A stretch of 32,000 nt of DNA. Source: Geobacter sulfurreducens PCA. Its GTDB lineage: Bacteria > Desulfobacterota > Desulfuromonadia > Geobacterales > Geobacteraceae. This document shows positions 1 to 32,000 of this stretch, one piece after another. The first letter of the stretch is position 1; the number at the start of each line of letters is the position of its first letter. Where the stretch lies: contig NC_002939.5 in NCBI RefSeq assembly GCF_000007985.2, forward strand, positions 2,430,001-2,462,000. Direction: 5' to 3'. A model generated the notes under the pieces. It searched no databases. It worked only from the letters and a program-made list of their open reading frames with translations, and had not been told where the DNA came from. Position numbers and translations under genes: made by a program.

Positions 1-154
1 GGTCCGGTTTCAAGTCGATAATTTTGCGGATACCCTCCTCGCCGTCGGTGGCATACCCGATCACCTCCACCTCGGGCATGCTTTCGAGCATCTTGGTGAT
101 GGCGCGGCGGCTGTAGGCCGAATCGTCGATGACCACGACCCTGATCTTTCTCAT
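1..154 (-). CDS. cheB: Response-regulator receiver, probable CheB methylesterase (5' end only; gene runs off the window)
   Basis: Not in the ORF track because it is truncated. My minus-strand translation from ATG 152-154 is [51 protein letters not shown], a CheB-type receiver N-terminus. Its start overlaps the cheR stop as ATGA (151-154). Only the receiver is visible, so CheB identity is inferred from the position after cheR. Confidence 0.6.
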
Positions 155-1020
155 GGCCGGCCTCCCGGAGGGAGAGGTTTCTGGTAGACCATGTCGTTCT
201 TCAGGTGCTTGAGGGCAAACGCCGTGGATATGTTCATCAGCGATTCGGAATGGCCGAGCAACAGGTAGCCTCCGTCCCGCAGGACGCGGTGGAAGGAATC
301 AATCACCGTCTTGCGGGCGGCCTGGTCGAAGTAGATGATGACGTTGCGGCAGAAGATAACGTCCATGCGGCCCAGAAGCGCGATGCGGTTGGTATCGAGA
401 AGGTTGAGGTGGCTGATGGTGACCAGTTCGCGGACCCTGTCGTTGACCCGGAACATGCCGTCCTGTTCGGTGAAGTAGCGGCGGACATATCCCTCGTCGG
501 TGACCCGGAACGATGACTTGCCGTAGACCCCCTTGCGGGCCTGCTGAATCACCCGCTGGCTGATGTCGGTTCCGATGATTTCCACGTGCCAGCCGGCAAA
601 GCCACCCATTTCCAGCAGAAGCATGGCAATGGTGTATGGCTCCTCGCCACTGGAGCAGCCGGCGCTCCAGATCCGGAGCGTCCGGTCGCCGGCCTTGGCC
701 TTGGCGTCGCGGATTTCAGGGATTATCTCCTGGGTGAAGGCTTTGAGCTGGAACGCCTCGCGGAAGAAATAGGTCTCGTTGGTGGTGAGGACATCCATGA
801 TGTCCGAGAGTTCCTGGTCCTTCTTCCGGTTGTAGCGGAGGAAATGGTAGTAGTCCCGGAACCCCGACAGCTGGTGCAGTTGCACCCTCTTGGCCAGGCG
901 CTTTTCCAGAAGATAGGCCGAGTCGCTGTCGAAGAAGAGACCGCAGTGGCTGTAAATGAGGTCCCGGATGAGGCGGAACTCCTCATCTGACATGGGTATT
1001 TCGGGCTCGAAGGTAAACAT
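151..1020 (-). CDS. cheR: Chemotaxis protein methyltransferase CheR
   Basis: 289 aa. N-terminal CheR helical domain ([16 protein letters not shown]). SAM-methyltransferase motifs [24 protein letters not shown] and [12 protein letters not shown] at 1018-1020 overlaps the upstream stop (TAATG). Confidence 0.93.
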
Positions 1021-3023
1021 TAGCGCAGACCGCCGAGCAGAGTTTGGAGTTCGTCGCGCACCAGTTCATCCTGCTCTCGCTGGAGGGCGACAGTGAGGTG
1101 CGGCATCGCCTCGCGGCCCAGAAGACGGGTCATGGCCCTGGCGAAACTGATCCGGACATCCCAGTGGGAATGGCTCAGGAGGCGATCCCGATAGGCATTC
1201 ACCCAATCGCTGCCGTCGTTCGCCAGCAGATCGATCGCCACCTTGACCACCTCTTCGTCGCTGCTATCAAGCCCACGCTTCACCAGACGCACCGCCCGAT
1301 CGCCCTCGATCTCGGAGAGCGTCTCCAGGGCCGTGATCATCACCACCCCATCGGCGGAATCGATCAGCCGCTCGATAGCGTCAAGTGACCGCTCCCCGCC
1401 GATCCGGCCAAGGCTCCTCAGGGAGGCGCACCGGACCCACGGATCCTCATCATCCAGGGACAGGATCAGGGGTTCCACCGCCTCACCCCCGCCGATCTCG
1501 CCGAGGCCCGAGGCTGCCGCGATCCTCACGTCCGGGTCTTCGTCCACCAGTGCCATCACCAGATTGGACACGCTTTCTGGGAGATGCTGATCCGCCAGGG
1601 CCGACACGGCGCTGCGCCGCACCAGGGGGTCTTCATCCTTCATCAGGAGCGCCAGACGGTCCGCATCGCCCAGGGAAGCGTAAAGCCGAACCGCGTCGTG
1701 CCGCGAACCGGTGGCTGGCGAATCGGCGAGTTTACGGGCTATGGCCCTCACTCCGGCCGGCTCGGCCGGGGCAAGGCGGATGAGGCCATTAATGGCCCCT
1801 TCGCGCACATCGTGCTCCCGGTCATCAAGCAGGGCCGCGATGGACCCCATCAGGGACAAGATACCGATCTTCCCCGCCGCCACGGCAGCAGCCTTGCGCA
1901 TCATGGGCCGGGTGCTCTCCATGGCCGCACCGAGGAGATCGGCACACCCGGTGAAGCCGAGCTCACCCCAAACCTGGATGATGATCGACTTTTCCTCGTC
2001 GTCCGCCGCAGGATAGGCGGCCGCCAGGGCCTCCATCCCCCGCTCGCCCATGGTGCGCAATCCCTGGAGACAGAGCCTTCTGAGCCGTTCGTCCCGACAT
2101 CCCTGCAGAAGGGGCAAGGCGGCGCGGGCATCGCCGATGTAACCGAGAACCCGGATCAGCGCGTCACGTACCCCCTGATCCGTGGTATCCAGTGAGCCGA
2201 GCAGTCCATCGACCACGGCAGAGCCCGTGAGCCGCGCCAAGGCATCATCAACGCACCTGGCCGCCGCGGCGCCGGCGAGACGGCCCCGCAGACGGATAAT
2301 GGCGCAGGCAGCCGCCTCCCGCACGGCACGGACACGGTCGCCGAGCCCTTCCACCAGGAGCGGTACCGCTTCGGCATCGCCCACGGCACCGAGACACTCG
2401 ATCACCGGCCGCTTCAGAATACCGTCCGACGCGTGGGGGGTAAGGATGTTCACCGGCACCGGTTCGCCGATGCGGGTCAGGGCGCCGAGGATTGAGTAGC
2501 TGAACCAGACATCGTTCTTGCCGAGGGCGGCCAGCAGCGGCGCAACAGCACGCAGATCGCCGATCTTGCCGAGGTTTTCCGCGGCAGCGGCCGAAACGTT
2601 GGGGTCCGGGTCGTCAAGGGCGTCGATCAGGGCGGGGATACTTGACCGGTCGCCGATGGTGCCAAGGATGTCGACCACAAACTTGCGGACGTCGCGGTCG
2701 TCATCCTTGAGGTGAGTGAGCAGCGCAGGCACGGCCCTCGACTCCAGCCCTTCGAGCACCTCGACGGCCGAATTGCGCAGACCGGCATTGTCCACCGACG
2801 AGAGCAGCCCGATGATCCCCTCGATGGTTCCCTCATCCGGGCACATGCCGAGCAGGAGAGACACTGCCTCTTTGCGCACCCGCCAGCTGACGTCACCCAT
2901 GGCGACGAAGAGCGGTTCGCGGGCATTGGCAAGAGGAACGGCCGCCAGGTCGAGCACGGCCCGACGCCTTGTCTCTTCGTCGGTCGATTGGAGGTCGGCA
3001 TTTACGGTTTCCAGAACAGCCAC
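1020..3023 (-). CDS. HEAT-repeat (PBS-lyase-like) protein, 667 aa
   Basis: GTG start at 3021-3023 with AAGGAG 7 nt upstream. More than 10 tandem units of the type D-x-D/E-x-x-VR-x-x-A-x-x-x-LG-x-IG, for example DDRDVRKFVVDILGTIGD, DPDPNVSAAAAENLGKIGD, DEDPDVRIAAASGLGEIGG and DEDPWVRCASLRSLGRIGG. No catalytic motif recognised. Confidence 0.85.
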   Translation of the reverse strand: MAVLETVNADLQSTDEETRRRAVLDLAAVPLANAREPLFVAMGDVSWRVRKEAVSLLLGMCPDEGTIEGIIGLLSSVDNAGLRNSAVEVLEGLESRAVPALLTHLKDDDRDVRKFVVDILGTIGDRSSIPALIDALDDPDPNVSAAAAENLGKIGDLRAVAPLLAALGKNDVWFSYSILGALTRIGEPVPVNILTPHASDGILKRPVIECLGAVGDAEAVPLLVEGLGDRVRAVREAAACAIIRLRGRLAGAAAARCVDDALARLTGSAVVDGLLGSLDTTDQGVRDALIRVLGYIGDARAALPLLQGCRDERLRRLCLQGLRTMGERGMEALAAAYPAADDEEKSIIIQVWGELGFTGCADLLGAAMESTRPMMRKAAAVAAGKIGILSLMGSIAALLDDREHDVREGAINGLIRLAPAEPAGVRAIARKLADSPATGSRHDAVRLYASLGDADRLALLMKDEDPLVRRSAVSALADQHLPESVSNLVMALVDEDPDVRIAAASGLGEIGGGEAVEPLILSLDDEDPWVRCASLRSLGRIGGERSLDAIERLIDSADGVVMITALETLSEIEGDRAVRLVKRGLDSSDEEVVKVAIDLLANDGSDWVNAYRDRLLSHSHWDVRISFARAMTRLLGREAMPHLTVALQREQDELVRDELQTLLGGLR

Positions 3024-3050
3024 GCACGTGCTCCTTGCGTTGATTATCAG

Positions 3051-4001
3051 TTACAGGCCGAGTTCTCTCCTGATCGTGCCGATGAACTCGGCGAACGCAT
3101 CATCCAGGTATGACGTTCCGGCACGGACATCGCCGGGCACTCTGTTCTCGTAGAGGGAGCGCCCTTCGGCCACGTCCTCGGCAAGCAGCTCGAAGAAGGT
3201 GCCGTTGCGGACTCCTTCCCGCACGAGGTCGCGATTATAAAGTGCGATATCCGAAACAATGAGCCGGGCAAGCCGGCGGGCCTTATGATGCTCATCGGCG
3301 AGTGTCGGTTCGTCCCCGCCATATTCGTCGTTGCGGGCGTCTCCGCAGTGTTGCGCCCCTGAGTCCCCGCCGGGAGGCGCTTGTTCTCCGGGAACCATTG
3401 TCGGGCCATCTTCCCGGGGAGGAGCTCCCCCGCGGAGCGGCGACGTTTCAGGCGTCGTGCCCGCCAGGAGCCGGCGGACGCGGGCGGGCAATTCGTCCGG
3501 AATATGGTGCTTCTCCAGATAGTCGTCCGCTCCGTGGAGCGACTCGGGAGCACGCTTGTACTTCGCCTTGTCATAAATGGAGGCGACGAGAATGATCTTG
3601 ATGTCCGCCGTGGCTGGCGAACCCTTTACCGCTTCACATATCTCGAAGGCGAACATCCCGGGGAGCGCCGCATCGAGAATAGCCACCCGGGGATGCCGCT
3701 CAAGGATTATCGCATAAGCGCCGGCACCGTCGGCCGCCTCAAGAACCTCGAACGGTTCACCGGCCAGAGCCTGTCGGACAGTATTGCGGAAAACCGAATT
3801 TTCATGGGCCACGAGAACCCGCGTCACGGTCTCCGTGGTGGACGGCTGGTGCGGGATGCGCGGGGAGGCTTTTCCCCGCACCTTGAAGACGGTGCGGCAC
3901 GAACTGCACCGCAATGTTACTCCCCCGTCCGGGATCCGAGCTCCGTCAAGCCGGTACCGCGCCTGGCAGACAGGACACCCTGCGATGATCACATCCGCCA
4001 T
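3051..4001 (-). CDS. Zinc-ribbon (MJ0042-type) protein with a receiver-like domain and an uncharacterised C-terminal domain
   Basis: The track start at 4004 is TTG. The next codon is ATG (3999-4001), which overlaps the cheW stop (TGATG). N-terminal CPVC-x19-CSSC zinc ribbon. The receiver-like core is RVLVAHENSVF...VAILDAALPGM...IILVAS...YLEKH: the phospho-Asp position is kept, but the usual N-terminal acidic DD pair reads HE. A Gly/Pro-rich linker follows. The C-terminal ~80 aa (ARRLARLIVSDIALYNRDLVREGV...) is a domain I cannot name. Confidence 0.8.
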   Translation of the reverse strand: MADVIIAGCPVCQARYRLDGARIPDGGVTLRCSSCRTVFKVRGKASPRIPHQPSTTETVTRVLVAHENSVFRNTVRQALAGEPFEVLEAADGAGAYAIILERHPRVAILDAALPGMFAFEICEAVKGSPATADIKIILVASIYDKAKYKRAPESLHGADDYLEKHHIPDELPARVRRLLAGTTPETSPLRGGAPPREDGPTMVPGEQAPPGGDSGAQHCGDARNDEYGGDEPTLADEHHKARRLARLIVSDIALYNRDLVREGVRNGTFFELLAEDVAEGRSLYENRVPGDVRAGTSYLDDAFAEFIGTIRRELGL

Positions 4002-4477
4002 CAACGCCCCGTCCCGGCAAGGCCGGCAATGGCCGACGCTTCGCGGCTCGTCAGGATGCGATCGAGATTGACGAGCATGACCAGGGTATCCCGCACCAGG
4101 CAGACACCGATCAGGTACTCGGCACTGACCCCGTCGATGGAATGGGGGGGTGGCTTGATGTCACCCACCTGCACCGTGACCACCTCGGTCACGTCATCAA
4201 CCACGAGCCCCACCAACTGCCGGCTCACCCCAACCACGAGAAGGCGGGCCTCCTCAAGCGCCACCCGCTCGGGCAATTCGAACCGCTTGCGCAGATCGAT
4301 GACCGGAATCACCATGCCCCTGAGATTGATGACTCCTTCCACAAAGGCCGGCGCCTTGGGGAGCTTCGTCAGCTTCTGGGGGCGGATGATCTCCTTGATC
4401 CGCATGATATCGGCGGCAAAGGTGGCGTCGCCGAGGCGGAAGCAGGCGAGCTGTATTTCCTGGATGTCGGTTTCCAT
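4001..4477 (-). CDS. cheW: Chemotaxis coupling protein CheW
   Basis: 158 aa, single CheW domain (FRLGDATFAADIMRIKEIIRPQKLTKLPKAPAFVEGVINLRGMVIPVIDLRKRF). AAGGA Shine-Dalgarno sequence upstream of ATG 4475-4477. Confidence 0.92.
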   Translation of the reverse strand: METDIQEIQLACFRLGDATFAADIMRIKEIIRPQKLTKLPKAPAFVEGVINLRGMVIPVIDLRKRFELPERVALEEARLLVVGVSRQLVGLVVDDVTEVVTVQVGDIKPPPHSIDGVSAEYLIGVCLVRDTLVMLVNLDRILTSREASAIAGLAGTGR

Positions 4478-4531
4478 GCGTATCCTTCGGGAGCGTGGGT
4501 CTGATACGTATGCGAAGGGCGGCCGGCAGCG

Positions 4532-4909
4532 TCAGGCAGCCAGAAGTCCCTGAATGATCTCGATGATCCGGGCCGACTTGAACGGCTTGGTCACGTAAGC
4601 GGAAGCACCGGCCTCCAGCCCCTTGTCACGGTCCTGGGTGCTTTTCTTGGCAGTGAGCATAACCACCGGGATGTGGCGGGTTGACGGGTCGGCCTTGATC
4701 ATCTGGCAGACCTCGAAGCCATCCATTCCCGGCAACATGATATCGAGAATGATCAGGTCGGGAGGTGTGGCTGCAATATAGTCAAGGGCGGACTTGCCGT
4801 CGGTAACCCCTGCCACGGCGTAACCGCGGGAAGACAGCAGAATGCTTTCAAGTTTGAGCAGACTCTCTTCATCTTCGACGATCAGAATCCTTTTCTTTTC
4901 CATCGGCAT
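4532..4909 (-). CDS. cheY: Single-domain response regulator (CheY-like)
   Basis: 125 aa. Canonical receiver residues are present: ILIVEDEE, IILDIMLPGMDG, VVMLTA, YVTKPF. An AGGAGG sits just upstream, and its spacing favours the in-frame ATG at 4901-4903 (MEKKRIL...) as the true start. Confidence 0.9.
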   Translation of the reverse strand: MPMEKKRILIVEDEESLLKLESILLSSRGYAVAGVTDGKSALDYIAATPPDLIILDIMLPGMDGFEVCQMIKADPSTRHIPVVMLTAKKSTQDRDKGLEAGASAYVTKPFKSARIIEIIQGLLAA

Positions 4910-4922
4910 ACCCTCCTGGGTA

Positions 4923-5681
4923 TTACATCAATGCTGAATCGAGCACCTTTTCCAGCTGAAGCAGTATGATTATTCCGCCGTCATGGCGGCCTATGCCGTT
5001 GACAAATTCACGATCCATGCCATCGAGTACGGCAGGCGGATGCTCGATGGTTGCAACCGGTATCTTGACTACCTGGGTAACCTCGTCCACCAGAAGACCG
5101 CACAATCCCTCTCCGTGCTTGACGACGACAATCCGCTCCTTCCCGCGGGCCACGGCATCGGCCAGGCCGAGACGCTCACGCAGGATGAACACGGGAATGA
5201 TGATGCCGCGCAACGACAGAACCCCGGCGACAAACGGCGGTGAATGGGGCACCTCGGTGGTCTCCCGGGGTTTGATGATCTCCTTCAACTCCATGATATC
5301 GATGCCATAGGTCTCGTCGGCCACCCGGAAGCACAGGACTTCCAGATAGGTTTCCGTTTCCCTGGCGGGTTCTGCCTCTGTATCGGAGACAAGGTCTTCC
5401 ACCAGGGCCGCCCGGCGCCCCTGGAGGATAAGCGCCAGAGGGTCGAGAACGGGCGGAGCGGCCGCCGGCACGGAAGCCGGTACCGGAAGGGCAGCATCAT
5501 CGGGAGCGAATACATCGTCGGAAAGCTCCTGGAACTCCGGGACCACCGGCGCTGAAGGTGCGTCGGCAGCGGGCCGGGACGGTTCCGGTCGGGGCTCCCG
5601 CCGCACGTCGCCCGTCGACGCGGCTCCCCCCTGCTGGCGGTCACGCTGGGCCTTTCTACGTATCTCGGCGATATCCATCAT
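4923..5681 (-). CDS. cheW: CheW-domain protein with a ~100-aa Pro/Ala-rich N-terminal extension
   Basis: 252 aa. Residues ~1-110 are low complexity (PRPEPSRPAADAPSAPVVPE...PVPASVPAAAPPVLDP). The C-terminal CheW domain reads FRVADETYGIDIMELKEIIKPRETTEVPHSPPFVAGVLSLRGIIIPVFILRERL. GAGGG Shine-Dalgarno sequence 10 nt upstream. Confidence 0.9.
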   Translation of the reverse strand: MMDIAEIRRKAQRDRQQGGAASTGDVRREPRPEPSRPAADAPSAPVVPEFQELSDDVFAPDDAALPVPASVPAAAPPVLDPLALILQGRRAALVEDLVSDTEAEPARETETYLEVLCFRVADETYGIDIMELKEIIKPRETTEVPHSPPFVAGVLSLRGIIIPVFILRERLGLADAVARGKERIVVVKHGEGLCGLLVDEVTQVVKIPVATIEHPPAVLDGMDREFVNGIGRHDGGIIILLQLEKVLDSALM

Positions 5682-5737
5682 ATCCGTTTTCCCTCGCCAT
5701 GCAAGTTACGACGGCTCCCCACGGAAGCTGTGAGCTG

Positions 5738-6541
5738 TCAGTACAGGTTCGCCTCATCCCGCAACTCCTCCACCAGAGAGGCGTCGATCCACGCCGCATC
5801 CCTGCCGTAGCCGACCAGCAAGGCATTGGTTGCCAGGATATTGATCTTGCGCGGCACGCCGCCCGAAAGTTCATGAATCCGCTGCACCGCGTCCGGGGAA
5901 AAAAGCCCCGGCGTCCCCCCGGCCACTTCGAGCCTGAAATCAATATACTCCAGAGTCTCGTCGAGGCTGAGGGGCTGAAGGTGGTAATGGAGTGCAATCC
6001 GCTGCCGCAGGGGCTCATGGACCGGGTCGGCCAGGATCTGACGCAGCTCGGGCTGTCCCATGAGGACGACGCTCATGAGGTTCTGGTCGTCCAGCTGGTA
6101 GTTGGTGAGAAGCCTGATCTCATCGAACACGTCACGGTCCGGGATGAGCTGGGCCTCGTCCACCACGATCACCGGACAGCGCCCCTCGGCATGCATCAGG
6201 TAGAGCGTTTCCGTGAGTTGTTTCAACAGTTCGTCCTTGGCCCCCGCAGGATTGTCGATCCCAAGGCTCCGGGCGATGACCCGCAGAAACTCCAGCGGCG
6301 AGAGGCGGGGGTTGAAGATGAAGCAGAAGCGGCACGCCTCGCCCATGGCATCCATGAGCGCCCGGGAAATGGTGGTCTTGCCGCAGCCGATATCGCCGGT
6401 CAACAGGGCCAGCTCCCGCTCCTCCACGGCGTACTGAAGCCGCGCAAGGGCCTCCCGGTGCCCCCGCGACAGGAAGAGGTAGCGCGGATCGGGGGTCTTG
6501 GAAAACGGCTTTTCCCGCAATCCATAGAATTCCCGGTACAT
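5738..6541 (-). CDS. AAA ATPase of the ExeA/GspA/MshM-like (AAA_22) type
   Basis: 267 aa. N-terminal FYGLREKPFSKTPDPRYLF signature typical of ExeA/MshM. Walker A is LLTGDIGCGKTT and Walker B is VIVVDEAQ. There is no C-terminal peptidoglycan-binding or membrane segment. ATG 6539-6541 abuts the cheA stop TAA 6542-6544. Confidence 0.85.
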   Translation of the reverse strand: MYREFYGLREKPFSKTPDPRYLFLSRGHREALARLQYAVEERELALLTGDIGCGKTTISRALMDAMGEACRFCFIFNPRLSPLEFLRVIARSLGIDNPAGAKDELLKQLTETLYLMHAEGRCPVIVVDEAQLIPDRDVFDEIRLLTNYQLDDQNLMSVVLMGQPELRQILADPVHEPLRQRIALHYHLQPLSLDETLEYIDFRLEVAGGTPGLFSPDAVQRIHELSGGVPRKINILATNALLVGYGRDAAWIDASLVEELRDEANLY

Positions 6542-8620
6542 TTACCCCCCGCTCCGCAGGGCTTCGCCGATGATCCCCCCCACATCCATGACGAGGATCG
6601 TCCTCTGGTCGCCCAGGTCGGCGGCGCCCGATATCCCCTTGTACCCCTTGAACATGTCGCCCAGTGACTTGATGACGATGTCCTGCTGCCCCACCAGATC
6701 GTCCACGATGATGCCCAGCCGTTTTTCGGCCACGCCGACCACTACCACATAGAAGCTGCCGGGCGGTGGAGTCTCGCGCTTGACCTTGAAAAAACGCTCC
6801 AGCCGCACCAGCGGCAGAGTGGTCTCCCGAAGCTGGTACACCTCTTTCCGTTCCACGGTAAGGATTTCCCGCTCCTCCACAATGATCGTTTCCAGCACCG
6901 ACGTGATCGGAATCGCGTAGGTCCGGTCCGCAGTGAGGACCAACAGTGCCTTGATGATGGCGAGGGTGATCGGCAGAGTTATGATGATCCGGCTCCCCTT
7001 GCCGAATTCGCTTTCGATGTCGACCATGCCCGACACGGCGGCGATGTTGCTCTTCACCACGTCCATGCCGACGCCCCGGCCCGAGAGTTCACTCACCTTG
7101 TCCGCCGTGGAAAAGCCGGGGAGGAAGATGAAGTCGAGGGCGTCCCGGTCGCTCACCCCCTCCAGGGTCTTGATGAGCCCCTTCTCCAGGGCCTTCTGCT
7201 TGACTTTCTCGATGTTGAAGCCCCGGCCGTCGTCGGCCACCTCGATGACGACGTGGTTGCCTTTCTGGTAGGAAGAAAGCCTGATCGTTCCCCGCTCGGG
7301 CTTGCCGGCGGCAATCCGTTCCTCGGGAGTTTCCAGCCCGTGATCGATGGCATTGCGGATGATGTGGACCATCGGGTCCGAAATATCCTCAATGATCAGC
7401 TTGTCCAGCTCGGTGTCTGCGCCGAACAGCTTGAGATCGACCTTTTTACCCTGCTCCCGGGACACCTTCCGAACAATGCGGGACATTTTTTCGAACAGCT
7501 GTCCCACCGGGATCATCCGGATTTCCATGACCCCCTTCTGGAGCTCGGTCAGCTTGCGGTCAAGCCCCTTTGCGGCCTTGCCCAGCTCGATGGCGAGAGA
7601 TGAGAACCCCGCCAGCCTCATGCGGGTGGTAATATCTGCAATGGTGGAGTGGGAAAGGACCAGTTCCCCCACGATGTTCATGAGTTCGTCAAGCTTCCCG
7701 ATGTCGACCCGGACCGTGCGGCTCATGCTCTTGGCAGTCAGTTGATCATCAATACCGGCCGGCATTGTGGCAGGCGTTGCCAGCACCGGAACGGACGGCA
7801 ACGGGGAGGACGGCGGCGGGGAAGCCGGGGCTGCGACGGGCAGGGCAGAGCGCTCTTCCGGCTGGGCGGCAGAGCCGTAGTGGATGATGGTGAGCCCGTC
7901 CCGGTCGAGCAGTGCGGTCAGACCTTCTTCGTCCAAGTCGGTGCCGAAGAGGATGTCGAAATCTATGAAGGATTCGGGGGAAGTGCTGGCGCTCGGCAGG
8001 GTACTGACGACCTCACCCTCTTTTTTGAGCGTGTCGGAGATTTCTCCCAGGTCCTGGTCAAAAGACATGAGACTGAACGATGCATGGATGGAAAAGATGT
8101 TCCGACGCTTTTTCACATTTTCCAACAGGCGGTGTTCTTCGTACTCCGTCAGGGAGCTGAGGACCTTCTCGGGCATGCCCAGTTCCCTGAGGGGTGAAAC
8201 TTCCTGGGCTTCCCGGGCCGAGGCGCAGGCATTGAGTCGTGATACGGCATCCTCGATTGCTGCGCTGTGATCCTCGCCGCTGCCGATGCTGCGGATAATC
8301 CCGCTCAGCAGCTCCATGGAATCGAACAGCACGTTCATGGTTTCGGGGGTGAGGGGGATTTTGCCGAGCCGCAGGGAGTCGAGCAGGTTCTCCAGGTTGT
8401 GGGACAGGGACTGGATCTCCGTAAAGCCGAACATCCCAGCCAGTCCCTTGAGAGAGTGGGAGCCACGGAAAATGGCGTTCAGGAGATCAGGGTCGCATTC
8501 ACCGCTGTCGGCACAGTCGCTGAGAGTGACCAGGTCGGTATTGAGCTTCTCGACAATCTCTTCGGCCTCGGCCAGAAAATCATCAACGGCCCTGCCTGAT
8601 GCGTCGTGCGTGTTGGTCAT
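6542..8620 (-). CDS. cheA: Chemotaxis histidine kinase CheA
   Basis: Hpt/P1 domain (FRGSHSLKGLAGMFGF), dimerisation region, HATPase (IRNAIDHGLE, DDGRGF, GRGVGMDVV), and a C-terminal CheW-like P5 domain. There is no fused receiver. The track start at 8632 is GTG. The in-frame ATG at 8618-8620 has GGAGG 5 nt upstream, so I prefer it (692 aa). Confidence 0.93.
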   Translation of the reverse strand: MTNTHDASGRAVDDFLAEAEEIVEKLNTDLVTLSDCADSGECDPDLLNAIFRGSHSLKGLAGMFGFTEIQSLSHNLENLLDSLRLGKIPLTPETMNVLFDSMELLSGIIRSIGSGEDHSAAIEDAVSRLNACASAREAQEVSPLRELGMPEKVLSSLTEYEEHRLLENVKKRRNIFSIHASFSLMSFDQDLGEISDTLKKEGEVVSTLPSASTSPESFIDFDILFGTDLDEEGLTALLDRDGLTIIHYGSAAQPEERSALPVAAPASPPPSSPLPSVPVLATPATMPAGIDDQLTAKSMSRTVRVDIGKLDELMNIVGELVLSHSTIADITTRMRLAGFSSLAIELGKAAKGLDRKLTELQKGVMEIRMIPVGQLFEKMSRIVRKVSREQGKKVDLKLFGADTELDKLIIEDISDPMVHIIRNAIDHGLETPEERIAAGKPERGTIRLSSYQKGNHVVIEVADDGRGFNIEKVKQKALEKGLIKTLEGVSDRDALDFIFLPGFSTADKVSELSGRGVGMDVVKSNIAAVSGMVDIESEFGKGSRIIITLPITLAIIKALLVLTADRTYAIPITSVLETIIVEEREILTVERKEVYQLRETTLPLVRLERFFKVKRETPPPGSFYVVVVGVAEKRLGIIVDDLVGQQDIVIKSLGDMFKGYKGISGAADLGDQRTILVMDVGGIIGEALRSGG

Positions 8621-8638
8621 GGAACCCTCCACCTCTAC

Positions 8639-9004
8639 TCAGGAGGTGTACTTGACGATCAGATCCTGGAGACGGGCCGGGTCGAACGGCTTGACGAGAT
8701 ATTCGTTCGCCCCGAGCGACAGCCCCTTTTCCCGGTCCCGCTCACTCCCTTCGGTTGAAATGATAAAGAGCGGGATGTGCCTGTAATTGTCGCTGGTGCG
8801 GACAAAGCTCACCAGCTCAAGCCCGTTGATGTCGGGCATGTTGATATCGGTGATGATCAGGTCGAGCCGCTCGCGGGGAAGCAGGCGCAACGCCTCGAAT
8901 CCGCTGGAGGCCTCGACGACCTCGAACCCATCCAGCGACTGGATGGTGGCCACCAGCATCGATCGCATGGTGGCAGAGTCTTCGGCAATCAGAATCCTCT
9001 TCAC
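8639..9004 (-). CDS. cheY: Single-domain response regulator (CheY-like)
   Basis: 121 aa: ILIAEDSATMR, LIITDINMPDINGLE, FIISTE, YLVKPF. The GTG start at 9002-9004 overlaps the upstream stop (GTGA). Confidence 0.9.
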   Translation of the reverse strand: MKRILIAEDSATMRSMLVATIQSLDGFEVVEASSGFEALRLLPRERLDLIITDINMPDINGLELVSFVRTSDNYRHIPLFIISTEGSERDREKGLSLGANEYLVKPFDPARLQDLIVKYTS

Positions 9005-10686
9005 GTTCCCCCCTGGACACTTTCGAGAAGCTTGCGCTCCAGAAGCGCCTTTTCCATGGCCACACCGGCCTGGGAGAGAAAAATCTCCAGGGCTTCGGTG
9101 CCGCCGATCGGCTTTTTGTCGGGCAGATTGTCGCCGTAGAGGATGGCGACGACCCGCCCCTCGCTCACAATGGGGCCGACAAAAACCTCGTCGGGGATCT
9201 CCGGCCCCAGGTGCTCGAACAGGTATCGGTTCCAGGCGGCCGGCTCAGGCCTCACCACGGCTGGATGCTTGGCTTCAATGATCGCGCTGAAGAGGGATTC
9301 TCCGTTACGCGGAATTCGCAGTCTTCTCACTCGCGCGTCGGCGACTCCCCCGGTCTCCTCGATGCCGAACTGGCCAAGCCCGACGATCTCGTCGCGCCTC
9401 ACCATGAAAATGATCGCCCGATTCATGAACTCGGCGGCAAAACGGAGGACCATCAAGGTAACGCCTCCGCCGAGGGCGGGATTGGACAGCTCTTCGAGCA
9501 TCCCCCGCAGCAGCGCTATGCCGGTGCTCGGTTCCACGGACTCGACCTCGCCGTTCAGGTCGTCGCCGAGTTCCAGGCGCAACTCATGCCCCAGATTCAC
9601 CATGTCGCCCGTGGCAACGGCGAGTTCGCCGGCCCGGAGTCTCCAAAGCACATCCAGCAGATCACGGCAGAAACGGTCGGCTTCCCGGGAGTCACCCATC
9701 TGGGCTCTCCGCGGCTTGATGAGGTGGGGATACCCCAGCGCCCCGACCCGGCGTTCGGCGTCACTGTTATGGTAGTCGGACATGACCAGGAGCCGGAGGT
9801 CGGGAAAATTGTTCCGCACGAGCTCCACGAGTTCGAGACCGCCCAGAATACCCGTGCCGTCCATGCGCGGCATGATGAGATCCGCAAGAACCACCGGCCG
9901 CTTTCCCTTGCGATAGAGGGAATCGATCCGGATCAGCGCATCCTCGCTTCGCTCCTGCTGATAAACCCGGTAGCCTCCCTGCTCCAGCGCCGCAGCAAGC
10001 GTCTCCCGGGTCAGATCATCGTCGTCGACAAGGACAAGCGACACCGGCTCTTCGGCCTTTGCCGCCGCGTCCGGCTGCAAGCGGGTCTGGCCGGAAGCAG
10101 GGGGTTCCTCCATGCCGGACAGGTGCGGGACCGCTGCCTGAGGCGCAACAGCGGGAGGGAGGTTTCCGCGATGCCGCTGCTCGTCGATGAGCCGCGCGCC
10201 TTCCATGGCCAGGAACTGAGGATTCAGCCCCTGGTCGAGCATGAACTGCATCGGGTCCATCCGGATGTTGTCGACCGCTTCCACGTTCTCCTGAAGCTCG
10301 AAGTCGAAGGTTCCCTCGACCCAGGCGAACAGCGAGTAGACAACTTTTTCGAACTGCTCCCGGACCACCTCGTCGATGGCTGCCGCCGCGACCCCGTACT
10401 GGCGGATCAGGATCGAGCCGAGCCGCTCCTGGAATCCTTCCCGTTCCTGAAGGGCAAGGGCGCCGCGGAGGGTCGCCAGGTCGATGAGCCCCTTGCGGAT
10501 CAGCAGCTCGCCGAGGCTTTCCTGGAAACTGCTCGACGACGCCCGGATCACTTTGCCCTGGCGGAAAGCGATCTCGCCCAGTCGTCCCCTGCTGTTGACC
10601 CGCAAGACACCCGATTTACGGGAAAGGCTCACAATCTGGAGAATTTCCCCCAGGCCCAGATCTTCCAGGTTGCCGACGAGACTCAT
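9001..10686 (-). CDS. DUF4388 - receiver - GAF-like three-domain response regulator
   Basis: 561 aa. N-terminal DUF4388-type motif (GNLEDLGLGEILQIVSLSRKSGVLRV). Central canonical receiver (LVLVDDDDLTRE, VVLADLIMPRMDG, LLVMSD, HLIKP). The C-terminal ~170 aa look GAF-like (RAIIFMVRRDEIVGLGQFG...GRVVAILYGDN). First gene of the che operon, with AGGA upstream of the ATG. Confidence 0.8.
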   Translation of the reverse strand: MSLVGNLEDLGLGEILQIVSLSRKSGVLRVNSRGRLGEIAFRQGKVIRASSSSFQESLGELLIRKGLIDLATLRGALALQEREGFQERLGSILIRQYGVAAAAIDEVVREQFEKVVYSLFAWVEGTFDFELQENVEAVDNIRMDPMQFMLDQGLNPQFLAMEGARLIDEQRHRGNLPPAVAPQAAVPHLSGMEEPPASGQTRLQPDAAAKAEEPVSLVLVDDDDLTRETLAAALEQGGYRVYQQERSEDALIRIDSLYRKGKRPVVLADLIMPRMDGTGILGGLELVELVRNNFPDLRLLVMSDYHNSDAERRVGALGYPHLIKPRRAQMGDSREADRFCRDLLDVLWRLRAGELAVATGDMVNLGHELRLELGDDLNGEVESVEPSTGIALLRGMLEELSNPALGGGVTLMVLRFAAEFMNRAIIFMVRRDEIVGLGQFGIEETGGVADARVRRLRIPRNGESLFSAIIEAKHPAVVRPEPAAWNRYLFEHLGPEIPDEVFVGPIVSEGRVVAILYGDNLPDKKPIGGTEALEIFLSQAGVAMEKALLERKLLESVQGGT

Positions 10687-10734
10687 ACCCGAATCCTGTC
10701 AACAAGCCGCGGATTGGTGCTGGAAGCGGCGCCC

Positions 10735-10763
10735 ATCATAAACCATCGACCCATGCAAGTAAA
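10735..10763 (-). promoter_or_regulatory. Candidate sigma70-type promoter of the che-like operon
   Basis: Minus strand reads TTTACT-N17-TATGAT (-35 at 10758-10763, -10 at 10735-10740), in the 134-nt der/che spacer about 50 nt upstream of ATG 10686. Motif match only. Confidence 0.3.
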
Positions 10764-10820
10764 GTGGTTACGGCTCCCCGCGAGAGGCCGTCCAGCCGCC
10801 GTTTACGCTCGTTCGGAGGG

Positions 10821-12137
10821 CTAGCGCTCCCGTCCCCTGAACAGGAGACGCAAAGGCGTTCCGGTAAAATCGAACGCCTCGCGGAATTTATTGACAAGGT
10901 ACCGTTCATAGGAAAAGTGCATCCCATCCGGCCGATTGGTGAAAATGACAAAGGTGGGGGGCCTGGTCCCCACTTGGGTGGCGAAGTAGAACTTGACCCG
11001 CCGCCCCATGACGAGCGGATGGTGATGACTCTCCACCGCTGCCGAAAAGATCCGGTTGAGCTCCGAGGTGGTGACCCGTTTCACGTACTGGGCCATGACC
11101 TTTTCCACCTCTTCCATGATCCGGTTGAGCCGCTGGCCTGTTTTAGCCGACACAAATACTATCGGCACAAAGGCGAGATACTTGAATTCAGTCCTGATCT
11201 TATCCACGAAGCGCCCCACGGAGCTGTTGTCCTTCTCAATGGCGTCCCACTTGTTGACCACGAAGATACAGGCCTTGCCCGCCTCGAAGGCATAGCCGGC
11301 AATCCGTTCGTCCTGCTCGGTCACCCCCTCCTCGGCATTGAGCACGATGAGGACCACGTCGGCCCGCTCGATGCTGCGCAGGGAGTCCACCACGCTGTAT
11401 TTTTCGATCTTCTGGGTGGTCTTCCCCTTGCGCCGGATGCCCGCGGTATCGATGAGGAGGTAGCGCTTCTTGTTGCAGGTGAACCAAGTGTCCACGGAAT
11501 CCCGGGTGGTGCCGGGAGTCGGATTGGCCACCACCCGCTCGTATCCCAGCAGCCGGTTGACCAGGGAGGACTTGCCCACATTGGGGCGGCCCACAACGGC
11601 AATCTTGGTCGCATTGCGCTCCTCGGGGCTGGTGGTCCGCTGGGGCAGGGCCGCCACCACCTCGTCCATCAGGTCGCGCACGCCGCGGTTGTGCTCCGCT
11701 GAAATGGTAAGCAGATTGTCGACTCCCAGGGAGTAGAACTCGGATGCCGCCACCTCAAGGGTTTCGCCATCCACCTTGTTGACCACGAAGAAGACCGGCT
11801 TGTCCACCCGCCGGAGCATCTCCACCACCTCCACATCGGCGGGGTTGAGCCCGGCACGGCCGTCCATAAGGAAGAGGATCACGTCAGCCTCTTCCATGGC
11901 GAGCCGGGACTGCTCACGCATCTGCTGGAGGAGCCGGTCGGAACTCTCTGGCTCGAACCCGCCGGTGTCGATCAGGATGAAGGGGACGTCGAAACGGGTG
12001 ACCGTTTCGTAATTGCGGTCCCGGGTTACGCCGGGCATATCGTCAACTATCGCCTTGCGGCGCCCCACGAGACGGTTGAAAAGGGTCGACTTGCCCACAT
12101 TGGGGCGACCTACTATGGCAACGATCGGCAGTATCAT
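10821..12137 (-). CDS. der: Ribosome-biogenesis GTPase Der (EngA), double G-domain
   Basis: 438 aa. Two P-loops ([14 protein letters not shown] and [14 protein letters not shown]), two DTAG/DTGG motifs and a KH-like C-terminus. ATGA overlap with the era stop (12134-12137). Confidence 0.96.
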
Positions 12138-13033
12138 CGGTATCCGAGCTCCTTGAGTATATTCGGGTTTTCGCTCCAGTCCCTGCGGACCCGCACGAAG
12201 AGTTCCAGAAACACCTTCGTGTCGAGCAACCGCTCGATCTCCAGCCGGGCCTCGCTGCCGATCTGCTTGAGCATGGCCCCCTTGCGGCCGATAATGATCC
12301 CCTTCTGGGAATCGCGCTCCACCGTGATGGTGGCGGAAATGGAGACGAGGCCGCCGTCCTCCCGCTCCCGAAAGCTGTCCACCTCCACGGCGGTGGAGTA
12401 GGGAATCTCGTCCCGGGTGAGGCGAAAGACCTTTTCCCGCACGATCTCGGCCACAATGAACCGCTCGGGCAAATCCGTAAGGATGTCGTCCGGGAAGTAG
12501 ACCGGCCCCTCGGGCAGGGTATCGCGCACCACCTCTACCAGCCGCTCCACATTCTCACCGGTTTCCGCGGAAACCGGCACCACTTCGCGGAAGGGAAACA
12601 GTTCGGCATAGGCGGTGAGCCGCTCGGCCAGGATGTCCGGATCGATGAGGTCGATCTTGTTGACAACAAGGAAAACGGGCACATTCACACTGGGCAGAAG
12701 TCCCGCGATCTCCCGCTCCTGGTCGCCCGGAGCCCGGTTGGCCTCCACCAGCAGCATGACCAGATCTACCTCGCGGATGGAGGAAAGGGCCTCCTCCACC
12801 ATGAATTTGTTGAGCCGCGAACGGGCGTGGTGGATTCCCGGCGTGTCGATGAACACGATCTGGGCGCCGGGCAGATTGTGGATTCCCTGGATGCGGTTGC
12901 GGGTCGTCTGGGGTTTGTCCGAGGTGATGACGATCTTTTCCCCGAGGATCCGGTTGAGAAGCGTCGACTTCCCCACGTTGGGGCGGCCGATGATCGAGAC
13001 AAAGCCCGAGCGGAATGGCGTTTTCGACAACAT
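12134..13033 (-). CDS. era: GTPase Era
   Basis: The track ORF (438 aa) is over-extended. The Era sequence begins at ATG 13031-13033 ([27 protein letters not shown]), giving 299 aa. The upstream 139 aa are Arg/Gly/Pro junk that overlaps the radical SAM gene in another frame. The C-terminal KH domain is present. Confidence 0.95.
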
Positions 13034-13071
13034 AGTACTCCTTGTGAGTGTGGCCGCTGCAAGGGCGGCGT

Positions 13072-14100
13072 TCAGTCTGTCAGACTGCCGGCAACGGTGC
13101 CGCCGGCGTGAGTCAGGGTAAGGGTATCGGGTGCCGCGGTGGGACAGCCGGCAACACCGGTGACGACGATCCCCCGCCGTTCCAGCAGGCGGGACAGGTT
13201 GACGCGCCGCTGTCCCACCACATCGGAAATCCGCGCGGGGGCACAGGCCACCGACACCACGGTTCCCGCGGCAAGGCCGGTGGTAAGCCGCTCCAGCAGC
13301 CGGTACCAGAGCTCGCCCTCCACGAGCTGACGCAGGGCCGGGTGCCAGGGACCCGCCAGCACCGAACGTTCCAGGATATCCGTCGGCTGAAGGCCCAGCC
13401 GGATGACCGGGACCCCGGCCCGCTTGCAGGCCAGCAGCATGTCGGCACAAAGAGGTACGGCATCGGCAAGGGTCAAGGGGGTGTAGCTCCCTTCGGCCCA
13501 GAATTCGGCAAGCCTGGTCCCCGCCACTACCAGGGTCGGGTAGATGCGGAGGGAGACGGGTTTCAGATCGAGGATCCGGGTGAGGGAATCCAGTGAGCGC
13601 TCCCGGCTGTCGCCGGGCAGTCCGGGCATCAGTTGCGCCCCCACGGCGATCCCCTCGCTCCGCAGGACATCGAATGCCCGCACCGTGTCAGCGGCCGAGT
13701 GCCCTCTGCCGGACACATCCAGGACTTGGTCGTCCATGGATTGAACGCCCAGTTCCACGCTGGCTACCCCCATGGACTTCAAAAAGCCGGCTGTTTCGGC
13801 ATCGAGGGCGTCGGGCCGGGTGGAGAGCCGCACGCTCCTGACGGAACCATCGTGCCGAAGAGGCTGCAGCGCCGCCAGGAGTCTCTCCTGCTCGTTGCGG
13901 GGAAGGCTCGTAAATGTCCCGCCGTAAAAAGCCGCCTCAACGGGCCGTCCCCTGCCGAAGGTCTTCACGGCGGAATGGATCTCTGCGGCGGACGGAAGCC
14001 GGCCGGCCCGGCCCGCAATGCGTTCCTGGTCGCAGAAGACGCAGCGGTGGGGGCATCCCTGATGGGAAATAAAAAACGGGACGATAACGGGCCGCGTCAT
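13072..14100 (-). CDS. Radical SAM protein (Elp3-like core, no obvious acetyltransferase domain)
   Basis: CX3CX2C cluster motif in [22 protein letters not shown]-barrel-like core ([22 protein letters not shown]). The C-terminal ~100 aa are unassigned. The preferred start, ATG 14098-14100 (MTRPVIV...), overlaps the rnc stop as ATGA. The track start at 14142 would lie inside rnc. Confidence 0.85.
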
Positions 14101-14843
14101 GGGGCAGCGCTGCACCGCCCCGTTTCGAGGCGTTCCAGGCATTGCCGCGCCGCAGCCTGCTCCGCCTCCTTCTTACTCCTGCCCGTCCCCTGGCCGAGGA
14201 GGCGCTCACCCACGTACGCTGCCACGGTGAAACGCAGGTCATGGGCGGGACCACTGGTATCGACCAGGACATATCGAGGCAATCCACCATACTGGGCTTG
14301 GGCCAGCTCCTGGAAATCAGTCTTGAAATCCCGCCCCTTTATCCCGGCAGCAACACCGGCCAGGCGCGGGCCGAACCACGCGTCCACGAGACGCTCCACC
14401 GGAGCCATACCTCCGTCGAGATACATGGCCGCAAGAAGGGCTTCCAGGGCATTGGCGAGCAGCGATCTGCGGTGGCGGCCTCCGGAGCGCTCCTCGCCGC
14501 GCCCGAGTCGCAGGTAGCTGCCGAGCTCAACGGCCGCGGCCAGGTCGGCCAGCGTCTCTTCGCCCACCAAAGCCGATTTCATCCGTGCCAACGCTCCCTC
14601 ACGGCTTTCGGGGTAGTGCCGCAGGAGCATCTTGCCGATGCAGAAACCAAGGATGGCATCGCCGAAAAATTCGAGCCGCTCATTATCGGGAACCGTCGGG
14701 GATCGGACCTCGTTCAGCCAGGAACGGTGAGTCAGGGCCTCGTCCAGAAAACGGCGGTCGGTGAAGCGATAGCCGATCGAGGTCTCCAGCCCCTCCGTCG
14801 ATGCCGCGCCGCCGGCGACTGGTTGTTCATCCGTTTCACGCAT
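14097..14843 (-). CDS. rnc: Ribonuclease III
   Basis: 248 aa. RNase III signature (LDEALTHRSW...NERLEFFGDAILG) and a C-terminal dsRBD (GPAHDLRFTV...GTGRSKKEAEQAAA). Confidence 0.95.
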   Translation of the reverse strand: MRETDEQPVAGGAASTEGLETSIGYRFTDRRFLDEALTHRSWLNEVRSPTVPDNERLEFFGDAILGFCIGKMLLRHYPESREGALARMKSALVGEETLADLAAAVELGSYLRLGRGEERSGGRHRRSLLANALEALLAAMYLDGGMAPVERLVDAWFGPRLAGVAAGIKGRDFKTDFQELAQAQYGGLPRYVLVDTSGPAHDLRFTVAAYVGERLLGQGTGRSKKEAEQAAARQCLERLETGRCSAAP

Positions 14844-14851
14844 AGCGGAGA

Positions 14852-14881
14852 AGTATAACCCGATTCCATCGTCTTTATCAA
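14852..14881 (-). promoter_or_regulatory. Candidate sigma70 promoter of rnc; the geometry implies a leaderless or near-leaderless mRNA
   Basis: Minus strand reads TTGATA (14876-14881) - N18 - TATACT (14852-14857). Only 8 nt (TCTCCGCT, no Shine-Dalgarno sequence) separate the -10 from the rnc ATG at 14843. Confidence 0.4.
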
Positions 14882-14911
14882 TAGATATGCGGACCGACGG
14901 CCATTTTGCGC

Positions 14912-14940
14912 TTGATAATGCATGACCTCTCGCCTATAAT
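14912..14940 (+). promoter_or_regulatory. Near-consensus sigma70 promoter of the tmk-holB-PSP1-metG operon
   Basis: TTGATA (14912-14917) - N17 - TATAAT (14935-14940), about 38 nt upstream of the tmk ATG at 14978. Confidence 0.55.
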
Positions 14941-14977
14941 TCAGCCTTTACGAATCGAGAGGGTACATCCGGGCCGT

Positions 14978-15619
14978 ATGGGCTATTTCATTACATTCGA
15001 AGGCATCGAGGGGTGCGGCAAAACGACCCAGATCAAGCGGGCGGCGCAGTCCCTCAGGGAGGCGGGCCACCGGGTGGTCGTTACGCGCGAACCGGGCGGT
15101 TGCCCCATTGCCGACGACATCCGGGCTATCCTGCTGGACGCCGGCAACAGCGCCATGGTACCCACGACGGAGCTCCTCCTCTACGCGGCGGCGCGTGCCC
15201 AGCACGTGGCCGAGGTCATCGCGCCCGCCCTGGCGGAGGGTGCCGTAGTCCTCTGCGATCGCTTTACCGATTCCACTCTCGTCTACCAGGGCTTCGGCCG
15301 CAACCTGGACCGGGATCTCATTGCCCGGCTCAACACGCTGGCTGCGGGACAGATCCGGCCGGACCTCACAATCCTCCTCGACTGCCCCGTGGCGGTGGGG
15401 CTTGCCCGGGCCGCGGCGCGGATCAACTCCCGGCAGACAAACCGGGAGGAACGTTTCGAGCGGGAATCGCTCCTCTTTCACGAGCGGGTGCGGGAGGGAT
15501 TCCTCTCCCTGGCCGGCGGGGAACCCCACCGGTTCGCCGTGATCGACGGAAATGATGGAGTAGAAGCGACGGCGACGGCCGTGGCGGATGTACTCCTGAA
15601 CCGCGTGCCCCGGAGGTAG
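14978..15619 (+). CDS. tmk: Thymidylate kinase
   Basis: The canonical N-terminus MGYFITFEGIEGCGKTTQ begins at ATG 14978. The track start at 14906 is TTG and lies upstream of the predicted promoter. DRF and LID-region motifs are present. 213 aa. Confidence 0.93.
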   Translation: MGYFITFEGIEGCGKTTQIKRAAQSLREAGHRVVVTREPGGCPIADDIRAILLDAGNSAMVPTTELLLYAAARAQHVAEVIAPALAEGAVVLCDRFTDSTLVYQGFGRNLDRDLIARLNTLAAGQIRPDLTILLDCPVAVGLARAAARINSRQTNREERFERESLLFHERVREGFLSLAGGEPHRFAVIDGNDGVEATATAVADVLLNRVPRR

Positions 15620-15623
15620 GACG

Positions 15624-16595
15624 ATGCCTTTTTCCCGGGTCCTCGGCCAGGAAACCGCCGTGAATGTCCTGCAACGCGCGCTCCGTTCGGGCAAAACGGC
15701 CCACGCCTACCTTTTCGAGGGGATCGAGGGGTGCGGCAAGATGACCACCGCCCTCGCCTTCATCGAGGCAGCCTTCTGCCGGCGGGATGACGGCTGCGGT
15801 TCATGCCCCTCCTGCCGGAAAATGGCCGGACTCCAGCATCCGGACCTGCACCGACTGGCTCCCGAGGGTGCATTCATCAAGATCGACCAGGTAAGGGAAC
15901 TGCAGCGGGAGCTTTCCCTGCGTCCGGTTGAGGCACCGATGAAGGCATGCATCATCGATGATGCCGACCGGCTCAACCCGGCAGCGGCCAACGCGCTGCT
16001 CAAGACGCTGGAAGAACCGCCGGGCAATGCACTTCTGATCCTGCTCACCACGAATCCGGCGGGAATTCTCCCCACGGTCCGTTCCCGCTGTCAGCTCCTG
16101 AGGTTTTCGCCGCTCCCCGAGCGGGTGATCGAAGAATACCTGACGGACGCCGGCCGGGAACCGGCCGCAGCCCGCCTGGCCGCATCCCTGGCCGGCGGCA
16201 GCCTTTCCCGGGCGCTGGAGATGGAGGAAGGGAGCGCCGGGACAGCCCGGCAGGGACTGATCGAACGGCTTCGGACCCTCACCCTGGAAGAGATCACCCC
16301 CCTCTTCGCGGCCGCCGAGGAACTGGCCGCGGACCGGGAACGCGCCGTGGAGGCCCTTGGCACCCTCACCTCCCTGTTGCGTGATGTTCTCCTCATCCAG
16401 GGGGGGAGTAACGAGGTGGTCAACCGGGATCTCGTCGACCTTCTCGAAGAAGAAGCGTGCCGGATGTCGCCGGAGCGGACCCTCACCCGCCTCGGCCACG
16501 TCATGGAGGCGCGCCAGGCGCTCCAGCGCAATGCAAATCCCCGGCTCACCATGGACGTGCTCCTCATGCGCCTGGCGGACCGGACGACACCGTAA
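15624..16595 (+). CDS. holB: DNA polymerase III subunit delta'
   Basis: 323 aa: HAYLFEGIEGCGK, a zinc module CGSCPSCRK, IIDDADRLN, and SRCQLLRF (sensor). GGAGG lies upstream of the ATG. Confidence 0.9.
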   Translation: MPFSRVLGQETAVNVLQRALRSGKTAHAYLFEGIEGCGKMTTALAFIEAAFCRRDDGCGSCPSCRKMAGLQHPDLHRLAPEGAFIKIDQVRELQRELSLRPVEAPMKACIIDDADRLNPAAANALLKTLEEPPGNALLILLTTNPAGILPTVRSRCQLLRFSPLPERVIEEYLTDAGREPAAARLAASLAGGSLSRALEMEEGSAGTARQGLIERLRTLTLEEITPLFAAAEELAADRERAVEALGTLTSLLRDVLLIQGGSNEVVNRDLVDLLEEEACRMSPERTLTRLGHVMEARQALQRNANPRLTMDVLLMRLADRTTP

Positions 16596-16655
16596 CGCGC
16601 TTCGTTACACAACGGGCATTCAAACAAACAACGGGGAGCTCCCCGGGAGGATAGT

Positions 16656-17693
16656 GTGGTCAAAATCGTCAAGGTCCAGTTTCATACCGCCGGGAAACTC
16701 TACGACTTCGGGTCCGGCGACCTCGACCTGAAACAGGGCGACCGGGTCATCGTCGAAACCGAGCGGGGCCGGAGCATTGCCATGGTCGTCACCCCGCCGC
16801 GGGAATACGAAGACACCCATGTCCCGGAGGGGCTCAAGAACATCGTCCGCCTCGCCGAACCGTCCGACCTGGCTTCGGCGGCCCGCAACGCGGCCAAAGA
16901 GCAGGACGCCTACCATTTCTGCCTCCGCAAGATCAAGGAGCGGGGCATGGACATGAAGCTCGTCAAGGTGGAGTATCTCTTTGACGGGAGCAAGGCCATT
17001 TTCTACTTCACCGCCGACGGGCGGGTCGATTTCCGGGAGCTGGTCAAGGATCTGGCCCACCAGTTCCATACCCGCATCGAGATGCGCCAGATCGGGGTAC
17101 GGGACGAGTCCAAGATGATCGGCGGCATCGGCATCTGCGGCCGGGAGCTCTGCTGCTCGTCCTTTCTGCGCGATTTCGAGCCCGTCTCGGTCAAAATGGC
17201 CAAGGAGCAAAACCTGGCCCTCAACCCCACCAAGATCTCGGGCCAGTGCGGCCGGCTCCTCTGCTGCCTCGGCTACGAATTTGAAACGTACTGCTCTCTC
17301 AAGAAGTGCCTGCCCAAATGCGGTAAGATTGTGAAGTGCGGCACCGCGGAGGGCGAAGTCGTCAAGCAGAACATCCTGGAAGGGACCGTCACCATCCGGA
17401 CCGAGGAAGATCGCGAGATGGTCGTCAAGGGCGAGGAGATCAAACCCGAGAACATCTTCGATCGCCCCAAGGCCCCGCGCAAAGAGGGAGGACGGGAGAA
17501 AGACCAGAAATCGCCCCAGGACGGAGAACGTCGCGAACGTCCCCGGGACCGCGACAAGGAACGCAAAGAAGGCTCAGGCGGCGAACGGCGCGAACGTCAA
17601 GAGCGGGAGCAGGCTCCCCCCCGCGAGGAGGGGAACAACCGGGAGCGCCGGGGCGGCAAGGGAAGAGACCGGGATAAAAAGGAGAAGAAATGA
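16656..17693 (+). CDS. PSP1-domain protein (RicT/YaaT-like) with a highly charged Arg/Glu/Asp/Lys C-terminal tail
   Basis: GTG start with GGGAGG 5 nt upstream. PSP1 core (KVQFHTAGKLYDF...VIVETERG...YFTADGRVDFRELVKDL). Cys cluster GICGRELCCSSF...GQCGRLLCCLGYE. The last ~90 aa are REKDQKSPQDGERRERPRDRDKERKEGSGGERRERQERE...GKGRDRDKKEKK. The stop overlaps the metG ATG (ATGA, 17690-17693). Confidence 0.88.
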   Translation: MVKIVKVQFHTAGKLYDFGSGDLDLKQGDRVIVETERGRSIAMVVTPPREYEDTHVPEGLKNIVRLAEPSDLASAARNAAKEQDAYHFCLRKIKERGMDMKLVKVEYLFDGSKAIFYFTADGRVDFRELVKDLAHQFHTRIEMRQIGVRDESKMIGGIGICGRELCCSSFLRDFEPVSVKMAKEQNLALNPTKISGQCGRLLCCLGYEFETYCSLKKCLPKCGKIVKCGTAEGEVVKQNILEGTVTIRTEEDREMVVKGEEIKPENIFDRPKAPRKEGGREKDQKSPQDGERRERPRDRDKERKEGSGGERRERQEREQAPPREEGNNRERRGGKGRDRDKKEKK

Positions 17694-19222
17694 GCCGAAC
17701 GTTCTATGTCACGACACCCATCTACTACGTAAACGACGTACCGCACATCGGCCACGCCTACACCACCCTTGCAGCAGACGTTCTCGCCCGCTACAAGAAG
17801 CTCAAGGGGTACGAGGTCTTCTTCCTCACCGGCACCGACGAACATGGCCAGAAGGTCGAAAAGGCGGCCAACACCGCCGGCGAAACGCCCCTGGAGCTGG
17901 CCGACCGGGTGGTCAAGCGCTTCCAGGGCCTCTGGGAAAAACTGGACATCCAGTATACCGACTTCATCCGCACGACCCAGGAACGGCATAAAAAAGGGGT
18001 CTCGCACATCTTTACCAAAATCATGGCCCAAGGTGACATCTACCTGGGTGAATATGAAGACTGGTACTGCACCCCCTGCGAAACCTTCTGGACCGAAACC
18101 CAGCTCATCGACGGCAAATGCCCCGACTGCAACCGTCCGGTGGACAAACTCAAGGAAGAATCCTACTTCTTCCGGATGAGCAAATATCAGGAACAACTCC
18201 TGGCCCACATCGAGGCAAATCCCGATTTCATTCAACCCAAGAGCAGGCGCAACGAGATCATTTCCTTCGTAAAGGAAGGCCTGCGCGACCTCTCCGTCTC
18301 CCGGACCTCCTTCAACTGGGGCATTCCGGTTCCCGGAAACGAAAAACACGTCATCTACGTCTGGTTCGATGCCCTGACCAACTACATCACGGCCTTGGGC
18401 TACCCGGACGAACAGAGCGCCTTCAAAACGTTCTGGCCGGTTGACGTCCACCTGATCGGCAAGGACATCCTCCGCTTCCATGCGGTCTACTGGCCCACAT
18501 TCCTCATGGCCGCAGGCCTGCCGGTGCCCAAAAAGGTCTTTGCCCACGGATGGTGGACCGTGGAAGGCCAGAAGATGAGCAAGAGCCTCCAGAACGTGGT
18601 GGAGCCCAACATGCTGGTGGACCGGTACGGCATTGACGCGGTCCGTTATTTCCTGCTGCGGGAAGTCCCCTTCGGACTCGACGGCGACTTCTCCCACGCG
18701 GCCCTTGTCCACCGGATCAACTCCGACCTGGCGAACGATCTGGGCAACCTGCTCAACCGCTCCACCGCCATGGTCAACAAGTACTTCGACGGCGTTCTCC
18801 CCGCCCCCGGCCCCCAGACCGAGCTGGACACCGCCTTTAGGGAAAAGACCGAAGCCATGGTGCGCCAGCTGGATGCCTGCATGGACGAACTGGCCTTCAG
18901 CAAGGGACTTCAGGCTATTTGGGAAGTTATCTCTGCGGGAAACAAGTACATCGACGAGACGGCACCCTGGGCCCTGGCCAAGGACCCGGCCAAACGGGAA
19001 TACCTCGGCACGGTCATGTACACGCTGCTGGAAGCCCAGCGCATCGTGCACCTGGTCCTCTCGGCCTTCATGCCGCGCACCTCCGCCAAGGCCCTCGGCT
19101 ACCTGGGATGGACGGAGCCCTGCCGCGAAGAAGACCTCGCCTGGGGCAGGCTGGCGCCCGGGACGCTGATCGTCAAGGCGGAAGCGCTTTTCCCACGCAT
19201 CGAGGAGAAGGAAGAAAAATAG
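17690..19222 (+). CDS. metG: Methionine--tRNA ligase, short form without the C-terminal tRNA-binding domain
   Basis: 510 aa: PIYYVNDVPHIGHAYT (HIGH), KMSKS, and a zinc knuckle CTPCETFW...CPDCNRP. Confidence 0.96.
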   Translation: MSRTFYVTTPIYYVNDVPHIGHAYTTLAADVLARYKKLKGYEVFFLTGTDEHGQKVEKAANTAGETPLELADRVVKRFQGLWEKLDIQYTDFIRTTQERHKKGVSHIFTKIMAQGDIYLGEYEDWYCTPCETFWTETQLIDGKCPDCNRPVDKLKEESYFFRMSKYQEQLLAHIEANPDFIQPKSRRNEIISFVKEGLRDLSVSRTSFNWGIPVPGNEKHVIYVWFDALTNYITALGYPDEQSAFKTFWPVDVHLIGKDILRFHAVYWPTFLMAAGLPVPKKVFAHGWWTVEGQKMSKSLQNVVEPNMLVDRYGIDAVRYFLLREVPFGLDGDFSHAALVHRINSDLANDLGNLLNRSTAMVNKYFDGVLPAPGPQTELDTAFREKTEAMVRQLDACMDELAFSKGLQAIWEVISAGNKYIDETAPWALAKDPAKREYLGTVMYTLLEAQRIVHLVLSAFMPRTSAKALGYLGWTEPCREEDLAWGRLAPGTLIVKAEALFPRIEEKEEK

Positions 19223-19226
19223 GTCC

Positions 19227-19826
19227 CTATCTGGCCGGAATCCTCAGCTCTGCCGACGCGAAGAGGAAGAAGAACCTGAACAGGCAGTACTTGTAGAACT
19301 CACTGAAGAGAAGCCGGAAGCTCCCCTTGTCGTCCCACCACCGCTCTTTGAGATTGGTGGTATCTACCGGGTGGGGATAGATGGCGATGTCGCGCGGCAG
19401 TACCTGCCTGAAGAGAAGAGTGGCCCGTTTCATGTGGTAGCGGGAGGTGATCAGCCGGATTGAACGTACCTCTTTCCGCATGATTATCTCCCGGCCGTAG
19501 AGGGCATTTTCAAGGGTGTTGCGGGACAGGTTTTCCAGGAAAACACGGTCTGCGAGCCGCTCTCCCTCCCGGTCCCGGAACAGATCCCGCTTCTTTACCA
19601 CGGGATCGACGCCGATGAGATAGAGATACGTGCCTTTGCGTTCCCGGAAGAGGCGGACTCCCTCCTCAACCCTCCCCCGTCCCCCAGCCAGAACCACGAT
19701 GGCATCGGTGGTCACATCCCTCTGGCGCAGGGAGAAGGTTTTGTAGGCAAAGTCCACGAACAGCACGGCCACTATGATCAGCACTACGATGAGAAGGGAT
19801 ATGATCCCCCGGAAAAAGAGAGCCAT
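19227..19826 (-). CDS. DUF218 (YdcF/ElyC-like) membrane-anchored protein
   Basis: N-terminal hydrophobic helix (IISLLIVVLIIVAVLFV). DUF218 motifs VVLAGGRGR...LITSRYHMKRA. The track start at 19829 is GTG. The adjacent ATG 19824-19826 has AAGGA 4 nt upstream, so I prefer it. Confidence 0.8.
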   Translation of the reverse strand: MALFFRGIISLLIVVLIIVAVLFVDFAYKTFSLRQRDVTTDAIVVLAGGRGRVEEGVRLFRERKGTYLYLIGVDPVVKKRDLFRDREGERLADRVFLENLSRNTLENALYGREIIMRKEVRSIRLITSRYHMKRATLLFRQVLPRDIAIYPHPVDTTNLKERWWDDKGSFRLLFSEFYKYCLFRFFFLFASAELRIPAR

Positions 19827-19852
19827 CACACATCCTTGACGGAATATTTCAC

Positions 19853-19881
19853 TTGCATTCGCACTTTCCGTCTGCTATAAA
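19853..19881 (+). promoter_or_regulatory. Candidate sigma70 promoter of rpmB
   Basis: TTGCAT (19853-19858) - N17 - TATAAA (19876-19881). GGGAG Shine-Dalgarno sequence at 19905-19909, ATG at 19918. Confidence 0.45.
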
Positions 19882-19917
19882 AGGGAGCTTCGAAAGCCAC
19901 CCGAAGGGAGTAGAATC

Positions 19918-20109
19918 ATGTCCAAAGTTTGCGAAATCTGCGGCAAAGGCCCCAGTTTTGGTAACAATGTCAGCCACGCTAACAACAAGACCCGCACCAC
20001 GTGGCATCCGAACCTCCAGAAGGTGAAGGCCGTCCGTAATGGCAGCGTCAAGACCATCAAGGTCTGCACCCGCTGCATCCGTTCCGGCCACGTAACCAAG
20101 GCCGTCTAG
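19918..20109 (+). CDS. rpmB: 50S ribosomal protein L28
   Basis: 63 aa: [34 protein letters not shown], a classic L28 sequence. Confidence 0.95.
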
Positions 20110-20141
20110 ACCCTTCTTTCACCACGGCACGAAATGACTGA

Positions 20142-20172
20142 GCCGCAGCGCGTAAGCGCGTGCGGCTTTTTG
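20142..20172 (+). terminator. Rho-independent terminator after rpmB
   Basis: GCCGCA(G)CGCG-TAAG-CGCGTGCGGC followed by TTTTTG: a 10-bp GC stem with one bulge, a tetraloop and a T-run. It lies between the convergent rpmB and ridA. The reverse orientation lacks a clean U-tract. Confidence 0.7.
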
Positions 20173-20217
20173 TCGTTCCAACACCGGCAGACCCCGCAGA
20201 CAACCACCATCCGCCCC

Positions 20218-20598
20218 TTACTGACAGAGCGCGATCGCCTCGATCTCCACGAGAGCTCCCCGGGGAAGCCCTTTCACCTCCACGGTGGAACGAGCCGGCG
20301 GCGCCGCAGCAAAGCGGCTGCCGTAGACCCCGTTCACGGCGGCAAAATCGGCGAGATCCGCAAGAAAGATCGTCGTCTTCACGATGGCGTCAAATCCGAG
20401 CCCCGCCTCGGCCAGTACTGCGGCCATGTTGTCCATTACGCGCATCGTCTGAACCGTGATGTCCCCGTCGACCATTTCGCCGGTGGCGGGATCAAGGGGT
20501 ATCTGACCCGACAGGAACAGGAATCCCCCTGCCCTCACCGCCTGGGAATAGGGACCGATCGCCTTGGGTGCCTGTTCTGTCGCAACAATCTCTTTCAT
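20218..20598 (-). CDS. ridA: RidA/YjgF/L-PSP family enamine/imine deaminase
   Basis: 126 aa: APKAIGPYSQAVRAGGFLFLSGQIPLDPATGEMV ... PARSTVEV..LPRGALVEIEAIA. Confidence 0.9.
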   Translation of the reverse strand: MKEIVATEQAPKAIGPYSQAVRAGGFLFLSGQIPLDPATGEMVDGDITVQTMRVMDNMAAVLAEAGLGFDAIVKTTIFLADLADFAAVNGVYGSRFAAAPPARSTVEVKGLPRGALVEIEAIALCQ

Positions 20599-20608
20599 GC
20601 TCCCCCCT

Positions 20609-22759
20609 TCAATTTTTCATTCGCTCGACCGAAATGACACCGCTCAGCTTCATGATGTTGTTCATTACCCGCTTCAGGTGATCCAGGTCGGTGACGTCCA
20701 CTTCAAAGATATTGACCCCGCGCTTGTCGACCGTGCTTTGGATCGACGCGCTGGAGATGTTTGCTTCACAATCGGTGATGGCCTGGGTGATGTTGGCGAG
20801 AATACCCTTCTGGTCGTGACAGGAAACTCGGATTTTCACCGGCAGGGCAGCCTTGCGCTCACGGTTCCAGGTGACGGCGATACGGCGCTCCGGGTCGTTT
20901 TCCAGGGCAACGGGACAGTCGGCGGTATGGATCGTGACCCCTCTTCCCCGGGTGATGAAGCCGATGATATCGTCTCCGGGAACCGGGTTGCAGCACTTGC
21001 CGAAACGCACAAGAACATCGTCGACCCCGCCGATCTGGATGGCGCTGGGAGACGAGCCGGTGAGCTTGCCGATCATCTTCCCGATACGGGATTCCTTCTG
21101 TTCCTGGCGTTCCTGAAGCTTTTCCTCGGGAAGCAGCTTGCCGATCACCTGGTTTGCCGAGAGTTTGCCATAACCAACGGCGGCCATGACGTCATCATCG
21201 GTGGAAAGGCCGAACTCCGAGGCCACTCGCTTAATCTCTCCAGCCTTCTGCAGCTTGGCCAGATTGAGAGAATAACGCCGGAACTCCTTCTCAAGGATCT
21301 CCTTGCCGAGAGAGATGCTCCGGACCCGCTCCTCTGTCTTGATCCATGCCCGGATCTTGTTGCGGGCACGGGAGCTCTTGACGATCTTCAGCCAGTCCTT
21401 GCTCGGCGTGTGGTGCGGAGAGGTGATCACCTCCACGATATCGCCGTTCTTCAGCTCATACTTGAGGGGAACCAGCTTGCCGTTCACCTTGGCGCCCACA
21501 CAGCGATGCCCGATGTCGGTGTGGATGGTATAGGCCAGATCAATGGGGGTCGACCCCTTTGGAAAACTCTTCACGTCCCCTCTGGGAGTAAAGACGTAGA
21601 CCTCCTCGGGGAAAAGTTCCACCTTGACCGTATTCATGAACTCGTGGGAATCCTGAAGCTCCTGCTGCCACTCCAGCAGCTGCCTCAGCCAGGCGAACCG
21701 CTTGACCTCTTTTTCGTCGTACCCCTTCCCTTCTTTATACTTCCAGTGAGCCGCGATACCGGCTTCCGCCACCCGGTGCATGTCGGACGTGCGGATCTGG
21801 ACCTCCATGCGCTCCCCGTGCGGACCGATGACCGTCGTATGGAGCGACTGGTACATGTTCCCCTTGGGCATGGCGATATAGTCTTTGAAGCGGCCAGGGA
21901 TCGGCTTCCAGGTCGAATGGATGATCCCGAGGACCTCATAGCACTCCCGGATATCGTTCACCATGACCCGGATCGCCACCAGGTCATAGATCTGGTCAAT
22001 GTCCACATTGCGGGCCTGCATTTTGCGCCAGATGGAGTAAAGGTGTTTGCTCCGGCCGAATACGTCACCCTTGAGGTCGTGTTCGGCAAGCTTGGAGACG
22101 ATGATCTGCCGCACCTCCTCCACATAGCTTTCCCGCTCCTTCTTCTTCTTGGCAACCTTTGAAGCCAGGTCGTAGTAGATCTGTGGTTCCAGGTAACGGA
22201 AGGAAAGGTCTTCCAGCTCGCTCTTGATCCATGAAATACCGAGACGATTGGCAAGAGGAGCATAGATATCGAGGGTCTCGCGGGAGATGGAGCGCTGCTT
22301 CGGCTCGGGCTGGTACTGGAGCGTCCGCATGTTGTGGAGGCGGTCGGCGAGCTTGACGAGGATTACCCGGATGTCGTTGGCCATGGCCAGCAACATCTTG
22401 CGGAAGTTCTCGGCCTGACTCTCCTCTTTGGTCTTGAAGTGGATCTTGCCGATTTTGGTGACGCCGTCTACCAGGTTTGCCACCTCGGCGCCGAACATCC
22501 CCTCCAGCTCCTCCCGGGTCGTGAGGGTATCCTCGATGGTGTCGTGGAGCAGCCCGGTCACCACTGTCGGCACGTCGAGCTTCAGGTCAGCCAGTACGCC
22601 CGCCACCTCCATGGGGTGAACGAGATAAGGCTCTCCCGAAAGACGCGTCTGTCCCTGGTGGACCTTTGCACAGTAGACATAGGCCTTGCGGATCAGGTCC
22701 AGGTCGGCTACGGGATTGTAGGTGACGACCTTATCGAGGATATCGTTGAGCCGTATCAT
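20609..22759 (-). CDS. relA: Bifunctional (p)ppGpp synthetase/hydrolase (RelA/SpoT homologue)
   Basis: 716 aa. HD hydrolase (HPMEVA...LHDTIEDT), synthetase (YRSLHTTV-like QSLHTTVIGPHGERMEVQIRT), TGS (VFTPRGDVKSFPKGSTPIDLAY) and a C-terminal ACT domain. Confidence 0.95.
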   Translation of the reverse strand: MIRLNDILDKVVTYNPVADLDLIRKAYVYCAKVHQGQTRLSGEPYLVHPMEVAGVLADLKLDVPTVVTGLLHDTIEDTLTTREELEGMFGAEVANLVDGVTKIGKIHFKTKEESQAENFRKMLLAMANDIRVILVKLADRLHNMRTLQYQPEPKQRSISRETLDIYAPLANRLGISWIKSELEDLSFRYLEPQIYYDLASKVAKKKKERESYVEEVRQIIVSKLAEHDLKGDVFGRSKHLYSIWRKMQARNVDIDQIYDLVAIRVMVNDIRECYEVLGIIHSTWKPIPGRFKDYIAMPKGNMYQSLHTTVIGPHGERMEVQIRTSDMHRVAEAGIAAHWKYKEGKGYDEKEVKRFAWLRQLLEWQQELQDSHEFMNTVKVELFPEEVYVFTPRGDVKSFPKGSTPIDLAYTIHTDIGHRCVGAKVNGKLVPLKYELKNGDIVEVITSPHHTPSKDWLKIVKSSRARNKIRAWIKTEERVRSISLGKEILEKEFRRYSLNLAKLQKAGEIKRVASEFGLSTDDDVMAAVGYGKLSANQVIGKLLPEEKLQERQEQKESRIGKMIGKLTGSSPSAIQIGGVDDVLVRFGKCCNPVPGDDIIGFITRGRGVTIHTADCPVALENDPERRIAVTWNRERKAALPVKIRVSCHDQKGILANITQAITDCEANISSASIQSTVDKRGVNIFEVDVTDLDHLKRVMNNIMKLSGVISVERMKN

Positions 22760-22769
22760 GGGGAAAAGA

Positions 22770-22803
22770 CAAAAAAAGGGCGGAAGCCTGGTGCTTCTGC
22801 CCT
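22770..22803 (-). terminator. Intrinsic terminator/attenuator between rpoZ and relA
   Basis: Minus strand reads AGGGCAGAAGC-ACCAG-GCTTCCGCCCT followed by TTTTTTTG: an 11-bp stem with one A.C mismatch. The U-tract ends about 10 nt before the relA ATG. Confidence 0.6.
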
Positions 22804-22818
22804 TGGGAGGTCCTGTGA

Positions 22819-23028
22819 TTAGCGGGAACGACGACTGGTCAGTTCGTATCCGACCTTGCCGGCGGCGATTTCGCGCAGGGAGATCACCACATTCTTGTTG
22901 GCGCCCCGGTTATCGATGAGCGGACGTGCCCCCTTGTACAGCTGCTTGACGCGCTTGGACGCCAGCATGACAAGCAGGAACCGGTTATCAACCTTGTCCA
23001 GGCAATCCTCAACGGTTACTCGTGCCAT
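22819..23028 (-). CDS. rpoZ: DNA-directed RNA polymerase subunit omega
   Basis: The track ORF is over-extended. The omega sequence [30 protein letters not shown] starts at ATG 23026-23028, with AGGAG 6 nt upstream. 69 aa. Confidence 0.93.
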
Positions 23029-23108
23029 TATTACTCCTTTCGTGCAACCGGCACCCGCTGGCGACGGGGACGGTAACGTGTGTAAAATCCGACCCGCAAC
23101 GGGGTCAC

Positions 23109-23720
23109 TCAATCCATGGAAAAAATCTCTGAAACCGCATCCAGCACCCTGGCGGTACGACACTGCTCGGCAATGATGACCGATTTGAGCTCTTCCACCG
23201 CCCGGCTGAATTGATCGTTGACGATAATGTAGTCGTACCAGCGGGATTCCCGGATCTCGCCGGCAGCAGCGTTTATCCGCCGGCTGATAACCTCGTCGCT
23301 GTCCGAGGAGCGCCCGTTGAGCCGACGACGCAACTCCTCAAAGCTTGGGGGGAGAATAAAGATATAAACGCCGCCCGCAAACCGCTCCTGGAGCTGGCGT
23401 GCCCCCTGGATATCGATATCCAGGATAAGGTCCACGCCTGCGGCACGATTCTCCTCAAGGGTCCGGATGGAGGTGCCGTAGCAGTTGCCGTGAACCTCTG
23501 CCCACTCCGCGAACTCATCAGCATCGATCATCCGGTGAAACTCATCCATGGAAACAAAAAAATAGTCTTTGCCATGGATTTCGCCGGGCCGTGGCGTGCG
23601 CGTAGTGTAACTGACAGAATGCCGCAGCTGTGGAAAAATGTCAATTATTTCTCTGCACAGCGTGGTTTTACCCGCCCCCGACGGTGCCGACAGTATGTAT
23701 AAAACCCCTTCACGTTTCAT
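23109..23720 (-). CDS. gmk: Guanylate kinase
   Basis: The track start at 23723 is TTG and the next codon is ATG (23718-23720). [12 protein letters not shown]-loop, [13 protein letters not shown], and [12 protein letters not shown]. Confidence 0.94.
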
Positions 23721-23743
23721 CAAGACCCCGCTCGTGGCAAACG

Positions 23744-24622
23744 CTATTCAATATTCTGGACCTGCTCGCGAATCTTCTCCAACTCGGCCTTGAGCTCCAC
23801 CACCAGCGCTGCGGTGTCCGCATCTCCCGCCTTGGAACCGATGGTGTTCACCTCGCGGTTGAACTCCTGCATCAGGAAGTCGAGTTTGCGCCCCACCGGT
23901 TCGGACAGCTTCAGGGTGTCGTCGAACTGGACCAGGTGACTACGGAAACGAACCAGCTCCTCGGTAATGTCGCTGCGGTCGGCCATAAGTGCGACTTCCT
24001 GGGCGAAGCGGGTCTCGTCCAGCGTGGTTCCGCTCAGGAGTTGCGTCAACCGTTCACGCAGGCGGGCGGCGTACTCGGCAACCATGGCCGGCGCGCGCAG
24101 CGCAATCCGCTCGATGATGTCGGACAGGGTCCGGCGCCGCGCCGTCAGGTCGGCGAGCAGCGCCTCTCCCTCCCGCAGGCGCATGGTTTCCATGGCCTCC
24201 ACGGCTCCTCGCACTGCGCCGAGGAGTTCACCGCGCAGGGCGTCCTCGTTGCCGTCCTCTTCCCGGGCGGACAGGACATCGCGTTGGGACAGGATGAGCG
24301 GCAGCGTCACGGGATCAGCAAGGTCGAGTTCGCGTTTCAGTTGTTCGAAGGCATCCCGATAGGCCTTGGCCAGAGGAACATTGACGTTGGGCAGGTTCTC
24401 TCCCCCCACCGCCTCCTCCCGTTGAACGAAGACCTCAATTTTTCCGCGCTTGAGCCGGTCGCCCACTGCCTTGCGAACGTCATTCTCGAAGGCAAGAAGC
24501 GTACGCGGCATCTTTACGTAAACCTCGCCGTAACGATGATTCACCGAACGAATTTCGACAATGGTGCGCCCGGTATCGGTTTCGACCACGGACTTGCCGT
24601 AGCCCGTCATGCTCTTGATCAT
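23744..24622 (-). CDS. yicC: YicC-family stress-induced protein (YloC-like; putative endoribonuclease)
   Basis: The canonical N-terminus MIKSMTGYG begins at ATG 24620-24622, with GGAG upstream. C-terminal DUF1732 motif (RKLDFLMQEFNREVNTIGSKA). The track start at 24682 adds 20 non-conserved aa. Confidence 0.9.
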   Translation of the reverse strand: MIKSMTGYGKSVVETDTGRTIVEIRSVNHRYGEVYVKMPRTLLAFENDVRKAVGDRLKRGKIEVFVQREEAVGGENLPNVNVPLAKAYRDAFEQLKRELDLADPVTLPLILSQRDVLSAREEDGNEDALRGELLGAVRGAVEAMETMRLREGEALLADLTARRRTLSDIIERIALRAPAMVAEYAARLRERLTQLLSGTTLDETRFAQEVALMADRSDITEELVRFRSHLVQFDDTLKLSEPVGRKLDFLMQEFNREVNTIGSKAGDADTAALVVELKAELEKIREQVQNIE

Positions 24623-24681
24623 GAATGCTCCATCTGTGTGAACTAAGATAAGGGAAGCGCGTGCGCCACCACAATCGGCCA

Positions 24682-25662
24682 CTAGTTGCCGCTGATTTTC
24701 TTTTCCCAGCGCCAGGCATCGGCAACGATGGTTTCAAGATTATCGTAGCGGGGAGTCCAGCCGAGCAGCGTCCTGGCTCGATCCGCCCGTGCCACGAGAC
24801 TGGGTGGGTCGCCCGGCCGCCGGGGAGCCTCCTCGGCAAGGAAATGAACTCCCGACACCCGGCGGACCATGTCGATCACTTCCCGGACACTGGATCCGCT
24901 GCCATAGCCAACATTGATACGGGTCGACTCGCCACCTTTTTCCAGGTACGACAGGGCGGCCAGATGAGCAGAGGCAAGATCCTCCACGTGGATGTAATCC
25001 CGGATTCCGGTGCCGTCCGGAGTCGGGTAGTCGGTGCCGAAGATGCACACCTTGTCCCGCAGCCCCAAGGCAGCCTGGCAGGAAACCTTGATGAGGTGGG
25101 TCGCCTCCGGCGTTCTCTGTCCCATGCGTGCCTGGGGATCGGCGCCTGCCACGTTGAAGTAGCGCAGGGCCACCGAGCGCATGCCGTGGGCGGCACAGAC
25201 ATCGCGCAGCATCCACTCGCTCATGAGCTTTGACGTGCCGTAGGGGTTGATGGGCACAGTGGCACTCTCCTCGGCGGCGACGCCGCTGTCCGGGATACCG
25301 TAGACCGCCGCGGTGCTGGAGAAGATGAAACGCTCGACACCGTGCTTCACGCAGGCACCGAGGAGGTTCAGGGTATTTCGCGTATTGTTGCCGTAATACT
25401 TGAGCGGAGCTGTGACCGACTCGGGCGCAATGATGGAGGCGGCAAAGTGGAGCACCGTTGAAAAACCGTACTCCACGAAAAGCGCGTCGAGCCGGGCGGT
25501 GTCGGACAAATCGCCCGTCACGAGCCGTTCTCCGTGGACAAGGGCATCGGGGAAGCCAGTGGAAAGATTGTCGTAGACCACCACCGTATAGCCGGCCTCC
25601 GAGAGCTGGCGGACCACATGGCTTCCAATATAGCCGGCACCGCCGGTGACCAGAACAGGCAT
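24682..25662 (-). CDS. galE: UDP-glucose 4-epimerase
   Basis: 326 aa: VLVTGGAGYIGSH, YGTSK catalytic motif, and RYFNVAGA. AGGAGG Shine-Dalgarno sequence upstream. Confidence 0.9.
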   Translation of the reverse strand: MPVLVTGGAGYIGSHVVRQLSEAGYTVVVYDNLSTGFPDALVHGERLVTGDLSDTARLDALFVEYGFSTVLHFAASIIAPESVTAPLKYYGNNTRNTLNLLGACVKHGVERFIFSSTAAVYGIPDSGVAAEESATVPINPYGTSKLMSEWMLRDVCAAHGMRSVALRYFNVAGADPQARMGQRTPEATHLIKVSCQAALGLRDKVCIFGTDYPTPDGTGIRDYIHVEDLASAHLAALSYLEKGGESTRINVGYGSGSSVREVIDMVRRVSGVHFLAEEAPRRPGDPPSLVARADRARTLLGWTPRYDNLETIVADAWRWEKKISGN

Positions 25663-25681
25663 ACGTCCTCCTCTTACGGCG

Positions 25682-26692
25682 TCAGACGCCGTAGTATCCC
25701 CGGTACCACTCGACGAACCGCTCTATCCCCTCCCCGATGGGAGTGGCCGGCTTGAACCCCACGTCGTTCATCAGGTCATCCACGTCGGCGTAGGTGGCGG
25801 GCACGTCACCCGCCTGCAGGGGAAGCAGATTCTTCTGCGCAGTGATCCCCAGGTTCTGTTCGATGGCTTCAATGAACGCGAGAAGCTCGACCGGGTTGTT
25901 GTTGCCGATGTTGTAGATGCGATAGGGAGCGTAGCTCGTGCCGGGATCGGGTCGGGCCCCGCTCCAGGCAGGGTTGGGCTCCGGCGTGCGGTCCATGACC
26001 CGCGTCACCCCCTCGACAATGTCGTCTACATAAGTGAAATCACGCTGCATTTTGCCAAAATTATAGACATCGATGGGCCGGCCTTCGAGGATTGCCTTGG
26101 TAAAGAGGAAGAGCGCCATGTCGGGGCGCCCCCAGGGGCCGTAGACCGTGAAGAAGCGCAGGCCCGTGGTGGGCAGCCCGTAGAGGCTCGAATAGGTGTG
26201 GGCCATGAGCTCGTTGGCCTTCTTGGTGGCGGCATACAGGGAAACCGGATGATCCACGTTGTGGTGGATCGAAAACGGCATTGCCGTATTGGCACCATAG
26301 ACGGAGCTGGACGATGCGTAGACCAAGTGCTTCACCCCGTGATGCCGGCACCCCTCCAGAATGTTGATGAAGCCGACCAGATTACTGTCCACGTAAGCGT
26401 GGGGGTTGGTGATGGAGTAGCGGACCCCGGCCTGGGCAGCCAGGTTCACCACCACATCGAAACGCTGGCCGGCAAAGAGATCCTCCAGGGCCGGCCGGTC
26501 TGCCAGACTGGTCCGCACAAAGCTGAATCCCTCGCGCCCCTCCAACTGGCGGAGTCGGTCCAGCTTCAGGTTCACGTCATAATAGTCGTTGAGGTTGTCG
26601 AGCCCCACCACGCGATCGCCCCGGTCAAGAAGGCGTTTCGTAAGATGAAAACCGATGAACCCGGCTGCTCCGGTGACGAGTATCGAAGACAT
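25682..26692 (-). CDS. NAD-dependent epimerase, UDP-glucuronate 4-epimerase family
   Basis: 336 aa. Close to remembered Gla/Cap1J-type sequences: [82 protein letters not shown]. Confidence 0.85.
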
Positions 26693-26747
26693 GCACGCTA
26701 TCCTTTTGATTTAACGCGTGATTGCGAAAGAGGTGCAGTGTAGCACA

Positions 26748-27815
26748 TCACCCGGTTGATGGAAAGGGGGTCGCAAGGAGCCGGGCGATCCCGCCCATGA
26801 GGGCGTCAGCGGTGATACTGGTGCGGCAGGGAGCATCCCTGTCGCACGACTTGCGCAGGCAGGCGGTGCAGTCGAGGGGAGATTGGACGATCACGTGCTG
26901 ATCACCCCGGGGACCGTTGCGGCTGCCATCGGTTGCGCGGAAGAAGGAAACCGTGGGCGTTCCCACCGCGGCAGCCATGTGGACCGGCCCCGTATCCCCC
27001 CCCACCACCACGTCAACCTTTTTGAGGAGTGCGCAGAACCCTTTGAGCGTCAGCTTGGGCAGGACCCGAACCCTGCGGCCGATCCCCGCGGCAATGGCCT
27101 CGGCGGCCTTTTTCTCCTGTTCGTTGCCCCAGGAGAGGAGGATCGTGGCATCGGGAAACATGTCGAGCGCCCTGGTCCCCAGAGCGATCCACCCTTCCTC
27201 GTGCCAAAGCTTCGTGGTCCAGGTGGTGCCGTTATGGAAGAGCAGGACAAAGCCGTCGTCGAGGGTTGCCAGAAACACCTCGGCTGCCTCGTCATCCTCC
27301 GGCGACGTGTAAATATCGGTGCTCAGCTTCATTCCGACATAGTCCCGGCCGAAGGGAACGCTGACCACCCTGAGCGCGCGACTGGAAATGTGATGGTCCT
27401 GGCGGCGGAGCGGCACCTGGTTGGTTGTGAAGTACAGGTTCAGCGACTCCCGGACACCGTCCCGGTCGAAACCGTAGCGGCGCCGGGCATCGGAAAGCCA
27501 CGCTATGAGACCGCTCTTGATGTTCCCCTGCAGATCGAAGGCGATATCGTAGGCCGCTTCGCGCATCTCCCTCCGTACAGTGGCGATCTGGGTGCGCGTG
27601 GTGTCGGAGAGCGGATCGCGCCGCCATGCCTTGGTCCGGACCACATGGAGCCGGCGCAGCAGCGGATGTCCCTCAAGAATATCGCGGTTCCCCTCCTCCA
27701 CCACCCAGTCGATCGCGATGCCGGGGGAAACCTGGTGGAGATAGTCGAGGACGGGCAGCGCATGGATCACATCCCCCAGAGCGGATACCTTGACGATGAG
27801 TACACGAAGCGGCAT
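26748..27815 (-). CDS. Glycosyltransferase family 9 (LPS heptosyltransferase-like)
   Basis: 355 aa: RVLIVKVSALGDVIHALPVL, and C-terminal GGDTGPVHMAAAVGTPTV. Confidence 0.85.
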   Translation of the reverse strand: MPLRVLIVKVSALGDVIHALPVLDYLHQVSPGIAIDWVVEEGNRDILEGHPLLRRLHVVRTKAWRRDPLSDTTRTQIATVRREMREAAYDIAFDLQGNIKSGLIAWLSDARRRYGFDRDGVRESLNLYFTTNQVPLRRQDHHISSRALRVVSVPFGRDYVGMKLSTDIYTSPEDDEAAEVFLATLDDGFVLLFHNGTTWTTKLWHEEGWIALGTRALDMFPDATILLSWGNEQEKKAAEAIAAGIGRRVRVLPKLTLKGFCALLKKVDVVVGGDTGPVHMAAAVGTPTVSFFRATDGSRNGPRGDQHVIVQSPLDCTACLRKSCDRDAPCRTSITADALMGGIARLLATPFPSTG

Positions 27816-27824
27816 GACAGGACC

Positions 27825-28997
27825 TCAATCGGCAGAGGCGCCGGCACAGCGGGCGGTTCCCCACGCCTCCAGTGCGGCCGCGATCCGGCCGGCGGCCCGG
27901 CCGTCGCCGTAGGGATTGTGGGCGCGGCTCATGACCCCGTAGGCCTCTGCGTCGGACAGAAGCAGCGTGGCCTCGGCAACGATCCGGTCGAAATCCGTCC
28001 CCACGAGCCTGACCGTTCCGGCGGCCACCGCCTCGGGCCGCTCGGTCGTCTCGCGCATGACCAGGACCGGCTTGCCGAGGGAGGGAGCCTCTTCCTGCAC
28101 CCCGCCGGAATCGGTGATGATCAGGTGAGCCCGGTTCATGGCGTACACAAAGGGAAGGTAGTCCAGCGGATCAACCAGGTGAATATTGGCTGCCCCCTCC
28201 CCGCCGAGGATTCTCTTCACCGGCTCCTGCACATTGGGATTCAGGTGCACCGGGTAGAGGATTTCCACGTCGTCGTGGCGGCGGGCAAGCTCCACCAGGG
28301 CGTGGCAGATGTTCTCGAACCCTTCGCCGAAATTCTCCCGCCGGTGGCCGGTGACGAGCACCAGGCGTCGGTTCGGGTCGAGGAACGAAAATCGGGCCTC
28401 CATCTCCCGGGTCAGCTTGTCGTCATGCCCGATGCGGTCGACGATCGAAAGAAGTGCGTCCACCACCGTGTTGCCGGTAACGACGATCGCCGAATCGGCA
28501 ACCCCCTCCCTGAGCAGGTTTGCCCGCGCCTGCTCCGTTGGGGCAAAATGGAGATCACACACCACCCCCGCCACCTGCCGATTGATCTCCTCGGGGAATG
28601 GCGCGAACTTGTTATGAGTCCGCAGCCCCGCCTCCACGTGCCCCACCGGGATGCGCGCGTAGTAGCCGGCCAGGGCCGCCGCCATGGTCGTGGTGGTATC
28701 GCCGTGGACGAGGATGATATCGGGGGTCACCTCCCTGAGCACATTCCGCATACCCAGGAGCACATTGGCCGTCACATCGTAGAGATCCTGGCCCGGCTTC
28801 ATGATGTCGAGGTCGAAATCGGGACGGAGATCGAACAGATCAAGCACCTGGTCGAGCATCTGGCGGTGCTGGGCCGTGACGCACACAAGACTGCGGAACC
28901 GGTCCGGCCGGCGCTGGAGCTCCCGCACCACCGGCGCCATCTTGATGGCTTCGGGGCGGGTTCCAAAAATGGTCATTACGTTTATTACTGTATTCAC
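27825..28997 (-). CDS. wecB: UDP-N-acetylglucosamine 2-epimerase (WecB type, non-hydrolysing)
   Basis: [16 protein letters not shown]..., [37 protein letters not shown]. The track start at 29150 is over-extended into the GT2 gene. Candidate starts are GTG 28995-28997 (GTGA overlap with the GT2 stop, GAGG upstream) or ATG 28974-28976. Confidence 0.9.
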
Positions 28998-29971
28998 AAG
29001 GAGCGCCTCACAGTTGATCGACGAAGCTCTCTCAGATAACTTTTGAATTGCTTCTTTCTGAAATAGTATTTCAAGTATGCTACGCGTGGCAACTCTCTCA
29101 AGAGAGCGAGTCCTCCTTCGTCGCGCATGTGGCGCAGAGCCATGCTGCACGAATAATCGGCCGCACGGTATATACCGCGCTTCTTGTAGATGCCGGCCAC
29201 TTCCAGAAAGAATCGCGAGGCGCCCTCATCGGGTATCGGCAGGAGCCCCCTTTCTGAGGCTTCCTCAAGAAACCATATGTGCAGGTCGTTGACCTCTTGG
29301 GAGTGAGTGGGAATTACATATGATCCCTGGTTGGAATGTGTCCGATATTTCACCAGAACTTTTCGTATCTGCTCGAACCGGTACTTCTGGGCAAAGGTGA
29401 ACCAAAGTGCGTAGTCTTGAGTCGACCTCAGCGATTCGTCAAAAAAGCCGGTTTCTTCAAAACATCTCTTTGGCACCAACAATGTGCAACCATTCAGATG
29501 TCCGATTGTAATCAGGTTATACAGAAATTGCTCAGGCGGTATTTCACCCGCATTAACGGGCTTGATCACCTTCGAAAGGCAATCTATCAACTCAAAATCA
29601 CTGTAAAGTATGGCATTCCTGTCATGCTCGGCAAGGTAACCTATTTGAGTTTCGATCTTATTGGGATAATAGATATCATCGTGACTCAGCCATGAAAAAT
29701 ACTCTCCATCCATCATCCGTATTGCAAAATTGAGGGCTGAAGCGACACCGCCGTTCTCTTTGGCAAAATATCTAATGTTTCCACCGTATGACAAGGCTAT
29801 TTCGTGAGTCAATCCTCCATCACTAGACCCGTCATTAACTACTATTACCTCAATGTTACCGTATGTTTGGCCAAGCGCACTATCTATAGCCTCACGCATG
29901 TAGTCAGAGCCATTATATACAGGTATGACTATAGACACCTTTGGATAAAATTGCTCCATCATTTGCACCAT
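28994..29971 (-). CDS. Glycosyltransferase family 2
   Basis: 325 aa: [38 protein letters not shown] and SHDD (DxD-like). AGGA Shine-Dalgarno sequence upstream of ATG 29971. An alternative in-frame ATG at 29962 forms ATGA with the upstream stop. Confidence 0.85.
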
Positions 29972-31083
29972 ATCGTCCTGTTAATGTAGTCAACGTAACT
30001 AAAAATGATCCTCACAACTTTCATGGAAACGTTGTCAACGTCATAGTCTTGAACAATTCTGAACGGTCTCTTGCCGTCGGAATAATGGGCCATGGCAATC
30101 TCAATGGCGTTCAGAACCCTGCCAGGCGTAAGCCCGCACATGATCAACGTCCCCTCGTCCATCCCCTCGGGACGTTCATGTGCTTGCCGAATAGTAACAG
30201 CAGGGAAACAGAGAATCGAAGACTCCTCTGTGATAGTGCCACTGTCAGAGAGAACGCACGCGGCGTTCGTCTGCAATTTTACATAATCGAAGAAGCCGAA
30301 GGGCTTACAGAACTGAATAAGCCCGTTCAATTCGTTTGGGGGCGAGGACTGAAGCCTTTTCATGGTCCGTGGATGGGTCGAAACGACAACCTTCTTGCGA
30401 TACGTGGCGGCCACAGCATTGAGAGAGGCAAGCAGATCCCTGAAATTGCGTTCGGAGTCGATATTTTCCTCTCGATGCGCGCTCACCACAAAGTACTCGC
30501 CAGGTACGAGGTCCATCTCGCTCAGAACCCGCGACCCGTCAATTTTTTTACGGTAATAGACAAACACCTCTTTCATGGACGACCCGACCTTGATTATCGT
30601 TTCGGGCCGTACTCCCTCATCGAGCAGATAGCGCCGTGCATGCTCGGTGAGAGGCATATTTATATCACTCAGGTGATCGACGATTTTGCGGTTGATCTCC
30701 TCGGGAACTCGCTGGTCGAAGCAACGGTTCCCCGCCTCCATGTGGAATACCGGAATCTTGCAACGCTTTGCGGAGATGACGGAGAGACAACTGTTTGTAT
30801 CGCCATAGAGCAGAACGGCGTCAGGTTTTTCCTTTGTCATCACGACGTCTGATTTGGCAATCACGTTGCCGATGGTTTCCGCTGTGGTTTGGCCCACGGC
30901 ATTGAGAAAATGGTCAGGTTTCTTGATGCCGAGTTCCCTGAAGAAAATCTCGTTCAGTTCGTAATCATAGTTCTGACCAGTATGAACCAGTACATGGTTT
31001 GCGTGCTGTTCAAGCTCACCTATCACGCGGCAAAGCTTGATGATCTCCGGCCTGGTGCCGACTATAGTCATGACTTTAAGCAT
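29959..31083 (-). CDS. fnlC: UDP-2-acetamido-2,6-dideoxy-hexose 2-epimerase, CapG/FnlC/WbjD family
   Basis: From ATG 31081-31083: MLKVMTIVGTRPEIIKL...VHTGQNYDYELN...GDTNSCL...IPVFHMEAGNRCFDQRVPEEINRKIVDH...VSAHREENID. This tracks the remembered S. aureus Cap5G sequence along its length. The track start at 31140 is over-extended. Confidence 0.85.
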   Translation of the reverse strand: MLKVMTIVGTRPEIIKLCRVIGELEQHANHVLVHTGQNYDYELNEIFFRELGIKKPDHFLNAVGQTTAETIGNVIAKSDVVMTKEKPDAVLLYGDTNSCLSVISAKRCKIPVFHMEAGNRCFDQRVPEEINRKIVDHLSDINMPLTEHARRYLLDEGVRPETIIKVGSSMKEVFVYYRKKIDGSRVLSEMDLVPGEYFVVSAHREENIDSERNFRDLLASLNAVAATYRKKVVVSTHPRTMKRLQSSPPNELNGLIQFCKPFGFFDYVKLQTNAACVLSDSGTITEESSILCFPAVTIRQAHERPEGMDEGTLIMCGLTPGRVLNAIEIAMAHYSDGKRPFRIVQDYDVDNVSMKVVRIIFSYVDYINRTIWCK

Positions 31084-32000
31084 TGAGTTCGCCTCTAATA
31101 TAGTCAAGCTTGAGGAGCAGCTCTTTAACCCCTTCAACATCCAATCTCGTAGTGTTGTGCGAAGTGTAGTCGTCCTTGAGCGATATTTTTTCTTCCCCCT
31201 CGACGAAATACTTATTGTAGTTCAAATCGCGGCTGTCTGACGGGATGCGGTAATACGTTCCCAGATCCTCGGCCCTGACCATCTCCTCTCTCGTCACGAG
31301 TGTCTCGTAGAGCTTCTCGCCATGCCGGGTTCCGATGATCTTGATCTCGTTACCGGCGCTGAACAATTCCTTCAACGCCTGGGCAAGATCCCTGATGGTA
31401 GAGGCCGGAGATTTCTGGACGAGGATATCACCCGAGTTCGCGTGAGCAAATGCGTAGAGGACCAGATCAACCGAATCCTCCAAAGACATGAGGAAGCGTG
31501 TCATGTTCGGGTCCGTGAGAGTTAGGCTCTTGCCTTCCTTGATTTGTTGCACAAACAAGGGGATAACCGACCCGCGTGAAGCCATTACATTGCCGTAGCG
31601 GGTTGCGCAAAGAACCGTTCTGGTTATGTCGGTCGTCCGCGACTTTGCCACCATCAGCTTTTCCATCATGGCTTTCGACAGTCCCATGGCATTTATCGGG
31701 TATACTGCCTTGTCGGTGCTCAGAACGATTACCTTTTTCACATGGTTTGCAATTGAAGCGTTAAGGACGTTCTCGGCACCAAGGATGTTCGTCCTGACAG
31801 CCTCCATAGGGTAGAATTCACATGATGGCACCTGCTTGAGGGCTGCCGCATGAAAAACGTAATCCACACCTTTCATTGCAGAGTCAAGACTGTCATAATC
31901 TCTGACGTCGCCGATATAAAACTTGAGCCTGTCATTGTTCAGGGCAATGCGCATGTCTTCCTGCTTCTTCTCATCGCGGCTGAAAATGCGCACCTCACTG
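31076..32000 (-). CDS. fnlA: UDP-GlcNAc 4,6-dehydratase/5-epimerase, CapE/FnlA/WbjB family (5' end outside the window)
   Basis: IRIFSRDEKKQ...KFYIGDVRD...DYVFHAAALKQVPSCEF...STDKAVYPINAMGLSKAMMEK...RYGNVMASRGSVIPLF...TRFLMSLEDSV. This is near-collinear with remembered CapE. The frame stays open through 32000 (codons SEV precede the track's GTG), so the N-terminal Rossmann GxxGxxG lies beyond the window. Confidence 0.88.
   Translation of the reverse strand, partial: SEVRIFSRDEKKQEDMRIALNNDRLKFYIGDVRDYDSLDSAMKGVDYVFHAAALKQVPSCEFYPMEAVRTNILGAENVLNASIANHVKKVIVLSTDKAVYPINAMGLSKAMMEKLMVAKSRTTDITRTVLCATRYGNVMASRGSVIPLFVQQIKEGKSLTLTDPNMTRFLMSLEDSVDLVLYAFAHANSGDILVQKSPASTIRDLAQALKELFSAGNEIKIIGTRHGEKLYETLVTREEMVRAEDLGTYYRIPSDSRDLNYNKYFVEGEEKISLKDDYTSHNTTRLDVEGVKELLLKLDYIRGELNA

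Follow-up and report, generated by a model that had tools for sequence, protein, structure and literature searches.

An operon of chemotaxis-like genes opens a stretch of 32,000 nucleotides from the genome of Geobacter sulfurreducens PCA (the window, to which all positions refer). Conserved non-canonical genes are interleaved with one cheA, two cheW, a cheR, and a cheB gene, and no receptor is encoded in or near the cluster. The original prediction regarded it as the best candidate in the window for an uncharacterised signalling system with an output other than motility.

Identity of the locus

The locus is che cluster 5 of G. sulfurreducens (beta group, Che8-type) and forms part of Esn, the electrode-sensing network of this bacterium (Chan et al. 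2017, PMC5585712). The cluster comprises GSU2214-GSU2224 and continues to GSU2212. The identification is based on the near-identity of positions 1-10686 to the DNA of G. sulfurreducens KN400 (2 mismatches in 10,686 nt), on the presence of the exact CheR protein in the G. sulfurreducens genomes KN400 and AP017912, and on a gene order that fits the published tags GSU2220-GSU2225. These tags map one-to-one onto genes of the window: GSU2220 (CheW/EsnB), GSU2221 (ATPase), GSU2222 (CheA/EsnC), GSU2223 (CheY), GSU2224 (response regulator; tag taken from PMC8242959), and GSU2225 (EngA/Der). The tags GSU2214-GSU2219, used below for the remaining genes, are inferred. The locus is the same as that of the published cluster, with no sequence difference. 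The description of the beta group as a cluster without an mcp gene that is conserved in delta-proteobacteria (Tran et al. 2008, PMC2577667) fits the locus and supports its identity.

Electrode-growth phenotypes were published for CheA/EsnC, CheW/EsnB, and the ATPase GSU2221 (PMC5585712). The loss of EsnA, EsnB, EsnC, or EsnD blocks electrode colonisation and leaves Fe(III)-oxide reduction unaffected; the mutants have normal growth with fumarate and with Fe(III) oxide, and their defect is confined to electrodes, in agreement with the predicted non-motility output (PMC5585712). EsnA (GSU1704), the partner MCP, is a cytoplasmic-sensing, GAF-containing receptor of class 40H that associates with CheA/EsnC and CheW/EsnB in two-hybrid assays, and EsnD is a receiver-diguanylate cyclase (REC-GGDEF); both are encoded away from the cluster (PMC5585712). 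A transposon mutant of GSU2224 was described as aggregating and oxygen-tolerant (PMC8242959). Because CheA, CheW, and the ATPase have already been tied to electrode colonisation and the receptor EsnA has been identified, the locus is not an undescribed system, and this part of the original prediction does not hold. The published work on che cluster 5 and Esn gives no roles to the PATAN-REC, Zn-REC, HEAT, GAF, and extra CheY genes, and leaves the RomX-like and MshEN-like modules described below unmentioned. In the literature that could be searched, no paper joins RomX with Geobacter, Che8, or esnC. The new observations are the 13-gene extent of the operon, its colinearity in relatives, the MCP or REC-GGDEF genes within distant versions of the cluster, the RomX homologue in GSU2217, and the MshEN-like module in the PATAN domain of GSU2224.

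Organization and conservation of the operon

Eleven open reading frames, all on the minus strand, fill positions 1-10686 at the predicted coordinates. The junction strings GTGA, TAA/ATG, TGATG, TAATG, and ATGA and a 6-nt gap are all present, and the remaining intergenic spacers measure 13, 27, 54, and 56 nt. However, the operon has 13 genes, and the count of eleven arises because the window edge cuts the operon. Beyond cheB lie genes for a 274-aa GAF protein, a 128-aa receiver, and a poly-c7 cytochrome of 711 aa, followed by leuS. Genes for MCPs, CheZ, CheC, CheD, flagella, or pili are absent from the cluster, as predicted, and were found neither in the other Pfam-scanned open reading frames of the window nor in the 10 kb past cheB; CheX, CheZ, CheC, CheD, and flagellar genes are absent within 10 kb on either side of the cluster. 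Upstream of the operon lie rnc, a radical-SAM gene, era, and der, consistent with the proposed adjoining ribosome-biogenesis operon. No terminator is predicted between der and GSU2224. The intergenic region (10687..10820, minus strand) contains a match to a sigma-70-like promoter (TTTACT-17-TATGAT, 10763-10735). It is at the level of consensus only, and the region-wide count of such matches equals that expected by chance.

Synteny of the operon is strong in Geobacterales and extends beyond them, with colinear gene order in 66 of 68 related loci. All 46 related loci that extend from cheB as far as leuS have the GAF and receiver genes after cheB. An MCP gene is positioned between cheW and the homologue of GSU2217 in the distant clusters L046 and L079. 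The Che8 cluster of Myxococcus xanthus (MXAN_4751-4759), reported to be conserved in G. sulfurreducens (PMC2330069), likewise lacks an mcp gene and encodes a CheA without a fused receiver, two CheW, two CheY, a 290-aa CheR, CheB, and two unnamed proteins between CheW and CheR. This homology, in line with the predicted relationship to M. xanthus systems, is taken from the literature. Che8 seems to lack the AAA_22 ATPase, because the published tables contain no gene between cheA and cheW. The phenotypes studied differ: electrode colonisation in cluster 5 and groEL regulation in Che8, whose CheA8 reportedly phosphorylates MXAN_4468, an orphan regulator in control of groEL transcription.

Chemosensory core

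The features described in this and the following sections are on the minus strand. CheA (GSU2222, EsnC; 6542..8632) matches Pfam Hpt, H-kinase_dim, HATPase_c, and CheW; it has the domains P1 (Hpt), P3, P4, and P5 and no fused receiver. An ATG at 8620, preceded by GGTGGAGGG, is the start used in public gene calls (692 aa) and is more likely than the GTG at 8632. The gap of 6 nt at 8633-8638 exists as a string; however, it assumes the GTG start, and the ATG start extends the upstream spacer to 18 nt.

The two CheW proteins (Pfam CheW) are GSU2220 (EsnB; 4923..5681, 252 aa), which has a Pro/Ala-rich N-terminal extension of about 110 aa, and GSU2218 (4001..4477, 158 aa). The CheR methyltransferase (GSU2215; 151..1020, Pfam CheR) has 289 aa. 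Only the first 51 codons of GSU2214 (1..154) are in the window before the gene runs off its edge, and the KN400 counterpart is a full CheB with REC and CheB_methylest domains, which bears out its assignment as a probable CheB. GSU2223 (8639..9004, 121 aa), the start of which overlaps the stop of GSU2224 in GTGA, and GSU2219 (4532..4909) are single-domain CheY-like receivers (Pfam REC). GSU2219 is the sole cluster gene that is often absent in relatives; it is present in 36 of 62 related loci spanning both cheW genes. The phospho-acceptor aspartate is kept in all six receiver domains of the operon.

Accessory ATPase and HEAT-repeat protein

GSU2221 (5738..6541, 267 aa), the start of which abuts the cheA stop, is an AAA_22 P-loop ATPase of the predicted ExeA/MshM-like type. 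It also resembles PEP-CTERM-associated ATPases (TIGR03015, 240 bits, under the cutoff of 324). The gene is present in 56 of 58 related loci spanning cheA to cheW. Its Tn-seq log2 value on electrodes is -2.1 (PMC5585712), which may stem from polarity on cheW.

The predicted 667-aa HEAT-repeat protein, GSU2216 (1020..3023), contains repeats of the PBS-lyase/alphaRep type (HEAT_2 E=1e-71, HEAT_PBS E=1e-24), with sub-threshold matches to NblB/CpcE/CpcF and PDB matches to alphaRep proteins. It is encoded in all 59 related loci. The Che7 operon of M. xanthus similarly combines a CheA without a receiver with a PBS-lyase-type HEAT protein, Cpc7, to which GSU2216 is likened by description; unlike cluster 5, Che7 has its own MCP. 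Cpc7 is reported to bind CheY7, and, by analogy, GSU2216 is probably a CheY-binding adaptor.

PATAN-REC protein GSU2224

The first gene of the operon, GSU2224 (9001..10686), encodes a 561-aa protein with a PATAN domain (DUF4388, PF14332, E=6e-29) and a receiver (E=7e-8) that retains the DD pair, D57, and K109. These two domains agree with the predicted DUF4388-REC-GAF architecture, but the GAF-like C-terminus is weak (GAF_2, 17.6 bits, under the cutoff of 28.6). Residues 57-111 (10354..10518) form a helical insertion in the PATAN domain with a tandem motif similar to those of MshEN/GSPII domains. The insertion scores 34.1 bits against NCBIfam NF053729, under the cutoff of 38, and its AlphaFold model has a pLDDT of 87. 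In a Foldseek comparison of the model to the PDB, the top eight matches are all PilF GSPII-B and MshE N-domains in complex with c-di-GMP, with 30-42% identity and E=0.03-0.18; the rmsd is 0.8-1.2 Å over 54-58 columns. A relaxed 24-mer MshEN motif occurs in 22 of 46 orthologues of GSU2224; in this genome, the first residue of the motif is a serine. The modelled structure points to an MshEN-like module that is a candidate c-di-GMP-binding site.

The first gene of cyanobacterial Pix/Tax (PatA-type) phototaxis operons encodes a PATAN-REC protein and the next a CheY-like protein, the same order as GSU2224-GSU2223. PATAN-REC regulators reportedly target the motor of type IV pili (preprint 10.1101/2021.06.11.447907). 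GSU2224 has, in addition, the GAF-like C-terminal region and the MshEN-like insertion.

RomX-like domain of GSU2217

GSU2217 (3051..4001, 316 aa) contains an MJ0042-type Zn-ribbon (Pfam Zn_ribbon_4, about 3867-4001), a receiver (Pfam REC, about 3462-3830), a Pro-rich disordered linker, and a three-helix C-terminal domain (residues about 234-316, 3054..3302). AlphaFold predicts the domains with pLDDT of 80-95 and the linker with pLDDT below 50. The zinc ribbon and receiver match the original prediction of a zinc-ribbon pseudo-receiver; however, the receiver keeps D57 and K109, and is atypical rather than clearly dead, judging by its sequence. Two usual catalytic residues are missing, and it may escape phosphorylation; the substitutions are D12 to H, D13 to E, and T87 to A.

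The previously unannotated C-terminus is, by sequence homology, a RomX homologue, with E=8.2e-12 in phmmer and E=2.3e-20 in a profile comparison to M. xanthus RomX (PDB 8zna_A), and about 45% identity over 71 residues. R243, R246, and D251 of GSU2217 correspond to RomX R11, R14, and D19, for which mutagenesis indicated a role in MglA-GTP binding (bioRxiv 10.1101/2024.02.20.581209). These residues are conserved in 80, 81, and 81 of 81 family members, respectively. In contrast, Trp-87 from helix 3 of RomX, which is involved in RomR binding, is missing. As in M. xanthus RomR/RomX, a receiver and a Pro-rich linker are paired with a RomX fold, but GSU2217 fuses receiver and RomX in one chain encoded in a che operon, and lacks the Glu-rich pole-targeting C-terminal region of RomR. 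The cysteine spacing of its N-terminal Zn-ribbon, CxxC-19-CxxC, is that of the MJ0042-type ZnR of GltJ, an MglB binder of M. xanthus. It is disputed whether RomRX acts as a GEF or as an effector of MglA-GTP (PMC13408092). The G. sulfurreducens MglA is 82% identical to that of M. xanthus and has an MglB partner; mglA is not close to the che cluster. Geobacter and Pelobacter also have RomR homologues.

Possible outputs of the pathway

The explanation that we favour, with moderate confidence, is that che cluster 5 is a non-motility chemosensory pathway with c-di-GMP and MglA outputs. One CheA would feed several receivers in parallel, and CheR and CheB would adapt receptors encoded away from the cluster. 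The output would pass through two second-tier switches, c-di-GMP and the Ras-like GTPase MglA. An EsnD-type REC-GGDEF protein would produce c-di-GMP, which may be read back by the modelled MshEN-like module of GSU2224. GSU2217 may bind MglA-GTP through helix 1 of its RomX-like domain under the control of its own receiver, and this binding would bias polarity and type IV pilus or surface behaviour.

It is possible, though we consider it unlikely, that the only real output is the phosphorylation of the unlinked EsnD. The additional receivers would then be phosphate sinks or array components, and the RomX-like domain an intramolecular regulatory helix bundle without a G-protein partner. The shared Esn phenotype of EsnD (PMC5585712) and a REC-GGDEF gene that immediately follows cheA in the distant Nitrospirae cluster L061 favour this explanation. 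The RomX-like domain occurs widely, almost always attached to receivers, with up to five in a row, and might be merely an intramolecular partner of the receiver; genes of the GSU2217 family in Nitrospirota also stand alone outside che clusters with neither mglA nor mglB nearby. However, the near-invariance of the three MglA-GTP contact residues, the loss of the RomR-binding tryptophan, and the highly conserved MglA/MglB pair argue against an output through EsnD alone, which also leaves the conservation of the HEAT, ATPase, PATAN, and GAF genes unexplained.

Somewhat more doubtful is a pathway controlling the expression of extracellular matrix or cytochrome genes, as in M. xanthus Che3 or the CheA8 pathway. 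The target of CheA would be a response regulator linked to transcription and encoded away from the cluster, with the accessory proteins tuning its phosphorylation. Cluster-5 knockouts are reported to alter extracellular matrix expression (unpublished data of Tran et al., PMC2577667), the MXAN_4468 regulator provides a precedent, and the cytochrome gene after the cluster, of the 27-haem poly-c7 type, is separated from it by no predicted terminator. However, none of the 13 cluster proteins has a DNA-binding domain, and control of expression is compatible with the c-di-GMP or MglA model rather than exclusive of it.

An ordinary flagellar chemotaxis operon with receptors scattered in the genome is very improbable: the full CheA/W/R/B/Y core is present and most MCP genes of Geobacter lie apart from che clusters (PMC2577667), but flagellar and CheZ, CheC, CheD, and CheX genes are absent nearby, Esn mutants have the electrode-specific defect, the accessory genes are conserved, and the published classification sets the cluster apart from those similar to E. 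coli (PMC2577667).

Composition and identity of the operon

The minus strand of the window contains eleven consecutive open reading frames between positions 1 and 10686, with exactly the coordinates implied by the original prediction. The first gene encodes a PATAN (DUF4388)-receiver protein (9001-10686). It is followed by genes for a CheY-like receiver (8639-9004), CheA (6542-8632), an AAA_22 ATPase near the PEP-CTERM/ExeA-type family (5738-6541), a long CheW (4923-5681), a second CheY-like receiver (4532-4909), a short CheW (4001-4477), a protein with a zinc ribbon and a receiver domain (3051-4001), a 667-residue HEAT-repeat protein of the PBS-lyase type (1020-3023), CheR (151-1020), and CheB, of which the window holds the first 51 codons (1-154). 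Searches against Pfam and NCBIfam bear out the domains that had been proposed from the nucleotide sequence, with the exception of a GAF domain in the first protein, which is matched weakly. The Hpt (P1), dimerisation (P3), ATPase (P4), and CheW-like (P5) domains of CheA all score above the Pfam cutoff; the NCBIfam CheA models match with E = 1e-117 to 1e-120, yet under their equivalog cutoffs. Pfam also recognises both CheW proteins, and CheR with its N-terminal and SAM domains. All six receivers of the cluster retain the acceptor aspartate. Comparison of the ATPase with PDB sequences provides no functional insight; the best match is "CmpD" with E = 6e-4, followed by the P-loops of MuB, TsaE, and midasin.

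The strings reported for the tight gene junctions are all found in the sequence, and the other spacers are 13-56 nt long. The 6-nt gap described in front of cheA is present if translation begins at the GTG at position 8632, but public gene calls use the ATG at 8620, which is preceded by the Shine-Dalgarno-like GGTGGAGGG. The GTG start of the longest open reading frame is probably wrong. For the middle CheY, public calls begin two codons after the longest-frame start, giving 123 rather than 125 residues. Upstream of the operon are rnc, a radical-SAM gene, era, and der, in agreement with the ribosome-biogenesis genes named before. The 134-nt spacer between der and the first gene of the operon has no predicted terminator and contains one plausible sigma-70-like match, upstream of the first gene; promoter and terminator scans gave counts not above those of shuffled sequence. 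The Rfam scan of the window identified no RNA families.

A CheR of identical sequence is encoded by G. sulfurreducens KN400 (CP002031.1) and by AP017912.1. Positions 1-10686 of the window differ from KN400, in which cheB is complete, at 2 of the 10,686 nt. The order of the genes agrees with the locus tags in the literature: GSU2225 is EngA/Der, GSU2224 a response regulator, GSU2223 CheY, and GSU2222 CheA (PMC8242959), and GSU2221 is the ATPase and GSU2220 CheW (PMC5585712). The tags GSU2219-GSU2214 used here for the remaining genes are extrapolated from the gene order. The near-identity to KN400 and the matching tags identify the locus, by sequence, as che cluster 5, the "beta group" of Tran et al. 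2008 (GSU2212-2224; PMC2577667), for which no sigma-54 or sigma-28 site is reported in published work.

The suggestion that the system is undescribed is thus wrong, since the locus has been published as che cluster 5, or Esn, the electrode-sensing network. Unpublished data on cluster-5 knockouts hint at control of the extracellular matrix (PMC2577667). In a Tn-seq study, growth on electrodes was impaired by insertions in GSU2220, GSU2221, and GSU2222, and also in GSU1704, an MCP gene not linked to the cluster (Chan et al. 2017, PMC5585712). Clean deletions of esnA (GSU1704, encoding a GAF-containing class-40H MCP), esnB (GSU2220), esnC (GSU2222), or esnD (GSU3376, encoding a receiver-diguanylate cyclase) leave the cells unable to colonise electrodes but able to grow with Fe(III) oxide or fumarate, and EsnA interacts with EsnB and EsnC in two-hybrid assays (PMC5585712). 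A Tn5 insertion in GSU2224 results in an aggregating, oxygen-tolerant phenotype (PMC8242959). Published work thus covers the kinase, its receptor, and the phenotype on electrodes, so that the system is uncharacterised only in part; it is the accessory proteins that still lack an explanation. The composition and identity of the system are established, and rediscovery of the locus adds nothing; the interest that is left lies in the accessory proteins and in two new domain assignments.

Receptor and flagellar genes

The absence of a receptor gene was noticed correctly, and is already explained by EsnA being encoded elsewhere (PMC5585712). No MCPsignal domain is present in the cluster, in the Pfam-scanned open reading frames of the window, or in the 10 kb past cheB, so that extension of the sequence reveals no MCP gene within that distance. 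Flagellar genes, cheZ, cheC, cheD, and cheX are absent from the window and its 10-kb flanks. A role in flagellar chemotaxis was rejected, and the reading of the locus as a non-canonical, receptor-less Che operon with an output other than motility is correct.

Two distant versions of the operon show where a receptor gene can be positioned: a HAMP-MCPsignal gene is located between the second cheW and the gene of the zinc-ribbon protein, at 7927-9999 of locus L046 and 6553-8667 of locus L079. In a related locus from Nitrospirae (L061), a REC-GGDEF diguanylate cyclase gene at 3189-4133 directly follows cheA and replaces that of the AAA_22 ATPase. This arrangement provides independent genomic support for the connection from CheA to EsnD that has been proposed in Geobacter.

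Conservation and extent of the operon

Past the edge of the window, cheB is followed by genes for a GAF protein (274 residues) and a receiver (128 residues), in some genomes by that of a 711-residue poly-c7 cytochrome, and then by leuS. The GAF protein matches PDB sequences with E of about 1e-3, which offers no functional insight. Related loci were collected by searching one genome of each GTDB species with the zinc-ribbon-receiver protein GSU2217. Relatives are encoded at 264 places, of which the best 80 were taken. The presence of GSU2217 in these loci is fixed by the design of the search, whereas the other co-occurrences are real measurements. At least two genes of the cluster are present in 68 of the best 80 of the 264 loci, and 66 of these 68 are colinear; they span Geobacteraceae, Desulfuromonadales, Thermodesulfobacteriota, and some metagenome-assembled genomes of Nitrospirae. 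This agrees with the beta group being a cheA, cheW, cheB, and cheR cluster that lacks mcp and is conserved in delta-proteobacteria. The expectation that the accessory genes are conserved with the cluster in relatives is borne out. Within the same best 80 of 264, the ATPase is present in 56 of the 58 loci that span cheA to cheW, and the HEAT-repeat protein in 59 of 59, always between GSU2217 and cheR. The gene of the GAF protein is found in all 52 loci, and together with the receiver gene in all 46 that reach from cheB to leuS; the only dispensable gene of the cluster is that of the middle CheY (36 of 62 loci; all counts again from the best 80 of 264). Because of these co-occurrence counts, the operon is a 13-gene unit.

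The cytochrome gene is located beyond the left edge of the window (13263-15496 of locus L002), and its product has nine cytochrome-c7 Pfam matches. The last receiver gene of the cluster ends in ATGA, and 94 nt without a predicted terminator separate it from the cytochrome gene, which may be co-transcribed with the che genes. Among the related Geobacteraceae loci, only about a dozen have this gene behind the cluster.

Predicted RomX domain of GSU2217

The conserved 80 C-terminal residues of GSU2217 are not matched by any Pfam or NCBIfam model. They match M. xanthus RomX (PDB 8ZNA), with E = 2.3e-20 when searched as a family profile and E = 8.2e-12 as a single sequence, and are about 45% identical to it over 71 residues. 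In the AlphaFold model, GSU2217 forms three confident domains joined by disordered linkers, and residues 234-313 are helical with pLDDT of 82-94. A Foldseek search with the whole model retrieved receiver domains only, among which the FrzS receiver ranked third, and did not retrieve RomX. Residues R243, R246, and D251 are conserved in 80, 81, and 81 of 81 family proteins, respectively, and the equivalent residues of RomX have a role in binding MglA-GTP (bioRxiv 10.1101/2024.02.20.581209). Judged by sequence comparison, the C-terminus of GSU2217 is a RomX domain.

Helix 3 of RomX binds the receiver domain of RomR (bioRxiv 10.1101/2024.02.20.581209). The residues that provide this contact in trans, Leu-75, Arg/Lys-76, and Trp-87, were not found in GSU2217, as the alignment stops at RomX residue 74. 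GSU2217 ends about 10 residues past the aligned part and has no tryptophan there, nor does the family consensus. The missing helix-3 tryptophan plausibly fits a receiver that is supplied in cis. That receiver had been called a pseudo-receiver. It is atypical, with the acidic pair replaced by His/Glu and Thr-87 by Ala, but it is not demonstrably dead, and that reading was rejected because Asp-57 and Lys-109 are kept and invariant.

Proteins with a zinc finger, a receiver, and a RomX-like domain, one of them from a Desulfuromonas species, were noticed earlier by Foldseek, not in a che operon, and the zinc ribbon of GltJ binds MglB (bioRxiv 10.1101/2024.02.20.581209). No paper joining RomX with Geobacter, Che8, or esnC was found in the searchable literature. 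The predicted RomX domain that ends GSU2217, within a che operon, is a new assignment. G. sulfurreducens encodes an MglA that is 82% identical to the M. xanthus protein, together with its partner MglB (PMC3000849), and homologues of RomR are present in Geobacter and Pelobacter. It is disputed whether RomRX acts as a GEF or as an effector of MglA-GTP (PMC13408092); under either view the RomX domain is a binder of MglA-GTP.

The RomX-like domain alone is found in 2,116 representative proteins at E<=1e-3 and in 254 at E<=1e-10. They range from stand-alone proteins of about 80 residues to those of 600-1000 residues with two to five tandem copies. The Pfam receiver model also matches eight of ten sampled RomX-like proteins, four of these eight under the cutoff. 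In proteins P0241-P0255 from this search (P0241 has 968 residues), a receiver precedes two to five RomX-like domains in tandem, in some cases with an N-terminal zinc ribbon. Many metagenome-assembled genomes of Nitrospirota contain a homologue of GSU2217 outside any che cluster (L055-L058, L062, L063, L070, L071, L073, and L077). Its gene is overlapped by an upstream rhomboid protease gene and followed by a sigma-70-family gene and thrS (for example, L062 9288-12297), and housekeeping genes surround these stand-alone homologues. Neither mglA nor mglB was found next to them or in the window. Given the spread over 2,116 proteins, the linkage to receivers, and the stand-alone homologues without mglA or mglB, the RomX-like domain could serve generally as a module coupled to receivers, with a varying partner.

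MshEN-like module of GSU2224

The first protein of the operon, GSU2224, contains an N-terminal PATAN/DUF4388 domain (PF14332, E = 6e-29) followed by a receiver (PF00072, E = 7e-8), as in PatA-type regulators. The "alpha-helical insertion" of its PATAN domain, residues 57-111 (10354-10518, minus strand), is a candidate MshEN/GSPII-like c-di-GMP-binding four-helix module. It matches the NCBIfam model NF053729 of the MshE-related c-di-GMP motif with 34.1 bits, just under the cutoff of 38. The MshEN motif is a tandem of the 24-residue pattern RLGxx(L/V/I)(L/V/I)xxG(L/V/I)(L/V/I)xxxxLxxxLxxQ. Motif 1 of GSU2224 matches the pattern except that the arginine is replaced by serine (asparagine in most orthologues). 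Motif 2 keeps the R, L, G, hydrophobic positions, and Q, but Tyr/Phe takes the place of Gly. The half-motifs are separated by seven residues, near the canonical five, and 22 of 46 orthologues of GSU2224 pass a relaxed MshEN pattern.

The top eight PDB matches found by Foldseek with the AlphaFold model of GSU2224 (pLDDT 87) are the c-di-GMP-bound GSPII-B domains of PilF and N-domains of MshE. They superimpose on the insertion with an rmsd of 0.8-1.2 Å over 54-58 columns, with 30-42% identity, probability 1.00, and E = 0.03-0.18. No other PDB match of the PATAN model is convincing, as the next have probability <=0.13 and rmsd >15 Å. The modelled insertion looks like an MshEN/GSPII c-di-GMP-binding module, which is a new assignment.

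Relation to chemosensory systems of M. xanthus

The che8 cluster of M. xanthus has been stated to be conserved in G. sulfurreducens (Thomas et al., PMC2330069). Its gene list (MXAN_4751-4759) fits, with two CheY, two CheW, a 290-residue CheR, and CheB; as in Geobacter, the CheA lacks a receiver and there is no MCP (PMC3945109). The function of Che8 is described as unknown, except that CheA8 acts on an orphan regulator (PMC9040617). The genome scan with GSU2217 contained no myxobacterial locus among the best 80 of 264. In two protein searches for the Che8 link, the matches listed are filled by Geobacterales or Nitrospirota; one of the two, with a profile of distant GSU2217 homologues, has only Nitrospirota-like proteins among the matches listed. 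A single PATAN match from Myxococcota lies where its contig ends, and no che genes are visible there. The link to Che8 therefore rests on the literature.

Like Cpc7 of the M. xanthus Che7 system, GSU2216 is a HEAT-repeat protein of the PBS-lyase type whose gene lies within a che operon. It matches the HEAT_PBS family with E = 1e-24 and has NblB- and CpcE-like matches. In M. xanthus, romR is MXAN_4461. The orphan double-CheW gene cheWa is MXAN_4462 (PMC3945109), so that a CheW-like gene may lie beside romR, which would be another hint of coupling between Che proteins and RomR/RomX. Direct binding of CheY by a HEAT protein is known only for Cpc7 and CheY7 (PMC9040617).

Possible outputs of the pathway

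In the proposed model, receptors of class 40H that are encoded elsewhere, EsnA for example, would assemble into arrays together with CheA and the two CheW proteins and would be adapted by CheR and CheB, and CheA would phosphorylate several receivers in parallel. One output would be c-di-GMP from EsnD, possibly sensed by GSU2224 through the MshEN-like module in its PATAN domain; because EsnD makes c-di-GMP, a loop would be closed if the first gene of the operon encodes a regulator that reads it. The other output would be the MglA switch, reached through GSU2217. By analogy with Cpc7 and CheY7, GSU2216 may serve as a CheY-binding adaptor. A bolder version, conceivable but on balance doubtful, has the Che5/Esn (Che8-type) pathway feeding straight into both a Ras-like GTPase and c-di-GMP. 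GSU2217 would then be an adaptor under phosphorylation control that captures or releases MglA-GTP and may bind MglB through its zinc ribbon, and GSU2224 would be a c-di-GMP receptor by way of an MshEN module within its PATAN domain. A single CheA would combine the input from receptors with a polarity switch based on a G protein and with a second messenger, and so govern the commitment to a surface or an electrode.

If this is true, a G-protein coupler of the RomX type would for the first time be part of a chemosensory operon, and the large REC-RomX family would gain a function. A role is thereby suggested for more than 2,000 such proteins so far uncharacterised. The pathway controls whether Geobacter colonises electrodes, and its six non-canonical genes lack an explanation in Geobacter and M. 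xanthus alike. The RomX-like and MshEN-like modules provide two concrete, cheap, and testable hypotheses for its output, which join three topics studied separately so far: Che-like pathways of the "alternative cellular function" kind, polarity switching by MglA/RomRX, and the control that c-di-GMP exerts on commitment to biofilms.

Other features of the window

The open reading frames at 26883-29039 (plus strand, 718 residues) and 20134-20637 (plus strand, 167 residues) match no Pfam family at E<=1e-3 and, given the high-GC sequence, may not be real genes. Between positions 29000 and 32000, the G+C content falls from about 0.62 to 0.46-0.51. This segment encodes a family-2 glycosyltransferase, a UDP-GlcNAc 2-epimerase, and a CapD-like polysaccharide synthesis protein, and resembles an island for surface polysaccharides whose base composition is foreign. 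The genes of two NAD-dependent sugar epimerases at 24.7-26.7 kb adjoin the low-G+C genes.

Follow-up and report, generated by a model that had tools for sequence, protein, structure and literature searches.

Chemosensory arrays are among the best-understood protein lattices of bacteria, and to our knowledge the ATPases known to act on them are exclusively ParA-like. ExeA/GspA, together with ExeB/GspB, is the secretin-assembly ATPase of type II secretion in Aeromonas and Vibrio. MshM of the Vibrio MSHA pilus is a short, soluble ExeA-like ATPase, and its gene lies within the msh operon beside those of the mshL secretin and the mshN TPR protein. Cdc6/Orc1, TnsC and MuB are AAA+ proteins that work as ATP-dependent oligomerising switches. 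The ATPase domain of ExeA is required both for the ExeB complex and for multimerisation (PMC4098917), and relatives of ExeA/GspA function in secretin assembly (PMC4098917, PMC9239104). In ParP, a proline-rich linker connects the N-terminal ParC-binding domain with a CheW-like domain (PMC5706961).

The cluster analysed here is the Esn / beta-group che cluster 5 of Geobacter sulfurreducens itself. Its gene names (EsnB, cheW40H-1, cheY40H-2 and others) are taken from the supplement of PMC5585712; only EsnA to EsnD were named and deleted in the published work, and esn mutants were defective in electrode colonisation (PMC5585712). In the same study, GSU2221 is listed as 'ATPase' in a table of Tn-seq hits for electrode growth, with a log2 value of -2.1, together with GSU2222 (CheA) at -2.8 and GSU2220 (the tethered CheW) at -2.4, while the remaining cluster genes are absent from this table of hits <= -2; the transposon was argued by the authors to be largely non-polar (PMC5585712). 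The electrode phenotype of GSU2221 is known from Tn-seq alone, not from a clean deletion. The beta-group cluster controls extracellular matrix, according to unpublished work reported in PMC2577667. In the literature searched, no study of the GSU2221 ATPase beyond the Tn-seq table was found, nor any description of cross-phylum conservation or of the CheW tether, and neither the comparative paper on Geobacter che clusters nor a survey of CheW-like domains mentions the ATPase.

In the window (the whole stretch of DNA analysed, 32,000 nucleotides), the ATPase gene lies between cheA and cheW (Table 1). Its product is identical in sequence to the 'ATPase, putative' AAR35597.1 of G. sulfurreducens PCA, and is GSU2221 by this identity and by gene order, the order of the genes matching GSU2224 to GSU2217 of G. 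sulfurreducens. The first-pass annotation had described the ATPase start as abutting the cheA stop with a cheW following, and this was confirmed: the cheA TAA at 6542-6544 and the ATPase ATG at 6539-6541 form TAAATG, and GSU2220 follows after a gap of 56 nt. The stretch between cheA and cheW, the two genes flanking GSU2221, showed no site resembling a promoter or a terminator; a promoter-like site is located at 10763-10735 on the minus strand, before the PATAN-REC gene. Judged from its gene arrangement, the ATPase is an integral, co-translated part of the '40H / beta-group / Esn' chemosensory cluster, and the abutting stop and start codons suggest that it may be expressed stoichiometrically with CheA. 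The window contains neither T2SS, pilus or secretin genes nor a transposase, and no integrase or defence partner lies nearby; outside the che cluster, the window consists of housekeeping genes.

Table 1 Features of the che cluster in the window, in order along the minus strand
Feature	Position	Strand	Evidence
PATAN(DUF4388)-REC protein, first gene of the cluster	9001..10686	minus	Pfam DUF4388 and Response_reg
CheY-like response regulator, cheY40H-1, GSU2223	8639..9004	minus	Pfam Response_reg
CheA kinase, EsnC/GSU2222	6542..8632	minus	Pfam Hpt, H-kinase_dim, HATPase_c, CheW
ExeA-family AAA+ ATPase, 267 aa, cytoplasmic only	5738..6541	minus	ORF and translation, Pfam, NCBIfam, AF2
N-terminal ExeA-family signature FYGLREKPF, residues 5-13	6503..6529	minus	Translation and conservation
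Walker A GDIGCGKT, residues 49-56	6374..6397	minus	Translation and conservation
Walker B VVDEAQ, residues 126-131	6149..6166	minus	Translation and conservation
CheW with N-terminal extension, 252 aa, EsnB/GSU2220, cheW40H-1	4923..5681	minus	Pfam CheW
Conserved N-terminal peptide of GSU2220, MMDIAEIRRKAQ, proposed ATPase docking motif	5646..5681	minus	Conservation
Low-complexity Pro/Ala/acidic linker, peptide to CheW domain of GSU2220	5343..5645	minus	Translation
Single-domain response regulator, cheY40H-2, GSU2219	4532..4909	minus	Pfam, published gene names
Second, ordinary CheW, 158 aa, cheW40H-2, GSU2218	4001..4477	minus	Pfam, published gene names
Zn-ribbon and REC protein, cheY40H-3, GSU2217	3051..4004	minus	Pfam, published gene names
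HEAT-repeat protein	1020..3023	minus	Pfam HEAT_2, E = 1.3e-71
CheR methyltransferase	151..1020	minus	Pfam

The FYGL.EKPF signature, Walker A GCGKT and Walker B VVDEAQ that had been read from the DNA are all present in the 267-aa translation, where EFYGLREKPF occupies residues 4-13. In the alignment of 149 che-linked relatives, F13 of the signature is invariant and F5, Y6, G7 and P12 are kept in at least 90% of the sequences, while in Walker B E129 is invariant and D128 is kept in at least 90%. Residues G49, G52, G54, K55 and T56 of Walker A are likewise invariant among the 149 relatives, as are Q163, R181 and R231. By their positions in the structure model, R181, located before beta5, is a candidate arginine finger; R231, located in GGVPR at the start of the lid helix, probably represents sensor 2; and Q163, at the end of beta4, probably represents sensor 1. 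GSU2221 is thereby shown, as far as its sequence tells, to be a soluble AAA+ ATPase with intact catalytic residues. Its assignment to an ExeA/GspA/MshM-type family holds, in a short, cytoplasmic-only form, with a Pfam AAA_22 match at residues 41-170 (E = 5.9e-21) and an end-to-end NCBIfam alignment with TIGR03015 (ExeA-like PEP-CTERM ATPase) at 240 bits, against a cut-off of 324.5. No transmembrane, peptidoglycan-binding or further domain was found with Pfam or in the AF2 model, which comprises the AAA+ base and lid only, in agreement with the earlier statement that the C-terminal periplasmic peptidoglycan-binding part of ExeA is missing.

The AF2 model, built from the 149-sequence alignment, has a pLDDT of 93.9 and shows a canonical AAA+ base and lid; AF2 run on the single sequence was unusable (pLDDT 52.6). 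The top PDB structure matches of the model are Cdc6/Orc1, TnsC and MuB (TMq 0.64-0.74, E = 5e-10 to 3e-8), and a PDB sequence search gave no significant match, the best meaningful one being MuB (E = 0.044). GSU2221 shares with these proteins the two-domain base and lid and a sensor-2 arginine in a GxPR-like motif, at only 13-23% sequence identity; unlike these switches, it lacks a winged-helix domain, and its context is neither DNA-related nor that of a transposon. The fold likeness to TnsC and MuB (TM-scores 0.68-0.70) and weak PADLOC matches (best E = 4e-6) would suit a passenger gene, that is, a mobile-element AAA+ protein (TniB/MuB/TnsC-like) or a defence ATPase lying in the operon by accident. 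However, a TniB-like identity with a nearby transposase, raised earlier as a possible refutation, was checked and neither a Pfam TniB match for GSU2221 nor a transposase in the window was found; integrases and defence partners were likewise not found nearby, the catalytic residues are strongly constrained, and the ATPase occupies an identical position in two phyla and in metagenomes, as a single clade. Because this synteny is conserved, the passenger explanation is effectively refuted and can hardly be credited.

Within its own family, GSU2221 resembles ExeA/GspA in having an AAA_22-type domain with the N-terminal FYGLxxxPF signature; ExeA/GspA works with an adjacent partner, and many family members have a peptide-bearing neighbour. 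Unlike ExeA/GspA, it carries no transmembrane segment and no cysteine-peptidase-like or peptidoglycan-binding domain (PF01471), and gspB and secretin genes are missing from its neighbourhood, its apparent partner being CheW and its context a chemosensory operon. MshM is of similar length, but lies among pilus genes rather than in a che operon. GSU2221 is also short, soluble and similar in length to the XrtA/PEP-CTERM ATPase (TIGR03015). Membership of the TIGR03015/PEP-CTERM group was nevertheless rejected, with a score under the cut-off and no exosortase or EPS context; the 10 short-form relatives tested scored 197-239 bits, all under the cut-off as well. Altogether 8,197 representative proteins match GSU2221 at E <= 1e-30, with alignments covering residues 1-260, and the database names of its relatives are 'ExeA family' or 'general secretion pathway protein A'. 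The long-form relatives (530-900 aa) share 42-48% identity with GSU2221 and fall in a separate clade. Within the ExeA/GspA family, GSU2221 is thus shown to belong to a clade of short forms that is separate from ExeA/GspA itself.

All 28 relatives found at about 50% identity or more sit directly after cheA, in Desulfuromonadota, Nitrospirota and metagenomes. Because the cheA-ATPase arrangement recurs in 28 independent loci, the cheA-ATPase-cheW layout is not due to chance. The expectation that orthologues would be systematically che-linked was met with a sharp boundary: in the genome scan, cheA is directly upstream in 14/14 loci at >=52% identity to GSU2221, whereas none of the 52 loci at <=45% identity has CheA, CheW or CheR within 10 kb. 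Further look-ups showed the cheA-ATPase order in Nitrospirota and other contigs too, and in a CheA-seeded metagenome scan the ATPase follows nine of the 12 most similar CheA genes, compared with 0/68 of the more distant ones. The che-linked ATPases form one clade, with non-che members excluded in 44/60 bootstraps, or in 59/60 if one locus whose context is not known is admitted. Other parts of the cluster are retained as well, including the CheY-like gene upstream of cheA in che-linked loci reaching far enough and the HEAT-repeat gene in most che-linked clusters that extend far enough. Across at least two phyla, one class of chemotaxis-like cluster has the ATPase as a fixed, translationally coupled component.

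The neighbours of the che-linked ATPase in the 28 loci always include CheA and usually CheW. Since the CheY-CheA-ATPase genes of a Nitrospirota subgroup (L010, L011 and L070) stand by themselves and are not followed by a CheW gene, CheA and not the tethered CheW is the invariant neighbour. The ATPase could accordingly be read as a direct regulator or co-factor of CheA, a nucleotide-dependent switch binding CheA (P1/P2-like/P4) that would gate autophosphorylation or phosphotransfer, or feed the energy state of the cell into the pathway, with the tethered CheW being secondary. The constancy of CheA (28/28), the retention of CheY-CheA-ATPase as a unit in the Nitrospirota subgroup, and the close spacing (of the 18 junctions read, most have the cheA stop abutting or overlapping the start of the ATPase gene, and two have a gap of <=50 nt) are consistent with such a role, as is the fold, since AAA+ proteins of this type are ATP-dependent switches, not unfoldases. 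On the other hand, no CheA feature tracking the presence of the ATPase was found, whereas the extension of CheW does track it. A P2-like CheA domain (LTEYEEHRL) was considered as an ATPase-specific feature and rejected, being equally present in the CheA proteins of ATPase-less sister clusters. Direct regulation of CheA is therefore considered unlikely, and it can hold together with a model based on the tethered CheW.

The CheW domain of GSU2220 covers residues 114-249 (E = 2.4e-36) and is preceded by a peptide and a linker. The conserved peptide of the CheW following the ATPase is M-D-I-A-E-I-R-K-K-A, and 21/21 CheW proteins after a che-linked ATPase begin with M-[DN]-[ILM]-[AV]-[EK]-I-R-[KQ]-K-[AL]. 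The N-terminal extension (peptide plus linker) varies from 45 to 171 aa across loci and is rich in P, A, E, D, S, G, K and T. The peptide is the best-conserved part of the protein, with a mean pairwise identity of 0.60 compared with 0.36 for the CheW domain, suggesting that it may dock the ATPase. Three sister clusters, the only such loci found, have the same layout (CheY-CheA-CheW-CheW-HEAT) without the ATPase, and in their CheW only 16-19 residues precede the domain and the motif is absent. These sister N-termini are short and basic (MAALIRARGEK, MSDLIRRQ) and may be degenerate versions of the peptide; if so, the peptide could predate the ATPase.

Given that the following CheW bears its conserved N-terminal peptide at the end of a flexible linker, the ATPase probably acts on the receptor array itself. 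Our preferred model, to which we assign a probability of roughly 0.45, is that the ATPase and the downstream CheW constitute an ExeA/ExeB-type pair that tethers an ATP-dependent assembly or remodelling factor to the 40H receptor array. GSU2221 would pair with the CheW encoded immediately downstream, the C-terminal CheW domain of GSU2220 would be inserted in the MCP-CheA-CheW lattice, and the conserved peptide at the tip of the long flexible linker would recruit the ATPase, whose ATP-dependent oligomerisation would then nucleate, cluster, stabilise or remodel the class-40H receptor array, EsnA included. Functionally, such a pair would correspond to Vibrio ParC/ParP in combining an ATPase with a tethered CheW-like adaptor, the ATPase having an AAA+ and not a ParA fold. 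As with ParC/ParP, a che-operon ATPase gene precedes one for a CheW-like protein in which a long flexible linker joins an N-terminal element to a C-terminal CheW-type domain, and the architecture and gene order of a ParP-like adaptor are found in 21/21 tethered CheW proteins. The role in array formation or placement proposed to be shared with ParC/ParP (Vibrio) and PpfA/TlpT (Rhodobacter sphaeroides) is an architectural analogy only. Unlike ParC/PpfA, GSU2221 is an AAA+ protein of the Cdc6/Orc1/TnsC/MuB type and does not have the ParA/MinD fold with a deviant Walker A, and Pfam gave no CbiA, ParA or AAA_31 match for it; the taxa (Desulfuromonadota, Nitrospirota) and the pathway class (40H receptors, non-flagellar Esn) also differ from those of ParC/ParP and PpfA/TlpT. 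Of the two hypotheses offered in the first-pass annotation, that of an array assembly or positioning ATPase of non-ParA type appears favoured by the ParP-like tethered CheW and by the missing tether in the ATPase-less sisters.

The other hypothesis, that the ATPase links the Che pathway to a secretin or pilus machine, found no support, with no secretin, pilus or EPS gene beside the ATPase in the 28 che-linked loci. In a broader form, the ATPase would be an output that couples the pathway to an envelope machine whose genes lie in another part of the genome, such as a secretin, a type IV pilus or exopolysaccharide/PEP-CTERM-type export. Relatives that act in secretin assembly and adjoin BY-kinase-like, TPR and GspB/C-like proteins point in this direction, as do the XrtA/PEP-CTERM-associated ATPase being the nearest NCBIfam model, the reported control of extracellular matrix by the beta-group cluster (PMC2577667) and the failure of electrode colonisation in esn mutants (PMC5585712). 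However, besides the 0/28 loci with an adjacent secretin, pilus or EPS export gene, GSU2221 has no membrane or periplasmic domain, it and all tested short forms score under the TIGR03015 cut-off, and the PATAN-REC, Zn-ribbon-REC and CheY proteins are more obvious outputs. We therefore regard an envelope output as quite improbable.

N-terminal peptides also occur near other ExeA-family ATPases. Of the 52 non-che loci, at least 29 have, adjoining the ExeA-like ATPase, a gene whose product begins with [IV]x[DE]AL[KR][KR]A, and the bodies of these peptide-bearing neighbours vary, including ParA/BY-kinase-like, TPR, T2SSB/C-like and small membrane proteins. With a log-odds PSSM derived from the non-che partners, the che peptides had a median score of -5.3, a value that 6.8% of background N-termini attain; a BLOSUM profile gave the che peptides a median reached by 2.8% of the background and a best score reached by 0.4%. 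The che CheW peptide was therefore not accepted as the general ExeA-partner peptide, as the PSSM failed to single it out and the BLOSUM result is suggestive at most, and a shared origin of the two peptides is a hypothesis. This weak resemblance between the che and the general peptide speaks against the tethered-CheW model, as do the Nitrospirota loci with no CheW gene after the ATPase and the chance that the short basic N-termini of the three sister loci are degenerate copies of the peptide.

A more general and rather doubtful view is that ExeA-family ATPases are readers of N-terminal peptides whose partner bodies have been swapped. A short conserved N-terminal helix ([IV]x[DE]AL[KR][KR]A and variants) would recruit each adjacent partner, and the partner bodies would have been exchanged among GspB-like secretin scaffolds, BY-kinase-like proteins, TPR proteins and, in the che clade, CheW. 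The che pair would then be a ParA-independent, ATP-driven array assembler or positioner that is required for Esn and conserved in Desulfuromonadota and Nitrospirota.

In summary, the che linkage of this ATPase clade, the N-terminal peptide of CheW, its absence from the ATPase-less sisters and the wider occurrence of partner peptides are new. Lying between esnC and esnB and sharing their Tn-seq phenotype, GSU2221 is likely a missing component of the Esn pathway, which governs anode colonisation in Geobacter, and the predictions made here are directly testable as the organism is genetically tractable. A soluble, two-protein version of the system would offer a tractable experimental handle on how the ATPase domain of ExeA/GspA engages its partners. 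If the model is true, bacteria would have a second, mechanistically different route to build, place or remodel chemosensory arrays, one that relies on a conserved AAA+ component and the tethered CheW belonging to it.

The ATPase encoded directly after cheA belongs to the ExeA family. It is 267/267 identical to AAR35597.1/ADI84979.1 ("ATPase, putative") of G. sulfurreducens PCA/KN400, and the published order of GSU2223 (cheY40H-1), GSU2222 (cheA, esnC), GSU2221 ("ATPase"), GSU2220 (cheW40H-1, esnB), GSU2219 (cheY40H-2), GSU2218 (cheW40H-2) and GSU2217 (cheY40H-3) (PMC5585712) is the gene order in the window; sequence identity and gene order thus identify the gene as GSU2221. On the minus strand the cheA/ATPase junction reads TAAATG, and the translation contains EFYGLREKPF (residues 4-13), Walker A GDIGCGKT (residues 49-56) and Walker B VVDEAQ (residues 126-131), while a Pfam scan finds AAA_22 (E = 5.9e-21) and no other domain. 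Since junction, motifs and Pfam result agree, the details read by the first-pass annotation, namely a start codon abutting the cheA stop, the N-terminal signature and Walker motifs, a cheW next in the operon and the lack of the C-terminal part of ExeA, are all correct. The closest NCBIfam model, TIGR03015 (ExeA-like XrtA/PEP-CTERM ATPase), aligns end to end at 240 bits, under its cut-off of 324.5 bits. A 369-aa ORF antisense across the entire ATPase gene is most likely spurious, of the kind seen opposite genes in G+C-rich DNA.

Coordinates of features in the window and in loci retrieved from other genomes or contigs (L067, L070, L071)
Feature	Sequence	Position	Strand	Remark
ATPase ORF	window	5738..6541	-	ATG start, 267 aa
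cheA	window	6542..8632	-	ends TAA, ATPase ATG immediately next
Antisense ORF	window	5558-6667	+	
CheA domain between P1 and P3	window	7928-8170	-	CheA residues about 155-235
PATAN/DUF4388-REC, part	window	10354-10515	-	residues 58-111
Zn-ribbon-REC	window	3051-4004	-	
Region at the stand-alone CheY-CheA-ATPase unit, with opposite-strand genes next	L070	10846-13435		
MCP region inside Nitrospirota-type cluster	L067	11459-14356		
MCP region inside Nitrospirota-type cluster	L071	3815-6664		

The minus strand carries one tight operon with several abutting or overlapping junctions, in the order PATAN(DUF4388)-REC, CheY, CheA, ATPase, CheW, REC, CheW, Zn-ribbon-REC, HEAT-repeat protein and CheR. Its sole promoter-like site precedes the first gene; between cheA, the ATPase gene and cheW no terminator-like site was found. 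The first CheW has 252 aa, with the CheW domain confined to residues 114-249, and the second has 158 aa. The DUF4388 region of the PATAN/DUF4388-REC protein gives a near-threshold match (34.1 bits; cut-off 38) to NF053729, an MshE-type cyclic-di-GMP-binding motif, which is notable because the Esn (electrode sensing network) pathway has been tied to the GGDEF response regulator EsnD. The Zn-ribbon-REC protein, a response regulator with an N-terminal MJ0042-type zinc ribbon (Zn_ribbon_4) fused to a receiver domain, is kept in many of the clusters where the ATPase follows cheA, and is a candidate pathway output. The remaining window genes are housekeeping and sugar-nucleotide genes (der, era, rnc, holB, metG, spoT, rpoZ, gmk, glycosyltransferases), and the window holds no transposase, secretin, pilus or exosortase genes. 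The ATPase as a mobile-element or defence passenger is effectively excluded.

At E <= 0.001 the family counts 31,111 representative proteins. Among its close representatives (42-48% identity), most are long forms (530-900 aa) that carry the ATPase N-terminally, like ExeA/GspA; a minority of 265-287 aa cluster with the Geobacter proteins, away from the long forms. Linkage was checked in three independent samples: an ATPase-seeded genome scan (66 loci), context look-ups of profile matches belonging to the short-form clade, and a CheA-profile scan of metagenomes (80 loci). In the genome scan, cheA lies directly upstream in 14/14 loci at >= 52% identity, from Geobacter, Geomonas, Desulfuromonas, other Desulfuromonadales, three Nitrospirota and one unclassified bacterium, whereas CheA, CheW or CheR is found within 10 kb in 0/52 loci at <= 45% identity (Sneathiella, Maridesulfovibrio, Acidobacteriota, Myxococcota, Planctomycetia, Verrucomicrobiota and others), nearly all of which encode longer proteins. 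The look-ups returned CheY-CheA-ATPase-CheW-MCP(40H-type sensor)-CheW-HEAT-CheR-CheB in Nitrospirota and one further contig, PATAN-REC-CheY-CheA-ATPase-CheW-CheW-MCP-ZnR-REC-HEAT-CheR-CheB in a complete deltaproteobacterial genome, and a bare CheY-CheA-ATPase unit on another contig. In the metagenome scan, 9 loci have the ATPase after cheA; they all belong to the 12 highest-scoring CheA genes, and it is absent after the 68 more distant ones. In a neighbour-joining tree built on rough distances, the 28 che-linked proteins group with the short representatives in a single clade; non-che proteins are all kept out of it in 44 of 60 bootstrap replicates, and in 59 of 60 when one short protein, from a 2.4-kb contig with unknowable context, is counted as a member. 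Of the 18 junctions read, most have the cheA stop abutting or overlapping the start codon of the ATPase gene, and two have a gap of up to 50 nt. Linkage, clade and junctions thus show the orthologues to be systematically che-linked, and run counter to the outcomes that the first-pass annotation named as refuting: an unrelated family, or orthologous che clusters lacking the gene with no che linkage elsewhere. In the Nitrospirota-type clusters L067 and L071 an MCP lies inside the operon, combining an Mcp40H-20-type sensor, HAMP, the MCP signalling domain and a phosphonate-binding (periplasmic binding protein-like) domain; Geobacter versions of the cluster have no mcp gene.

In all 21 loci having it, the CheW encoded after the ATPase consists of a peptide, a linker and, last, the CheW domain. 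The peptide (MMDIAEIRRKAQ in the window) has the consensus M-[DN]-[ILM]-[AV]-[EK]-I-R-[KQ]-K-[AL] in 21/21, the linker is low-complexity (Pro/Ala/acidic), and together they form an extension of 45-171 aa. Mean pairwise identity is highest in the peptide (0.60), lower in the CheW domain (0.36) and lowest in the linker (0.25), making the peptide the most conserved part. Among the 12 closest CheA loci, three keep the layout CheY-CheA-CheW-CheW-HEAT but have no ATPase gene; in these, only 16-19 residues precede the domain of the first CheW, and neither linker nor peptide motif was found there, indicating that the extension is the one feature tracking the ATPase. The short, basic N-termini in these sister clusters (L079, L080 and L081; MAALIRARGEK, VNKAIAQRKVEG and MSDLIRRQPSG) might be a degenerate or ancestral tether peptide. 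A strongly conserved CheA domain of ~80 aa between P1 and P3 (LTEYEEHRL...FD..L.E....K..GE[VIL]ISTLP), without Pfam recognition, is probably a divergent P2/CheY-binding domain; it was rejected as an ATPase-tracking feature because ATPase-less sister CheA proteins also have it.

A peptide also marks the neighbours of many ExeA-like ATPases elsewhere. Among the 52 non-che loci, at least 29 (L014-L031, L032, L034, L037, L038, L057-L063, L066) have a gene adjoining that of the ATPase, usually downstream and sometimes upstream, whose product begins [IV]x[DE]AL[KR][KR]A, for example MSIISEALKKAQ, MGKVYDALRRAEE, MSLIMDALKKAQ, MSKIAKALKKAQ and MSKLLKAVEKAK. The neighbour bodies are mutually unrelated (ParA/AAA_31 (BY-kinase-like), TPR, T2SSB/T2SSC-like, small membrane proteins), no Pfam model covers the peptide in ten proteins scanned, and the 19 best motif matches among 4,083 ORFs, each scoring > 20, are all neighbours of ExeA-like ATPases. 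GspB proteins likewise vary greatly in domain content, yet gspA stays adjacent (PMC9239104). The peptide may therefore be the handle with which ExeA-family ATPases hold partners. Aligned with this peptide, the che peptide keeps a constant register (x-I-x-E-[AI]-[LR]-[KR]-K-A-Q). A log-odds PSSM does not single out the che peptide, and on a BLOSUM profile its median score is matched by 2.8% of background N-termini and its best by 0.4%; because the similarity is statistically weak, a relationship of the two peptides is a lead, not a result.

The AlphaFold model of the ATPase (pLDDT 93.9, pTM 0.87; 149-sequence alignment) has a classical AAA+ alpha/beta base and helical lid. A sequence search of the PDB returned no close relative; the nearest solved structures are Cdc6/Orc1, TnsC and MuB, then RuvB/RuvBL, at query-normalised TM-scores of 0.6-0.74 and 13-23% identity, suggesting a "switch/matchmaker" rather than an unfoldase type of AAA+ protein. 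Walker A, the Walker B glutamate, Q163 (end of beta4 in the model), R181 (ahead of beta5) and R231 (within GGVPR) are invariant in the che-linked clade; R181 is a candidate arginine finger and R231 a putative sensor 2. Given the AAA+ model and these residues, the protein looks like an active, oligomerisation-dependent ATPase.

We tentatively favour, at a probability of about 45%, an ExeA/ExeB-type pair acting on the array, with CheW as the partner. The CheW domain would be seated in the lattice of 40H receptors, the tethered peptide would recruit the ATPase, and ATP-dependent oligomerisation could then drive array assembly, clustering, placement or remodelling. The arrangement resembles Vibrio ParP relative to ParC, in which an interaction element, a flexible linker and a CheW-type domain are encoded after the ATPase gene (PMC5706961). 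The main rival, that the ATPase works directly on CheA, appears rather unlikely and is compatible with the CheW-partner reading; it is favoured by CheA being the sole invariant neighbour and by a Nitrospirota subgroup in which CheY-CheA-ATPase stands alone, followed by an opposite-strand gene (L010, L011, L070). The genes that come next in L070 lie on the opposite strand and code for a Ras/Arf-like GTPase and a GAF-GGDEF protein.

The existence and position of the gene were already known, since it is annotated ("ExeA family protein") and listed in one Tn-seq table. On electrodes, log2 ratios were -2.8 for CheA, -2.1 for the ATPase and -2.4 for the CheW encoded after it (Chan et al. 2017, PMC5585712); the remaining cluster genes are absent from the table of hits <= -2, and the authors argued that the transposon reads through, so that polar effects are largely avoided. 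The authors deleted and named esnA to esnD alone, leaving the ATPase without follow-up (PMC5585712), and no other mention of it was found in the searched literature. In Tran et al. 2008 this cluster is che cluster 5, of the "beta-group"; the authors noted genes of unknown function in beta-group clusters and, as unpublished work, an extracellular matrix role (PMC2577667). Matrix and biofilm phenotypes, together with the history of the ExeA family, point indirectly to an output to an envelope machine, the secretin or pilus link also raised by the first-pass annotation; gene context gives this no support, and we consider it improbable.

In summary, relative to the searched literature, the che-linked proteins are newly recognised as forming their own clade within the ExeA family; in at least two phyla their genes keep a fixed place after cheA, and they co-occur with the tethered CheW. 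Also new is that ExeA-family ATPases in general adjoin partners sharing an N-terminal peptide. The ATPase is a well-supported and directly testable candidate, by a mechanism that we infer, for an ATPase outside the ParA type that acts on chemosensory arrays.
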